In this document: piece after piece, positions 1 to 58,067 of the stretch
Layout of the letters: every line of letters starts with the position of its first letter
How positions within the stretch are numbered: the first letter of the stretch is position 1
DNA from: a virus
Lineage: Duplodnaviria > Caudoviricetes
Length of the DNA: 58,067 nt
IMG/VR virus record: IMGVR_UViG_3300031452_000007
Coordinates: 1 to 58,067 of that record
Direction: 5' to 3' (one strand)
Program-made: the position numbers and the translations under genes
The notes under the pieces: model-generated
What the model was told of the DNA's origin: nothing
Databases searched by the model: none
Seen by the model: the letters and a program-made list of their open reading frames with translations, nothing else

Positions 1-5
1 GCAAC

Positions 6-857
6 GTGTGGGATGACCTTCCACCCATCCAATCCCAGGCGGCGGAGCGATTAGGGTACCCAACCCAGAAACCCCTCTCCCTGTTGGAACGCATCATCAA
101 CACGAGCACCAATCCCGGCGATGTCGTCCTCGATCCGTTCTGCGGTTGTGGCACAACCGTTGACGCCGCACAAGGAACGGGCAGGAGGTGGATTGGCATT
201 GACGTCACGCACCTGGCCATCAACCTCATCAAGAAACGACTACGCGACCGCTACCCGGATCTGCCCGTGCCACGCGTCGTGGGAGAGCCAACGACGGTCG
301 ACGGCGCGGCCGAGCTCGCCCGCACGGATCCACACGGCTTCCAGGACTGGATCTGCGCCCTGGCCGACGCCCAAAGCGTACGGCCTCTCAATGGACCCAC
401 GTTACGCCTGGCCCACAAGAAGGGCGCGGATCAGGGCATCGATGGCCGCCTGTACTTCCACGACGACCACACGAACGCGACGAAGCAGATCGTGCTCTCC
501 GTCAAATCGGGGCATCTGCAGCCGGCCTACGTGCGTGAACTGCGCGGCGTGATGGAGCGTGAGGGCGCGGAGATGGCGGCGCTCTTGACGCTCGACGAGC
601 CGACGGCGGCGATGCGCCGCGAGGCCCTTGCCGCCGGCGTCTACACGTCGCCGGGATGGAACAAAACGTATCAGCGTCTGCAAATCGTCACGGTCGCCGA
701 TCTGTTCGCGGGTCGCGGCCTTGCCTACCCGCCGGCGGCGCAAACGAACGTCACGCACAAGAAAGCCCTACCCGCGCGTACGGCCGGTGACCCCGTGCAG
801 CCGTCCTTCTTCGAGATGCCGCCGAAACCCGCCGACAAGCCGCGCCAACGCCGCTAG
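6..857 (+). CDS. C-terminal part of an N6/N4 DNA methyltransferase fused to an Mrr-like PD-(D/E)xK nuclease domain (5' truncated by window edge)
   Basis: YPTQKP and SAM-binding motif VLDPFCGCGTT, followed by a GIDG...IVLSVKSG nuclease-like motif. Confidence 0.85.
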   Translation: MWDDLPPIQSQAAERLGYPTQKPLSLLERIINTSTNPGDVVLDPFCGCGTTVDAAQGTGRRWIGIDVTHLAINLIKKRLRDRYPDLPVPRVVGEPTTVDGAAELARTDPHGFQDWICALADAQSVRPLNGPTLRLAHKKGADQGIDGRLYFHDDHTNATKQIVLSVKSGHLQPAYVRELRGVMEREGAEMAALLTLDEPTAAMRREALAAGVYTSPGWNKTYQRLQIVTVADLFAGRGLAYPPAAQTNVTHKKALPARTAGDPVQPSFFEMPPKPADKPRQRR

Positions 858-877
858 AGCGCGCTGTGCGACGGGCG

Positions 878-1144
878 CTACGTGCGCACGTTCGGGCACG
901 GGTAGTCGATCGCTAGACCATGCGGATCATCCATAATGTCGTCCAGTATCACGATCGTGATAGTCGCGGAACACGACGAACAGGTTGATACAAGCCGCGG
1001 GTAGGGCTCTCTACCCCCCGAGAGAGGGTTATCTACAAGCGCCTCGCCAAACTGCCACAGTCCCATTGCATGCTGATTAGCCCTGGCTTGCGCTATGGCC
1101 TCATCGAGTGCGGGTCTCACATCCTCTTGCGTCAGCATCGTCAT
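878..1144 (-). CDS. hypothetical protein with CxxC
   Basis: ATG at 1144 preceded by AGGAGG; contains CSSC; lower GC than flanks. Confidence 0.55.
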   Translation of the reverse strand: MTMLTQEDVRPALDEAIAQARANQHAMGLWQFGEALVDNPLSGGREPYPRLVSTCSSCSATITIVILDDIMDDPHGLAIDYPCPNVRT

Positions 1145-1188
1145 CTGCCTCCTGACATAAAATAAGGGGTCAGCCGCCTCAGCGGAAG

Positions 1189-1422
1189 TCACGACGCATC
1201 CTTCGGGACAGGCTGCATCGGCCAGCGTCCGTCCGCGAGCCACGCGCCGTCCAGGTAGACGGCGGTCATCTCCGTGCGCCAGTCCGACGCCGCGCACAGC
1301 CAGACGACGGGCGTGCCGATGGCGTCAACGCCGACCTTTGTGACCTCATAGGGCACCGATAGATCGCTGTCGCCCACCCATACCGTGTCGCCCACGGCCG
1401 GCGTCCAGTTAGGGACGCTCAT
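1189..1422 (-). CDS. hypothetical protein
   Basis: 77 aa ORF with ATGA overlap to the upstream SLOG gene. Confidence 0.55.
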   Translation of the reverse strand: MSVPNWTPAVGDTVWVGDSDLSVPYEVTKVGVDAIGTPVVWLCAASDWRTEMTAVYLDGAWLADGRWPMQPVPKDAS

Positions 1423-1943
1423 GATGGTTCCTCATCGCGCACCAGGCGCGGCCGGGCGAACGCCAGCGTGTGCGTGGTCGTCCCGTCGCCGTTGTCCCGC
1501 ACCGTGATGTCCAGCGGCCGGGCATAGCCAACCTTAACCTCCTGGCCGATGGTCGGTAGACGCGCTGTCTGTGGCAGGGACGTGGGCAGCCCGGCGGCGT
1601 CGTAGACGTAGACCGGCAGCCCCGCCGCACGGGCGATACGAATTGTGTATGCCGTCCCCCTGCTCTCATCATCGAACAAGGCGACGAGGGCCTGGCTCGT
1701 TTTGACCATCTCTTCGTTGCGGATCAGGCCGGCGCGCTTGCCCAGGCCCTTCCAGTCGGGCAGATGCAGGCGCACGGGGATACCGCGCTGACGCGCCCAC
1801 AGGACGCCCAGGCGATCAACCCCCAACGCCCCGCCACTCACGACCTCCGTGATGTGCAACCCCAGGCCCTCGGCATGCGCCAGGGCGCGATCCACGGCGG
1901 CGGCGCTACCGATGGAGCGGCTGCCGGCGATAAGCACTCTCAT
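1419..1943 (-). CDS. YspA/DUF2493-like SLOG family protein
   Basis: MRVLIAGSRS, VVSGGALGVD, GKRAGLIRNEEM and SRGT motifs typical of phage SLOG proteins. Confidence 0.85.
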   Translation of the reverse strand: MRVLIAGSRSIGSAAAVDRALAHAEGLGLHITEVVSGGALGVDRLGVLWARQRGIPVRLHLPDWKGLGKRAGLIRNEEMVKTSQALVALFDDESRGTAYTIRIARAAGLPVYVYDAAGLPTSLPQTARLPTIGQEVKVGYARPLDITVRDNGDGTTTHTLAFARPRLVRDEEPS

Positions 1944-2134
1944 GATGGCTCCTGCTGGTCGAGGCGGTCGAGACCCTCTTTGATGAGTTGGCGCGCAAAC
2001 GTTGAGGGCGGCAAGCCTCGCTGCCCCGCTCGCCGTTCGAGCTTTTCCATCATCTCAGCCTGCAACCTCACCATAACAGGCGTGCCGCGTTCACGAGCGG
2101 CACGGTTGGATGGACGCTGCGTATCATCAGTCAT
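1940..2134 (-). CDS. ribbon-helix-helix (CopG/Arc-like) DNA-binding protein
   Basis: PVMVRL beta strand followed by two helices; 64 aa. Confidence 0.7.
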   Translation of the reverse strand: MTDDTQRPSNRAARERGTPVMVRLQAEMMEKLERRAGQRGLPPSTFARQLIKEGLDRLDQQEPS

Positions 2135-2190
2135 AGTTACTCCTTCTAACCCAAACTATCTATAGCTTACCATGACTATCTTCCTATCAT

Positions 2191-2240
2191 TATACTTACT
2201 CTCGCTATTGCATACTTACTACGAGTAAGCTATACTTACA
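2191..2240 (+). promoter_or_regulatory. sigma70-type promoter TTGCAT-17-TATACT overlapped by three ATACTTAC direct repeats at 20 bp period
   Basis: TTGCAT 2208-2213, TATACT 2231-2236; ATACTTAC at 2192, 2212 and 2232 in an AT-rich divergent intergenic region. Confidence 0.75.
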
Positions 2241-2273
2241 ACAGATAGAAGAGAACAGACGGAGGACACGACG

Positions 2274-2543
2274 ATGGCGAGACAGACGAAGACAACGAAG
2301 GCGGCCTACCGGCCACGGATCACGATGAGCCCGGTCTACGGGATCTACTTTGTGGAATCGGAGAGCAGGCCGGGGACATGCTACCGCACGGACGCGATTT
2401 TAGGAACGTGCAACTGCCCGGCCCGCAAGCCATGCAAGCATTTATCCCTCGCGATCAAAACCTGGGAATGGCACTATCGCCTGCGCTCACTGGCGCGGCG
2501 ACGGACCGAGGAAGCGGCCGGGGCGTTCCCGGTCGCGGCATAA
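2274..2543 (+). CDS. SWIM zinc-finger protein
   Basis: YFVESES...CNCPARKPCKH; GGAGG RBS. Confidence 0.75.
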   Translation: MARQTKTTKAAYRPRITMSPVYGIYFVESESRPGTCYRTDAILGTCNCPARKPCKHLSLAIKTWEWHYRLRSLARRRTEEAAGAFPVAA

Positions 2544-2640
2544 ACGACATCGTACAACGCACACGCTACCAATAAAAGACCGGCGCGCCTCCCCTCGAAA
2601 AGCAGTCGCGCCGGCCACCACCCTTTAGGAGGCACTTCCA

Positions 2641-2757
2641 ATGATAACCCCTTTCACCCTGGCCCTGGCGTTCCTCATCATCGTCGTGATCGCCCTGCAC
2701 CTGCTGGCCGGTTCGTTCGTGATCGTCCTCCCCGCCCTACACGTTGGGGGGATGTAG
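2641..2757 (+). CDS. 38 aa hydrophobic peptide (not in ORF track)
   Basis: AGGAGG at 2627-2632, ATG 2641, MITPFTLALAFLIIVVIALHLLAGSFVIVLPALHVGGM, stop 2 nt before the next ATG. Confidence 0.55.
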   Translation: MITPFTLALAFLIIVVIALHLLAGSFVIVLPALHVGGM

Positions 2758-2759
2758 CC

Positions 2760-3143
2760 ATGACGACCACCACAGAGACACGAGAGGACACAGGCGCGGC
2801 GACACAGACCCCGGCGACATGGACCCCTGAGGAGATCGCGGCCCGCAAGGCCCTGTGGACGGCGACAGCAGCCCGACTGGCGACGACGCTGCCTTTGGAC
2901 ACCCCGGACGAGCGCACGGCCTACCTGGCGGCCGTGGAGACCGAGGTCGGCTGCACCTACGCGGAGCTGCAGCGGGCGATCTGCCGGGCGGCGGGACCAG
3001 CACCGCTGGCGGTCGTCGCTAACGAGCGGCGGCTGATGGCGCGCGGTGAGCCCGCACGGGGTTGCTACGATGGCCCTGGCGAGGATCGGGACCGGGGCCG
3101 CTTTAGTCGCGACATGGCGTGCACGCTGGGTCTGGTGGCGTAG
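2760..3143 (+). CDS. hypothetical protein
   Basis: 127 aa ORF within the + strand accessory operon. Confidence 0.6.
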   Translation: MTTTTETREDTGAATQTPATWTPEEIAARKALWTATAARLATTLPLDTPDERTAYLAAVETEVGCTYAELQRAICRAAGPAPLAVVANERRLMARGEPARGCYDGPGEDRDRGRFSRDMACTLGLVA

Positions 3144-3310
3144 CATGATGGCAGTAGAGGAGTGCGCAGGCTGTGGCGCGTTGGTCGAGATCCCGGTCGA
3201 GATGGCAACGGCAGCAGCATGGTGTCAAATCTGCGCTGAACAGGCGGCGCTGGATGATGGGGAGTAGCGCGCGATGATGCGGCGTCAACGCTCTTTCGTC
3301 GCATAAGGGC

Positions 3311-3339
3311 TTGACGCCGAACCCGATTCGTGGCACACT
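3311..3339 (+). promoter_or_regulatory. sigma70-type promoter for a moron gene
   Basis: TTGACG-17-CACACT with extended -10 TG. Confidence 0.55.
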
Positions 3340-3396
3340 CCCGGTAAGCCGTCGAAGCGACGGCGGGTCACACCAGGAGCGCGAAGGAGTCCGGCT

Positions 3397-3711
3397 ATGG
3401 ACAACATCGGCAAGGGAGACCAGATCAAAGCCGGCGCACAGGGCACACAGGGGGCCGGCATGACCACTAATACGATTCGGGAGCGCTCGCCCAACGTCCC
3501 GATCACCGGGCAGGACGCGTCATTCCAGCGGCCGGGCGGCCTCTCCGATGTGGAGTGGCAAGAGCAACAGGCCCTCGCGCGCCAGCCACAACAGACAGCG
3601 GTCCTGGACGGCCTTCATGAGGACGAGGACGACGGGACACCTGGCTTTAGCAAAGCCGGCGTGACGAAGGGCTACGACGTGGCAGGGTTGGGGAACTCCT
3701 CGCCCACGTAG
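3397..3711 (+). CDS. acidic, low-complexity hypothetical protein (moron)
   Basis: AAGGAG RBS, own promoter and terminator. Confidence 0.65.
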   Translation: MDNIGKGDQIKAGAQGTQGAGMTTNTIRERSPNVPITGQDASFQRPGGLSDVEWQEQQALARQPQQTAVLDGLHEDEDDGTPGFSKAGVTKGYDVAGLGNSSPT

Positions 3712-3735
3712 CGGCCCGCGATCAACCATCAGCCT

Positions 3736-3779
3736 GCACAAGCGCCCCTCACCGGATAAGTGGTGAGGGGCGCTTGTGC
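3736..3779. terminator. bidirectional terminator hairpin between convergent moron and endolysin
   Basis: Perfect 18 bp stem GCACAAGCGCCCCTCACC / GGTGAGGGGCGCTTGTGC. Confidence 0.8.
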
Positions 3780-3812
3780 GTGTGCGGGAACGGCCGTTAG
3801 GGGATGCGTCCC

Positions 3813-5105
3813 CTACCCGATCCGCTCCATGTTCGATCTTTTGTTCCATCCCCACCGACCATCGCGCGTCGTGACGCTGCACCAGGGCGCGGAGTCACCG
3901 GAGACCGCGATAAGTTCCCAACCGGCCGTGATGTGGCACGTTACCGGGCTCGTCTCGTCCGGCTGGGCATGCAGCGCGCCGTCGAAGCGCACCCGGAAAC
4001 GGAGCGGCCCCACAGGAGCGGGCGGCGCAACTGGTGCGGTCGGCGTCACCGCGCCCTTCGGGGCCGGCCCCTTGTAGACGACGACTTTCTGGATCGTCGT
4101 CGCGGGGTCGGGGCCGTAGTTCACGGTCATGTCGGCAATGATGCCGCCGTACCATGTATCCGCGAGTTGGACGTGGACTCCATCGCAGCCCGCGAGCGGC
4201 GAGAAATGGGTCTGCACCCCGTCGGCCGGGTTGTGGTCGAAGTCCAGGCCGATCACGGCCGTCAGGGATGGATCGGCGGCGATGGAGCGCAGCAGGCCCA
4301 GGTCCGCCGGCGCGTTAGCGTAATCGTGGACGGCGACAAGGGTGAGGTCGGGGTAGGCGCGGTGCAGCGCGTCGTCGGGCATCATGTCGCCGTCCACGTA
4401 GATGTGTTCGTTCGTGTACAGGTCGTCGAGCTGCGCCGGCGTGATCGGGTGGCCGTAGTAACACGCGAGCATGGCCATGCTGGTCACGTAGCAGCCGTAC
4501 TGGCCGAGCGTGATGCCGTTGGCCGTGCCGAGGCGCTGGCTCGCCCAGCGCGGGTCGCGCTGCGCGTAGAGAACGGGGAAGTGTTTCACGGGGTGTGTCT
4601 CCTTCGGGCTGCCAACGGCATCACGGAACACCTGAAGCGGGAAGCCGGGGCCGGGGCAGACGCGGCCCACGTCGATCTCGTCGTGCGCGATGATCTCCAG
4701 CGGGCCATGCCGGCGCACGATGGAACGCACCAGCGCCAGGCTCGCGGCGAGCTGGGCCGGCGTCACCGGGGAACTATTGGAGGCGTCGCGCTCATGTTCG
4801 ATGCCAATGGTTGTCCTATTAGGATTGACGCCACCGTAAAAACGCGACGATGGTGTGACCTCGCCGGCGTGCCAGGCGCTATCGGCCTCGCGGACGGTCT
4901 GGATCACAGAACCGTCCCTGTTGACGATATAATGAGCGCTCACCTGGCTCGCCGTGCTCTGGAACCACTCTACTGGCCCCGGTTCGTAACCGGCCGTCGC
5001 ATGCAGGACGATCCCCGTGATGCGATGGCCGTCCCTGCCCTGCCAATAGTTCGGGCTGGACCTCCAGGAGGCAGGCGCATAATCGGTCTGTGGCATCGTC
5101 GGCAC
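3813..5105 (-). CDS. endolysin: amidase_2 + C39-like cysteine peptidase + SH3-like domain
   Basis: IVLHAT, SAHY, AWHAG, IGIE and CPG amidase motifs; YAQRDPRW...GCYVTSMAM peptidase motif; C-terminal WCSV...RWGW. Confidence 0.9.
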   Translation of the reverse strand: MPTMPQTDYAPASWRSSPNYWQGRDGHRITGIVLHATAGYEPGPVEWFQSTASQVSAHYIVNRDGSVIQTVREADSAWHAGEVTPSSRFYGGVNPNRTTIGIEHERDASNSSPVTPAQLAASLALVRSIVRRHGPLEIIAHDEIDVGRVCPGPGFPLQVFRDAVGSPKETHPVKHFPVLYAQRDPRWASQRLGTANGITLGQYGCYVTSMAMLACYYGHPITPAQLDDLYTNEHIYVDGDMMPDDALHRAYPDLTLVAVHDYANAPADLGLLRSIAADPSLTAVIGLDFDHNPADGVQTHFSPLAGCDGVHVQLADTWYGGIIADMTVNYGPDPATTIQKVVVYKGPAPKGAVTPTAPVAPPAPVGPLRFRVRFDGALHAQPDETSPVTCHITAGWELIAVSGDSAPWCSVTTRDGRWGWNKRSNMERIG

Positions 5106-5108
5106 TCC

Positions 5109-5792
5109 TTAGGCGGTGGCCTGCGCCGGCGCCACGGCGGGCTGAGCGGGCGTGATCACGCCCTGCAAATGGACCGGGCCGTCCTCCGCCGTATGCAGCG
5201 TGCCACTCACCGACACGGCCGCCGTATCGCTCGTGGTCGCTCCGTCAGTCGGCGGCAATGGAGCCACGGGCGGCGCGGACGGCGCGGACGCCGCCTGGGC
5301 GCGCAGGGCGTCCAGGCTGGAGAGCACCGCCTGCTGACCGGCGGCGAAGGCGTCGCGTACCAGCGTCGTCACATCGTCGGGGCCGGCCGTCGTCGGGGTG
5401 GCCGGGGCGAGGCCGCGCCACGCCTCGGGGCCGTGTTGCAACTTGGCCGCCGCGATAGACGCGTCGATAAGGGTCCCAAGGTGCGCCTGGTCAACGCCGG
5501 GGAAGCGGCCAGCGATGTCTTGTATGACGGCATCGCGGCGGTCGGCGGGGAGGCTCACGCGCCCCTGCACGGCGTAGACGGCACGATCCACGGACGCGGC
5601 CAGGTCCGCCTCGCGCGCCGCCGAGAGGTGCAGCCCGAGCGTGCGATCGGTGAGCGCCACGAGCGCGGGGATGGCGCGGTGGAGCGCCGCGAGCGCGTAG
5701 GCCACGAGGCCGGCTAGCAGCAGCGGGCCGAGGTTGTTGAGCAGCGTGACGACGAGGACAGTGAGCAGGTGGACAAGGGTGGCCGTGGTCAT
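5109..5792 (-). CDS. putative holin
   Basis: N-terminal transmembrane helices; directly upstream of the endolysin. Confidence 0.55.
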   Translation of the reverse strand: MTTATLVHLLTVLVVTLLNNLGPLLLAGLVAYALAALHRAIPALVALTDRTLGLHLSAAREADLAASVDRAVYAVQGRVSLPADRRDAVIQDIAGRFPGVDQAHLGTLIDASIAAAKLQHGPEAWRGLAPATPTTAGPDDVTTLVRDAFAAGQQAVLSSLDALRAQAASAPSAPPVAPLPPTDGATTSDTAAVSVSGTLHTAEDGPVHLQGVITPAQPAVAPAQATA

Positions 5793-5806
5793 GGTCAGAG
5801 GTCTCC

Positions 5807-6226
5807 TCAGGCGGTCGGTGGGTGATCGGTTGACGGATTGGTTGACGTGTCGGGGGGTGCGACTTGCGCGAGGACGGCGCTGGTTGGCTGACGAGAGCGG
5901 CCACGGCTGGCCTCAACGGCATAACGGACTTTGAGTCCGCCGACACCGCAGAGGGACCAGAGGGCGAACAATCCAATAGTCACCAGTTGCTGGGTGTTGA
6001 CATCGGTGTGGTGCGACTGGACGGACGCGACAGAGGCGACGATCGCCTGGAAAAGCGAGAAGTTCGACAGGGCGAGGAGAAACAGGAAGAGCGGTCGTGA
6101 ACTGTCCAGCCCTTTGCTCGCGCAGGCGCCGATGGCGAAGCCGCCGACGGCGACCGCCACCAGGAGCGGGAGCCCTACCCCATGCGCCGCGCAGTAGGTG
6201 GTCAGCACGTGCAGATCGTCACTCAT
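5807..6226 (-). CDS. membrane protein (lysis cassette)
   Basis: Three hydrophobic segments. Confidence 0.6.
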   Translation of the reverse strand: MSDDLHVLTTYCAAHGVGLPLLVAVAVGGFAIGACASKGLDSSRPLFLFLLALSNFSLFQAIVASVASVQSHHTDVNTQQLVTIGLFALWSLCGVGGLKVRYAVEASRGRSRQPTSAVLAQVAPPDTSTNPSTDHPPTA

Positions 6227-6244
6227 GTCCGCCCTCCGTCCTCT

Positions 6245-6523
6245 CTAGCCCTTGTCTCGCTGCGCGACCGATTGCGCCGTGGTGACCTGTCTCATGAGCC
6301 AGGCGTTATCGGCGCGCAGTTGGTCGTTCTGTCCCTGCAGGCCGTCGCGCTCCTTCGTGGTCCGCGCCAGGTCGTCCTTGGTTTTGGAGAGATCCTCGGC
6401 GACCGCGCGGCTGCCGCGATTGATGAACGCGGCGTAGACCGTGGACAGGGCCATGATACAGGCCACCATGATCGTGGGCGCCGCCGCTGTCAATGATTGC
6501 ATGGGGCGCACTCCTGCCTCCAC
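6245..6523 (-). CDS. TM + coiled-coil protein (lysis cassette)
   Basis: N-terminal hydrophobic helix followed by heptad-rich tail. Confidence 0.6.
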   Translation of the reverse strand: MEAGVRPMQSLTAAAPTIMVACIMALSTVYAAFINRGSRAVAEDLSKTKDDLARTTKERDGLQGQNDQLRADNAWLMRQVTTAQSVAQRDKG

Positions 6524-6529
6524 ATCGTC

Positions 6530-6973
6530 TTACTCACCGCTCGGAACGCCCGTGGCGCGGCACGCCCTCTCCTCCGCCCTCTCCTCCGCCCGCACCCGCA
6601 CGTGCCAGCGGACGACCTGACCAACGAGCCAGACCACCGCCGCGACCACGAGCCACTGCACGAACAGCGTGAGGTGCTCGTATTCGTAGCGCGTGTCTCC
6701 GAACCGCCACGTTTTGATCGCTCCCTCGGAGAGGTCCTTGAGTCCCGCGAACAGCACGAGCCGCGCGGCGACCACGCGCAGGTCCGCCTGCGGCGTGATG
6801 CGGTGTGTGATGAGCGCCCCGAGGACGCCCATGAGGGCCATCGTCAGCAGCACCGCCGGGTCAAGATCGCGCGCGACCGCGATCTGAGGCGTCACGTAGA
6901 TGCCCGCCACGGCCGCGGCGTAGATCCACCAGAGGCGCAGGGCAAAAGACGGAAGTGTGTGCATGTGTTGCAT
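6530..6973 (-). CDS. multi-pass membrane protein
   Basis: About four hydrophobic segments; AAGGA RBS. Confidence 0.6.
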   Translation of the reverse strand: MQHMHTLPSFALRLWWIYAAAVAGIYVTPQIAVARDLDPAVLLTMALMGVLGALITHRITPQADLRVVAARLVLFAGLKDLSEGAIKTWRFGDTRYEYEHLTLFVQWLVVAAVVWLVGQVVRWHVRVRAEERAEERACRATGVPSGE

Positions 6974-7070
6974 GGGTCCTTAACGTGTGGAGAGTGATGG
7001 GAACAGAGGCGCGGGGCGCGCTCACGCCTGCCAGGGGACAGGGGCGTGAGGCGCGCCGATGACCAGGCCC

Positions 7071-7109
7071 ATCATCGGTCAGGACAGGGGGCGCGGGCAA
7101 GGGGCCGGG
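7071..7109 (-). promoter_or_regulatory. late-promoter-like motif, copy 1
   Basis: Minus strand CCCGGCCCC-TTGCCC-18-GATGAT. Confidence 0.6.
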
Positions 7110-7247
7110 GGGCGCCGTATCCGCGCTGACGCGGTTAGCCGTGTCCGAGATCAGCGGGCCTGACACCGCAGCGGCGGGCGTGGTGGTGTGGTCGGTCATC
7201 GCGGTGTGGGTCTCCGTGAATCCTCATCTCGTTTGTGGCGCACGGTC

Positions 7248-7285
7248 ATGATCAGCCAGCGAGGCTCGCTGGGCAAGGGGCCGGG
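7248..7285 (-). promoter_or_regulatory. late-promoter-like motif, copy 2
   Basis: Minus strand CCCGGCCCC-TTGCCC-17-GATCAT. Confidence 0.65.
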
Positions 7286-7325
7286 CGCTCTCGTCAGCAC
7301 TGTCCACTGATAGAGCGTCAGGCTG

Positions 7326-7363
7326 ACGGTCGGCCAGGCGGGCGGGTGGGGCAAGGGGTCAGG
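7326..7363 (-). promoter_or_regulatory. late-promoter-like motif, copy 3 (variant)
   Basis: Minus strand CCTGACCCC-TTGCCC-17-GACCGT. Confidence 0.55.
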
Positions 7364-7404
7364 CGTGACACAGGGAGCCTGACCCCAGGGGAGGGACGGC
7401 CGCG

Positions 7405-7685
7405 CTAGGCGTACGGCCCCGCAGCCACCACGGTCAGGCCCACCGAGGAGGCCGGCAGGTTGAGCCCGAGCTTGCCGGAATCGACCAGGCTTGCTTCCGC
7501 GCCGAGCCCGTCGCGGCAGAGATACTGGAGGTCATACGAGCCAGCGGCCGGATCGACCGTGAGTGGCGGCCAGGCCGGAGACCGCCGTGCTATAGGTCAG
7601 CGGTTCACCGCCGGTGTTGGTCAGGGTCAGGGTCAGCGTCGATGTGCCGGGTAGACGCGTGACGGGGAAGGCGAGCGACGCCGGG
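7405..7685 (-). pseudogene. fused relic of two tail genes (Ig-domain fragment plus alternative C-terminus of the 382 aa tail protein)
   Basis: 7565-7685 matches 11781-11901 at about 85% nt (18 mismatches in 121 by hand); 7405-7564 encodes RDGLGAEASLVDSG...GLTVVAAGPYA*, paralogous to the end of 7709..8857. Confidence 0.85.
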
Positions 7686-7708
7686 CCCCCTGTGCGATGG
7701 CCGGGGCG

Positions 7709-8857
7709 TTACGCGTACGGTCCGGCCGCGAGCACGGTCAGCCCTTGCGCGCCGGCGCTCAGGTTGTTCGCGGGCGACGACCCGCTTGTGTCAAGGAGTT
7801 GGGTCTGCGCGCCGATACCGTCCCGCCCCATCAGGTCGATGGTGTCGCCCGCGATATCCGCGCTCGACACGGGGAGATACGTGGGCGATGTGAAGGGCGT
7901 ATTGGCCTCCATGCGGAACTTACTCATGACCCACCCGCTCGCATTGGGCCACGCCAGGTACGCGCTGGACGAGGACACGCCCACTGCGACGACGCTGGTG
8001 TAGGCGACATAGTAGTTGCTCACAGCGATCTCGCCGTTGCCCATGATGGTCCCGCCCGGACCCGTCACCTGGCAGGCGGGGTTGCCAGGCGTGTTGCCGG
8101 TCTTGTCCATGCCCACCGCCAGCCAGTACCAGGTGTTAGGCAGGAGGATGTTGGGCTGCACGGCCGCGACCGACCCGGCCCCCAGACTCGTGATGCTCAA
8201 CTCCATCGTCACGGCGAGGGTCGTGCCCAGTTTCACGCGCAGAAAGCCATTCGCGCCCGTGTTGAAGTCGAGCAGGGTCATGTCTCCCGTTGGGGCGCTG
8301 GGGAACTTAAAGAAAACGCCGGCGGCCAGACCGTGCCTATCGACGTTATTGGTGCCGTAGCTGATGGCGATCCCTGACACGCTGCCTCCTCCTTGCCAAC
8401 TCCGTGTATCGAACGCGCCCAGGCTGGCCCCGCCGAGCCATGATCCGCCCGGCGGTGGCAACACCACGCCGCCCGTATTCTGATAATAGTGCCAGTGCTG
8501 CAAAAAACAGATATCCAGCGGGATGACGTACCCCTGCTGCGCGTAAAAGTTGTACGCCCCCTCGGTTGCCACCTGCAACGGCGCCACGCCCCCGTAGGCG
8601 GGCGTGATGAACGTGACGTAGCGCGCCAGCCGCGCGTCCACCGTCGTCACCGCCGGACTGGAACCATAGACGACGGCCGCTTGTAGGCCGGGTACGGTAT
8701 CGGTGTAGGTCGGGCCGCCGGTGGTGACCTGGTAGGTCACGGTGGCGTCGCGCACCCGCAGGAATTGGGCGGCGCTCTCCGGCCCCACGCGCACCAGGTT
8801 GCCCGTATCCTCGATGATGTGCCCGGACAGGGCGAAACTCTGCACGATAGCAGTCAT
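7709..8857 (-). CDS. putative tail/receptor-binding protein
   Basis: Last gene of the tail operon; beta-rich, LamG/ConA-like segment NTWYWLAVG. Confidence 0.6.
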   Translation of the reverse strand: MTAIVQSFALSGHIIEDTGNLVRVGPESAAQFLRVRDATVTYQVTTGGPTYTDTVPGLQAAVVYGSSPAVTTVDARLARYVTFITPAYGGVAPLQVATEGAYNFYAQQGYVIPLDICFLQHWHYYQNTGGVVLPPPGGSWLGGASLGAFDTRSWQGGGSVSGIAISYGTNNVDRHGLAAGVFFKFPSAPTGDMTLLDFNTGANGFLRVKLGTTLAVTMELSITSLGAGSVAAVQPNILLPNTWYWLAVGMDKTGNTPGNPACQVTGPGGTIMGNGEIAVSNYYVAYTSVVAVGVSSSSAYLAWPNASGWVMSKFRMEANTPFTSPTYLPVSSADIAGDTIDLMGRDGIGAQTQLLDTSGSSPANNLSAGAQGLTVLAAGPYA

Positions 8858-8861
8858 ACGC

Positions 8862-11800
8862 CTACCCTTTCGCGCCGAATGAGTTGAGTGATTTAATTTG
8901 GTCTTGTAACCCTGCTGCTATATCAGCCGGCGACGTCTTGTCCTTCCTGAGCACCGTCGAGAGCGTGAGGTCGGCGTAGGCCAAACTACCGCCGCTCTCA
9001 TCAAGCGTGATCGTCGCCTCGATGACCCACCACAGCGCGTTGACCATGTGGACCACCTGTGTTCCCACGATCGAGGAGCCATCGGCCGATAGCTGATTGA
9101 TCGTGTCCTGGAGGTTGACGGGGAGCAGCATACCCGGCCGCACCGCCCACAGCGCGCTCTCCTGGCGCGTCAGGGGACAGCGCACCTTCAGGGTACGCGC
9201 CGGCACGCTGTTTTCGGAGAGCCAGCGGCGGGCCACGCGGGCCACGTCGCCCGAGGCGCGCAAGGGTGTCACGGCCGTATTGGTCTGTAGGTCGGAGAGG
9301 CCGGAGGCCAGGGCGGCGTCGGTTGACGCGTCCGGGTTGACTAAACGGACCTGCCAGTCAAGGCAATCGTCGAGTGTGCGTTGCCAGTACCAGTCGGCCG
9401 GCAGGTCCTGGTTCGCTCCGGCGGCCTGGATGTGTGTGTTGGCGGGGTTGCCGATGGGCGACGACGCCATCGGGCCGATGGTGATCACGGCGTTGCTCGG
9501 TAAATCGCCCGACGCTCGCCGCGCCAGGTCCGCGAACCACACGCCCAGCGAGACTTCCTCCTTCGTCAGATCGCGCCAGTAGCGCGCGTCCGATGAGGAG
9601 TAGAAAAACTGCTTAGGGTTGTAGGCGAAGAAGCGCGTGTCAAGCACACCCTGGAGCGCCTGGTACTGCCCGGCCGCGACGCCCGCGATGGACACGCCCG
9701 CCAATCCATTGAGCCCACACGCGCTCTTCCAGCCCGTACCCGCAAGCGTGGCGCTCCAGTAGAGGCCCTGGCTGGTCGAGACGAACACGGAGGTATACTG
9801 GCCGCCGACGGTGACACCCAGGCCCACCGCGCCATTGATCGTTGGCTCCGCGCCCCCCGCCGCCCCCGCGAGCGAGCCATCGGCGTCGGCGGGGGCGAAC
9901 GGCCCCCACGTCGTACCGTTGCGCACCAGCATGTACGTCGATTGCGCATCGCCTTTGGTCATGGCCCACACCGAGTCCTGTGGGGGATGGGAGCCATCGC
10001 CCGCGGTGATCACGCGATCCAGCGCGAAGGCGCGCACGCCGGCGGGCAAGGCGTAGGGCGTCATCGGCGCGGACGAAGCGCCGCCCAGGCCGATCTGATG
10101 GATACGGCCCTGGTCGTTGTCTAGTAAGACCCAGGCGGTCTGATAGTCCGTCATGACAAACGATTGGACGTGCGCGCCGACCACGGCGGGCGTCCACGCG
10201 TCGTAGCCGGCGCCGGTGAGGCCGGGGCTGGCGGCCACGTAGCTGTAGATTCCGTGCAGGTTGGCGTCTTTCGGCGCGGCCTGCGCGAACAGGTGGACGG
10301 TCCCGGCGTTGTCGCGCTGCACCGAGAGGCGTGTGATGCGCGCGTGCAGTGTCCCCACCGGCGTCCAGTTATGCGCGGCTCGCACGTCGGCCGACCGGGA
10401 GAGCACGCCATCGGCGGTCCCGATGTAGATGGTAGACCCCGTGGGAGCGGTATCGACGTAGAGGCTGTAGACCGGACCGGCGCCGGTGAGCAAGGGCCGG
10501 AGCAAACCATCATTGTTGAAGAACGCCACGCCGCCCGTCTTATCGCCCGTCTGGTAGCTGATGATGGGGAGGCACGTTGTGTAGTCGGTGCGGTCCCCGC
10601 TGCCAATAGGGTTGAGCAGGCCCAATCCGGTGATCGTCGCGCCGTCGGGGAGCCCCGCGTTGCTCTTGCCGCCGGTGAAGAGGACCTGGCCGTAGGTGTC
10701 CGCGCTGTTGGTCTCAATACTGGACTCGACGATGCGCGCCATGACGGTCTCGTCCACGGCGCCGGAGCCGTTGCCATCGAGCGTGAAGCCGGAGGCCGGA
10801 GAGCCGCCGATGGTCCCGACGACGACGCCGTTGCCGGCCGAGGAGAGGCTGGCCGCGTCCTCGTAGGAGTGACCACGATAGCCGATGGGGTAGGCGTCCC
10901 CCGCGATGTAGTCGCCAGCCATGCGCTTGGTCGCCGCCTCCAGCGCGCGCAGCGTCGTGTCGCCCCTGGTCTCCAGGTTGGTCGAGATCCCCGCGATCGA
11001 GCTATCGACGGCCGGCGTGACGGCGAGCAGCGCCTTGCCCGCCCAGGCGGGCAGCCCCGGTGGCCGGCTGAACAGCCCGCCCAGGTAGGGGATCGCGCCC
11101 GACGGCGAGAGGAAGCCGGCGGTCCCCGACGCGACGGGCACGATGTACCCCGTTTGCGTCGCGCCCTGGCTACTGAGCACGTCAGCGAGCCGACAGCCGG
11201 GGTAGTAGGCGTGCGCGACGACGACGCCCGCGTAGCCGGCTAAGGGGCCTTCGCCGGTGATGTCGATGACCGGCGCACCGTCCTTGTAGCTCCTGGTAAC
11301 GGCCGTCACGCGCAGCCGCACGGCGATGACGCCGCCAGGGCCGGACACGCCGGCCTCGACGGTGGTGGGCACAGGCGCGGTCCCGTCGTCGGTTCCCGCT
11401 GCTTGCAGCGCCGCCTGGCCGAAACTCGTGCCGGTCGTCGCCGTGGCGGCGCCAGGGTCGGAGGCCGGGACGGAAAGCGTCCCGGTGAGCGGCGCGTCCA
11501 GCCCGATGGTGCGGCTGAAGCCGGCCAGGTGTGTCGTCGTGGCGACGACGGCGCCCGAACGGATGTCGATGAGGCGCGCGTAGGGCTGGAACGCGCCGAC
11601 GGGGAGTTGACCCACGCCTGAGACGGGGATCGCTGTCGTGGGGCCATCGCTGGCGTTGTCGGTGATCGTCAGCGTGGCGGGGCGTGAGCCGGCCTGGGCG
11701 GGGGTGAAGACGACGGTCAGCGCCGCCGCCCCGCCGGCCGCGATGGTTCCGCTCCCCGCCGTGGAGATGGTGTAGTCGGACGCGGCCAAACCGGAGAATG

Positions 11801-12302
11801 CCGTGCTATAGGTCAGCGGCTCGCCGCCGGTGTTGGACAGGGTCAGCGTCAGGGTGGATGTGGCGGGCAGCCGTGTGGCCGGGAACGCGAGCGACGCCGG
11901 GACAATGGTGAGGTAGGCCGGGGCAACGCCCGTGGCCGCGAGTGGGACGGCCGTGGGCGTGTTGTCCCCATTATGCGCGATGGAGAGCGTGGCCGACCGC
12001 GCGCCCGTCGCCGCCGGCGTGCAATGGATCGTCAGGGTCGCGCTGGCCCCGGCGGCGATGCTGGCCGGCAGGGCTCCGCGTGAGAAGTCGGCCGCGTTGG
12101 TCCCGGCGATGGTCACGCCGAAGAGGGCGAGCGCCGCCGTCCCTGTGTTGGAGAGGATGAGCATCTGGTCGGGCGCGGCCGTGCCGGTCTGTGTCGCCGC
12201 GAACGTCACCGCCGCGGGCGAGACCGTGAGATGCCCGATAGACGCGGGCGCCGCGCCGGATGCGGCCCGCTCCGTGGTGAGCAGGAGCAGCAGGGAGGAC
12301 AT
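8862..12302 (-). CDS. large tail tip protein with two N-terminal ASH/choice-of-anchor-D Ig-like domains and a probable beta-propeller
   Basis: Two LxNTG...F/CTP...G.R.ATL.I repeats; YIGTADGV and FVSTSQGLYWS propeller-like motifs; position after the distal tail gene. Confidence 0.75.
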   Translation of the reverse strand: MSSLLLLLTTERAASGAAPASIGHLTVSPAAVTFAATQTGTAAPDQMLILSNTGTAALALFGVTIAGTNAADFSRGALPASIAAGASATLTIHCTPAATGARSATLSIAHNGDNTPTAVPLAATGVAPAYLTIVPASLAFPATRLPATSTLTLTLSNTGGEPLTYSTAFSGLAASDYTISTAGSGTIAAGGAAALTVVFTPAQAGSRPATLTITDNASDGPTTAIPVSGVGQLPVGAFQPYARLIDIRSGAVVATTTHLAGFSRTIGLDAPLTGTLSVPASDPGAATATTGTSFGQAALQAAGTDDGTAPVPTTVEAGVSGPGGVIAVRLRVTAVTRSYKDGAPVIDITGEGPLAGYAGVVVAHAYYPGCRLADVLSSQGATQTGYIVPVASGTAGFLSPSGAIPYLGGLFSRPPGLPAWAGKALLAVTPAVDSSIAGISTNLETRGDTTLRALEAATKRMAGDYIAGDAYPIGYRGHSYEDAASLSSAGNGVVVGTIGGSPASGFTLDGNGSGAVDETVMARIVESSIETNSADTYGQVLFTGGKSNAGLPDGATITGLGLLNPIGSGDRTDYTTCLPIISYQTGDKTGGVAFFNNDGLLRPLLTGAGPVYSLYVDTAPTGSTIYIGTADGVLSRSADVRAAHNWTPVGTLHARITRLSVQRDNAGTVHLFAQAAPKDANLHGIYSYVAASPGLTGAGYDAWTPAVVGAHVQSFVMTDYQTAWVLLDNDQGRIHQIGLGGASSAPMTPYALPAGVRAFALDRVITAGDGSHPPQDSVWAMTKGDAQSTYMLVRNGTTWGPFAPADADGSLAGAAGGAEPTINGAVGLGVTVGGQYTSVFVSTSQGLYWSATLAGTGWKSACGLNGLAGVSIAGVAAGQYQALQGVLDTRFFAYNPKQFFYSSSDARYWRDLTKEEVSLGVWFADLARRASGDLPSNAVITIGPMASSPIGNPANTHIQAAGANQDLPADWYWQRTLDDCLDWQVRLVNPDASTDAALASGLSDLQTNTAVTPLRASGDVARVARRWLSENSVPARTLKVRCPLTRQESALWAVRPGMLLPVNLQDTINQLSADGSSIVGTQVVHMVNALWWVIEATITLDESGGSLAYADLTLSTVLRKDKTSPADIAAGLQDQIKSLNSFGAKG

Positions 12303-12308
12303 AGGCGG

Positions 12309-13265
12309 CTACGTCGCGCTTGCCGCGAACATCCACAACTGGTGGGTGTCGCTGTAGAACGTCGCGCCAGCAGCGGTCGTGTTCTGAATCGTCATCACAT
12401 AGTGTCCGTCGGTCGGACTGTCATCAAACAGGGTGTCCCTCCACTGCTGCTGATGCCCCGCCACGCTATCGCCGCCGGGATCGCCCAGCGTGAGAGAGGC
12501 CAGCAGCACGCCCGTCACGTTGGTCCGGCGCAGGCGCAGGGCACAGCCTTTGACGATGCCGCTATGGCTCTGCGATATCCACACGTTCCAGTTGAGGGGG
12601 ATGGGCGCGCCTGCGGCTACCCCGGCGAGGGTCACATCTAGCCCGGTGATGATGGTCTCGGTCGTGTCGGCGCCAACCTGGATGACGCCACTGGCCGCGT
12701 TGGTGTTGTGCGCGAGGAGGAAGCCAGCGCCGGGCGCGGTCAACGGGTCCACGCCGAACAGCGTGGCGACGGTCCCGGCGGCGAACGTCGCCGGTCCCGA
12801 CGCGCCTGCCGTCAGGTGGATCGACGTAATGGCCGCTTTGCTATTCCAGTCGCCCCCGGCGTCCAAGGTGATCTTCGAACCCGCCGGCGTGGGTGCGCCG
12901 CTCGCGTACGTCGTCGCGCGATAAACTTTGTCAAACGTCGTGTCGGCGTAGCGGGGAATGGTGGCCTCGATGAGGCCCGCCGAGGCCACGCCGCCCTCAC
13001 CGAGCCAGCCGAGGTGACCGTAGGCGGCGCCCGCGCTCTGCCCCGCGCTGACCGCGCCGCTGCCCGGATTGTAGATGAAGACGTCTCCATAGTTGGCGGC
13101 CGTGTCGCCATTGAATTGGACATGGATCTCCTCCCACGTCGTGCTGGCCGTCGTCGTTTGCCCCGTGACAATGAGCAGCAGGTGCTTATAGGTCGCCGGG
13201 ATAGCCGTAAAGTCGATGGTCGCCTGCCCGCCGGTCGGGACGGTGATCTCCGCGATTTTGCCCAT
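12309..13265 (-). CDS. minor tail protein
   Basis: TIDFTAIPATYKHL...WNSKAAITSI segment seen in phage virion proteins; tail operon position. Confidence 0.6.
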   Translation of the reverse strand: MGKIAEITVPTGGQATIDFTAIPATYKHLLLIVTGQTTTASTTWEEIHVQFNGDTAANYGDVFIYNPGSGAVSAGQSAGAAYGHLGWLGEGGVASAGLIEATIPRYADTTFDKVYRATTYASGAPTPAGSKITLDAGGDWNSKAAITSIHLTAGASGPATFAAGTVATLFGVDPLTAPGAGFLLAHNTNAASGVIQVGADTTETIITGLDVTLAGVAAGAPIPLNWNVWISQSHSGIVKGCALRLRRTNVTGVLLASLTLGDPGGDSVAGHQQQWRDTLFDDSPTDGHYVMTIQNTTAAGATFYSDTHQLWMFAASAT

Positions 13266-13290
13266 AGTCTGGTTTTTCCTCTCCGTTTCT

Positions 13291-14259
13291 TTAACCGAAT
13301 GATGACAACAGACTGAGCGTCAACGGAAGCGTCACGCTGTGCGTATTCACGCCTGGTTTCAGCGCTAGCTCGGGCTTGGTCAGCCGCGCCGTGGCCTGCA
13401 TCGTCGTCGCGTTGTCGGCCCGCCTGACCACCAGGGCACCCTGCGGCGTCGCAGCCAGCCCCGACAGGATCGTATTGAGCTGACTCTCGACGCTGGTGTA
13501 GGCCGCGCGGCCGTACAGTCCGGGCGTGGCGTCGATGCTCGTTTCCCACGTCGCCGTCGGCGTTTTCAGGGGGCACGCGCTGACCCCGCGCAGGTCGAAC
13601 GGGTAGCGGCCGGCCTCCGCTGAGGCGCCGGCCCGCACGTTGTACTGGCCCTGCCACTCCCACGTCATGCTTTTGACCGAGAGCCCATCGCCCCCCAGCG
13701 TGACGCCGGCGTGCGACACGATGCGCCCGAACGGCACGACCACGGACGCGGGCGTTGAGGCCGGCAGCACAGGGACTCCTGAGAGGGCCGTGAAGTCCGA
13801 GAGCAGTGTCCACGTCAACGGCAACAGGTAATGGTAGGTGTGCTGGCCGGGCAGCAGCGCCAGTTCGACCTTGGCGATCCTGGCCCAGGCCCCGGCGTAG
13901 CTGGCCCCATCGGCGCGCAAGACGACGAGCTGGCCGACCTGCCCGCTGACCTGCCCGCCCGCGTAGGTGTACGTGCCCTGGAGCGCTGAGAGGATAGCGC
14001 CGAATTGCGCCTCGACGTCGCTGTAGGCTGCCAGCCCCGTTTTGCCAGCTCCCGCCTTTAAGAGGACGGACGTGCTAAACGAGCTATCTTTGAGCGGGCC
14101 GGGTTGTCCCGCGCGGAGGTCGAACGGGTACGACGTCGAGGGGATCAGCGCCGTGTCGGCGGCCTGCTCCAGGCCGATCGCGGACAGGGGTGTCCCCCGG
14201 CCACTAAACGCGAGCGCGCCAAAGCTCACGACACGATCAAGGCCGAGTGTGAGCGCCAT
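13291..14259 (-). CDS. distal tail-like protein with an internal tandem duplication
   Basis: Directly after the tape measure gene; two repeats each with YPFDLR, PLK, AAY, LVV.RAD and LPLT. Confidence 0.6.
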   Translation of the reverse strand: MALTLGLDRVVSFGALAFSGRGTPLSAIGLEQAADTALIPSTSYPFDLRAGQPGPLKDSSFSTSVLLKAGAGKTGLAAYSDVEAQFGAILSALQGTYTYAGGQVSGQVGQLVVLRADGASYAGAWARIAKVELALLPGQHTYHYLLPLTWTLLSDFTALSGVPVLPASTPASVVVPFGRIVSHAGVTLGGDGLSVKSMTWEWQGQYNVRAGASAEAGRYPFDLRGVSACPLKTPTATWETSIDATPGLYGRAAYTSVESQLNTILSGLAATPQGALVVRRADNATTMQATARLTKPELALKPGVNTHSVTLPLTLSLLSSFG

Positions 14260-17200
14260 TTAGCGCACCGCCGTGGCGAGGCCCTGCACGCGCAGGGGGT
14301 TGCCGATGCCGGCGCCGGGGAGGGCGCGGCTACCACGCGCGATGGCGTCGCGCACGGAGAGGGTCGCGGTGACGCCCTCCTCGGCGACGGAGAGCAGCGC
14401 GGTGAGGGCCGCGTTCTGCTGTGTGAGCTGCTGTACCTGCGCGTCCAGCTTCTCGATCATTTGCTGGGCCGGGTCCTTGCCGACGCGGCCGCCGAAGGTC
14501 ACCAGGGTTTCACCGAGGCCGACGCCCTGACCGACCTGCTGGCGGCTGGTGTAGCCGTAGACGGAGCGGTGGAAGCCGGAGCCCATCGGATGAGCCGTGA
14601 GCTTCTTGAGGCCAGTCAACAATCCATTGGCGAGCGTGGCGCGGTCCTGGACCGCCTGGCGCCGATCCGCTGCCAGGGCCTGCGGATACCGGGCCGTGAG
14701 ATTGGCCAGATCCGCCGTGTAGTATTTGGCCAGGTCGGACAGCTCGCCTGTCGTGTTGCCGGCCGTCTTGTCCAGGCCAAACTGCTTTTTCCAGTACGCC
14801 GCCTGGTCGGGCGCGGCCGCCTTGTGCGTCTTCTTCATCGCCGCGTCGAGCACGGAGAGCTTATTGTTGGAGAAGGCCCGCGCGTCCTGTGCTGCCTGGC
14901 TTTTGCTGATACCGTGCTGTACCTCAATGGCCTGCTTGATCGAGGTCATCGCGGCGATCACCTGGCGCGCGGCGGCGAAGTTCCGGTCCCTCATGTCCTG
15001 CTGGAGTGTCATAGTATCGCGGTAGTAGAGCGCGCCCAGGTCGGTGGTCCGCTGGTGGAACTGTTTGGTTTGCGCCGTTTTGGCCTTAGCACCAGCCTTT
15101 ACCTCGGCATGGTGAGCGGTCAGCTTGTTAGCAGTGTTCACGTCGTTGCGTAGCCGCGCGGTCGTGTCCGTCAGGCGGCCGGCGTGCTCAACCTTGCCGA
15201 TAGCGGCAATGTCCGACAGGATCTTCGTCTGTGAGATAAGACCGGCCCGATACAGCTTCATATCGTCGCTGTACGTGTTCATGGCCGTGGTCAGGTCGGT
15301 GTTGTAGTTGTGGCCGCCGACGATGCCTTTCTTGGGCTTACCCGGAGGGTGTAAGAGGTCCCACGCGCGTTGTTGCGCGGCCGTCAATCCGTGATGACCG
15401 TGCCCCGCCTGGGGTGTGCCGCCGTGGTTGTAGGCCGCGCCAAACCGTGCCGCGATCAGCCCGCGTCCAGGGCCAACGAACGGAACACCAGCCGCGCCAT
15501 GATGTCCACTGGCGCCATGATGCGCGGGGCCGTGATGCCCGCCGCTGGTCGTGGGGGGTGTCACTCCAGCGGCGGTATAGGCGGCCCCAATGACGGCCTT
15601 GACGCCAGGGATCGAGGAGACCATGTGCAACAGGTTGCCGAAGAAGCCGATCAGGCCCTTGATCTTGTCGGTGACCCAGGAGATCGCCGCGCCCAGCACG
15701 TTCTTGAGCGCGCCGGCGACGGTCCCCAGTCCGGGCGCGAACACCGAGGAGAGGAACGTCCACGCCTTGTTTACGGCGTCGTGGAACCACCCGACGTTTT
15801 TGTACGCCCACACCACACCAATGACGAGCGCCGCCACGGCCGCGATGACGAGACCGATGGGGTTGGCGTAGAGCGCCGCGTTCAAGAGCCACTGCGCGCC
15901 TGTCCAGAGCGCCGTGGCCGCACGCACAGCCAGCCCCGCCACGGCCTGTGCTGTCATGGCCGCGACGCCTTTCCAGCCGGCGATGCCGACGGCTAACACA
16001 GCGATGCGTGATGCCTCCAGCGCCGTGGTCCATAGCCAGGTAGCGGCGGTCGTCGCGATGGTAATGACGCGCTGAGACACATACCACGCCTGCAACTCGA
16101 TGGTCGCGATTTTGTTACCGATCGTCGCCGCCGTCGAGCCTATCACACCCAGGCGCAGGGCGACATAGGCCAGGGACAGGGCCTCATTGGCCGCTGTGTA
16201 GGCAGTCGTGACAACGGTCGCCGCGATGACCGCGCCACGCCATAGCAGCATGGCGCCCTGAGCGAGCAACACGGCGCCGCGCCAGGCCAGCGCGGCGGCA
16301 CGACCAGCCACGAGCGCGGCTTGCACACCGACCTCCGCGACGCGCCAGGCGATCATACCCACCTTGATTGCCACGATGGCGGGGATCAGCAGCGCCAAGC
16401 CCGCGCCCAGTTGAGTTGCCCCTTTACGCGTGGTCCCCAGGTGCGTCGTCACCCCAAGCAGCGGCGCGACCAGCCCTTTCAAGCCAGAGGCCAGGCGGGT
16501 CATCGCGCCCACGGCGGCGACGAACGCACGCCCCACCGCCAGGCCGTCGGTCACGAGCACCGTCAAGCGCGGCATGAGCGCGGCCACGGCCTGGGGCAGA
16601 CGCGCGCCCAGCCACGTCGCCGCCTGGGTGACGTAGGGCAGCAGCTTGGTCCCGAGTGAGATCCCGAGCAACTCGACGGTATTGCGGAGTTGCCCCAGGG
16701 TGAAACCGAGCGTCTTGGTGGTGCGCGCGAAAGCATCGACGGTGGGCGTTGTCTTGCCGGCCATCGTCGTCTGCAAGCTGCCCAGGATGGAGGTGTAATC
16801 CTGCGTGCCGCTGCCGGTCAACACCTGCGCGCCCAACCCGCCAACTTTCGCCGGCATGATCTTGAACAACTCGGAGGCGTCCACCTGCCCCTTCTTATTC
16901 GTGATGGCCGCGCGTAGATCGGCGATGATACCCGTGAGTCCGCGCGTGCGCAGGCCCTGGGCGCTGAAGTCGCCAAGCAGGTTAATCCCTGTCGCGAGTT
17001 GGAGCTTGGCCAACTCCGTCCGGGCAGATTTGACGGGGTTGACGATGTGCGAGAGCATGCTCGTCATCGATGTCGCGGCCGTGGGCACGTCCTGCCCGTG
17101 GCGCGTCAAAGCGCTGATCGCCGCCGCCACCTGTGTGATCGGCACACCCAGGTTAGCGGCCATAGCAATCGCCTTGCCGCCACCCTCGGCGAACTGCTCC

Positions 17201-17700
17201 AGCGTCGCGTTGCCCTGCGCCGCCGCCAGGTGCAGCACGTCCATGTAGCGCGCGGCCTGGTTCGTGTTGGCCCCGTACTCGTGCATGGCGTTGGCGAGCA
17301 CGTTGGCGACGTCGGCGGTGTTGCCGCCGGTCGAGACCGCGCTCTGCTGCGCCGCGTTGAGGATGGTCTGGGCCTGCGCCGCGCTGAAGCCCAGGTTGGT
17401 GATGTGCATCCACCCCTGGGCGAGTTGGTCAAGCGGCGCCGACGTCTTGGCGGCCATGGCCTGGATCGCCGTACTCATCTGAGCGGCGCCGGCCGCGCCC
17501 ATCGTCGTGTTATTGGCGACCTGATTGACGAGCGTCTGGTAGCTGGCCGCCGCCTTGACCGCGCCGACGACGAGGCCGCCCATGGCCGCCGCGCCAACGG
17601 CGGCGAAGGTGCGCAGGCCGACCGACGCGCCCAGGAAACCGGGACCGGTCAGATCCTTCGCATGGATAGCGAGAAACAGGTTCGACGTGAAGTCTGCCAT
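14260..17700 (-). CDS. tail tape measure protein (TP901-like)
   Basis: 1146 aa, Ala-rich helical; QWLLNAALYANPIGLVIAAVAAL motif. Confidence 0.9.
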   Translation of the reverse strand: MADFTSNLFLAIHAKDLTGPGFLGASVGLRTFAAVGAAAMGGLVVGAVKAAASYQTLVNQVANNTTMGAAGAAQMSTAIQAMAAKTSAPLDQLAQGWMHITNLGFSAAQAQTILNAAQQSAVSTGGNTADVANVLANAMHEYGANTNQAARYMDVLHLAAAQGNATLEQFAEGGGKAIAMAANLGVPITQVAAAISALTRHGQDVPTAATSMTSMLSHIVNPVKSARTELAKLQLATGINLLGDFSAQGLRTRGLTGIIADLRAAITNKKGQVDASELFKIMPAKVGGLGAQVLTGSGTQDYTSILGSLQTTMAGKTTPTVDAFARTTKTLGFTLGQLRNTVELLGISLGTKLLPYVTQAATWLGARLPQAVAALMPRLTVLVTDGLAVGRAFVAAVGAMTRLASGLKGLVAPLLGVTTHLGTTRKGATQLGAGLALLIPAIVAIKVGMIAWRVAEVGVQAALVAGRAAALAWRGAVLLAQGAMLLWRGAVIAATVVTTAYTAANEALSLAYVALRLGVIGSTAATIGNKIATIELQAWYVSQRVITIATTAATWLWTTALEASRIAVLAVGIAGWKGVAAMTAQAVAGLAVRAATALWTGAQWLLNAALYANPIGLVIAAVAALVIGVVWAYKNVGWFHDAVNKAWTFLSSVFAPGLGTVAGALKNVLGAAISWVTDKIKGLIGFFGNLLHMVSSIPGVKAVIGAAYTAAGVTPPTTSGGHHGPAHHGASGHHGAAGVPFVGPGRGLIAARFGAAYNHGGTPQAGHGHHGLTAAQQRAWDLLHPPGKPKKGIVGGHNYNTDLTTAMNTYSDDMKLYRAGLISQTKILSDIAAIGKVEHAGRLTDTTARLRNDVNTANKLTAHHAEVKAGAKAKTAQTKQFHQRTTDLGALYYRDTMTLQQDMRDRNFAAARQVIAAMTSIKQAIEVQHGISKSQAAQDARAFSNNKLSVLDAAMKKTHKAAAPDQAAYWKKQFGLDKTAGNTTGELSDLAKYYTADLANLTARYPQALAADRRQAVQDRATLANGLLTGLKKLTAHPMGSGFHRSVYGYTSRQQVGQGVGLGETLVTFGGRVGKDPAQQMIEKLDAQVQQLTQQNAALTALLSVAEEGVTATLSVRDAIARGSRALPGAGIGNPLRVQGLATAVR

Positions 17701-17740
17701 ATGTGTCGCCCCCTATCCTCTCTACCTCTGCTGTTTGGTG

Positions 17741-17932
17741 TTAGCCCGCGCGCTGGCTCTCGCGGTAGCGCTCGCTCATGGTCCAGTAGGCGGCCATATC
17801 CGCCAGGCGTCCGGCCGGCTGGGCGTCGATGTATTCGAGCGTCCAGCCGGACATCTTCACGATCTCGCACGTCTGGGCCAGATCCAGCACGCGCGGATCG
17901 ACCCTATGCAGGAACTTCCCCTTGACGGTCAT
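17741..17932 (-). CDS. tail assembly chaperone, downstream (T) part
   Basis: Overlaps the upstream chaperone, immediately before the tape measure; GWTLEYID motif. Confidence 0.6.
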   Translation of the reverse strand: MTVKGKFLHRVDPRVLDLAQTCEIVKMSGWTLEYIDAQPAGRLADMAAYWTMSERYRESQRAG

Positions 17933-18407
17933 TTCCAGTTGTTGCCGGAAACTCGGCCGGCGCCAGGGCTACCTCCGCCGCCCCATCGGCCACCGGCCCC
18001 ATCAGGCTCTTGGCGCGTTTCTGGCACTCGTCGACGAGAAACTGGAAATCCTCAGGGTCGAGCGCGCCCAACGTTTCATCGGTGAGCGGAATCGGATCAC
18101 CAGGCTGGCCGGCCGCCGCTTGCTCCGGCGTCGGGGCGTAGCGGCTGGTCCAGCGCACGACCATTAGCTTGAGCATGAGCAGGCCAATGGCGATAGAGTC
18201 CGTCTGCTCCTCGGCCAGCGCCTGGCGCTCGTCCTCCGGCATGGCGACGAACTGCGCCTTGGTCATACCGTCGGGCAACGGCATAAAGTGCGCGACTTCC
18301 CGCTGCATCGCCGTGGTGAGCGTGGGACGCAGGTACACTTCGTCGCCGGCGTCCCACCCGTCACGCCGGACCATCTCTCCCTCGTCGGGGCGATAAATCT
18401 TTGGCAT
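17904..18407 (-). CDS. tail assembly chaperone (G)
   Basis: Between tail tube and tape measure genes; acidic. Confidence 0.7.
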   Translation of the reverse strand: MPKIYRPDEGEMVRRDGWDAGDEVYLRPTLTTAMQREVAHFMPLPDGMTKAQFVAMPEDERQALAEEQTDSIAIGLLMLKLMVVRWTSRYAPTPEQAAAGQPGDPIPLTDETLGALDPEDFQFLVDECQKRAKSLMGPVADGAAEVALAPAEFPATTGNDRQGEVPA

Positions 18408-18431
18408 CTCTCGTGTCTCTCCTTACGCCGA

Positions 18432-19385
18432 TTAGCTGCTGTAGGCCGTGGCGGTCGCGTTGACCAGCGTCAGGCCAATGAGATTGCCCGTGGTGTCGGG
18501 CAGCGTCTTGATCGTAAAATCTTCGACGATCGCGTCTTTGATGGCCGCTTTCACGTCGTGCGTCGGGTAGTACGCCGCGCCCGACTTGATCGTCAGTTGC
18601 TTCGCGCCGTTGACCAATTGCGCCTGGATGATCCCCGGCGCCATCATGCGCGTCAAAAAGAGCGCCTGCTCCACGTCGTCGCGGAAGAGCCGGCTGAACT
18701 TCCACTCGACGGTATGAATACCGGGCACAATACTGGTCGGCAGCCCCGCGCCACCGGCGCCGTAGCGGTCCACGTTGGCGAAGCCAATGGTGATCTCTAG
18801 ATCGTCCACGTCCTTCTGCGCCGTCGCCCCGTTGCCCAGGAGGAGCATTGACTGCAGATGCGAGAAGGTGAAGACCTGATCGACCGTGAAGACGGGCGTC
18901 AACAGCGCGGCCGCGACGGGCTCGGCGAGGCCGGTCACCGACAGGGTGCCCTTGAAGGGCGTGGTATGGTTGAGCATCATGACGAGCTTCTCGGGCGTGC
19001 AGCCGGCGTAGGACAGGCAGTTGCCGCCACGCTGGATGTAGAGCGTGAACGTCTTGGGCGCGCGCGGCGTGAGCGTGTGCGTGTAGGGCGCGGCCGTGCC
19101 GGTCACGACGTCCAGCAGCAGGGTCGCGAGGAGCTTCCAGCCCGCGTCACCGCGCACGGGCAGCACGACGTCGCCTTTGACGGAACCGTCGAGTTCGACC
19201 ATCTCCTGCTCGGCGATGAGGGAGCCGCCGGCGGTCTCCAATCCCTGCCGCTTGGGGTCGTACTTCAGGGTGGGCATCTCTTCGACGCGCAGGTAATCGG
19301 TCGCGGGGACGGCCACGCCGGGCGTGACTTCGAGCGCGTAGCCGACGATGACCTGGGAGCCAACGCTCGGTGCGAATACAGTCAT
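18432..19385 (-). CDS. major tail tube protein
   Basis: GYALEVTPG, YTHTLTP, FTLYIQRG and YAGC motifs; position. Confidence 0.8.
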   Translation of the reverse strand: MTVFAPSVGSQVIVGYALEVTPGVAVPATDYLRVEEMPTLKYDPKRQGLETAGGSLIAEQEMVELDGSVKGDVVLPVRGDAGWKLLATLLLDVVTGTAAPYTHTLTPRAPKTFTLYIQRGGNCLSYAGCTPEKLVMMLNHTTPFKGTLSVTGLAEPVAAALLTPVFTVDQVFTFSHLQSMLLLGNGATAQKDVDDLEITIGFANVDRYGAGGAGLPTSIVPGIHTVEWKFSRLFRDDVEQALFLTRMMAPGIIQAQLVNGAKQLTIKSGAAYYPTHDVKAAIKDAIVEDFTIKTLPDTTGNLIGLTLVNATATAYSS

Positions 19386-19394
19386 GGTGTTCTC

Positions 19395-19688
19395 CTACAA
19401 GGTCGGCGTCGTCGGCTCACCGAACGGCGCGAATGGTTGTGGTTGCTCCGGGGCCGGCGTGGGCTCCGGGGCTGGCGCGGGTTGGCCCAGCGGGGCCGCC
19501 TCAACGGGCGTGGGTTGGGCCTGAACCGCGGTCTCCTCAGTGAGCGTAAAATGGGCGCTGACGGCCAGGGCGCGGGCCAGGGCCTCGGGCAGGTCGCGTG
19601 TCTCGCCCGGCTGCCATTCCTCCGGTTGACCCAGCGGGGTCAGGGTCGGCGTGCGCACGACGTCGCCGGCGGTGTTGGTCACATTCAT
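19395..19688 (-). CDS. small virion-associated hypothetical protein
   Basis: Within the structural operon; Pro/Glu-rich tail. Confidence 0.55.
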   Translation of the reverse strand: MNVTNTAGDVVRTPTLTPLGQPEEWQPGETRDLPEALARALAVSAHFTLTEETAVQAQPTPVEAAPLGQPAPAPEPTPAPEQPQPFAPFGEPTTPTL

Positions 19689-19714
19689 TGCATTGTCCTT
19701 TCTAGCGCCAGGGG

Positions 19715-20218
19715 CTAGACGTCGTAGATGACGTCGGTGAAAATCTCGCGGACGCTCACACGGCCATAGCAGCCGATAAATAATTGATCGAGATAGCGGA
19801 TGTACGGCCCCATCGGGTCGAAGTGGACGTCGAAGCTGTCGCCGCAGGACATCACGCGCGGGGTGTTGGCGTTGGCCGGGTCCGTCAGCAGGTAGACCGA
19901 GCGGCGCGCGAAGGCGGCGTCGAGCGCGGCCACGGTCTGGTACATATCCGTGACGGCCTGCGTCTTGGTCTCCCCGACGAGCGACGCGGGCGCGTGCAGG
20001 TAGACGAAGCCGTACAGGTTCTGCTCCTGCTCCGGGTTGCCGTCCATCTGGCCGCGGTTGCCGGGCCAGACCTGCTTGGTGCGCAGATCCATCAGGAAGA
20101 AATTGATCGAGGGCAGGGTCGGATTGTCGATGTCGAAGGGACGGTCAAGCACGGGCACCGGCGCCAGCAGCGGCGTCAGGACCGTGGTCAGGGTCGTGAG
20201 TGTGTCGTTGAAGCTCAT
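19715..20218 (-). CDS. putative tail terminator
   Basis: Synteny before the tail tube gene. Confidence 0.55.
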   Translation of the reverse strand: MSFNDTLTTLTTVLTPLLAPVPVLDRPFDIDNPTLPSINFFLMDLRTKQVWPGNRGQMDGNPEQEQNLYGFVYLHAPASLVGETKTQAVTDMYQTVAALDAAFARRSVYLLTDPANANTPRVMSCGDSFDVHFDPMGPYIRYLDQLFIGCYGRVSVREIFTDVIYDV

Positions 20219-20751
20219 CAGCGGCCGGCCTCCGACACGGAGGCGTGCAGCGCGGCCGCCAGGCGCAGGCCCAGCGCGCGGAACGCCACCTCGTCCTTCG
20301 CCTGTTGCCGATCAAAGGCGTCGACCAAGCCCTGATTGACCTGCACACCACTGACCTCGTGGCCGCGGCTAAAGGCAAACGAACCGCCAACGCTAAAGGC
20401 AAGCGCGCCCGGCCGTCCATTCGCACCCAGCCGGCCGGCGATCGGAGCGATGAAATGAGCCTGCGTCCCGGTGAACAGGAACGGCAGGTAGGGCGCGGCG
20501 TTCGCGACACTAACAGAGCCGTCAGGGCCACGCTGATACGTCCATTGATCTTGCGCATGGGTCTTCCCCTCTGGCTGTAGGGGCGTGTCCTGGGCGCGGG
20601 GCGTCGCGGCGCGCAGGTCACGCGTCGCGGCCTGGGCCATGGCATCGGCGGCCAGTCGGAGCGCGGGCGCGATCGTGAGACGGGCGCGTTCCATAGCCGC
20701 GGCGGCGCGGGTGAGGGCGCGTGTGTCGATGCTGATAGTCTCGGTCGCCAC
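20218..20751 (-). CDS. putative neck/tail completion protein (HK97 gp10-like)
   Basis: APYLPFLFTGTQAHFIAP motif; GTG start overlapping the previous stop. Confidence 0.6.
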   Translation of the reverse strand: MATETISIDTRALTRAAAAMERARLTIAPALRLAADAMAQAATRDLRAATPRAQDTPLQPEGKTHAQDQWTYQRGPDGSVSVANAAPYLPFLFTGTQAHFIAPIAGRLGANGRPGALAFSVGGSFAFSRGHEVSGVQVNQGLVDAFDRQQAKDEVAFRALGLRLAAALHASVSEAGR

Positions 20752-21053
20752 TACTTCATCCCTCCCGCGAGTTCCAGGTCCGTCGCCGGCAGGGAGCCGG
20801 TCAGGCGCGTGACCGACGACACGCGGTAGTTCACGACCTCGGGTAGCGCCGTAAAGCCGTCCAATGATTGGATCACGAGCCGGTCGCCCGCGACCCAATC
20901 GGCCAGGGCATCGGCGCGGACGTGCGTCGGGATAATCCCGCCCGCCGCGTTGATGGTCTCGGCGCGGGACGGATACACGACCTGGACACGCGCAGGCGCG
21001 CCCAGCGGCGCGCCTCCCCGGACCTGTTGCGCCGTGGCGTTCGGGAAGAACAC
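20751..21053 (-). CDS. putative head closure protein
   Basis: 100 aa, GDRLVI...YRV pattern; synteny. Confidence 0.5.
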   Translation of the reverse strand: MFFPNATAQQVRGGAPLGAPARVQVVYPSRAETINAAGGIIPTHVRADALADWVAGDRLVIQSLDGFTALPEVVNYRVSSVTRLTGSLPATDLELAGGMK

Positions 21054-21055
21054 GA

Positions 21056-21568
21056 TTAAACCGCGTAGCCGCCGCTATTGAGCAGGCCGTGCCCCTCGGT
21101 CTTCTGCAGCGCGATCCCCTGTGCGTTGAGATAATCGGCCGTCTCCTGGGAGGGCGTGCCCGTCACGGTCGTGGCAAACTCCTTCGCGGCCGGGCTGGCC
21201 GGTGGCCCCCCTTGCTCATGTTGATAGAGTTCACCGAGGACGCGCCGGACGAACTCCTCCGCCGCATGCGAGAGCGTGTGACCGTCCGTGGCCAGCGTCT
21301 CACGGATATGGTCAAGGCCCTGACGCCAGTCGAGCGACGCCTCCGTTTCTGGGCCGACCGGCTCCCCGGTGGGTCCCGTGTTGTACAGGCTCGCGGCCGT
21401 CAGCACGCCGGGCGCGGCGGCGGATTGAGCCGCGGCCTCGGTCACGACGTTGCCGGCCACGGTTGTCGCCGGAGCGGTGGCGCTTGCTGGGGCGGGGACA
21501 ACCGGCGCGGCGGGGGCGGCGGTTGTGGTCGTGGGATCTTGCTTCGTGGTAGTGGTGTCGTCAGCCAT
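21056..21568 (-). CDS. Ala/Thr-rich hypothetical protein
   Basis: GAGGAG RBS; within the head-neck region. Confidence 0.6.
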   Translation of the reverse strand: MADDTTTTKQDPTTTTAAPAAPVVPAPASATAPATTVAGNVVTEAAAQSAAAPGVLTAASLYNTGPTGEPVGPETEASLDWRQGLDHIRETLATDGHTLSHAAEEFVRRVLGELYQHEQGGPPASPAAKEFATTVTGTPSQETADYLNAQGIALQKTEGHGLLNSGGYAV

Positions 21569-21654
21569 GGGTCTGTTCTCCTCTATGATGATGTGTGCGC
21601 GGGACACTCTGCCCGTCATCTGTCTGTCGTCTGTCGGTCGTGTCCGTGGTCACG

Positions 21655-22461
21655 CTACAGGAGCGTGACCACAGTGGTGCGGACCAGTTTATCTAAACGG
21701 TTCTGCGCGGCCTGCGCGAGCGGTGAGCCATAGCCCAGCACGGGTGCGATGCCGCCCTTGCGCCCGACCTGCTGATACTGTTCCTCCTGGTCGGCTGATT
21801 TCCGGCGCACCAGGAAGCCGGCGAAGGGATTGTCGGTCTGCGCGTTGAACGCCTGGTCGAACATGAGCCGTTCCCGCGCGAGGGAGACGGCGGCGGCCCG
21901 GATATCCTCCGGCAGGAGCGGCGCGTGGTACGACGTCGCCGTCGTGCCGTCCGGCGTGGGGTCCGCGATGCCCGTCGTGTACCCCGCCACGTACGTGGCC
22001 GTATAGCCCGTGGCGTAGCCCGGCGCGAGTGACGGACCGTACTGAAAGCCAAAGCCCGCCCCCACGAGCGCGTCGGAGAGGCCCGGCGCCAACGCGTAGA
22101 CGCGCCCCGTGCCGTGGTCCACCGTGAGGTAGGTCAGGAGCACGTTCGAGGGCGCGGTGAACGCGAGCGCGTACGTCAACTGAACCTCCGTAAAAGCCAC
22201 GGTGACGGGACCGGGTGGCAGTGGGCGGTGCTGCAACTCTATCTCGTAGCGCCCCGCGTAGGCCCCCGACTCCATGAATAGCACCGGCCCCTGCTCGGCG
22301 GTGTGGACCTGCAAGGCCGGGGCATAGTGCAGATACGCGCCGATCTCATCCTCCACGGATTGGAACAGTGGCAGCAGGTACGCGTCGGGGTACGCACCGG
22401 CCGCGTTCGCCACGTCGGGACGATTGGCCAGCGCCGCGAAGCGCGCGCGATCGAGCAGCAT
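21655..22461 (-). CDS. head-tail adaptor
   Basis: TYVAGY...LPEDIRAA motif; follows the capsid gene. Confidence 0.7.
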   Translation of the reverse strand: MLLDRARFAALANRPDVANAAGAYPDAYLLPLFQSVEDEIGAYLHYAPALQVHTAEQGPVLFMESGAYAGRYEIELQHRPLPPGPVTVAFTEVQLTYALAFTAPSNVLLTYLTVDHGTGRVYALAPGLSDALVGAGFGFQYGPSLAPGYATGYTATYVAGYTTGIADPTPDGTTATSYHAPLLPEDIRAAAVSLARERLMFDQAFNAQTDNPFAGFLVRRKSADQEEQYQQVGRKGGIAPVLGYGSPLAQAAQNRLDKLVRTTVVTLL

Positions 22462-22760
22462 TAGCGTCCCCTCCCTCCTCTCTCTCCCGGCGCTCCCCAC
22501 CCAGGCTCAGGGGCGCTCGGACGTCGCGCCTGGCCCGCTTGGTTGTCCGTGTCCGTCTTCTCGTCTGAGCCCCCGTCGCGCGCGTCAGAGAGCGGCGTCA
22601 GATGGCCGCTCTCCACCAGCGCGCGGGTCCGGCGCGCATCGGGGCAAAACACGCCCGGCGCGTCCGTGTCGAGGGTCTGTCCCACGGCGACGCGGCGATT
22701 GGGCCAGAGATCCGGCCCGATTGTCCGCGCCACCAGGTACAGCGCCATGCCTATGCGCAC
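22461..22760 (-). CDS. small hypothetical virion protein
   Basis: Directly after the capsid gene. Confidence 0.5.
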   Translation of the reverse strand: MRIGMALYLVARTIGPDLWPNRRVAVGQTLDTDAPGVFCPDARRTRALVESGHLTPLSDARDGGSDEKTDTDNQAGQARRPSAPEPGWGAPGERGGRGR

Positions 22761-22780
22761 CCTATCCTTGTCTGTCGGTC

Positions 22781-24433
22781 CTACGTGAGCCGCACGTCAT
22801 TGCGCACGACGACGGCTTGCGCCTGTCGCGCGTAGATGTCGTGGCGGTAGATGGCGCGCACGAGCACGACGTCGTTCTGGATCGCCGAAATTGTGTTGCC
22901 CTGGCCGTCGACGGCCGTGCCCTCGTCGGACACCTTCATCTCCAGTTCGCCCTTCTGGACGATGGTGATCTGGCTGGCCTCGACGAGCGCGATGGGACTC
23001 GTCGGGTTGCCGCCCGTGGTCGTGAGCGGCAGTTGAGTCGACTCGAAGATCGGCCGGCGGAACAGGGCGGGGCGCTGCAGCAGGAGGTCGCCTACCTGCA
23101 CATCCATGTAGTCCTGGAAGAGGGGGCGGCCATTGGCGTCGGTCACGTTCTGCCACGCCTCGACCATGAGCGGGTGCATCAGCCAGAACTGACGCTTCAT
23201 CGGCACGTTGGCCGTCTTCAGGAGGGTGAACATGTGCGTGGCCATGCGATAGGACGGTTCGTCGCCGGTTGCGGCGTTCGTGTCCGGGACCACCTGGCCG
23301 CCGAAGGCGGCCGTCAGGATGCCCGTGGGGATACCCGCGCCGCCGGGGCCGGTCAGGAAGCTTATATCCTCCTTGAGGCCGACCTCGCGCACGATGTCTT
23401 CCTGCACGATGTCCATCACTTGCGGGTCGCTGTCGTTGACCAGTTCCGCGGAAATGGCCGAGAGGACCGTCAGCTTCTTGAGCTGGGCGGCCACCTGGTC
23501 GAAGGTGGGCTGGGACAGCGGGATCGGCGCGGTTTCGCCCGCGTAGGTGGCACTGGACCCACCCGACAGGCGCGGCTGGCGGTAGAGCGGGGAGGTCACC
23601 GTCTGGATGTTGACGCCCGCGGCGCGCAGGATCGTCTCCGCGTACAGCTTTCCAATCATCTCGCGGCTGAACTCGACGGGGACCAGGTAGCCGCCCGAGG
23701 GGCCGGTCACCGCGCTCGTGGCGCCGCCACCCTCGACTAGGGCCTTGCGGCCACTCCCGATTTGGTAGCCGTGCGCCTCCTGGATCGCGGCGATCTTCGC
23801 CTTGTTGCCAGAGAGCGCCGCGTTGACGAACTCGGGGAAGGTCGCTTTGCTCTGCGGCTTGACGAACGCCTTGCCTGCCGTGACGCTCTTGCGCCCCTGG
23901 CCGTAGCCGTACCCGGTCGCGCTCTTGCGCCCCTGACCCGCGCCGGTGTCGCCCGCGCCACGTCCGTACCCGCCATCCTCCTCGTCGTCCACCAGTTCAC
24001 CGTCGATGACCTCGGGCGCGTCGTAGCGGAACTTGCGGCCGGTGCGGATATCGCCGAGTGCGCCCGCGACCAATGCCTTGATGTCGAGCGGGGAGCCATT
24101 CTCCAGGCCCAGCGCCGCGTTGAGTTCGTCGCTGATCATGCCGCGCACGCGCTCCTGCTCGGCGACGGCCGCCGATTTGACGCCCTGGGCGACGATGGTC
24201 GCGACGCCCTTGGCTTGCTCGCGGATCTTCTGGTCATTGACCGTCTGGCGCAGCGCGATCAACTCGTCGTGGTCGCTGGCGTACTCCTGCTCCTGCTCAC
24301 GCTTGAGGTCGGCGAGCTTGGCCGACTTCTGGCCGATCTCAGCCTCCAGCGCTGACCGTGCGTCGCCGTCGGCGCTGGCAAGCTGCGCGCGGGCGGACTG
24401 AATGGCTTGCTCTAACTGCTTGATAGGGTCCAC
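22781..24433 (-). CDS. major capsid protein, HK97 fold, with long N-terminal scaffold domain
   Basis: GGYLVP, YAGE, ISAELVNDS, WLMHP, DANGRPLF and QNDVVLVRA motifs; coiled-coil N-terminus. Confidence 0.95.
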   Translation of the reverse strand: MDPIKQLEQAIQSARAQLASADGDARSALEAEIGQKSAKLADLKREQEQEYASDHDELIALRQTVNDQKIREQAKGVATIVAQGVKSAAVAEQERVRGMISDELNAALGLENGSPLDIKALVAGALGDIRTGRKFRYDAPEVIDGELVDDEEDGGYGRGAGDTGAGQGRKSATGYGYGQGRKSVTAGKAFVKPQSKATFPEFVNAALSGNKAKIAAIQEAHGYQIGSGRKALVEGGGATSAVTGPSGGYLVPVEFSREMIGKLYAETILRAAGVNIQTVTSPLYRQPRLSGGSSATYAGETAPIPLSQPTFDQVAAQLKKLTVLSAISAELVNDSDPQVMDIVQEDIVREVGLKEDISFLTGPGGAGIPTGILTAAFGGQVVPDTNAATGDEPSYRMATHMFTLLKTANVPMKRQFWLMHPLMVEAWQNVTDANGRPLFQDYMDVQVGDLLLQRPALFRRPIFESTQLPLTTTGGNPTSPIALVEASQITIVQKGELEMKVSDEGTAVDGQGNTISAIQNDVVLVRAIYRHDIYARQAQAVVVRNDVRLT

Positions 24434-24498
24434 TGCTGTTTGTCTCCTTTGCCCGCGCGGCTCATTGGCCGTGGGCTCACTCGCTCATGACGCCGGCG

Positions 24499-25644
24499 TT
24501 AGGTCGCCCTGCCCGTCTGTGTCTCATCAGCGTCCACGCCGGACGCGTTATCGTCTCCGCCGAGACCGGCGGCGGGGTCTATCCCGAAATGGGTCTGGAG
24601 TGTGGCGATGATGCCGCCAATCACGTCTAGGTCCTTCTTGGAGTGCCGCTTGCCGATCTTCTTGCCATGCCCGAACTCCTCAAGCACCTGGGTCGCCGCC
24701 CGGAGCAGTTCCGGCCGGTCGCGCAGCAGCGCCGCCAATGCCGCCTTCTTGCCGTCCCCACTGGTTGGGGTCATGCCTGGCCTGGCCGGTCTGATCGCCT
24801 TGATGCCCTGTCGCCGACGCTGCATCGTGCAGATAGGACAGGAGTCAGGCGTGTGCGCACCCTGAAAGTGCGCCGGTCGATAGAGCAGGTGGTCGTGCAG
24901 CGACTCGTCGCCCTGCGTCTGCGCCATCGACATGGCCTGGCTCCACGCCGGCCGTGAGAGCATCGGTAGGGCGACCTGGTCCACGAGCCCGTCGTCGTCG
25001 ATGGTGGCGTCGCCGTCCACCGTTGTGTCGCCCTCGGCCACGGAGAGGGACGGCGGCATCTCCCCGTAGGCGTCGATGAGCGCCTTGCGGCCCAACGCGA
25101 ACGTCGCCGTTTCCAGGCAGGGCGTGGGCGTGATCGACAACTCCGTCGTGGCCCAGCGCACCAGCGCCTTGCCCGCGCGGATGAAGCCGCCGCCCACGCT
25201 GTAGCCGTTGATCGTGCCCGCCTTGATGCCGGCGTAGACCTCCGCGAAGCGACGCCGCGCGCCAACGTTCTTGAACACCGGGTCCTTGGGGATGAAGGTC
25301 TCGGCGTAGAAACCCTCGCTGTCGAGGTGGGCCTTGATACCGCGTCCGATGCGCCGCGCGCCCAGCGCCGCGTCCAGGCCGTGATGAAAGATGACCATCG
25401 GGGCCGGTTCGGCGGCCCACGCGTCCATCAGGTCCGCGAACGCGCCCCGTGCCTGGTGCTCACCGTCCTGGTCGGTTTCGTTGAAGCGCGAGGCGTAGCC
25501 CTTGGTCAACAGGCCGATCTCGCCGTCGATCTCGACCTCGACCGTCGACTTGATGCCGAAGTCGATGGTCAGCGGCTCCATCGTCGCGCCATCGGGCACG
25601 TCGGGCAGGTCGATGCGCTGCCCCGATGCCAGTGAAAACTTCAC
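24499..25644 (-). CDS. HK97-family prohead protease
   Basis: GYASRF.ETDQDGE, FHH, GYSVGG and ELSITPTP motifs. Confidence 0.9.
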   Translation of the reverse strand: MKFSLASGQRIDLPDVPDGATMEPLTIDFGIKSTVEVEIDGEIGLLTKGYASRFNETDQDGEHQARGAFADLMDAWAAEPAPMVIFHHGLDAALGARRIGRGIKAHLDSEGFYAETFIPKDPVFKNVGARRRFAEVYAGIKAGTINGYSVGGGFIRAGKALVRWATTELSITPTPCLETATFALGRKALIDAYGEMPPSLSVAEGDTTVDGDATIDDDGLVDQVALPMLSRPAWSQAMSMAQTQGDESLHDHLLYRPAHFQGAHTPDSCPICTMQRRRQGIKAIRPARPGMTPTSGDGKKAALAALLRDRPELLRAATQVLEEFGHGKKIGKRHSKKDLDVIGGIIATLQTHFGIDPAAGLGGDDNASGVDADETQTGRAT

Positions 25645-25943
25645 ACGCCCTCCTTTGTGCCGTGTGCCGCTTTGGCCGCCGCGAGCGCCGCTTCAAGGTC
25701 CTCTATCGGCATCTCGTCCAATCGGATGGACGGATCGAGCACGAGAATAGCCGGGAAGGTGAGCCCGCGCTCAACCTGTTCCCGCATCCACGTTGACAGC
25801 CGGCGCACCGTGCTGTCCCGGTCCGCGGACGACATAGCCGCCGGCAACGTCAGCGCATACGTCAGGTCAGGACGCAGCGCGGTGACGGTCCAGGCTATCA
25901 CCTGATCAACCGCTTGGGTGGCGAGGCTCTCGGCGTCGCTCAT
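25641..25943 (-). CDS. hypothetical protein
   Basis: Translationally coupled ORF in the head operon. Confidence 0.55.
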   Translation of the reverse strand: MSDAESLATQAVDQVIAWTVTALRPDLTYALTLPAAMSSADRDSTVRRLSTWMREQVERGLTFPAILVLDPSIRLDEMPIEDLEAALAAAKAAHGTKEGV

Positions 25944-26539
25944 GCGTCCCTCCCGAGGACCATGGCCTCAGACATATCTCCACCCGGCTCAGGCCGCGCG
26001 TTCTGTGTGTCCGTACCCGTTATCGTGACGTCCGGCCGCGCGCACAACGGTTCACCCGTCGGCGGTGGCCCCAGTGGTGTTACCGGCTGGTAGCCGCCGC
26101 TCTCCACGCGCCTCTTCTGTGCGCGTCGCTGGCGATCCACGCGCGACTCATCAGGGGCCGAGCGCTCATCAGACCCATCCTCGTGCGCGTGAACGGTCTG
26201 CTCATAGCGGGGCGTGAACGGAGGGAAGGGCGTGCCCGGCGGCACCCGCGCGAAGGACGGATGCACGACCACGAGCACCAGCTCGCGCGTGCCCTCGTCC
26301 ACGGCCGCGCGCACGAGACACGCGTCGGCCGGTAGCCCCTCGATGCACCGCACGTCAGACGTGGCGCCGTCAGAGGAACCATAGCCCCCCCAGCCCTGTG
26401 TCAGCAGCGCCTGGAGGAGAGCCAGGGACACACGCACCTGGACGACACGTCCCTGAGCCAGCGCGACACGATCCCGCCTCATGTCCTCCCGTGCGTCCAT
26501 CCGTTGTCCCTCCGCTCCTGTGTCTCTCGTGTCCGTCAC
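25940..26539 (-). CDS. hypothetical protein
   Basis: GLPADACLV...HPSFARVPPG segment; coupled to neighbours. Confidence 0.55.
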   Translation of the reverse strand: MTDTRDTGAEGQRMDAREDMRRDRVALAQGRVVQVRVSLALLQALLTQGWGGYGSSDGATSDVRCIEGLPADACLVRAAVDEGTRELVLVVVHPSFARVPPGTPFPPFTPRYEQTVHAHEDGSDERSAPDESRVDRQRRAQKRRVESGGYQPVTPLGPPPTGEPLCARPDVTITGTDTQNARPEPGGDMSEAMVLGRDA

Positions 26540-26541
26540 GC

Positions 26542-27036
26542 CTAATAGACCGCGACTTTACGGGCCACGCCGTTGATCATCAGCGTGACGTACCCGGCCG
26601 GTGTCGCCGGCAGCGCTGCCCCCGCGCCCGCCGCCGGGGCGGCTGTCGTGAAGGCGCCCGCCAGGGGATAGTTACCCAGGCCGGGCGGGTTCATGACCAC
26701 GGCCGAGATGACGTTGGCCGCGACCGTGACGGTCCCCAGCGCGAGGGCGTTGGCCGACGGCGCGGCGGCGGCCAGGCTCCATGCGGGCGCCACGTCCCCG
26801 TTACCCCACACATAGTCGAGCCAGAGGGTATACGTGCCATTGACGGAGTTGTTGGGCAGCGTCGTCGTGACGAGCTGATCGTCCACGACCGTCCCGTCCA
26901 GGAGAACGGCCCACGCTCCGGGCGTGATCGTCACGGTCAGCGCCGCGCCGGCGGCCGTGGCCGCGATACCCGCGAACCCCGACGTGCCCAACGCGGCGAA
27001 GATATCTTCCGGTGTGCGCTCTTGTGGTGATGGCAT
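26542..27036 (-). CDS. putative virion decoration/fibre protein
   Basis: Beta-rich, A/T/V-rich; C-terminal LPATPAGYVTLMING; AGGAG RBS. Confidence 0.5.
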   Translation of the reverse strand: MPSPQERTPEDIFAALGTSGFAGIAATAAGAALTVTITPGAWAVLLDGTVVDDQLVTTTLPNNSVNGTYTLWLDYVWGNGDVAPAWSLAAAAPSANALALGTVTVAANVISAVVMNPPGLGNYPLAGAFTTAAPAAGAGAALPATPAGYVTLMINGVARKVAVY

Positions 27037-27170
27037 GGGTGACTCCTACTTTCGTCTGTGACGTGATCGGCAAAACAAACAACAAAACAACGCTGCATCG
27101 TGGGCGGGCGCATCCGACTGGGGTCCGCCGTCTCGCGTTCCCGCACGCCGGGTCCGCCTGTGTCACGCCG

Positions 27171-27209
27171 ACTATCGGCCATCGGGGACCGGGCGGGCAA
27201 GGGGCCGGG
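27171..27209 (-). promoter_or_regulatory. late-promoter-like motif, copy 4
   Basis: Minus strand CCCGGCCCC-TTGCCC-18-GATAGT, downstream of the portal gene. Confidence 0.65.
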
Positions 27210-27246
27210 CAAGAGAGGATCAGAGGACCGCCACGCGCGCGCCCGC

Positions 27247-28944
27247 TCACGCGCCTCCACTGACACGGCCGGTCTCCCGCGCTCCTGCCGGACGGCGCTG
27301 CGCCTGGCGCGCGCGTGGCGAGAGCAACGCGTCGGGATAGGTCTGACGCCGCGTCGTGGGCCGCGCGCCTGGCGCGGTGTCCGAGGTCGCCCCAGCGGGG
27401 GCCGGACCTGACACGGCCGGCCTGGGCGGAGGCGCGCTTTTGCGCCCGCTTCCCGTTCCCGCCGGCTGGGTCGTCGGCGGCGGTGGCGCATCCCCTTCTT
27501 CAGGAGGCTGCCCCTGGCCTGTCCCCTCCGCGGCCGGCAGGGCCGTGGCCGTCGGTACGGGCGGCAAGAGGCCGGCGTCGTCGCCCTCCTCCAGCTCCGC
27601 TGGTGTGTCCTCCGCCCGCGCCAGCACGGCCTCCGGCGTGAGCAGCGATGAGCCCTTGGGCATCACGATCATCTGCCCCACCGGGTCATCGTCCGGCAAC
27701 GGATCGTAGCCCGCCGCCACGTAGAGCTGGTTGACGGAGAAGCCAGGCACGGAGCCGAGCTTCTGCGCGGCCTCGGCGCGCATGGCCAGGTCGATCACCT
27801 CGCGCTTCTCGTGCGCGGCGTGGAACGGGCCGTAGCGTTCGACCAGCGGGGTGTAGCCATCCTCGTCGAACTGGTCCAGGATCGGCGCGATCGTTTCCGA
27901 CCAGAAAAAGGCATTGGCCTCCTGGGCGTTGCGGTAGTTCGTCCCGTCGAAGTCGCCCACCATTTGCGGCGGGACGCCCAGCAACTCGAACACCTCGTTG
28001 CGGCCCATCTTGGCCAAATCGACGATGGGCATGTCGCCGAGCGGGGACGCGATGGGCGTGTAGGTCGCGCCCATCCAGAGCATCGCCGTGCGGAACTTGG
28101 CGCGCGCGCCCTGGCGCATGGCGCGCCAATCGGCCATCATGGCGCGCCGATCGACCTCGGGGATTTGGTTCGGCGTCGAGAGCACGCCGTCCACGATCGC
28201 GCCGCGGTCGAAGTAGTTGAAGGTGAACTCATTGATCAGGCGGTCCTTGGAGATGCCCAACTCGCCCGCCTCGATCGCGCCCAGGCCCCATAGCGGGTCC
28301 TGTGGGTTCCACCACTTGACGTGCTGGATCTCCGTGGCGTCGTACCAGAGGGTCTCCGTGTCGCGGCCCATCTGGACGAGGTAGCCATAGGCCAGGCTGC
28401 CCACCTGCGTCTGCGCGATCAGCACGCGGTCGGGCCGCAAACGGAACAGCGCGTGCGGCCGGCCTGCCACGTCCACGTCGTCGTAGGCGCAGATGCTGTT
28501 GCCCGTGAGGAGGTAATCCATGCATTCGGCTTGCTTGAACGCGCGGCCACGCGTTTGGGGGTTGGGGGCCTTGAGGAGCGCGTGCAACGCCGGCACACGG
28601 TCGCGCACATCCACGTCCGTGTCGTCGTCGTCCAGGACACGCAGCGGAACCGAGGCGTAGTTGGACACGATAACGGACGCGGCCTTATAAACATTGGGGA
28701 TCGTGATCGCGCCCAGGTAGCTCGTGTAGTCGCCCATGCGCTTGCCCTGACGGGCGCGCTCGATCCCCGTCGAGGAGAGCAGGTCGGCCACGTCGCGGCT
28801 GTCGCGTTGGCGTGGAGCGGCCTTGCCGGCCACACTGAGCACGCGCGCGATATGCTGGGCGCCCCGCTCCACGCGCGCCTGGGCCTGGCGCGCCAGGCTC
28901 GTCCGTGCCCTCGTCGATGGTGGTGTCTGTGGTGTCATCGTCAT
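27247..28944 (-). CDS. portal protein, HK97 family
   Basis: LLKAPNP, LLTGN, LRPDRV, GVPPQMVG and NYRNAQE motifs. Confidence 0.95.
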   Translation of the reverse strand: MTMTPQTPPSTRARTSLARQAQARVERGAQHIARVLSVAGKAAPRQRDSRDVADLLSSTGIERARQGKRMGDYTSYLGAITIPNVYKAASVIVSNYASVPLRVLDDDDTDVDVRDRVPALHALLKAPNPQTRGRAFKQAECMDYLLTGNSICAYDDVDVAGRPHALFRLRPDRVLIAQTQVGSLAYGYLVQMGRDTETLWYDATEIQHVKWWNPQDPLWGLGAIEAGELGISKDRLINEFTFNYFDRGAIVDGVLSTPNQIPEVDRRAMMADWRAMRQGARAKFRTAMLWMGATYTPIASPLGDMPIVDLAKMGRNEVFELLGVPPQMVGDFDGTNYRNAQEANAFFWSETIAPILDQFDEDGYTPLVERYGPFHAAHEKREVIDLAMRAEAAQKLGSVPGFSVNQLYVAAGYDPLPDDDPVGQMIVMPKGSSLLTPEAVLARAEDTPAELEEGDDAGLLPPVPTATALPAAEGTGQGQPPEEGDAPPPPTTQPAGTGSGRKSAPPPRPAVSGPAPAGATSDTAPGARPTTRRQTYPDALLSPRARQAQRRPAGARETGRVSGGA

Positions 28945-30440
28945 TAGAAGTCATCCTCGAAAAGCATGGAGGGGCGTCCGGGTCCCGTCGCCAACTTGTT
29001 GAACGCGCCCGAGCTCGCGTCGATCTGGTCCCAGTATTTGCCGTTAGGAGCCATCGTTAACTCCTCGATGTACGCCTGGTTCCAAAGACCCTTGACCAGA
29101 CACACGTTGCCCGCGTTGACCTGGGCCGAATACGGGAGCGCCCGCGTGATCTTGTCGCCGGTCACCCGCTCGACGCGCACGAGCGAACCTGCGAGCATCT
29201 TGACCGTGATCTCCGCCGACTCTTTGCCGCCCGAGCCGGGCTCTTGCTCGACCCACACGGTCACCGCCGATCCGTCGCGGTTCGTCGTATTCTCCATGAC
29301 CTGATTGCGACTGTGGCTGGCCCACTGGCCACGCTCGACATGTTCCACATAGAAGACCCCATCGTAGCCGCGCGCCATGCGCACGCCGGCCGTATAGGCG
29401 CCCGCGCCCTGCGTCCCCGCCTTGTCCCAGTAGCGCACGCGCTCGGCGTCCGCGGGGGCCGCGTCCACGATCCGCAAACGGCCGGTCTCGAAGAGGTCGC
29501 CGCCCGCCGGGACCGGCCGTTGCTGAAAGAGCGCCGCGAACGGCCGCGCTGTGATCGCTTTGGCGATCTGCGCCAGGCGCGCCACGGGAAACTTCTCGTC
29601 CCAGAGCGCCGCGCCCTCCGGTCGCCCCAGCGGGTCGTCCTCTTCCGCCAACGCCGGTAAGCGCAGTTCCACCCACTGATCCGCCTCCGGGTCGGCCGCG
29701 GCCAGACGCAACACGCGGCCCGCGAGGTCGTCCTCGCTCCAGCGCGTCATGATAATGACGATCGCGCCATTCTCTTCGAGGCGTGTGTAGGCGTCCGATA
29801 GATACCATTCCCAAATGCTCTCCTGGATCGTCGTGCTGGCCGCCTCTTTAGCGCCCTTGACGGGGTCATCGATGAGCAGGACATGCGCACCCTTGCCGGT
29901 GATCGAGCCACCGACGCCGGCGCTGGTGTAGCCGCCCCGATAGGGCGCCGCCAGATCCCACTCGCCGACGTTGCGCGAGTCGTCGGCCAGGGTGACCGCG
30001 TACGGCCGCTGGTCGTGTGTCCGATCGGTGCGCACATGCAGGCGACTCGGACTGCCGCGTTGGCCAAAAACGGCGGAGAAATTGTGTCCGGCGATAAGAT
30101 TGCGCGCCTTCCGGCTGAAGCGGTGCGCCAGGCTGGCCGCGTACGAACAGGCGATAATCCGCTTGTCCGGATTGCGGCCCAAAAACCACGCCGGGAAAAT
30201 CTCGCTGGTCAACGTCGATTTGCCGTGGCGCGGCGGGACCGAAATGATCAGCCGGGCAATCTCACCGCGCTCGACCGCTTCGAGCGCCAGGGCGATGCGG
30301 GCGTGAAAAGGCTTGGCGACAAAGCCACGGTAGACGTAGTGGCCGAAATCGACCAGTCCCCGTCGGGCGAGCTCACGCCGCGCCAATTCCCCTTCCGCCG
30401 CGTGCCACGAGTGCCCGCAGTTCGATCTCACTCCGCTCAC
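28944..30440 (-). CDS. terL: terminase large subunit (start may be TTG at 30386)
   Basis: Walker A PPRHGKS, Walker B LLIDDP, IMTRW, nuclease motifs YWDKAG and DQIDA. Confidence 0.95.
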   Translation of the reverse strand: MSGVRSNCGHSWHAAEGELARRELARRGLVDFGHYVYRGFVAKPFHARIALALEAVERGEIARLIISVPPRHGKSTLTSEIFPAWFLGRNPDKRIIACSYAASLAHRFSRKARNLIAGHNFSAVFGQRGSPSRLHVRTDRTHDQRPYAVTLADDSRNVGEWDLAAPYRGGYTSAGVGGSITGKGAHVLLIDDPVKGAKEAASTTIQESIWEWYLSDAYTRLEENGAIVIIMTRWSEDDLAGRVLRLAAADPEADQWVELRLPALAEEDDPLGRPEGAALWDEKFPVARLAQIAKAITARPFAALFQQRPVPAGGDLFETGRLRIVDAAPADAERVRYWDKAGTQGAGAYTAGVRMARGYDGVFYVEHVERGQWASHSRNQVMENTTNRDGSAVTVWVEQEPGSGGKESAEITVKMLAGSLVRVERVTGDKITRALPYSAQVNAGNVCLVKGLWNQAYIEELTMAPNGKYWDQIDASSGAFNKLATGPGRPSMLFEDDF

Positions 30441-30930
30441 TCATGTCCACCGTTTCGTCGTCGTCCTCCTCCGCGTCGAGTAAGCGCGCCACACGCTCCT
30501 CGGTGAGGCAACCCATTTTCGCGAGTTGCACGAGTGTCTCGCGTATCGAGTTGAGCCACGCGACCTTGAGCGCACGAAAAGGCGGTGCTTTCATTTCAAT
30601 GCGGGCCCCGTCCACCGGGTCGGCCACCTGCACCGCACGGTCGAACTTGCCCTCCAACCACTCCCGCTCGCGCCGGCACTCCTCGTGATACTTTTCCCAC
30701 GCCTCCGTGATGATGAGCTTGTAGTTCGCGACGACATAGGCCAGTGTCCCCGTCAACTCCTGCCTGGCCCACAGCAGGAGGTCGTCGCCGACGGCGGCCA
30801 GGTCGCGCGCCACGGTGTCGTCGGACACGCCTAACTCGTCGCGGATCTGTCCCAGGGACTTCCCGGCGACGATGCCTTGGTAGACTTTGGCCCGACGGCG
30901 GGCCATCTGCTTATCCGACAGGCGCGGCAT
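30373..30930 (-). CDS. terS: terminase small subunit
   Basis: N-terminal HTH SLGQIRDELGVSDDTVARD; overlaps terL. Confidence 0.7.
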   Translation of the reverse strand: MPRLSDKQMARRRAKVYQGIVAGKSLGQIRDELGVSDDTVARDLAAVGDDLLLWARQELTGTLAYVVANYKLIITEAWEKYHEECRREREWLEGKFDRAVQVADPVDGARIEMKAPPFRALKVAWLNSIRETLVQLAKMGCLTEERVARLLDAEEDDDETVDMSERSEIELRALVARGGRGIGAA

Positions 30931-31146
30931 AAACTCCCCACACTCCGCAATACTCCGCACAGCGCGCGCACACAGATGAGCCAGAGCGTCCAGGGCGCGC
31001 GGAGAGATCCAATCACGCGCCCGGACACGCACGAGATGAGGCGACGATCAACCACCAAGTAAGCGCGAACCTACAGCGCGCAACGACCCCACACAGTCAG
31101 GGGCGGTAGTCCTTCGGTGGCGCGACGCCTCACCTCATGCGCACGC

Positions 31147-31184
31147 AGGCTAGATGAGCGCGGGCGGGTGGGCAAGGGGCCGGG
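31147..31184 (-). promoter_or_regulatory. late-promoter-like motif, copy 5 (upstream of terS)
   Basis: Minus strand CCCGGCCCC-TTGCCC-17-TAGCCT. Confidence 0.7.
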
Positions 31185-31193
31185 CAGTCAGGG

Positions 31194-31571
31194 TTAGCCC
31201 GCTTCCGTCATGTAGGCCGGCCGTGTGGTCTCATCCCACGGCAGGTAGCCCAGTTCACAGCCGGGCTCGAAGCGCGCCGACACCCACTCAGCCAGTTGGT
31301 CACGGAGCCGCAGGGGCACGCTCCACACGCTCTCTTTCGGCCGCCAGGTCGCCGCGCCATGCGTCGGAAACGTCGCGCGGAAATCGTCCCTGAGGGCGTG
31401 CTGATCGGTCGCGCGGTCCGTGCGCCAGGCGATGAGCAGCCGCCCGTCGCGCTCCACGCAGCGCACCCGCGCCTCACGCATGGTCAACCGGCGCGGGGGG
31501 AGCGCCGTGGGCGCCCCGCACGACACACAGGACGGCCGCGCGACGCGGGCGGGCTTGGGCGTGACACCCAT
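31194..31571 (-). CDS. hypothetical protein
   Basis: CxxC at the N-terminus, WRPKESVWSVP at the C-terminus. Confidence 0.55.
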   Translation of the reverse strand: MGVTPKPARVARPSCVSCGAPTALPPRRLTMREARVRCVERDGRLLIAWRTDRATDQHALRDDFRATFPTHGAATWRPKESVWSVPLRLRDQLAEWVSARFEPGCELGYLPWDETTRPAYMTEAG

Positions 31572-31795
31572 TAGGCGGCCTCAGCGGAGGCGACCTCAGC
31601 GGTCGTCGCGGGTGTCGTCGCGGTCAACCCATGCGCCACGCGGAGCGCGTCCACGGCGGCGAGTTCGACGAGCGCGCCGGCCAGGCGCACGGCCAGGTCG
31701 CGCGTCAGCGGCTTCTGCGCGCTGGTCTGGTCGCTCAGGTACTCAACCTCTGGCCGCGTCAGCGCCAGATAAATCCGTGGCTCTCCGTCCGTCAT
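31571..31795 (-). CDS. hypothetical protein
   Basis: 74 aa, coupled to the next gene. Confidence 0.5.
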   Translation of the reverse strand: MTDGEPRIYLALTRPEVEYLSDQTSAQKPLTRDLAVRLAGALVELAAVDALRVAHGLTATTPATTAEVASAEAA

Positions 31796-31873
31796 CTCGT
31801 CCGTCCCTTTGGTGTGGCCGCAATGTGTGATCCGTGTGGATACGGCTATCTCGTGCCGGCCTCAGCTGAGGCT

Positions 31874-31911
31874 AGCGTCGCCCATCACCGGCGGGCGGGC
31901 AAGGGGCCGGG
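31874..31911 (-). promoter_or_regulatory. late-promoter-like motif, copy 6
   Basis: Minus strand CCCGGCCCC-TTGCCC-17-GACGCT, followed by the perfect palindrome GCCTCAGCTGAGGC (31859-31872). Confidence 0.65.
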
Positions 31912-31922
31912 CACACGACACG

Positions 31923-32285
31923 CTAGATGCCCGCGGCGTGCAGGTCCTCCACCGACGTCGCCACCAGACAGCGCGCGCCGTAGCCGCGCAGGGTCTCCAT
32001 CATGGCCTGCTGGAGCGCCGTCGGTTTGTTGCCGGGCCGCTTGACCTCGACGAAGAGCGCGCGGCCGTCTTTGATGGCCAAGACATCAGGAGTGCCGGCG
32101 GGGAGCATATGGACCGGACGGCCCTGGGCGTTGGGGAGCGCACCGGAGTTCAGCCGAAGGACATGGTACTGTTTGAGCCGCAGATAGGCGATGATGTCGG
32201 CCTGGATGGCACGCTCAGGAATAGCCGGCGCCACGGGCGGCGTGTCCACTGTCCAGCGTGGCTGACGTGGAGAGCGCGCGTTCAT
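31923..32285 (-). CDS. VRR-NUC nuclease / Holliday junction resolvase
   Basis: ERAIQ, GTPDV, FVEVKRPG and Q motifs. Confidence 0.9.
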   Translation of the reverse strand: MNARSPRQPRWTVDTPPVAPAIPERAIQADIIAYLRLKQYHVLRLNSGALPNAQGRPVHMLPAGTPDVLAIKDGRALFVEVKRPGNKPTALQQAMMETLRGYGARCLVATSVEDLHAAGI

Positions 32286-32459
32286 CGTTAGCTCTCCCGT
32301 GGCCCATCGGCCAGCGCCATCACCGCCACCATGAGCACGGCCAGGCCGGCCGCCACGAGCAGGCTCATCGTGTCCCTCCGGCCACATAGATCGCCCACAG
32401 CACCATCACAAAGACGCCGCACAGGACGCCCAGCAGGAACGCGCCGATCAGCAGCTCCG

Positions 32460-32816
32460 TCATGACGCCTTCTTCGTCACCTGGCGCACGAACGGATGAT
32501 GCGCCAAGAGGATCGCCACGCGGGCCACCACGCGCCGATGCTGCCGCCGCTCGTCGTGCCACCAGCACAGCGCCGCCACCCGCCCCCATGGCCCCGGCCG
32601 CGGATCGAGGCCGACGCGCTTGTAGATCAGCGCCAGTCGGTTCTTGACGCCGGCGTGACTGATGCCCAGGAACGCCGCGATCTCCCGGTTGCTGTGGTTA
32701 TGGTAGGCGAGCTCGAGCATCACCATCATGCGCTCCGTCAATCCATTTCCAGCCACGTCATCTGCCGCAACGTTGGCCTCCGCTGAGGTGTGATCCAGCC
32801 CGTTCGTGTCGTCCAT
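32460..32816 (-). CDS. LuxR-type HTH transcription regulator
   Basis: LTER...SNREIAAFLGIS...VKNRLALIYKRVG. Confidence 0.85.
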   Translation of the reverse strand: MDDTNGLDHTSAEANVAADDVAGNGLTERMMVMLELAYHNHSNREIAAFLGISHAGVKNRLALIYKRVGLDPRPGPWGRVAALCWWHDERRQHRRVVARVAILLAHHPFVRQVTKKAS

Positions 32817-32969
32817 GGGGTCTCCATCTCTGCCATCTGTCGCGCCAATGCGCGTACAGAACGGCCACACAGGCGGCGCGGCGACGGGCTGGGTCCGCCG
32901 CGCCATCAGGAGCGTGTGGCTGTTCACACGGCCCCTTGTTAGCACATCTGTACGTGCTAAGGTGAACAT

Positions 32970-33647
32970 ATGATGCGTGATACGCCCCATCGCCCCTATA
33001 GCGTTTTTGTCTCAGGACCAGCGGCGCCAGGGCTCACCGTTCCCGCTCCTCGGCCGCCATCGGCCTCCGTGGCCGCCACCTCTCTCGGCGTGGCCTCACT
33101 GCTGATGGAACAACTGCTCGACCACTCTCCCGCCGTCGTCACGCACAGCTTGCGCGTGGCGCGACACGCCGCCCGCGTGGCGTCGCGGTTGCCGGGCGAT
33201 CCCTGGCGCGGCCGGGAGAGCGAGGTGTACGCGGCGGCGCTCGTGCACGACGTCGGCAAGATCAACGAGCCGCTGGATATCCTGCTGGCCGCGCGGCCGC
33301 TCACGGCCATCGAGTACGCCTGCATCAAGGATCACCCGTTCCACGGCGTCGCGCTGGTGCGCCGCTACGCGGCCGTGTCGCCCTTGCTGGAGGACGCGGC
33401 GTGGGGGCATCACGAGTGGTGGGATGGCTCGGGCTACCCGCGCCGCCTGGCGGGCGCGGAGATCCCGGCGATCGCGCGCCTGGTCAGCCTGGTCGATGCG
33501 TTCGACGCCATGTGTGAGAATAGGCCCTACCGCGCGGGGATGACGCCGGCGGTGGCGCTCCTTGAGATCGAGCGGGGGGCGGGCACCCAGTTCGACCCAT
33601 CTTTAGTCGATATCGTGTTGCGGCACAATCTACTCAGGGACGGCTAA
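32970..33647 (+). CDS. stand-alone HD-GYP cyclic-dinucleotide phosphodiesterase
   Basis: HSLRVA, HDVGK, HHEWWDGSGYP, FDAM, RPYR and GTQFDP motifs all intact. Confidence 0.9.
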   Translation: MMRDTPHRPYSVFVSGPAAPGLTVPAPRPPSASVAATSLGVASLLMEQLLDHSPAVVTHSLRVARHAARVASRLPGDPWRGRESEVYAAALVHDVGKINEPLDILLAARPLTAIEYACIKDHPFHGVALVRRYAAVSPLLEDAAWGHHEWWDGSGYPRRLAGAEIPAIARLVSLVDAFDAMCENRPYRAGMTPAVALLEIERGAGTQFDPSLVDIVLRHNLLRDG

Positions 33648-33742
33648 TGGCGGCAATGGGTTGAGGCGCGGATAGCGCGCCAAAATACGCGCGCGCGGCG
33701 CATTGTAGCGTCTGATAGACACAGTCTCCTCCCCTACATCTC

Positions 33743-33985
33743 TCACCAGCGCACCGGTCCAACGCCCGTGTATTCTCCGTGTTCCCGTTCCCACGCGGCA
33801 AACGCTGCTTCCCCGAGCAGCGCATCGGACATATCGCCTCCCGGTAACGGAGGCGGCGTCTGCGCGATAGCCAGATCGTAGCGCCGCCGGAAGGCGCGGT
33901 CGGCCCGTTCGCAGCGGTACGCAGACGCCACGACGTAGAGCGCCACGGCCACACTCGCACCGACGGCGATGATAGCTCCAATCAC
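33743..33985 (-). CDS. small membrane protein
   Basis: GTG start overlapping the upstream stop; N-terminal TM helix. Confidence 0.45.
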   Translation of the reverse strand: MIGAIIAVGASVAVALYVVASAYRCERADRAFRRRYDLAIAQTPPPLPGGDMSDALLGEAAFAAWEREHGEYTGVGPVRW

Positions 33986-34134
33986 CGTCGCAGGATCAGG
34001 ACGGCCAGGGCCGCGGCCGCTAAGGGGATAGCGTACGCGGGTGCTCCCGTCAGTGTCAGCAGAGTAACGGCAACCGCGCCCGCCGCCCAAAAGGCGAGGA
34101 TGCGCGGCAAGACCCGTCGTATGTTCTTATCCAT
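33982..34134 (-). CDS. 50 aa two-TM peptide (not in ORF track)
   Basis: MDKNIRRVLPRILAFWAAGAVAVTLLTLTGAPAYAIPLAAAALAVLILRR; AAGGA RBS. Confidence 0.45.
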   Translation of the reverse strand: MDKNIRRVLPRILAFWAAGAVAVTLLTLTGAPAYAIPLAAAALAVLILRR

Positions 34135-34372
34135 GATTGTTTTCCTTGACTATCCCCGCCGTCGACGTCGCCGACGGGGGGTAGCTATAGACCGGGATCG
34201 CGCTCAACTCCCGCCCTCTGACGGCCGCGCAATGCGTGCACACGACGAGCAGGACATCATAGCGTTGCTCCAGCCGCATCACGCGGCCAAAGCCGTTGCG
34301 TTGTTCCTCGACCGTGCGCACGATGACCGGTCCCGGTCGCCACTCGTGCGCACAATATTTTTCCTCATCCAT
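34127..34372 (-). CDS. small zinc-ribbon protein
   Basis: CAHEW...CTHC; GAGGAG RBS. Confidence 0.55.
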   Translation of the reverse strand: MDEEKYCAHEWRPGPVIVRTVEEQRNGFGRVMRLEQRYDVLLVVCTHCAAVRGRELSAIPVYSYPPSATSTAGIVKENNHG

Positions 34373-34408
34373 CCCACACTCCTCGTTGCTCTATAGCTCT
34401 ATAGCTAT

Positions 34409-35605
34409 TCACCGCAACCCTCCCATCTCCTCACCACCTCTCCCCACGCCCGCCATCTCCAACGCCTCAGCGGAGGCTGGCGCGATCTCACCCCGGCCAC
34501 GCAGATAAGCCACCGCCTCACGCGCCGACGACAACCCCTCAGCCACCATCACGAAATCCAAAGACGAGCCACCCTGGCCGATGGTGTGACAGTGCCACAA
34601 GCCACGCTCCACGTCCACGGATAGCGAGGGCGTCTGATCGCCGTCGCCATGATGCGGGAGCGGACAATGGTAGACGCCGCTCCGGCTGACCTCCACGCCG
34701 TACCCGGCCAGCACCTCCTCTAACGGATGCGCAGCCTTCCAGCGCTCGATGGGCGACTGACCCAACGGCTCGAACGGACGCCACCGCTCCTGCGTCCTCT
34801 CCCTAACGGGCTCTGGCTCCCGGTCCAGCGTCCCGATACGCTCCTCTTCCAGCCAGGACCGCCGCTCGACCTCCCTCATGACGTCTATAGGTGGCACGGA
34901 GAGGATATAGGCGAGCTGCCCGCCTAACGTCGTCGCCGAGGGCTGACCATCGGGCCGGATGAACGGGTAGCGCTCCCCGCTCTTCTGATGCAGCCCGAAC
35001 GGTCCCCGCACGCTGTTGCCCACCTTGCCCTCTGGCAGGACCTCCTGCTTGGGGTTGATCTCGACCGCGCCGCGCCCCTCGGCCATCCTAGCCCGCTCCT
35101 CCGCGCCGACAGCGTACAGCAGCAGGTTCTGCATCGACCGCGCCGGCACAGGTTCGGCGGCGAAGATCCGGACACGCGCGCCACGTCGCGACAACTCCAA
35201 CGCGCTGCTGATGCCCGCCCTATCGAGCCGCAGGTGCGCGTCGCGCATCAGCTCACGCCCGTTGACCGGCTCATACCGGGTGACCTTGCCCGGCTGATGG
35301 GGGTCCGGCACCGGGCGCTTGTCGTCGCACTCCATGACGCCTTCGCGGCACAATGTCTGCTGCCCGACCCGTTTGGCGCTGTAGAACGCCAGCGTGGTCT
35401 GGCCGCGCAAGTGGCGCTCGATCAGCTCGTCGGTGAGCGCTAGTGGCTTCTCCTTGCCGAACCGTTGGTCATAGGCGCGCAGGTAGTGCCCGCCGCGCTC
35501 CTGGCCCTCCTGGTCGCGCCACAATGGCTGCTGGACACAGTAGGTCTCATCGACGTAGGCGAAACGTTCGCGGTACAGGTGGATGCGCGCGTCATGGCTA
35601 GCCAT
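34409..35605 (-). CDS. AEP/TOTE-like primase domain + CHC2 zinc finger
   Basis: IERHLRG, ECDD, ELSRRG and PKQ...GN.V..P motifs; C-terminal CPLPHH...TPSLSV...WHC. Confidence 0.7.
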   Translation of the reverse strand: MASHDARIHLYRERFAYVDETYCVQQPLWRDQEGQERGGHYLRAYDQRFGKEKPLALTDELIERHLRGQTTLAFYSAKRVGQQTLCREGVMECDDKRPVPDPHQPGKVTRYEPVNGRELMRDAHLRLDRAGISSALELSRRGARVRIFAAEPVPARSMQNLLLYAVGAEERARMAEGRGAVEINPKQEVLPEGKVGNSVRGPFGLHQKSGERYPFIRPDGQPSATTLGGQLAYILSVPPIDVMREVERRSWLEEERIGTLDREPEPVRERTQERWRPFEPLGQSPIERWKAAHPLEEVLAGYGVEVSRSGVYHCPLPHHGDGDQTPSLSVDVERGLWHCHTIGQGGSSLDFVMVAEGLSSAREAVAYLRGRGEIAPASAEALEMAGVGRGGEEMGGLR

Positions 35606-35683
35606 CACGCCACCTCTTCGCTGCAATAAATCCAGCGTAGAGAGGCGATAAATGGTAAAATGAGGGTAGTTCTACACAGAGCA

Positions 35684-35716
35684 CGGCGTGTTGATGCGAC
35701 TAACATCAACACGCCG
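35684..35716. promoter_or_regulatory. 13 bp inverted repeat upstream of the HNH gene
   Basis: CGGCGTGTTGATG / CATCAACACGCCG; extended -10-like TGGTAAAAT at about 35653. Confidence 0.5.
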
Positions 35717-35751
35717 CTAGACGACTGACACTGATAAGGAGTGCCGCCGCC

Positions 35752-36243
35752 ATGTCTGATAGTGTACCCCAACCCTCTCTTTTCTACGCCGAGATCCCGC
35801 TGACGAAAGGTCTCGTTGCCCTCGTTGACCGCGACCTCTACCCCATTCTCTCTCAGGGCCACTGGTGTACCAGTGGCGGCTATGCCGTCCGTGACATCTA
35901 CCCGAACGGACAGCGCCACCATATCGCGATGAGTCATGCCGTCCTCGACCTGCGAGGTATTGCTATCCCGACCGGCTATGAGGTCGATCATTGGAACCGG
36001 AATAGAACTGACAACAGGACGGAGAATCTGCGCGCCGTGCCCCCACGCATCAACAAGCTCAACGTGGGGCTGAATTACCGGAACACGTCTGGCTATCCTG
36101 GTGTGCAGTGGGATAAAACGCGCGGTAAGTGGTTCGCGCAAATAGGTGTGCGAGGACGTTCCATTTTCCTCGGTCGGTACACTGACGTAGAAGAGGCAGC
36201 CGCCGCCTACAAGGCCGCTCTCGCCAAAAGCGCTCTTGAGTAG
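35752..36243 (+). CDS. HNH-AP2 homing endonuclease
   Basis: VDHWNRNRTDNRTENLR (HNH) and NTSGYPGV.W....KW.A.I...LG.Y...EEAA.AY (AP2). Confidence 0.9.
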   Translation: MSDSVPQPSLFYAEIPLTKGLVALVDRDLYPILSQGHWCTSGGYAVRDIYPNGQRHHIAMSHAVLDLRGIAIPTGYEVDHWNRNRTDNRTENLRAVPPRINKLNVGLNYRNTSGYPGVQWDKTRGKWFAQIGVRGRSIFLGRYTDVEEAAAAYKAALAKSALE

Positions 36244-36257
36244 CGCACAGGGTACCA

Positions 36258-38171
36258 TCACAACACCTGCCAATCGATCAAGAGATCCGCTGTTGGTCCG
36301 TTCGCGGGTAAGGACGGTCTGGCGTCGGTTATGGACTGTGCCGGTGGCAAGGGAAGCCCCGCCCGCCGGCGCAACAGGGGGTGGTAGTAGTAGCGCCCCG
36401 CCCACCACAGTTTGACCGGCCGCAGGTTGCCGACGATCGCCAGCAACTGCGGAGCCCACAGCCGCCTCACCTCGTCGGCGGTCAGGAGCGGTCGTCCCTT
36501 CTCCGAGAGGCCCATGTTGCCCTGCTTCATGAGGATCTCGCTGCCGTCCCTGGTCGCCCCGCCCTGGCGCTGGGCCACGGTGCCCTCTCCAAGCTCCTGG
36601 GCCACGGCCTCGGCCTGCTCGGCGCGCAAGCCCGGCAGCACGAGATGCGCGTAGCAGCCCTGCAAGATGATCTTGCGGCCAGCCTCGGTGTAGATCTCGT
36701 CAAGCTGCGTCGTCGATTGCGCCCCGATGACAGTCCCGATGCCGGCCTCGCGCGTCGTATTCATGCGCGCCGGCAAGTCGGCGAGCTTGCCGATGGTCCC
36801 AATCTCATCCCACCAGTTTTGAACGCGGCGCTTCAACACCTTCCTGGCCCCGCCGGCGCTGTTGGCCTCCCTGAGTAGCTCGATGTTCATCTGGTCAAAC
36901 AATGCGCCCACGAACGGGCGCAGCATGCGCTCGTAGCCGGGCGTCAGCGTCACGAAGACCGCGACCGGCGGCTTCGATGGATCGGCCAGGTCGCGCCAGA
37001 CGACGCTGTTCCGGCGCGTCGTCTCGACGATCCTGCTATCCCAAAGCGCCATGAACTTCAGCGGCGGGCCACTAAAGACGCTGCCTTCGAGCCGTTCGTT
37101 GCCCTCCATGAACGACAACATGCCTCTGGCGGCCTCGCGCGCCGGCTCACTGTTGGACCGCTTGAGCGTCGCCTTCACCGTGGCGGCGGGCTGGGCCAGG
37201 AACTGCTGCACCGCACGTAGGGTAGCCGTGCCGTGCTCTTCCATGAGATGAAACAGCGTGGCCACCAAGAGGAGCGTCGTCGTGTCATCCCAAAAGGGCG
37301 TATCGCTGTTGCGGCCGGTATTCTCGATGAGCGAGGCGGCCCAGGCGAACGCGTCGGCGGGTTCCTGGATGTGCGCGGGGTCCAGCGGGTTGTAGCCGTC
37401 GCTGGTCAGATCCAGCCAGTCAATCCTGACGACGCGGTAGCCGAGCGTGGCGAGCCAGCCGGCCGTTTGCGCGTAGATGCTCCCCTTCGAGTCGGTGAAC
37501 GTGAGCGATGGCAGCCGGCCAGAGCGCCCGTGCCGCGGCGAGAGGCGCAGGATGTTCTCGACGATCAACCTGGTCTTGCCGTAGCCCGGTGGCCCCCACA
37601 AGATGGCGTTCCGGGCCTGGTCTTTCTCGCGGATCGAGAGGCGCGGACCAATCCCGAACGGGCCGATACGTCCAATGCTAAAGGGGACTTCGCGGCGGCG
37701 GGCGTAGAGCCGCCACCACACGTACCAGCCCGCCCAGCCAGCCGAGCCCGATGAGCGCGAGAGGCGCAAGCCGCCGGCGACGTGGCGCGAGAGGCGCAGC
37801 AGGGGCCGCCACAGCCGCCACAGCACCAGGGCAGCGACGATGAGCAGCAGGTAGACCGTCCATTGCCGGACGCGCGCCATGTGACCTGTACGGGCCTGCA
37901 AGCGGCTATAGCGGGTGCCGATGGTGGGGCCAGTCCAGTCGTGCCAGCTCACGATATGCAGTTTACCCGTGGCCAGGGCCGTCAATTTCAGTCTGTGACG
38001 TTGGGCGGCGTCGGAGAGGTCGGCGGCGACGGCGGCGGGGTAGGACACGGCGACGACGGCGGTCTGATAGACGCGCTGGGCTTGTAGGCGCGTGGTGTGG
38101 TTTGATAGAGCGGCGCGGTAGCCGGCGACAAGGGCGGCGGCGATGAGCAGGGTGAGCAGGATGCGGCGCAT
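36258..38171 (-). CDS. virD4: VirD4/TraG-like type IV coupling protein
   Basis: Two N-terminal TM helices, GPPGYGKT, TDSKG, YNPL, PFW, WDEIG, QSTTQL..IY and RPLLTADEV. Confidence 0.9.
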   Translation of the reverse strand: MRRILLTLLIAAALVAGYRAALSNHTTRLQAQRVYQTAVVAVSYPAAVAADLSDAAQRHRLKLTALATGKLHIVSWHDWTGPTIGTRYSRLQARTGHMARVRQWTVYLLLIVAALVLWRLWRPLLRLSRHVAGGLRLSRSSGSAGWAGWYVWWRLYARRREVPFSIGRIGPFGIGPRLSIREKDQARNAILWGPPGYGKTRLIVENILRLSPRHGRSGRLPSLTFTDSKGSIYAQTAGWLATLGYRVVRIDWLDLTSDGYNPLDPAHIQEPADAFAWAASLIENTGRNSDTPFWDDTTTLLLVATLFHLMEEHGTATLRAVQQFLAQPAATVKATLKRSNSEPAREAARGMLSFMEGNERLEGSVFSGPPLKFMALWDSRIVETTRRNSVVWRDLADPSKPPVAVFVTLTPGYERMLRPFVGALFDQMNIELLREANSAGGARKVLKRRVQNWWDEIGTIGKLADLPARMNTTREAGIGTVIGAQSTTQLDEIYTEAGRKIILQGCYAHLVLPGLRAEQAEAVAQELGEGTVAQRQGGATRDGSEILMKQGNMGLSEKGRPLLTADEVRRLWAPQLLAIVGNLRPVKLWWAGRYYYHPLLRRRAGLPLPPAQSITDARPSLPANGPTADLLIDWQVL

Positions 38172-38181
38172 GGGAACCTCC

Positions 38182-38397
38182 TTACGACCCATGGCGAGGC
38201 AGGGCGTGCTCGCGGATCGCGGCCATAATCGCGTTGAAGGCGCGCTCTTCGTTGCCCGCCGTGTCTATCTGGTAGGGCATTATCTCTTTGACCCCAAGCT
38301 GCTTTGTCGCCTCCAGGTAGCTATCCAGCGCCAGTATCTGCACGGCATCGACCACTTTCTTGGCGAGCTTCTCCTCATGTGTCGTCGCTTTCGGCAT
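38182..38397 (-). CDS. hypothetical protein
   Basis: AGGAGGAG RBS; between relaxase and coupling protein genes. Confidence 0.6.
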   Translation of the reverse strand: MPKATTHEEKLAKKVVDAVQILALDSYLEATKQLGVKEIMPYQIDTAGNEERAFNAIMAAIREHALPRHGS

Positions 38398-38414
38398 GCT
38401 CTCCTCCTATCCTT

Positions 38415-38918
38415 CTATCCCATTACTCGGCGCGCCCGCTCCTCGACACGCGCCTTCCATCGCGCCAATGTCCGCCCTCGAATCTCCACCGAACGTCCCC
38501 CGCTGTCCCCATAACCGGAGGTATCCCCGCCCGCGAGCAGCACATGCGCATGCACGTTGTCGGTGTCCCGATGCACCCCCGCCACCCACACCGGCCGGCG
38601 GTCCAACAGCAGGCCCAGCTCGTCGAGCGCCCCGCACACCAGCGCCCGCGCCGTCGCTGTGTCGTCGAGTCCCTGCTCGGTGCGCAGTGAGAGGATCACG
38701 CGGTGATAGGCCACCGGCCCCGTCCAGTGCGGCGCCAGGCCATGGGATGCGATAAGGGAGCGCGCCTCTTGTGGAGACACCGGCGCCAGCATCCGGCCAA
38801 ACAAGGGGACGTCGCCGGCGCGGCTGATGTAGCGGCACTGCTGCGTCAGGCGAGAAGGCGCGCGGATGTTGTTCTGCTGATACCGGGTGTCGATCACGGT
38901 GAGAGCCTTGTCGCTCAT
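38415..38918 (-). CDS. minimal HUH relaxase (MOBP-like)
   Basis: Motif I YISR, motif II YHRVILS, motif III HRDTDNVHAHV. Confidence 0.75.
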   Translation of the reverse strand: MSDKALTVIDTRYQQNNIRAPSRLTQQCRYISRAGDVPLFGRMLAPVSPQEARSLIASHGLAPHWTGPVAYHRVILSLRTEQGLDDTATARALVCGALDELGLLLDRRPVWVAGVHRDTDNVHAHVLLAGGDTSGYGDSGGRSVEIRGRTLARWKARVEERARRVMG

Positions 38919-38931
38919 GTATGGCCTACCC

Positions 38932-39495
38932 TCAACTCTTGCCCGCTAACAAGCGCAGCCAGCCCCGCCGTGGCATGGGTGGCGCGGGTGTTACGTCAGG
39001 CACAACGGTTGGTCGCACCGGCCACCGCTGGGGCCGCTGCTCCGCCTCCTCATCGCCACTGCCCTCGTCAGCAGAGCTGACGCGCCCGCGCATCAGCCGC
39101 GCCATCACGCCGTCGGCGCGCGCCTGGCGGGCCACACGCAGGGCCTCCTCTTCGTTGCGTACCGCCGCCGCCGGATCGGTCAGGTGGCACAGCAGCGCGA
39201 AGAGCAGCAGCCGGGCCGTCGCCGCTTCCAGGTGCGGACCTTCCAGGATCTCCTTGAGCTGGCGCGTCATCTGGTCAGTGTAGTCACCCAGCACGCGCCG
39301 GGTCATCTCTTCGAGCGCGCCCAGCCCCGCTTCGGCCTGGCGCTCGGCCGCTTCCGTGCCGACGGCCATCTTGACGAGCCGATCCAGCGTACGGCCGTTA
39401 TCGAGCCCCCACTCTTCGGTGTAGTCCTCGACGAGCTGGCGCGTTGCCGGGTCGACCGTGAGGTTGAAGCGCACCCGCTTGGTGTCGTCGCTCAT
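38932..39495 (-). CDS. MobC-like relaxosome accessory protein (RHH)
   Basis: RVRFNLTV strand plus helices; directly upstream of the relaxase. Confidence 0.55.
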   Translation of the reverse strand: MSDDTKRVRFNLTVDPATRQLVEDYTEEWGLDNGRTLDRLVKMAVGTEAAERQAEAGLGALEEMTRRVLGDYTDQMTRQLKEILEGPHLEAATARLLLFALLCHLTDPAAAVRNEEEALRVARQARADGVMARLMRGRVSSADEGSGDEEAEQRPQRWPVRPTVVPDVTPAPPMPRRGWLRLLAGKS

Positions 39496-39590
39496 CGCCC
39501 ACCGCCGATCGAGGCCGGCCAGCACGCGGAGAGTGGCAGGGTAAAGGCGTGCGCATGAGGGCGTGCACAGCGGCCGTCTACGCCTGAAAA

Positions 39591-39657
39591 GCCGCGTGCA
39601 TGGTTTGCACGCGGCCCCTGGCCCATGCACGTCCCGCGTGCATGGCTTATCCCTGGG
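39591..39657. other. candidate origin of transfer (oriT)
   Basis: Two inverted repeats (39591-39615, 39623-39645) followed by TTATCCCTG, upstream of mobC-relaxase. Confidence 0.5.
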
Positions 39658-39692
39658 ACACGCAACGTATGCACGCGCATCAACATCCCCCT

Positions 39693-39935
39693 TTAGCCTG
39701 CCATGTAGATCAAATGATGCTGCACGCCATAGACGACGGCGAAGACCAGGAAGAGCAACACCAGCACGACGATGAGGACAAGCAATGCCAGCGCCAGTCG
39801 TCGTAGGCCGCGCCCCGTGATCGTGACCCATGGCCGGCTGATCGGAATCGGCACTCCCTGCCCCGCGAGCAGCCGGGCGATGCGCCGTCGCTCTTTCCGT
39901 CGGCCCGCGAAATACCCCGCTCCAAAGTTATCCAT
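39693..39935 (-). CDS. small membrane protein
   Basis: One long TM helix; AAGGAG RBS. Confidence 0.55.
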   Translation of the reverse strand: MDNFGAGYFAGRRKERRRIARLLAGQGVPIPISRPWVTITGRGLRRLALALLVLIVVLVLLFLVFAVVYGVQHHLIYMAG

Positions 39936-39952
39936 GGCTTGCTCCTTCCTGC

Positions 39953-41080
39953 CTACATAAACCCAGCGAACGTTGCCGCTTTCGACGCCAGACCGGATAG
40001 ACTACCCGCCCCGGCGTGCGCCGCCGCCGACACCAGCCCCGCCAGGATAAACGGGACGAGCGCCAGCACAAGCAGCCCCCCCAGTAGCATGATGTCATTC
40101 CAGACGATACCGCCAATCACCCCGCCCACGCGCCCGTTGCCTTGCCCTTCCAGAGACACGATCACCGAGAGCATGAGCGCGTAGGCCGGCCCCAGCAGCG
40201 ACAAGTAAGCGAACGTGCGCAGCCAGGCCCGCGCTATGTCGGCCACCGGCGGCCACGCGAACAGGATAATCGCCAACGGGCCGATCTCGTAGACAAAGGC
40301 GAAGACGTGCAGGCTCACGGCACGCTCGATGCCCACGACAATGAGGAGCACCGGGGCCAGCACCAGCGCCAGGCCGCTATGTCCGAGGTCGTGCATGGTG
40401 GACGCTCCGATGTCACCGGCCAGGCCATTGACGCCGCCCATCCACATGTTCACGAGCGTATCATACGCCGCGAGCGCGGCCAGCACGAGGCCAGACCGCC
40501 ACAACAACGCCACGCCCTGGGCCACATTGCCAAACCAGGCGGGTTTCATGGTCCAGAGTACGGCGATCCCAAAGACGACGGCGAAAGCATCGCCCGCGTC
40601 GGTCGCCAGCGTGTCCTTGACCCTGACCAGGCCCGCGTTGCCGGTCGGGTTGTCCGTGCGTGTGAGCGGCCCGATGATAGCATCCGTGACGTCCTTGATC
40701 TGTGTCTCCAGTATCGTCGTCAGGCCGCCCCACAGCGCCGCCCAGCCCTGCTGAATAACACCCCAGATGTCGATGCAGAGGCCGTTACCCAGCGGTAAAG
40801 GAATGGCGAGCCCGCTCGCGCCGCACGTCGAAGACGACGACACCGCCCCGCCGATCGTCGCCGCCGGCGTTGGTGAGGGGCTCGGTGTGGGGCTCGGGCT
40901 TGGAGCCGCCGTGGCGATCACGACCACGACGCGCGCTGTTTGCGTCGGCGCGGGCAACGTCGTGACCACTGCGGGGGGGAACGTGGGAAATGGTCCCGCC
41001 GCGCCGGCCGCCGTGGGCAGGGCCACCGCGATGAGCAGTGCTACCGCCAGGAAGATCACGGAGCGTGTGCGTGTCGTCAT
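39953..41080 (-). CDS. VirB6/TrbL-like polytopic membrane protein
   Basis: Signal peptide, Pro/Thr linker, multiple TM helices, GPLAI.L..WP....ARAW motif; follows VirB4. Confidence 0.65.
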   Translation of the reverse strand: MTTRTRSVIFLAVALLIAVALPTAAGAAGPFPTFPPAVVTTLPAPTQTARVVVVIATAAPSPSPTPSPSPTPAATIGGAVSSSSTCGASGLAIPLPLGNGLCIDIWGVIQQGWAALWGGLTTILETQIKDVTDAIIGPLTRTDNPTGNAGLVRVKDTLATDAGDAFAVVFGIAVLWTMKPAWFGNVAQGVALLWRSGLVLAALAAYDTLVNMWMGGVNGLAGDIGASTMHDLGHSGLALVLAPVLLIVVGIERAVSLHVFAFVYEIGPLAIILFAWPPVADIARAWLRTFAYLSLLGPAYALMLSVIVSLEGQGNGRVGGVIGGIVWNDIMLLGGLLVLALVPFILAGLVSAAAHAGAGSLSGLASKAATFAGFM

Positions 41081-43524
41081 GCCATCCTCCTTTGCGGCGT
41101 GACGCCATCCGTGTCTAGCGCCATCTTTATCCCAGCCCACACGTCACCGCCGGCGCGCGCAGTCCACCACTGGCGCGCGGCCAAGTCGTCTACATCGCTG
41201 GCGTACAGCTTCGCCTCTTCGGGCGTCAGTTCCACGCGCACGATCCCGTGTAGGTCGCGCGGGATCGTGCGGTCGCGCCGGCTCATGAACATGGGCATGT
41301 AGACGCCCTTCTCTCCGCTCATACGCTGGGCCTGATCGACCTCGGCCGGCGTCAGGTTCAGCATCCGTTCAAGCCACAGGCGCGGGTTGCCCTCGGTCTG
41401 CTGGCCGTTGTCCTCAACCGAAAAGAGCGCCTTCCACGAGCTTTGCGTGAAGAACGTTTCGGCGTCGGTGTCCCCGACCAGGTCCTTGATCTGCTGCGAG
41501 GCGAACACCACGCAGTTGCCGCCGTGGCGGGCCTTGCGGGCGTCACGGTTGATGTGCTCACGCGCCAGCGGGCTTTTCAACAGGCCCCACGCCTCATCGA
41601 GCCCCGTCAAGTGGTCGGCGCTCGGGCGCCCCGCCGCCGCGCTCCGCGCGCGGGCCAGCACGCGGCGTTGGTCAACGATCGCGAACACGGAGAAGTAGGC
41701 GTAGTTGCGCAGGGCCATGTCTTGCTCCAGCGGTCCGGTGTCGAAGGCGAGCAGCGGCGCGTCCAGGCGCACGCTGGTCTGCCCATCGACCAGGCGCGCG
41801 TGCTGGCCGTCGCCCACGTAGGGCCGCAGCCGCCAGCCCAGCGCCCGCCACACCTTCTTGTCGTCGCGGTCGCCCTTCGTGGCCGTCCATTGCCTCTCCA
41901 TGTAGGCGTAGAGGTCGGCCATGACCGGCGTGTGGTCGGGCGCGGCCGCGTAGACGGCGCGGACTGCCTCGTCCACGAAGGCAGGCTCCAGGTCGGCCAG
42001 ACCGCCCAGCAGCAGATCAACGGCCGCGCACACGAAGCGCACGCGCTCGCGGCGGTCCTCGTCCGTGGCGCGTGGGCCGTCCCACACATTGATGCACGCG
42101 GACTGCGCCCCGCCCAACGTCGCCTCGACGCCGCCAGAGATGGCGCACAGCGCCCCGAAGCTGGCGACCGAGGAGACGACTGTCGCCATGTCCCCGCGTA
42201 GCATGAACCACAGCGCCAGCTTCTGCAGCAGGCTCGTCTTGCCCGTGCCGACGCGCCCCAGCACCACGCCGATACGGTTGTAGAGGTTCGGGTCGTCCAG
42301 CGCCAGGCTCACCACGTCGCCGGCCGCGTCCGTCACGCCCAACGGGACACCCGGCGTGCGTGTGCCCGGATTGAACGCCAGGAACGGCCAGGCGTTGCCG
42401 AGCGTGGGCGAGTCCCAGCGATACGTCGAACGCGCCCGGTCGGGATAGCCCGGCAAGGTCGCGCGGTAGAGCGGCTCCTGGTGCGCGTGTCCATAGCCCG
42501 GCTCCGCGATCATCGTGTCGCGCATCGCCTGCAAGATCCGTGTCACGCGGGCGTCAAGCTGGGCCTGCGTGTCGCCCTCTAGCCGCACGTAGCAGCCCAC
42601 ACGGACGATGCTGTAGCCTTGCGTGTGCAGCGCCACCGCCTGCGCGTGCGCGTCCTGTGCGGCCAGGTCGGTGGTAATGTCGCTGTGGCCCGTCGTGGTG
42701 GCGCTCATGACGCGGAGGCGCGCGCCTTGGCGCTTACGCTCCCACCACCGGCTCAGGCCGGTCATATGTAGCACGATAGTGACGGGGCAGTCCGCCGCCA
42801 CCAGTGGCCGTAGCCACCCAGGGTCAGTCTCGACCGGCGGTTGTACCAGGAAGAGCGTGCGCACCCACCGCGCGACCTTCGCTGAGGCGCTCCCTGTGCC
42901 TAGGCGGTAGCGGAGGTTGCCCTCCGTGCCGTGTGGCGCCGTGTACCCCGCGTCGTCGTCCACGTCCGTGCCTGCGGCGTCGTCGGTCTGGTCCAGGTGC
43001 CGCGCGAGGAAGGCGTGGGCGTCGGCCGTCGTGACGAGCAGCGGGGCCAGGCCCATGCTCACCAGTTGCCGTGTGATCGCGGCCGTGGCCTGCGCGCGCC
43101 GGGCCGGCTCCGTCTGGTCGGGGTAGCCGTCCTGGATAGGGTACGGCTGGAGCAGCAGCCAGTAGTCGAGCGTGGCCGCATGGCGCGCCGTCGCGGCCGT
43201 CAGCCGGTCGGCCCAACGCGCCACCAAGCGCTCGCCCACCTCACCTAGCGCGGGCGTGTAGGGCGTGGGCGCGAGCTGGGCGCGTAGGGTCTGTGTCATC
43301 GTCGCGGCGTCCGCCGGGCGGTTCTCGATATAGACGGCCAGCCGCGCCTTGTAGGGCAAGCTGGCCGCGAGCAGGGCGAGCAGGCCCGCGTGGCGGTCCT
43401 GGTCGGGCGTGGAGAGCGACGCGAGCGCCACTCCAGGGAGATGGAGCAGCGCCCGCGTGATGCCGTCCGCGCCGGTGATCGTCGCGTCGTCATTCACTAT
43501 GACGGGCGTCAGTCTGCGGCGCAT
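41077..43524 (-). CDS. virB4: VirB4-like conjugative ATPase
   Basis: Walker A GRVGTGKT, INVWD, DEAW, ARKARH and ASQ motifs. Confidence 0.9.
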   Translation of the reverse strand: MRRRLTPVIVNDDATITGADGITRALLHLPGVALASLSTPDQDRHAGLLALLAASLPYKARLAVYIENRPADAATMTQTLRAQLAPTPYTPALGEVGERLVARWADRLTAATARHAATLDYWLLLQPYPIQDGYPDQTEPARRAQATAAITRQLVSMGLAPLLVTTADAHAFLARHLDQTDDAAGTDVDDDAGYTAPHGTEGNLRYRLGTGSASAKVARWVRTLFLVQPPVETDPGWLRPLVAADCPVTIVLHMTGLSRWWERKRQGARLRVMSATTTGHSDITTDLAAQDAHAQAVALHTQGYSIVRVGCYVRLEGDTQAQLDARVTRILQAMRDTMIAEPGYGHAHQEPLYRATLPGYPDRARSTYRWDSPTLGNAWPFLAFNPGTRTPGVPLGVTDAAGDVVSLALDDPNLYNRIGVVLGRVGTGKTSLLQKLALWFMLRGDMATVVSSVASFGALCAISGGVEATLGGAQSACINVWDGPRATDEDRRERVRFVCAAVDLLLGGLADLEPAFVDEAVRAVYAAAPDHTPVMADLYAYMERQWTATKGDRDDKKVWRALGWRLRPYVGDGQHARLVDGQTSVRLDAPLLAFDTGPLEQDMALRNYAYFSVFAIVDQRRVLARARSAAAGRPSADHLTGLDEAWGLLKSPLAREHINRDARKARHGGNCVVFASQQIKDLVGDTDAETFFTQSSWKALFSVEDNGQQTEGNPRLWLERMLNLTPAEVDQAQRMSGEKGVYMPMFMSRRDRTIPRDLHGIVRVELTPEEAKLYASDVDDLAARQWWTARAGGDVWAGIKMALDTDGVTPQRRMA

Positions 43525-43882
43525 GAGTCCTCCTTTGGGCCTGTACGGCCGTCCGTGCCTGGGCGGTCCTGGTGGTGAGTTGTGTCCGGGCCACCGCGAT
43601 CCCGCGCGCCATGGTCCGGCCCATGACGCGCACGGCGTAGCGGCTCATTTGCGCGGGGTATCTTTCGATGCCGCCGCGCCCGAAGGCCAGGATCGGCGCG
43701 ACCAGCAGCACGGTTGGCGCGGCGACGGCCAGGATGTGCATGTTCGGGTTGTGAATCCCGCTCGCCAGGATGGCGCACACCCAGAGCGATACCGCCCCGA
43801 CCCCCATAGCGATCCACTGAGGGACCGTCAGCCGCGCCAGGCGTAGATTATCGTTCAAGCTGCGTGGCGTCCGGTGAGCCAC
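43490..43882 (-). CDS. PrgI/VirB3-like membrane protein
   Basis: LTVPQW plus two TM helices, immediately before VirB4. Confidence 0.6.
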   Translation of the reverse strand: MAHRTPRSLNDNLRLARLTVPQWIAMGVGAVSLWVCAILASGIHNPNMHILAVAAPTVLLVAPILAFGRGGIERYPAQMSRYAVRVMGRTMARGIAVARTQLTTRTAQARTAVQAQRRTHAPQTDARHSE

Positions 43883-43884
43883 GC

Positions 43885-44100
43885 TTATATCCCTGCCCCA
43901 ATGGCCACGAAGCTGGCGATCAGGACAATGGCCAGGAACGCCGATCCCAGGATCTCCGCTTTATGGCCTCGGCTAAACACCAGTCCACACGCCGCGCTAA
44001 TGATGATAATGGCGATCAGGGCCGGCGAGATTTCCTTGATGTAGCCGATAGCCTTGGCGGCGGCGTCCCCGAAGGCCGAGGCGATAACGACATTGTTCAT
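43885..44100 (-). CDS. VirB2/pilin-like protein
   Basis: 71 aa, two TM helices with a short basic loop; first full gene of the tra operon; AAGGAG RBS. Confidence 0.55.
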   Translation of the reverse strand: MNNVVIASAFGDAAAKAIGYIKEISPALIAIIIISAACGLVFSRGHKAEILGSAFLAIVLIASFVAIGAGI

Positions 44101-44128
44101 GGTGTACTCCTTGTTTTTTAAACGGTGC

Positions 44129-44287
44129 CTACAGGGTGTCGGCTTTGTGCTCACGGTTGAACGCCAGGGCGCAGGTGGAGCTCACGATGATGAACGCGAT
44201 GAGCGCCGGGCTCATGGCGTGAACGTACCCCAGCGCTTTAGACGCAGCGTCCCCGAGGGTGCTGGCGATAACGAGAGATTCCATCAT
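44129..44287 (-). CDS. truncated paralog of the pilin-like protein
   Basis: VIAS..GDAA.KA.GY....SPALIA shared with 43885..44100; lacks the second TM. Confidence 0.55.
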   Translation of the reverse strand: MMESLVIASTLGDAASKALGYVHAMSPALIAFIIVSSTCALAFNREHKADTL

Positions 44288-44428
44288 GACGTGCCTTCCT
44301 TCGTTATTCGGTGGTGGGCTGTTATGGTTATAATAGCAGTCAAGAGCAACTCCAAGCAACCACGAACTACACAAGCGCCGCTTATAGTAACGGGGAGATG
44401 CTCAACTAAAGGGAGGTGGCGGCGCGTT

Positions 44429-44629
44429 ATGGACAGGAGGCGACGCGAGGTGATCTACACCGAACGCATGATGCTGCGTTTAACGCCGGAGGAAAAGGCT
44501 GCTCTACAACAAGCGGCCGACGCCGAACACATCCCCTCACTAGCGGTTGTCGCCCGTAAGGCGATTATCGAATGGCTAGAGCAACGTGGACTCAAAACAG
44601 GCCCGCGTGACGACGACACCCCCGCCTAA
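44429..44629 (+). CDS. RHH regulator divergent from the tra operon
   Basis: MMLRLTPEEKAALQQAA; GGAGG RBS. Confidence 0.7.
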   Translation: MDRRRREVIYTERMMLRLTPEEKAALQQAADAEHIPSLAVVARKAIIEWLEQRGLKTGPRDDDTPA

Positions 44630-44630
44630 A

Positions 44631-44672
44631 GCACGCGGCGCCGGTGATAGCAGCATCACCGGCGCCGCGTGC
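44631..44672 (+). terminator. hairpin terminator
   Basis: Perfect 18 bp stem right after the stop codon. Confidence 0.65.
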
Positions 44673-44766
44673 GGCATTGATGTGCCGGACGGTCAGGATA
44701 AGCCGGAGAGCGGCCCCGATAAGGAGGACGAGGCGTAAATGACGACGCGGGGAACGGCAGCGACTC

Positions 44767-45015
44767 ATGCCTGATGACGAGGAATACTTCACCCTGACCG
44801 AAGCCATGAGGCGCGCGGGCTTGAAGGACAACAAGTCCATCTATCGGGCGATGCGATCCGGCCGCCTCAAGACGGTGACCAAAATGTCAGGACCGCGCAT
44901 CGTACACCTGACGACCCAGGCGTGGCTCGACGCGTTCCTGGCTAGCCGAGCCAACGGACAGCGCCCCGGCCCCATGCACGAACCCGAGCCCGCCGACAAC
45001 GACACGCACGCCTAA
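44767..45015 (+). CDS. excisionase-like HTH protein
   Basis: YFTLTEA...SIYRAMRSGRLK, a MerR/Xis-type winged helix pattern. Confidence 0.65.
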   Translation: MPDDEEYFTLTEAMRRAGLKDNKSIYRAMRSGRLKTVTKMSGPRIVHLTTQAWLDAFLASRANGQRPGPMHEPEPADNDTHA

Positions 45016-45050
45016 CCCGCATGAGGGCCAACACAAGGAGAACGTACGCT

Positions 45051-45263
45051 ATGGCTGACGCACGACCAACATGCCCCGATTGCGACATCAAGGGCATAGA
45101 GTACATCGTATCCACGCCAAGTACCGAAACGTCTGAGGGCGGCGACCCCTGGTTTAATGTCGCGCATTGCAATCAGTGCGGGCATGTCTACGGCGTCTTC
45201 GCCAAAACTGTTAACCGTCCCGCGCCCGTGCTGCCCGTTACAACTATTCCGTACCAACCGTAG
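45051..45263 (+). CDS. zinc-ribbon protein
   Basis: CPDC...CNQCGHVYGVF; AAGGAG RBS. Confidence 0.7.
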   Translation: MADARPTCPDCDIKGIEYIVSTPSTETSEGGDPWFNVAHCNQCGHVYGVFAKTVNRPAPVLPVTTIPYQP

Positions 45264-45276
45264 AGCGAACGTCATA

Positions 45277-45316
45277 AGAGAGGGCCTGGCGTCACTATTG
45301 GCGCCAGGCCCTCTCT
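45277..45316. terminator. terminator hairpin between convergent units
   Basis: AGAGAGGGCCTGGCG / CGCCAGGCCCTCTCT 15 bp stem. Confidence 0.7.
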
Positions 45317-45430
45317 CTGTCCTGGTGTATGCTAGACGTGAGCCGGGCGGCGCCTCAGCGGAGGCAGGCCGGCCTGTCTGGCGGGCTACCAGACAGGCTG
45401 TGCGCTTCTCGCCGCCCGCGCCCGTACCGG

Positions 45431-45667
45431 TTAGTCTTCCTCTCGCTCCTTCATCCGAATCCAATACCTGTGATACAAATACCGCACCCGCTGCGGTGAC
45501 ACGCCCACCGTCGGCGCGATGGCCGCGAACGTCTGTCCCTCCTCGTCATGCCGCCGCACGATCTCCCGGTCGCGTGCGTCCGGCTGCCACGCCTGCCGGA
45601 TGGCGAGCGCGCGCGACAAGCGATCGGGCCGGGTGGTCATGCGCTCCAGGATCTCCGGCCGGCTCAT
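45431..45667 (-). CDS. small HTH protein (sigma70 region 4-like)
   Basis: RDREIV...GQTFAAIA...GVSPQRVR. Confidence 0.65.
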   Translation of the reverse strand: MSRPEILERMTTRPDRLSRALAIRQAWQPDARDREIVRRHDEEGQTFAAIAPTVGVSPQRVRYLYHRYWIRMKEREED

Positions 45668-45830
45668 GGCCCCCACTCCTCACACTCCGGCGTCCCCAGA
45701 CAGTCAAGGCCCGGCCGTTGGCCGCTCACACGCGTACACACAGCAACCTGGAGCCACACGCGGTTACGACCATCATTGACGTACCAGCGTTCCCAGTGGC
45801 CGCCCTGGCGTCGTCGCCACCATCGTCCGA

Positions 45831-46070
45831 TCACTGGCCATGTCTCGCGATCGCGGCGTTTGCCCAAAAGACGGCTGTCTCTAACTCCGTCAGCGCCACG
45901 CTCTGCTCACGGCTGGCCGGCGTTAGCGCGGCGATCAGCAGCGCCAACTCTTTGGCCTTCTCGCGGAGCTGCGTGTACTTTTCCGGTTGTCCGGGCTTGG
46001 GCGCGTGGTACTGAAAGTTGTGGGCGATCTGTGCCGTCTTGTCCATCGCCACCGTTGTGTCTTTGCTCAT
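45831..46070 (-). CDS. Acb2/Tad1-like hairpin protein, putative immune-signal sponge
   Basis: NFQYHAP...SREQSVALTELETAVFWANAAIAR helical hairpin signature. Confidence 0.7.
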   Translation of the reverse strand: MSKDTTVAMDKTAQIAHNFQYHAPKPGQPEKYTQLREKAKELALLIAALTPASREQSVALTELETAVFWANAAIARHGQ

Positions 46071-46378
46071 CAAAACACCCCCTCCTCATCACTCTCATCA
46101 TCCACATCCACAATACCGCTAACCTCGGTATGCCGCCGCGCCAGACGCTGCGCCCGCTCCGCGTCATAGAGCGCCAGTCTCTCGGCGTCGCGCCTTGCCG
46201 CCTCGACCCGTTCCCGCTCCTCATCCTCCGTCAGGCGCGCCACCACGACATCGCGCAGCAGCATCAGCACATCGCTCGGTGAGTCGCCCTCGTCGATACG
46301 GGCGCTCGCGGCCATGGCACGATTCCCATAACTCCCATCGGACATTTTGCGTTCGTAATGCACCTGTTCGATCTGCAC
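46070..46378 (-). CDS. hypothetical protein
   Basis: Coupled ORF in the early operon. Confidence 0.55.
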   Translation of the reverse strand: MQIEQVHYERKMSDGSYGNRAMAASARIDEGDSPSDVLMLLRDVVVARLTEDEERERVEAARRDAERLALYDAERAQRLARRHTEVSGIVDVDDESDEEGVF

Positions 46379-46382
46379 TGCT

Positions 46383-46826
46383 CTATTCTCCTATCGTGAT
46401 AATCGCGGGGTTCGGGACCTCAGGCAGGTCCAACACATAGCGCGCGGCATTACACGCCCAGCCCCACATGAAGCCGGTGATACCCTCCACGGCGGCGTTG
46501 TAGCCCGCAGGGTCCATCTCCTCAAACAACTCAACCCACCCCTTTCGCGCGATCGTGGGATGCCCCTCGACGACGTGATCCCAATCGTACACTGTGTCCA
46601 CAGGCGCCCTGGCTATCTCGGGATGGGCGCGCAGCGTCGTCAGGATGAACTTGGCGGTAAAGAGCGCCATGTCGTTGTAGTCCGCCGGCGGCGTCGAGAC
46701 CGCCATAATCGCGCGCTCCATCTCCTCCCGGCTCATGCCCTCCTCTTTGGTCGGCGCGGGTTCGCCACCTAGGATCGTGTCTAGCGCCCGTTTCGCCCCA
46801 ATGCCCTGCTGTGCTCCATCGCTCAT
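46383..46826 (-). CDS. conserved phage hypothetical protein
   Basis: GITGFMWGWACNAARY...NPAI segment; GGAG RBS. Confidence 0.6.
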   Translation of the reverse strand: MSDGAQQGIGAKRALDTILGGEPAPTKEEGMSREEMERAIMAVSTPPADYNDMALFTAKFILTTLRAHPEIARAPVDTVYDWDHVVEGHPTIARKGWVELFEEMDPAGYNAAVEGITGFMWGWACNAARYVLDLPEVPNPAIITIGE

Positions 46827-47389
46827 CGTCTCTCTCCTTCTCCACTCACGCGCTCTTGGCACGTCGTGCTTTGTCCACAGATTTATCCACAATTGACGCC
46901 TCGACCGGCACAAGGCCGCCGGCGTAGATCCGCGCGGCCTCTGTGAAGCCGCAAAACACAAAATCATCGTGGCGCTGGCGAAACTCCCCTGGCCGATCGT
47001 ACACTTTGGTCCAGGTCCCGGTCGTCACGTCGAGCGCCCACAGGCCACGCTCCTCGTGCAGCCGGTCGATGTGCCACTGCGCGGGCCGCTCGATGATCAT
47101 AACGCCCCCTCGTCTGCTGCTGGCCGCTCTGGCACGTCCACGCCGACATAGTGAACGTGTGGCTCCCCGCTGATCGTCCTCGTGTCCTCACGCCGCCACA
47201 GGCTCACCAGCGTCAGCGTGGCGCCCGTCCGCAACGCGTGCGTAAACTGGCCGGAGGCGACGGCCAGGCGGTAGGCCGCTTCGGCGTCGGCGTGCGTGGC
47301 GAAGGGCCACGTCTGTTCGGTGGCGTTCTCGCCTCCGCTGAGGCCGCAATGGACGATCCACGGCGGCGGGTTCGTGCGGCTCACGGTGA

Positions 47390-47737
47390 TCATGTGTCCC
47401 CCTCTGTCCCCCTGTCGTCGGCCCAGTTGTACGAGATCCACGTCGGCTCCACGCACGCTACGAGCAGCCGCGCGTCTACGTCCATGCCGGCGGCGTCCTC
47501 ATCCGTCGAGGCCCCACACGTCGCGCACAGGCGATACCAGATGTACGACGGGAGGCCGGGTTCGTTGCTCACACCGTCGTCTACGTCAATAATGATCGTG
47601 CGCACCAGCCGCAGCTCGTGGCCCCCGGCGGCGATCAGGGCGTCCAGGGCGGCACGCCCTCCGCTGAGGGTGATCGACTGGCCCAGTGGGGCCGACTCAG
47701 GCGATGCCGTGATTGGTGGGTGTGTCTGCGTGGTCAT
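47390..47737 (-). CDS. hypothetical protein
   Basis: CxxC; coupled to neighbours. Confidence 0.5.
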   Translation of the reverse strand: MTTQTHPPITASPESAPLGQSITLSGGRAALDALIAAGGHELRLVRTIIIDVDDGVSNEPGLPSYIWYRLCATCGASTDEDAAGMDVDARLLVACVEPTWISYNWADDRGTEGDT

Positions 47738-48705
47738 GCGAACATCTCCTCTCGCCGGCGCGCGGCCAGACGCTCATAGCGGGCGCGTGGGCTCTGATCT
47801 AGCACCGCCGATTGTGCCGTCGGGGCCAGCGCCGCAAGCGGACGGCCTCCGCTGTGTCCGCTGACACGGCGGCGCGCCAGGAGCCGGACCTGGCGGCGGT
47901 TGCGTAGCTGCTCCCGTATGCGGTCACGCAGCGCCCTGACCGTGCGGGCCTCCGGATCGTCACGCCAGCCGTAGCGCACGCGCCTGGCCATCTTCGTCAC
48001 GATGATGCGCACCCTTTTGAGGGTGAGGCCATACTCCTCGGCGATCTCGGGCTCCGGGTGGCGATCGCGCGCGTGCCGCCACAGGTGCGCCGAGATGTAG
48101 ATCGCCGCCTGACGCGCTGCTTTCGTGTCGGGGTCCGCCGCGGCCAGGGGGTCGCGCAGCACCTCGGGGTCGGGCACGCTGTACTCTGTGGCCACCAGCC
48201 GGCGCACCTGGCGCCGTAGTCGGGCGCGTGTCCGGATCTCCCGGTCCTGCCGCGCGCGACGTCGGATGGCTACGGCCTCGGGTGTGCCATGCGTCGCGGC
48301 GTACCGGCGCGCTCCTGCCGCGAGGATCTCGTCTTTGTGGGCCTCGTAGCGCGCCATGTTTTGTGTTCCGACGATATGGCTATTCAACCGCCAGTAGGCG
48401 CGCTTCCACTCTCGCTGATCGTCCCGGTGCGCGTCCCGCCACTGCTGCCCGTAGGCCAGGCGCGTGTCACGATGCGCGGCCGCGTAGACCGCGCGCGATT
48501 GCCGCTCTTGCTCCATGTTGGACAGGTAGATCCGCGCGCGCGTGTCCGGAGCGTCGCGGATCTCGCAGGCCAGGCAGCGCAGCGGGCGTCGTGTGCCCCG
48601 ATAGAGCAACCGGAAATCCGTGAGCGCGACGTGGCCACCGCAGCCGGGACAGGGATAGCGGCGCTCCGGGTCGGCGTCCTCGATCCAGACCATGGGGACG
48701 GCCAT
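47734..48705 (-). CDS. zinc-finger, Arg-rich protein with C-terminal HTH
   Basis: CPGC...CLAC; EIAEEYGLTLKRVR. Confidence 0.55.
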   Translation of the reverse strand: MAVPMVWIEDADPERRYPCPGCGGHVALTDFRLLYRGTRRPLRCLACEIRDAPDTRARIYLSNMEQERQSRAVYAAAHRDTRLAYGQQWRDAHRDDQREWKRAYWRLNSHIVGTQNMARYEAHKDEILAAGARRYAATHGTPEAVAIRRRARQDREIRTRARLRRQVRRLVATEYSVPDPEVLRDPLAAADPDTKAARQAAIYISAHLWRHARDRHPEPEIAEEYGLTLKRVRIIVTKMARRVRYGWRDDPEARTVRALRDRIREQLRNRRQVRLLARRRVSGHSGGRPLAALAPTAQSAVLDQSPRARYERLAARRREEMFA

Positions 48706-49205
48706 TATGACACTCTCCCCTCTCCCAAGCGCCAGCCTGGCGTTGACACACGCATCCCGTCGAGCGTCGAGAGGCCGTCCTGCCAGTTCGTCGCGTAGCG
48801 CCCGGCCAGGTGCGTGATCGTCCCGCCCAACGTCGCGGCGATCAGCGCGGCGGCCGCACGTCGATGACAGGCGCGCCAGTCGCGGCAGCCGCAGAGCAGG
48901 ATGACCGGCCGCGCCGCCAGGTAGGGCGCGATCTCACGGACGCCCTCCTCAGGGGCGGCGAGTTGGATAGGGCCGTCCGTCAGATAGTTGACGTTGCCGA
49001 GCTCGCCGATATGCCGATAGCGTGGCCGCCCGTGCGCGGTCATACCCATTACCTCGTAGAGCATGTGCCCGCGCCACTGGGGGACACGCGAACGGGGGCT
49101 AAAGCGGATGTCTATCAGGTAGGCGTCCAACTCTTTGACGTAGGCCGCGAGGTCCGCTGGCGTACTGGATGTGTAGCCATACGTGTACACCGCGTTAGGC
49201 GACAT
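48705..49205 (-). CDS. DUF488-like protein
   Basis: YTYGY, LIDIR..P.SR, ELGN and LLC......CHR motifs. Confidence 0.75.
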   Translation of the reverse strand: MSPNAVYTYGYTSSTPADLAAYVKELDAYLIDIRFSPRSRVPQWRGHMLYEVMGMTAHGRPRYRHIGELGNVNYLTDGPIQLAAPEEGVREIAPYLAARPVILLCGCRDWRACHRRAAAALIAATLGGTITHLAGRYATNWQDGLSTLDGMRVSTPGWRLGEGRVS

Positions 49206-49454
49206 GGCTCGTCTCCTCTCGCTCTGGGTTCACCACGGCCACGTCAACCCGGACAACGGCCGGCGCGGCGAGCCATCGCTCGAACGCCGTCCGGCAGTCC
49301 AAGCACAGGTCATAGTCGCGTTTCTTGAACCGCGTCGTTTCGCCTCCCGCCGCGCCCTCACGTCCGCTCGGTTCCTGCCACTCCGTCTTGAGCTCGAAGA
49401 CGTCGACCTGGCCGCGCATGTGCGCCCCACAGCGGTCGCAACACCACGAGCGGC

Positions 49455-49991
49455 TCATGACGGCCTCCCCGCCTCGGTGAACCCGGAGACCCAATAGTTC
49501 TTGATCCCGCCGGCGCAGGTGTCGCACAACCGGGCGCGGGCCACCAGGTGGCCCGCGCCCCCCAGCAACGCCGCCTTGCATTGCACACACACACCGGGTC
49601 CACGCAGGGGTGACTCTTGCTCACCCGCGACTCCATGCTCCCGGAGCCACACCGCAGATCGGTCACGCCAGTAGCAACCGGCGTCGATGTCGGGATGCGC
49701 CATGATCAGCCGAATGATGGTCCACTGGTCGTAGCAGCCCAACTCCTCACACTGCCCGGCGACGCCGGCGGCGACGATCTCGCCGTGCGTGCTGTTGCTC
49801 ACATAGACGAGCGTGTGGTCGTGCAGGTCGTGCAGAATATTGTCGACCTTCACCGCCGTCTCACGCCGGTCCAGGTCGGGACGGAAGCCCAGCTTCTGGT
49901 CGCAGTCGGCGCAGCGCCAGCCATCCTCGTTCGTCGCCGCATACCAGAAGACGGTGGCGTGAGCGCAGCGTTCATTGTTTATGGTAGACAT
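49455..49991 (-). CDS. Cys-rich hypothetical protein
   Basis: Several CxxC pairs; GGAG RBS. Confidence 0.55.
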   Translation of the reverse strand: MSTINNERCAHATVFWYAATNEDGWRCADCDQKLGFRPDLDRRETAVKVDNILHDLHDHTLVYVSNSTHGEIVAAGVAGQCEELGCYDQWTIIRLIMAHPDIDAGCYWRDRSAVWLREHGVAGEQESPLRGPGVCVQCKAALLGGAGHLVARARLCDTCAGGIKNYWVSGFTEAGRPS

Positions 49992-52218
49992 TGCTCAACT
50001 CCTCCATCGCCAGTCGTCGTGATACAGCGGCGGGGCGCTCCCGGCACATCTTGCAGGTGTACCCGTGTTCGGTCAGCCGTCCACAGCCGCCGTAGCAGGG
50101 CTTTTTGAAGGTGTCCGAGGTCAACGGACGCAGGTCCCAGTCAGGCGCGGCGCTCTTTTCAGCGTTGACATTCACCCTGTTAGTACCCTCTACGGAGGGG
50201 TCATCTGATTCAAAGTTGACATTCAACTTTGAATCGCTGGTCGTCGTCTGCTCGCGCTCGCGGCACTCATCGCAGCACCACTCAGCCGCCAGGATGAAGG
50301 ACCCACAGCCTGCGCGGCACATGATCCGTCCCGTCGCCTCAACGGAGGCTGGCCGCTGATTGTCACGAATGATACGCTGGGCGTCGCGTAGCGCCTGGTC
50401 ACGTTCCCTGGCGGCGATCTCGGCTTGCGCGCGCGCGTTGTCACGCTCGTAGGTGGCGGCGCGGTATTCGTAGACGACTTTCTCCCGGTCCTGGCGCACC
50501 TCCGCGACCTCACGTTTCAGCGCGCGTACCACATGCAGGGTCGGCTTCTCCTCCTCGATGGCGCGCTCAAGCCGCTCTTGACGGCTCTCTATCGCCTTGA
50601 TCTGCTGCTCAGTCGGGGCGATCTCGGTCAGCGTCGGCAACCGCCCCCACAACTCATTGACGGCGGGGCCATTGAGCCCCCAGGCGTAGTACCAGTCCTT
50701 GCCCCGTGACCGCGCGTCCCTGTCCGCCGCGGCTTCGGCGCCGGGCCTGGAAGCCGCGGCGGTTTTCATGACCTGTTTTCTGGCGACGAGACCAAGGCCA
50801 AGCAGGATGTCGCGCCCCTCTTTGTACGCGCTCATGCCCAATCCGTGGGCACGGACATCCTGCTCTTCCGCGTATTGGCTGCATGGCATCTCGTCGGGCA
50901 AGCGCGCGCCGACCACCTGACCGGCCCGCTTGTGCATATGGACGAGGACCATTTTTGCCTTCTGTGGGAGGACCGGATTGGTGAACAGATGCTCCCAGGC
51001 TTTGACTTGCGCCCAACAGTCGGCGAGGCGCGCCAGCAGCCAGGACAAGACACGTGGTTGCAGCGGTATGACGCCGCCACCGAGGCCACTCACAGGGTCG
51101 GTGGGGTGCTCTGGCCCCCCATCCGGCCCGCTCTCATTGTGTGGTCCGTCGCCATCGTCGTCGGCTGGCCGGTAGCGCTCCTCAGTAAAGGTGTGCCCGG
51201 CGATCACAAGGTCGTCCGGGCCTTTGGCGACGTCAGGCGACCAGACGGCAATCCGCACCGCGTACAATCCGCGGTGGGTGGCGAAGCGCGCCAATCGCTG
51301 CCGCGCGCGTTCGACGGCCGCGATCGCGGCCGGCTTGGTGTCACGATCGAACGCGATCAGGCAGGTGGTCAGGGCGCCATCGGCCTCCGCCATCTCCTCC
51401 AGCGCGGTCTCGGCGACCGCCACCGTGCCGACGCCGGCGATGCCGATGAACGGATAGCCGAGCCGGCTGGCGAGGACATCGGCTTTCTTGATGCCCTCGA
51501 CGACGCCGACCATGTGACGCCGCGTGGGGTCGGGCGTCAGCGGCCGGGCGATGTGCGCCGACGCGCCGCAGCTCGGGCCGTCGTAGCGCGTCGAGGAGGC
51601 CCACAGGTAGCGTTGGTTGGCGTCCGGGTTGTCACTGCGGATGTGCACGCCGGTGATCCGTCCGGCGAGGTCGCGCCGCGGCATCAAGATGCCGCTATCG
51701 ACCACGAAGCGGATGTCGCCCTGCTCCGTACGGTGGAAGCCCGGTGTGCCCAGGAGCGGGCCGGTCCCGTGCGTGTCGATGAGCCGATGCAGGAGCGCGC
51801 GGCGTCCGCTGGCATCGCGCCGCATGGACCCATAGCGGTCCGCCTCCTGGTCGGTCAAGCCGTGCGCGGGACCGGTGAGCAGCGCGCGGTGCGTGGGCGA
51901 GAGGGGACACCAGGCGAGCAGATCGGCGTAGACAGCGTGCTGGATCTCAGGCGCCGCGGCCGGGATGGACGGTGGCGCTGGTGTGCGCGGTGTCTGCTGA
52001 CAGGACGCACCTGACCTCTGGTCGCGCGTGTGATGGAGGTAGCCGCCCAGGTAGTGGTCGGTCCACTGGTGCGGCTCACCGATGTCTTTGCAAAACACGG
52101 CGCCATCGTCGAAGCGGAGACAGTACCGCGTGCCTCCGCACAGCGCACACGGCGTGCGCCGACTCACCCGTTGGTCGGGCGTGACGTGATCGCGTGATGG
52201 ATCGAACGGGGTGTTCAT
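49972..52218 (-). CDS. replication protein: Zn finger + TOPRIM (DUF3854-like) primase + coiled coil
   Basis: PCALCG...C, VEGIKKAD, IAFDRD and KGPDD motifs; ATGA coupling at 52218. Confidence 0.75.
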   Translation of the reverse strand: MNTPFDPSRDHVTPDQRVSRRTPCALCGGTRYCLRFDDGAVFCKDIGEPHQWTDHYLGGYLHHTRDQRSGASCQQTPRTPAPPSIPAAAPEIQHAVYADLLAWCPLSPTHRALLTGPAHGLTDQEADRYGSMRRDASGRRALLHRLIDTHGTGPLLGTPGFHRTEQGDIRFVVDSGILMPRRDLAGRITGVHIRSDNPDANQRYLWASSTRYDGPSCGASAHIARPLTPDPTRRHMVGVVEGIKKADVLASRLGYPFIGIAGVGTVAVAETALEEMAEADGALTTCLIAFDRDTKPAAIAAVERARQRLARFATHRGLYAVRIAVWSPDVAKGPDDLVIAGHTFTEERYRPADDDGDGPHNESGPDGGPEHPTDPVSGLGGGVIPLQPRVLSWLLARLADCWAQVKAWEHLFTNPVLPQKAKMVLVHMHKRAGQVVGARLPDEMPCSQYAEEQDVRAHGLGMSAYKEGRDILLGLGLVARKQVMKTAAASRPGAEAAADRDARSRGKDWYYAWGLNGPAVNELWGRLPTLTEIAPTEQQIKAIESRQERLERAIEEEKPTLHVVRALKREVAEVRQDREKVVYEYRAATYERDNARAQAEIAARERDQALRDAQRIIRDNQRPASVEATGRIMCRAGCGSFILAAEWCCDECREREQTTTSDSKLNVNFESDDPSVEGTNRVNVNAEKSAAPDWDLRPLTSDTFKKPCYGGCGRLTEHGYTCKMCRERPAAVSRRLAMEELSNVYHKQ

Positions 52219-52724
52219 CGCAACCATGATGTCCACCTTTCCTCGTTCAGGAGCGACTGTTCTGTGAGCGCCGCCAGGATCTCCGCTGTCGGGATGACGT
52301 GCGACCAGTACAACGCGTAGGGCGGCACGAGACCGTCTAACGCATGCGGCTGAAGGCTCCACGCCAGCCCCTGGAGCAGCAGGTCGCGCAGGTCACGCTG
52401 GAGGGCATCGTGCAGCCGCGGTGTTGTCCAGCCGGGCAGAGGCAACGGACACACGACGATCGCCGGGTCGGTCGGGATCGCGCGCGCCCATATCACGCCG
52501 GCGTCGCGCGCCAGCACGGCGTACGCGCTGGCTGCCTCATGGTCGATATCCTGGAGAAAATAAGGCAGCTTGCGCGTCGTGAGCGCGTTGGGCGTGAGCG
52601 ACACGTCCGCGATCGCGGCGAGCAACGCTGGAGGGAGAAACGTATCATCACGGACAAATCGCGCATTTTCTGTGTGATGAGGCACATTTTCGGGCGTGTT
52701 ACCCTGTGCATCATGTATAATCAT
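52215..52724 (-). CDS. hypothetical protein
   Basis: Coupled to the replication gene. Confidence 0.55.
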   Translation of the reverse strand: MIIHDAQGNTPENVPHHTENARFVRDDTFLPPALLAAIADVSLTPNALTTRKLPYFLQDIDHEAASAYAVLARDAGVIWARAIPTDPAIVVCPLPLPGWTTPRLHDALQRDLRDLLLQGLAWSLQPHALDGLVPPYALYWSHVIPTAEILAALTEQSLLNEERWTSWLR

Positions 52725-52745
52725 GATGTGACGGTTTCCTTTCTC

Positions 52746-52782
52746 GGGGCCGGGACGCGTCCAGCTCGCGCGTCCCGGCCCC
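52746..52782 (-). terminator. hairpin
   Basis: GGGGCCGGGACGCG / CGCGTCCCGGCCCC 14 bp stem after the stop at 52787. Confidence 0.55.
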
Positions 52783-53317
52783 TCGTCTACTCAGTTGATA
52801 ATGACGGCATCCCCTGCCGCTGCTGAATGGCCTCCATCAGTCGCGCCGCTTCCATGCGACAATGGTCCCGTATCTCGCGCTCACCCCAGTCCCGGCGCAG
52901 GACCTCCATCGCTTGGAGGTGCGTCCAGCGCGCCAGGATGCGGCCAGACACCGCCCAGCCGTCGCCGTGCGCCATGGCATAGGAGAGGGCCTCAGCGAGG
53001 TCGTCACGCGCCTGGTCGAGCCGCTCCCGGTACGTCGTCTGTTGGTCAGTGGACATGGACATGCGCCAGCCAGCCGACGGCGACGCCTCCAAGCAGCCAG
53101 AGCAGTGAGCTATAAAGAGCCGCGCACAGGGCCACGATGAGCAGCGCCAACACGATGTTGACGATGACCCGCGTGCGGCTGCGTCTGAGCAGAGCCCGCC
53201 GCAACCGGAACCGGCGCCGGTAGGGTGACGAGTGGCGGCGCACGGGGCGGCTCGTGCCCGCGGGGAACGGGATGGGGCGGTGGTCGGGATGCAGGTACAG
53301 GGGACGTTTGACGGTGC

Positions 53318-53548
53318 TCATGCGCTCACCTCGTCGCCGATCAATAGAGCATCAACGGCCTGCTGACGCACCGCCAGGTACTCCTGGTAGCGCGCGTGGC
53401 TCTCGCCCGGCTGGGCGTTGAGCCAGGCCTGCCAGGCGCGTGTCACAGCGAAACGCAATGGACGCGGGACCATAAACCAATGCGTTTCGCACATCAAGAT
53501 GTGTGTCGGCGTGTCGATCGCGCACCCAGGAGCAGCACACTTTTTCAT
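53318..53548 (-). CDS. small Cys/His phage protein
   Basis: CAAPGC...MCETHWFMVP. Confidence 0.6.
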   Translation of the reverse strand: MKKCAAPGCAIDTPTHILMCETHWFMVPRPLRFAVTRAWQAWLNAQPGESHARYQEYLAVRQQAVDALLIGDEVSA

Positions 53549-54816
53549 CGTGCACCTGCTCCCGCCGTGGCCGGCTGCCGGCTGGTGGTCCCGTTCGACG
53601 CGACCCAGCCGCGCATGGCCCGCACGCGGCGGGTGAGCGCCACAACCGCGTCGTACTGGTCGACCGTGAGGTCGAGGTTTGTCCGCATCTCCCCCGCGTC
53701 GATCTCGACCTGGGCCATACTTCCCGCTGATGTGGCCGTGAACACGCGTCGGGCCAGCGTCACGCAGGCGCGCAGTTGCCGCGCGAGGTCCTCGGTGAGG
53801 ACGAACGCATCGACGCTCAGGCCGATCTCAGCGGCGATCCCGTCGATATCCTTCTCGGTTGCCGCCGCGAGAGCGTTGAGGACGTCCGGCTCGGTCCAGG
53901 GCTCCCCGAGCGGTGAGGCGGTGTCAGCGGACACGGGTTCCGGTTCCGTGAGCGCAGGCGCGTGACGCCTGGCGCGGTTCTGGAGCCAGGTCAGCGTCTT
54001 GTCCAGTTCCTCCGCAGTCATGGCGTCAGCGGCCTTGGGCAGCTTGGCCTTCGCATCAGGGTCGGCGGCCAGCGCGGCCGCGACCGCGGCGCGTTGGCGG
54101 GCAAGCTGCAAGCGCACGATCAGCTGCTCTTTCCAGGTGACGGACGCCGGGGCCGTGCCGGTGAGGACCCAGGCATACTTTTTGCCCAGCGCGACCAGAT
54201 CAGCGCGTTCCGTGGGCGGCGGCTCGTTGAGCGCCGCGCATAGCTCCGTGATGCGCGCGTTGAGGCGCAGCACCTGCTGGGGATCGTCCTCGGCGGTCTG
54301 AGGCGGCGCCTTAACGGCAGGTGATGCCGGGCGTGCCGAAGCGCTGCCAGTAGGCGCGGACACCGGCGGCGTCGAGGGCGCGGGGGTCGCTGACGCCACG
54401 GCCGGCGAGCCAGCCGAAGAGGTCGCCGACCGCGATTGGTTTGGGCGGGGCGCCGCTTTCGCGGGTTGTGCGGGGCTGTCAGCCAGGCGCTCGCCCTCAT
54501 CGAGTTCGAGCGCGTAGGCTGTGCCATACCCGAGCGCGGCGAGCGCGCGTCCGATCGCGCCAGTCTCGGCCTTCTCCAAAGCGCCGGCCGGGAAGTCGCG
54601 CTCGGTCTCCTGCTTGTGGCCGGTCGCGTGCCCGCCGTTCGGCACGGTCACGACGGCGCGGACAACCCACATCTTGTCTTGTTCGTGATAGCGCACCAGT
54701 TCCGTGGTGATCGTGCCCTCGGGGTGCTCCTCGCGGAACCACAGTAAGCGTGCTTGCACCGGGAGGTACTGTTTGCCTTTCAAGTTCATCAGATACGGAG
54801 AGGGGTCGAAGGCCAT
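53545..54816 (-). CDS. single-strand annealing protein (Rad52/Sak-like) with long C-terminal extension
   Basis: YLPVQARLLWFR, ATGH and EKAETGAIGRALAALGYG motifs. Confidence 0.7.
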   Translation of the reverse strand: MAFDPSPYLMNLKGKQYLPVQARLLWFREEHPEGTITTELVRYHEQDKMWVVRAVVTVPNGGHATGHKQETERDFPAGALEKAETGAIGRALAALGYGTAYALELDEGERLADSPAQPAKAAPRPNQSRSATSSAGSPAVASATPAPSTPPVSAPTGSASARPASPAVKAPPQTAEDDPQQVLRLNARITELCAALNEPPPTERADLVALGKKYAWVLTGTAPASVTWKEQLIVRLQLARQRAAVAAALAADPDAKAKLPKAADAMTAEELDKTLTWLQNRARRHAPALTEPEPVSADTASPLGEPWTEPDVLNALAAATEKDIDGIAAEIGLSVDAFVLTEDLARQLRACVTLARRVFTATSAGSMAQVEIDAGEMRTNLDLTVDQYDAVVALTRRVRAMRGWVASNGTTSRQPATAGAGAR

Positions 54817-55301
54817 TAGAGCACCGCCCCGCACAACTCATCGACCGCCTGGCTGGCCCGGCTGGCTGTTTGGACGCAATAGCCGCGGCCCCAGATCGTC
54901 ACCTGACAGTGGATGCCGCCTGGTACGGCCGGCGCTCCACACACCACGCAGCGTGCCAGCTCGGCCGTCGCCGTCAGCGAGACGCCCGCCTGCTCCCGCT
55001 CGTAATCCTCGACATCCCTGATATGGCAGCAGGCGCGGAGGTCGTGGCCAACTGGGTAGTTGTCACGACCCTGGAAGCAAAAACTCTCACAAGAGCAGGT
55101 CTCAGCGCTCATATCGACCTCGTGCGTGAGATCAGCCCGGCTCGCGGAGCGCACGGCATAGACGCGCGGCCGGTTGCCGGTGGATCTGATCAGCGGCCGT
55201 GTCCAGTGGGGCAGCGCCTCCTGGGGTAAGCGGATCGGCGGGTGCTCTGCGGCGGTCGTTGCCGCCGTGTGGCCTAAAAATGGGGTCGTTTGGGTATGCA
55301 T
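54816..55301 (-). CDS. SWIM zinc-finger protein
   Basis: YAVRSAS...CSC...CCHI plus a C-terminal CxxC. Confidence 0.6.
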   Translation of the reverse strand: MHTQTTPFLGHTAATTAAEHPPIRLPQEALPHWTRPLIRSTGNRPRVYAVRSASRADLTHEVDMSAETCSCESFCFQGRDNYPVGHDLRACCHIRDVEDYEREQAGVSLTATAELARCVVCGAPAVPGGIHCQVTIWGRGYCVQTASRASQAVDELCGAVL

Positions 55302-55419
55302 CGCTAGACTCCTAAACGGGGTAGGCGCTACACTGAAGTAGCTCAGATGTTTGGCTATATCGGGCTAACGGGCTGTTGCCGTGTTCTTGTCGGGACGGGC
55401 AACGGCCTTTTTGCGTGCA

Positions 55420-55728
55420 TCACGCTGTCCTCTGGATAGGAGCCGGCCTCACACCGCCTCGGTATCCGCTACCGTTTTGTCCGTCAGGTACGATCTCCTC
55501 AGGTGTGAAGATGTCCAAGACCGGACGGCCGAGGACCTCCGCGATACTTGTCGCTTCGGATCGCTGGACCTTTCCCTTGCACGCTCCGTTGCGCACATTG
55601 CGCAAGCGGTCGGGACTGATGCCGGACCTGAACGCGAGCCAGATCCAATTACGCGCGAGTCCGTCTTCGGCCTGCAACGCGACGAAGCGAGCCTCAACGC
55701 GCTCTTTCCAGGCCGGGTGCTGCGTCAT
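55420..55728 (-). CDS. Cro-like HTH protein
   Basis: WLAFRSGISPDRLRNV...IAEVLG; divergent from the repressor; GGAGG RBS. Confidence 0.7.
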   Translation of the reverse strand: MTQHPAWKERVEARFVALQAEDGLARNWIWLAFRSGISPDRLRNVRNGACKGKVQRSEATSIAEVLGRPVLDIFTPEEIVPDGQNGSGYRGGVRPAPIQRTA

Positions 55729-55755
55729 ACTATTTACCCTCCGTATTGTCGATAC

Positions 55756-55813
55756 ATCTACTATCTGTAGATTGTGTCCATATTATAGATGATGTAGACG
55801 TATTGCGCAATAC
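55756..55813 (-). promoter_or_regulatory. early leftward promoter and operator palindromes
   Basis: Minus strand TTGCGC-17-TATAAT (55810-55782); palindromes ATCTAC-N5-GTAGAT (55756-55772) and GTATTGCGCAATAC (55800-55813). Confidence 0.75.
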
Positions 55814-55879
55814 CTAGTCTAAGAACGTAGGATGGGGGTACGGATACGTGGAGGGATAGACGGTGGAGGTGGGGAGTCA

Positions 55880-56407
55880 ATGGCGGATCTTACCAAGGGG
55901 CAGAGGCGCAACGCGCGACTCCTGACGCTCCTGGGGCACATCGCAACGGATGGCGGCCTGGCGCGTTATGGGGAGCCGAGTTTGCCCAAGTTGTCGGAGC
56001 GCGTGACGGAGGCGGAGGTAGCCGCTGGGCGTCGAGAGAAGATGAGCCGCAGTCTCTACCAGGGCATTGAGCGCGGGTCGACACCAGATGCGGACACGCT
56101 CCTTGCCACGGCGCGCTGGGCAAACGTGAATCCACTCACGCTCTTCGAGGCGGCGGGATGGATTGAGCAGGAGGATATTCGCGCGGCCGGTGTGGGGCTA
56201 TCATCCTCTGACGAGCCAGACCTCTACACGCGAGAAGACTACGAGGAGGCGGCTAAGATGCGCGGTGTGCCACCGAATGAGGTGCATCGGATGCTGCATG
56301 ACTTGCGCCGCGTAACCGAGCAATTCGACGCGCTCGTGCAGCGGGCAGAGAGCGAACCAGATAAACAAACTCATCAAGATGGGGAGAGCACGGCGCGAGC
56401 CGGATGA
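55880..56407 (+). CDS. CI-like XRE repressor without a peptidase domain
   Basis: MSRSLYQGIERG.TPD..TL...A...V....LF.AAG. Confidence 0.7.
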   Translation: MADLTKGQRRNARLLTLLGHIATDGGLARYGEPSLPKLSERVTEAEVAAGRREKMSRSLYQGIERGSTPDADTLLATARWANVNPLTLFEAAGWIEQEDIRAAGVGLSSSDEPDLYTREDYEEAAKMRGVPPNEVHRMLHDLRRVTEQFDALVQRAESEPDKQTHQDGESTARAG

Positions 56408-56517
56408 GTAATTCGTAGGTCGCTGGGGTGGCGATCACCCTGTTCATTAGTGCGATATCTTCATCCGTAAATAGATGCTCTGCCATCGTCCCTATCCTCT
56501 AACTACTCCATCAATCT

Positions 56518-56539
56518 AGAACAAGCGTACTATATTATA
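56518..56539 (-). promoter_or_regulatory. LexA-box-like site next to a -10 element
   Basis: AGAAC-AAGC-GTACT (56518-56531); minus strand TATAAT at 56534-56539. Confidence 0.5.
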
Positions 56540-56619
56540 GCCCGACGCGCCATAAGGGAATGGCGCCTTGTCCGCAGCGTATCAAGCATCGAAGGGACTG
56601 GAAAGGGGGCAGATGAGGG

Positions 56620-57852
56620 ATGGCACGCGGTAGCATCCGAAAAAAAGAGGATCGTCCGGCCCGTCCATGGGAAGCGCGCGTTGAGATGTCGGCCGACCCC
56701 ACGACGGGGGCGCGTCAGTCGCGGTCACGCTCGTTTCGTACACGTCGGGAGGCGGAACGGGCGCTGGCTGCGTGGATCGCGGAGATTGACGCCGGTACGG
56801 CGGTGGATCGTTCCCGCGAGACCGTGGCCGGCATGCTCAGAGGGTGGCTTGACGCGACGCGCCCAAACTTACGCCCAAAGACAATTCATCTCTACAGCGA
56901 CACGGTTGAGCGCCGACTGATCCCTCGCCTGGGGCGCGTTCCCGTACAGTCTCTGACACCGGCTATGGTACAGCGTCTATACGCGGCGCTGCTCGCGGAC
57001 GGCGTGAGCGCCTGGGCGGTCGCGGACTGCCACGCGATTCTCGGCCGTGCTCTCAAGCACGCGGTGCGCCTCGAGCTGGTCGCGCGTAACGTCTGTGAGG
57101 CCGTGACACCCCCACGGGCGCCGAAGCGCGAGATGGATGTGTGGGACGCGAGCCAGGCGCGCCGCTTCCTGGCCATCGCTGGAGAGAGCGCCTACGGTCC
57201 CATATGGATGCTCACATTGACCACAGGCATGCGGCGCGGCGAGATCCTGGGCCTGCGGTGGCAGGATATCGACCTACACGCGGGGGCGCTCCAGGTGCGG
57301 CAAACCATTGGACGCGTGGGGTCTGCCCTCCTCGCAGGCACGCCCAAGACGCCCAGCTCACGCAGGGCGATCACGATCTTACCCACGGTCGTCGACGCGC
57401 TACGCGGCCACAAGGCCAGCCAGAACGAACGCCGACTCGCGGCCGGCACCGCATGGACAGACAACGATCTTGTCTTCGCCTCCGAGGTCGGGACGCCGAT
57501 TCAACCCTCTAACCTGCGTCGTGACTTCCTAGCCCTGGCGGCGCGCGCCGGCGTTCCCGCGATCCGCATCCACGACCAGCGCCATACCTACGCGACACTG
57601 GGCCTAGGCTCTGGCGCGCCGCTGCGCACGATCTCCGAGGCGATGGGCCACGCCGACCCCGCGATCACCATGCGGACCTACGCGCACGTCCTCCCCGAGC
57701 ACCGCCGCGAGCTCGCCGCGCGCATGGACGGCGTGTTTTTTGGCCCCAACGACGCGGCGCGTGGGACGGATGCGGGACAGACTGACGCTGCTGAAAGTGA
57801 CGCTTTAGAAAAGAAGAGGGCGCGCACACAAAAAGGCCACGATTCGGGGTGA
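56620..57852 (+). CDS. int: tyrosine integrase
   Basis: GMRRGE (R), PKT (K), HDQRH, GH and TYAH (Y); adjacent to the tRNA 3' end. Confidence 0.95.
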   Translation: MARGSIRKKEDRPARPWEARVEMSADPTTGARQSRSRSFRTRREAERALAAWIAEIDAGTAVDRSRETVAGMLRGWLDATRPNLRPKTIHLYSDTVERRLIPRLGRVPVQSLTPAMVQRLYAALLADGVSAWAVADCHAILGRALKHAVRLELVARNVCEAVTPPRAPKREMDVWDASQARRFLAIAGESAYGPIWMLTLTTGMRRGEILGLRWQDIDLHAGALQVRQTIGRVGSALLAGTPKTPSSRRAITILPTVVDALRGHKASQNERRLAAGTAWTDNDLVFASEVGTPIQPSNLRRDFLALAARAGVPAIRIHDQRHTYATLGLGSGAPLRTISEAMGHADPAITMRTYAHVLPEHRRELAARMDGVFFGPNDAARGTDAGQTDAAESDALEKKRARTQKGHDSG

Positions 57853-57864
57853 ATCATGGCCTTT
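57832..57864. terminator. hairpin between convergent integrase and tRNA
   Basis: AAAGGCCACGATTC / GAATCATGGCCTTT. Confidence 0.6.
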
Positions 57865-57870
57865 CTAGGG

Positions 57871-57943
57871 AGCCGATGGTCGGACTCGAACCGACGACCG
57901 CCCATTTACGAAACGGGTGCTCTACCAACTGAGCTACATCGGC
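57871..57943 (-). tRNA. tRNA-Thr (CGT), integration site
   Basis: GCCGATG/CATCGGC acceptor stem, AGCTCAGTTGGTAGAGC D arm, CCCGT-TTCGTAA-ATGGG anticodon arm, GGTTCGAGTCC T arm; CCA not encoded. Confidence 0.95.
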
Positions 57944-58009
57944 GTCTGGCGTCTGGCATACGGTGTATGCTGTTGCGGGGTTGTGGTTGTCGTGGCGCCA
58001 ACCTTGTGT

Positions 58010-58039
58010 AGTATAGAAAGAGTGGAGCCGATATGTCAA
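58010..58039 (-). promoter_or_regulatory. host tRNA promoter
   Basis: Minus strand TTGACA-18-TATACT. Confidence 0.7.
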
Positions 58040-58067
58040 ACCACGTCGTCAGCGCCGTCGTCGTGGC

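Follow-up and report, generated by a model that had tools for sequence, protein, structure and literature searches.

A tailed temperate phage genome, recovered from rock metagenomes, carries a conserved set of plasmid-type DNA-transfer genes between its replication and packaging genes, so it may be able to spread by cell contact as well as in virus particles. The window (the whole stretch of DNA that was analysed, 58,067 nt, IMG/VR record IMGVR_UViG_3300031452_000007) encodes these genes at 34409-45263: a primase, a VirD4 coupling protein, a small relaxase, an accessory protein, a candidate oriT, a protein in the VirB6 position, a VirB4 ATPase, a VirB3-like protein, and two small pilin-like proteins. 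The first-pass annotation had listed these genes and described them as lying within an intact-looking prophage, and its observation held: every listed gene is present where it was placed and on the minus strand. Its interpretation, that the excised circle could spread either in virions or by conjugation, is only partly supported, because the structural claim was strengthened but transfer by conjugation is pure inference.

A transfer module within a tailed phage genome

The coupling protein VirD4 (36258-38192, minus strand) matches PF02534 at 103 bits against a cut-off of 20.1 (E = 1.8e-29), PF10412, PF12696, and NF045973 (5.4e-49), and TrwB is its only sequence match in the PDB, in two entry sets. 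It has two N-terminal membrane segments, and Walker A and B are conserved in 9 of 9 aligned sequences. The VirB4-type ATPase (41077-43524, minus strand) matches TIGR02746 at 3.4e-22 and NF045971 at 2.4e-12. Although these scores are far below the curated NCBIfam cut-offs (78 against 567 bits), a profile of 20 homologues hits only VirB4 4ag5 in the PDB (5.5e-7), and both the Walker A motif (GxxGxGK) and the Walker B motif ((D/E)E) are intact in 20 of 20 sequences. We found 72 clusters of VirB4 homologues.

The relaxase (38415-38918, minus strand) has only 167 amino acids, and its family hits are weak (1e-4 to 2.4e-3) and below the Pfam cut-off (18.6 against 24.6). It was confirmed by its predicted fold. 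The AF2 model has a pLDDT of 93.7 and a pTM of 0.90, and the top Foldseek hit is the minimal MobA relaxase of plasmid R1162 (PDB 2ns6, E = 2.5e-5, TM 0.60), followed by TrwC and MobM. Y30, H72, and H116-x-D-T-x-x-x-H123-A-H125 are invariant in the alignment of 7 close relatives. The histidine triad and Y30 are conserved in at least 90% of 42 family members, of which 29 hit PF03432. The protein is similar in size to minimal MobA and shares the histidine triad and the N-terminal tyrosine, but the sequence identity is 15% and here the relaxase is free-standing rather than the head of a larger protein. Only 55 representative clusters among 1.84 billion match its profile at E of 0.001 or better.

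The gene in the MobC position (38932-39495, minus strand) probably starts at the ATG at 39495, not at 39831. It is conserved at 46-62% in 4 relatives. A ribbon-helix-helix is suspected from the sequence only, and as there was no Pfam or PDB match, the name MobC is not confirmed. The primase (34409-35626, minus strand), which is the last gene of the DNA-processing block, combines an AEP primase-polymerase domain (PF22548, 2.5e-11) with a CHC2 zinc finger (PF01807, 3e-8) and matches the PHROG DNA primase families. Between the primase and VirD4 lies a 0.63-kb insertion (35627-36257, minus strand) that is specific to the window and holds an orphan 216-aa frame. It is absent from the relative G001 (see below), in which the VirD4 and primase matches abut, and the frame had no Pfam hit and gave no lead in an atlas search (best score 0.78). 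A 71-aa ORF (38182-38397, minus strand) between the relaxase and VirD4 has no known role and was not examined beyond the ORF list.

Upstream of the accessory and relaxase genes is a candidate oriT or operator (39535-39702), a 168-bp element with a 13-bp outer inverted repeat that encloses 5-8 short iterons. The arms were found in 6 of 6 relatives, with starts 154-155 bp apart, while the iteron sequence differs between relatives. In the alignment, 93.6% of cells are paired, 4 pairs have changes on both sides, and 1 of 500 shuffles scored as high. Of the window's 21 GCGTGCA sites, 5 lie here. The element is real and conserved, but whether it is an origin of transfer is left undecided by these data: no nick site was identified, cleavage was not assayed, and paired iterons that change together fit one binding protein as well as a folded DNA structure.

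The remaining channel genes, all on the minus strand, are labelled from position, size, and predicted membrane segments only. The protein in the VirB6 position (39953-41140) has 395 amino acids and 6 predicted segments; its AF2 model was unusable (pLDDT 45.8) and it had no PDB match. Next to it is a small protein with two predicted membrane segments (39693-39935, hydropathy scan), and the relatives G001 and G002 have membrane proteins of 176-184 amino acids at this position. The VirB3-like protein (43490-43882), directly upstream of VirB4, has two membrane segments. In G001 and in the related loci L015 and L019, a similar two-segment region is the N-terminus of VirB4 itself, whereas in G002 only one segment is predicted. 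The pilin-like protein (43885-44154) has two hydrophobic segments, and its homologues stand at the head of the operon in G001, G002, G003 (a small element described below), and L019. The second pilin-like gene (44129-44374) is a truncated paralogue that is 50% identical to the first and ends after the first segment. Finally, a divergent pair on the plus strand (44767-45263) encodes an 82-aa helix-turn-helix protein and an 80-aa zinc-ribbon-like protein, which are possible local regulators (weak PF13338 and PF09723 hits); the helix-turn-helix gene also occurs in G001, G002, G003, and L019.

Among the 12 module ORFs scanned, no integrase or transposase family was hit. Of the module ORFs scanned for them, none matched a peptidoglycan hydrolase or a VirB8/TcpC-like family. 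Such proteins are needed in known Gram-positive systems. With VirB6- and VirB3-position proteins present by topology only, the channel accessory genes do not settle whether this is a recognised MPF type, and the CONJScan/MacSyFinder and MOBscan models were not run on it. The only strong direct repeat that flanks the module is one copy of a motif that is dispersed through the phage.

The surrounding genes are those of a tailed phage. On the minus strand, these include the large terminase subunit TerL (28944-30440; phrog_38, 2.2e-94), the portal (27247-28944; phrog_12, 9e-44; PF04860, 1.1e-47), the HK97-type major capsid protein (22781-24433; phrog_10, 3.6e-41; PF05065, 9.1e-42), the tape measure protein (14260-17700; 13 PHROG families, 12 of them tape measure, plus the endolysin family phrog_971 at residues 520-702), and an endolysin (3813-5105; Amidase_2, PF01510, 1.1e-27, with weak C39-like and SH3 hits). 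A protease is also part of this backbone. A tyrosine integrase (56620-57852, plus strand; PF00589, 9e-22, plus arm-binding and SAM-like domains) ends 17 bp from a tRNA-Thr(CGT) gene (57869-57943, minus strand; ARAGORN), which is the probable integration site. The left end of the prophage is missing, so that its intactness is not shown: the record is linear, CheckV rates it 67% complete, and instead of a second att site the window has only a 12-bp match inside an ORF, which leaves the completeness of the integration module undecided. TerL, portal, capsid, tape measure, and lysin each align nearly full length to G001 as one alignment.

Conservation and exchange of the module

Two other viral contigs of 63 kb, G001 and G002, are collinear with the window over about 54 kb. 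That close relatives might lack the module had been named as grounds for rejecting the hybrid, but both of these full-length relatives carry it at the same place. They hold primase (85-92%), VirD4, relaxase, and accessory protein at 52-92% amino acid identity, with a VirB4 at the same position. G002 has a different capsid, portal, and TerL, and both have serine recombinases where the window has a tyrosine integrase. Of 11 metagenome loci fetched, 2 repeat G001 and G002; of the other 9, 6 were compared, and all 6 show the same gene order as far as they reach, including a clade with only 57% VirD4 identity. In contrast, among the loci of TerL relatives with at least 8 kb upstream, 1 of 22 has the module, and that one is G001.

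The DNA-processing genes evolve under purifying selection, with dN/dS of 0.11-0.18 for VirD4, 0.10-0.13 for the primase, and 0.09-0.28 for the relaxase at dS of 0.56-0.94. This makes it unlikely that the module is inert cargo on its way to decay. The truncated pilin-like copy and the 0.63-kb insertion would fit decay, as might the inteins in VirB4 of G002 and (inferred) of L015 and the intein domains recorded in two VirD4 homologues. However, inteins splice out and do not imply decay, the catalytic motifs are intact, and all main frames are open in the window, G001, G002, L015, and L019.

A recent passive insertion from a plasmid or ICE, which the first-pass annotation had also offered as a way to be proven wrong, is not indicated either. 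The best plasmid matches are 26-28% identical for VirD4 and 21-26% for VirB4, no phage record has a good VirB4 match, and no similar module was found in plasmid or phage databases. Another such condition, a chimeric assembly near 34.4 or 45.3 kb, is very unlikely. Independent contigs bridge both joins: a 27.1-kb contig from another run covers 31000-40321 with no differences, and exact pieces cover 44227-47229. Three separate viral records and further metagenome contigs show the same joins. Short contigs do break inside 40.3-44.2 kb, where several variants share words, but pieces at the depth of the flanks carry the window-type VirB6 gene (40292-41224) and the pilin end (44227-44885). The module is therefore lineage-stable rather than a chimera or a recent passive insertion.

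The suggested comparison of VirB4 and TerL histories, on the other hand, showed that they are not congruent. The genome is mosaic: TerL (99% identical in G001) has a dS of 0.07 against 0.76 for VirD4 of the same pair. Also, the window's VirB4/VirB6 block is a different allele, only about 31% identical to that of G001 and G002. Its nearest relative among the sequences fetched lies in G003, a 36-kb integrative element that does not look like a phage, with 73-85% identity (73% for the VirB3-like protein and 85% for the VirB6-position protein). The block is covered 3-10 times deeper than its flanks in four runs and is shared at 90% likeness or more with other, more abundant elements in the same runs. 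This block therefore moves between elements and may be recent in this phage.

G003 is one of four viral records of 31-38 kb (G003-G006) with the same order of pilin-like, VirB3, VirB4, VirB6-position, relaxase, and VirD4 genes. They carry a tyrosine integrase (shown for G003 and G005) and a TerL-like gene, and G005 also has a primase-polymerase, a helicase, and an 809-aa protein with a lytic domain that the window's module lacks. None of the 4 matched the HK97 capsid or Phage_portal families, and their VirD4 and relaxase are only 31-37% identical to the window's.

Possible roles of the module

We propose that the window is most of a temperate siphovirus-type prophage of an uncultured high-G+C bacterium (the host is unknown) and that it carries a compact conjugation-type transfer module as a standing part of its lineage's genome. 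The analysis itself demonstrates a DNA-processing block and a minimal channel block that lie between early and packaging genes without a recombinase of their own, the persistence of the module in collinear relatives through swaps of the head module, the integrase type, and even the channel block, and purifying selection on the DNA-processing genes. How it would work is our inference. The integrase would excise the prophage as a circle; the accessory protein would bind the iterons; and the relaxase would nick within or beside the 168-bp element and stay attached to the 5' end. VirD4 would hand the relaxase-DNA complex to the VirB4-powered channel, and a single strand of the whole phage genome would enter a touching cell, where the co-encoded primase would prime the complementary strand and the integrase would insert the circle. 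The same genome could still leave in virions. We consider this explanation about as likely as not. There are no data on transfer, expression, or nicking, and no listed run that holds the stretch is on record as RNA. It is speculation that contact-dependent spread could pay where free water, and hence virion diffusion, is scarce.

A second possibility, which seems less likely, is that the phage is mobilizable but not self-transmissible. The conserved relaxase, coupling protein, primase, and cis element would be functional, but the small channel block would not be enough on its own, and the circle would ride the mating channel of a resident conjugative element or borrow missing parts from one. 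The DNA-processing block is conserved at 78-92% identity between the window, G001, and G002 while the channel block is swapped, the module lacks a hydrolase or VirB8-like gene, and the same runs hold more abundant elements with near-identical channel genes, a relative of which (G005) has the lytic-domain protein. However, every full-length relative keeps a VirB4, a polytopic partner, and a pilin-like gene in the same order, the block in the window was replaced rather than lost, the Walker motifs are intact, and dN/dS for VirB6 between G002 and L015 is 0.19.

Third, the machinery could be repurposed for another phage-specific task, such as moving replicating phage DNA between connected cells of a filamentous host, exporting a protein, or excluding rival elements. 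The module is co-oriented with the early and late phage genes around it, so it may be expressed in the lytic programme. This seems unlikely because the full set of relaxase, iteron element, coupling protein, and primase is what DNA transfer needs, and no effector-like cargo was seen among the module ORFs.

Finally, the carrier might not be a working phage but a conjugative element that absorbed a prophage, or a defective prophage, in which case only the conjugative route, or neither route, is live. CheckV completeness is 65-68% for all three long records, the left end and second att site are missing, no repressor was identified, and all records come from bulk metagenomes. We also consider this unlikely: TerL, portal, capsid, tape measure, and lysin are open and align nearly full length with those of G001, dN/dS is 0.04 for TerL and 0.18 for the portal, and the complete alternative head set of G002 argues for selection on virion production.

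The phage-ICE tandems of Streptococcus and others (Sci Adv 2026, PMC13651849) also link a prophage physically to conjugation machinery, and there too the idea is that a phage integrase excises a unit which conjugation then moves. But tandems are two whole elements joined side by side by site-specific accretion, and their authors state that they are not a hybrid element. The window does not fit this description, as its transfer genes lie inside the phage genome without their own recombinase and are inherited with the phage lineage. The conjugative prophage Phi1207.3 of Streptococcus pyogenes is another comparison (PMC4260502), but the words relaxase, VirB4, coupling, and type IV do not occur in that paper and its authors call the mechanism unknown, whereas here the genes are explicit and transfer is untested. 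Phage-plasmids such as P1, N15, and SSU5 combine phage functions with functions typical of plasmids, but they borrow replication and partition functions and transfer as virions (NAR 2021, PMC7969092; NAR 2022, PMC10123127). This element has an integrase next to a tRNA gene and borrows the transfer apparatus instead; no partition or plasmid replication family appeared in the scans made, although extrachromosomal maintenance was not examined. The module also resembles integrative and conjugative elements of Firmicutes and related phyla, from which the CD1110 and CD1115 families of NCBIfam were drawn, in its NF045973 and NF045971 matches and in the order of small membrane proteins, VirB4, and a polytopic protein. 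However, all scores are below the curated cut-offs, VirB4 scores better against F-type TraC, no hydrolase or TcpC/VirB8-like gene was found, and the carrier is a tailed phage. Our full-text literature searches found no interleaved phage-conjugation hybrid in print.

A tentative further reading is that this lineage of tailed temperate phages is truly bimodal: the same genome of more than 60 kb would leave a cell either packaged in virions or, after excision, as relaxase-led single-stranded DNA through its own minimal type IV channel, which would be exchangeable with that of small integrative elements in the same rock communities. This would be the first hybrid in which conjugation is a heritable part of a phage genome rather than a neighbour of it. 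The module also supplies a very small free-standing relaxase with a well-defined candidate target site that is open to direct test. Virion transfer and conjugation are treated as the two alternative ways in which mobile elements move between cells (PMC10123127, PMC7969092). A phage lineage that keeps a relaxase, a coupling protein, and VirB4 under selection, through swaps of its head genes and integrase, would blur that division. It would also bear on software that sorts contigs into "virus" or "conjugative element", on spread where virions diffuse poorly, and on host range, as conjugation needs no receptor.

Phage backbone and lysogeny genes

The window is a whole IMG/VR virus record of 58,067 bp, which is linear and is rated 67% complete by CheckV. 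Its G+C content is about 60-71% throughout, with no sharp break at the module, and nearly all of the long reading frames are on the minus strand. From left to right, these frames include an Amidase_2 lysin (3813-5105), a 1146-aa protein with Ig-like domains (8862-12302), a tape measure protein (14260-17700), a capsid protein (22781-24433), a protease (24499-25644), a portal protein (27247-28944), and TerL (28944-30440). The capsid also matches PF05065 (E = 9.1e-42) and the portal also matches PF04860 (E = 1.1e-47). Beyond the lysis genes is a YspA/SLOG-family protein (1419-1943; PF10686, E = 4.4e-13) that is shared with G001, the 63.8-kb viral relative described below. The left edge (3-857) encodes the C-terminal part of a DNA methylase fused to an Mrr-type restriction endonuclease domain, and positions 700-868 are 86% identical to the left end of G002, the other long viral relative. 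An early protein of 796 aa (49972-52362) has a DUF3854 domain; with the AEP primase of the module, the phage may have two priming systems.

At the right end are a tyrosine integrase (56620-57852, plus strand) and, 17 bp further on, tRNA-Thr. We found no terminal repeat, and the only match in the window to the end of the tRNA is 12 bp long and lies inside an ORF, which we attribute to chance. As there is no second att copy, the left end of the prophage is not in the record. No repressor was recognized. A 19-nt direct repeat brackets the module (34463 and 45351) and at first resembled an insertion scar. However, it is one instance of a 14-nt palindromic motif (5-bp stem, 4-nt loop) that is scattered through the phage, with 9 matches at up to 1 mismatch against 0.1 expected (window 13613, 31578, 31859, 32776, 34464, 45352, 47331, 50336), so we rejected it as an att site. 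None of the copies lies inside the module but one sits at each edge, and the left copy is exactly where the similarity of the primase to G001 and G002 ends. The motif may be a boundary or regulatory motif of the phage backbone, and similar copies occur in G001 and G002.

The conjugation-type module and its cis element

The first-pass annotation had listed two pilin-like genes, PrgI/VirB3, VirB4, a VirB6-like gene, a small membrane protein, a candidate oriT, MobC, a relaxase, VirD4, and a primase, and this list is correct in content and order. VirD4 is unambiguous: it matches PF02534 at 103 bits and NF045973 at 5.4e-49, it has two N-terminal membrane segments, Walker A and B are kept in 9 of 9 aligned sequences, and TrwB is its only match in the PDB. 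VirB4 is more divergent. Its best score is to TIGR02746 (E = 3.4e-22), which is far below the cut-off, but a profile of 20 homologs hits only the VirB4 structure 4ag5, and the Walker motifs are intact. The primase joins an AEP domain and a CHC2 zinc finger. Between VirD4 and the primase is a 0.63-kb insertion (35627-36257) that is absent from G001 and holds an orphan 216-aa frame, for which neither family searches nor a search of the protein atlas gave a lead.

On sequence alone, the relaxase was the weakest link, as it has only 167 aa and E values of 1e-4 to 2.4e-3. A profile of 7 orthologs found only 55 representative clusters among 1.84 billion proteins (E of 0.001 or better), and most of these are 140-300 aa long. 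We aligned 36 of the 55 with 6 orthologs, and of these 42 members, 29 hit PF03432 Relaxase and 26 hit MobL. The AlphaFold model is confident (pLDDT 93.7, pTM 0.90), and its best neighbors in the PDB are the minimal MobA relaxase of R1162 (E = 2.5e-5, TM 0.60), followed by TrwC, a viral Rep domain, and MobM. Y30 and the motif H116-x-D-T-x-x-x-H123-A-H125 are invariant among the 7 orthologs.

The other components are less certain. The accessory protein probably starts at the ATG at 39495, and it matched no family and no solved structure, so "MobC" is a positional name. The VirB6, VirB3, small-TM, and pilin-like names rest on order, size, and hydropathy, and three of the channel components are named by topology only (the predicted structure of the VirB6-position protein was too poor to search with, and sequence searches of the PDB gave nothing for it). 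The module has no recognized cell-wall hydrolase or VirB8/TcpC-like protein. The pilin-like proteins of both module types share a weak common pattern, and the second copy in the window stops after the first hydrophobic segment. In G001 and in the metagenome locus L019, the VirB3-like two-segment region is the N-terminus of VirB4, with a similar sequence pattern.

Upstream of the accessory gene is an element (39535-39702) that is found in all 6 relatives examined. Its two arms of 10-13 nt are mutually complementary and start 154-155 bp apart in every case, and they enclose 5-8 short repeats in both orientations. The sequence of the repeats differs between relatives while the arms stay. (A scan of viral contigs for the exact outer arms found nothing; the three viral records each carry a mismatch in an arm.) On the 13-pair outer stem, 93.6% of cells pair and 4 pairs changed on both sides; one of 500 shuffles reached the observed covariation, and slid controls pair at 28-57%. 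With only 6 sequences, two of them close kin, this is suggestive rather than strong, and repeats that change together fit one binding protein as well as a folded strand. No nick site was identified, but this element is the best candidate for the origin of transfer or its operator. A promoter and terminator scan gave 1 promoter-like site (2.2 expected) and 14 terminator-like sites (7.4 expected), none of which we use as evidence, and no RNA data set was listed among the 24 sequencing runs that hold the sequence.

Relatives of the phage and origin of the channel block

Searches with VirD4 found 2 viral records, G001 (63.8 kb) and G002 (62.8 kb), and 11 metagenome loci, of which two are the same sequences as G001 and G002. 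In contrast, two scans of genome contigs, with VirD4 alone and with a VirD4 alignment, found no relative, so no named host and no isolate prophage were found. Scans with single VirB4 proteins, from the window or from G001, added no new viral records. The absence of the module from close relatives, together with near-identical modules in plasmids or ICEs, had been named in advance as an outcome that would contradict the hybrid, but G001 and G002 are collinear with the window from about 1 kb to 55 kb and carry the module at the same position. The primase (92 and 88% amino acid identity), VirD4 (88 and 87%), relaxase (79 and 85%), and accessory protein (52 and 54%) are followed there by a VirB4 that is only about 31-32% identical. 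The gene order in both is pilin-like, VirB3/VirB4, polytopic protein, small membrane protein, cis element, accessory protein, relaxase, VirD4, primase. Of the 9 other metagenome loci, we compared 6 (L021-L023 were not examined), and all 6 show this order as far as they extend, including L017-L019, whose VirD4 is 57-58% identical. (Translated comparison of L019 and L015 was too noisy at this G+C content to annotate the region beyond the primase.) G002 shows no similarity to the TerL, portal, or capsid of the window and has another capsid (phrog_3922), portal (phrog_3753), and TerL (phrog_2). Also, G001 and G002 end in large serine recombinases rather than a tyrosine integrase. Thus, the module has stayed with this phage backbone through exchange of the head module and of the integration module.

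An intein with a LAGLIDADG domain interrupts VirB4 of G002 (L011:2715-6251). The metagenome locus L015 (2628-6368) has an insertion of similar size at the same site, and its VirB4 is 86% identical to that of G002 over the whole length. Two VirD4 homologs of 1047 aa (P0002 and P0007) carry intein domains.

Among the window, G001, G002, and L015, dN/dS is 0.11-0.18 for VirD4, 0.10-0.13 for the primase (no L015 pair), and 0.09-0.28 for the relaxase, at dS of 0.56-0.94. TerL (28944-30440) differs between the window and G001 by dS of only 0.07, against 0.76 for VirD4 (36258-38192) of the same pair, which points to a recent exchange of the head module between the two phages. The histories are not congruent, as expected of mosaic temperate phages. 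The congruence of VirB4 and TerL trees that the first-pass annotation had proposed as a check would thus fail, without harming the main claim.

The VirB4 of the window has at least 72 homolog clusters at 44-95% identity, against 11 for its VirD4 (E of 1e-10 or better). Four viral records, G003-G006 (loci L024-L027 and L034-L037), carry this type of VirB4. G003 shares 73% (VirB4), 85% (VirB6-position protein), 73% (VirB3-like), and 76% (pilin-like) identity with the window, but its VirD4 and relaxase are only 35% and 31% identical. The window therefore combines the DNA-processing block of its lineage with a channel block of the G003 type, which may be a recent replacement in this phage, and the join lies between the cis element and the VirB6-position gene. 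G003-G006 are integrative elements of 31-38 kb that CheckV rates as 83-100% complete, and they have a type IV module, a relaxase, and VirD4 plus a TerL-like gene. G003 and G005 carry a tyrosine integrase; G005 also has a primase-polymerase, a helicase, a lytic-domain protein, and a 547-aa TerL, while G003 has only a TerL ATPase half. They share nothing but the module with the window, and 0 of 4 matched PF05065, PF04860, or phrog_12 (other capsid and portal families were not tested). They could be conjugative elements with a terminase, or satellites.

Assembly, database comparisons, and interpretation

The first-pass annotation had also named a chimeric assembly, with breaks at about 34.4 or 45.3 kb, as a result that would count against it. 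Five runs labeled rock metagenome hold at least 55% of the sampled words of 36000-45900, and we placed the contigs of four of them on 31000-49000. In one run, a 27.1-kb contig covers 31000-40321 without a difference, and exact pieces at the depth of the flanks cover 40292-41224 and 44227-47229. Both joins of the module to the phage are therefore bridged. Joints with a short side, such as 44629 to 36, were not interpreted. In all four runs, the summed depth over 40015-44221 is 3-10 times that of the flanks, so other, more abundant elements with channel genes at least 90% alike must be present in the same communities.

Near-identical modules in plasmids or ICEs were the other half of the outcome that would have pointed to a recent passive insertion, but the best plasmid matches are only 26-28% identical for VirD4 (816 records matched, none covering 80% of the query) and 21-26% for VirB4 (30 records). 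Among 50,697 phage records, VirB4 found two unannotated fecal contigs at 22-24% identity, while TerL found 2,344 records, the best at 44% identity. Of 80 viral loci kept from 124 TerL relatives, 22 have at least 8 kb upstream of TerL, and only 1 of these, G001, has any module gene (E of 1e-5 or better). The other 21 share at most 47% TerL identity.

In the literature, phage-ICE tandems are described as accretions "rather than a hybrid element" (PMC13651849), and the text of PMC4260502 never mentions relaxase, VirB4, coupling, or type IV. We found no description of an interleaved hybrid, that is, of a tailed phage with an internal set of relaxase, coupling protein, and VirB4, although our full-text searches did not extend to most subscription journals or to supplements, and Supplementary Table S4 of PMC7969092, which lists phages with plasmid or conjugation features, could hold a precedent. 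We also consulted PMC12424338, PMC5154133, PMC12282955, and PMC10123127.

The observation in the first-pass annotation, of a compact conjugation system inside a prophage, is confirmed. Its interpretation, that the excised circle could spread either in virions or by conjugation, is supported in part: the structural claim is supported, but function is wholly inferred. A life cycle with both routes is plausible but untested, and we consider it about as likely as not. The main alternative is that the phage is mobilized by a helper. The structural reading, that a conjugation-type module is a heritable part of a tailed temperate phage lineage, is well supported.
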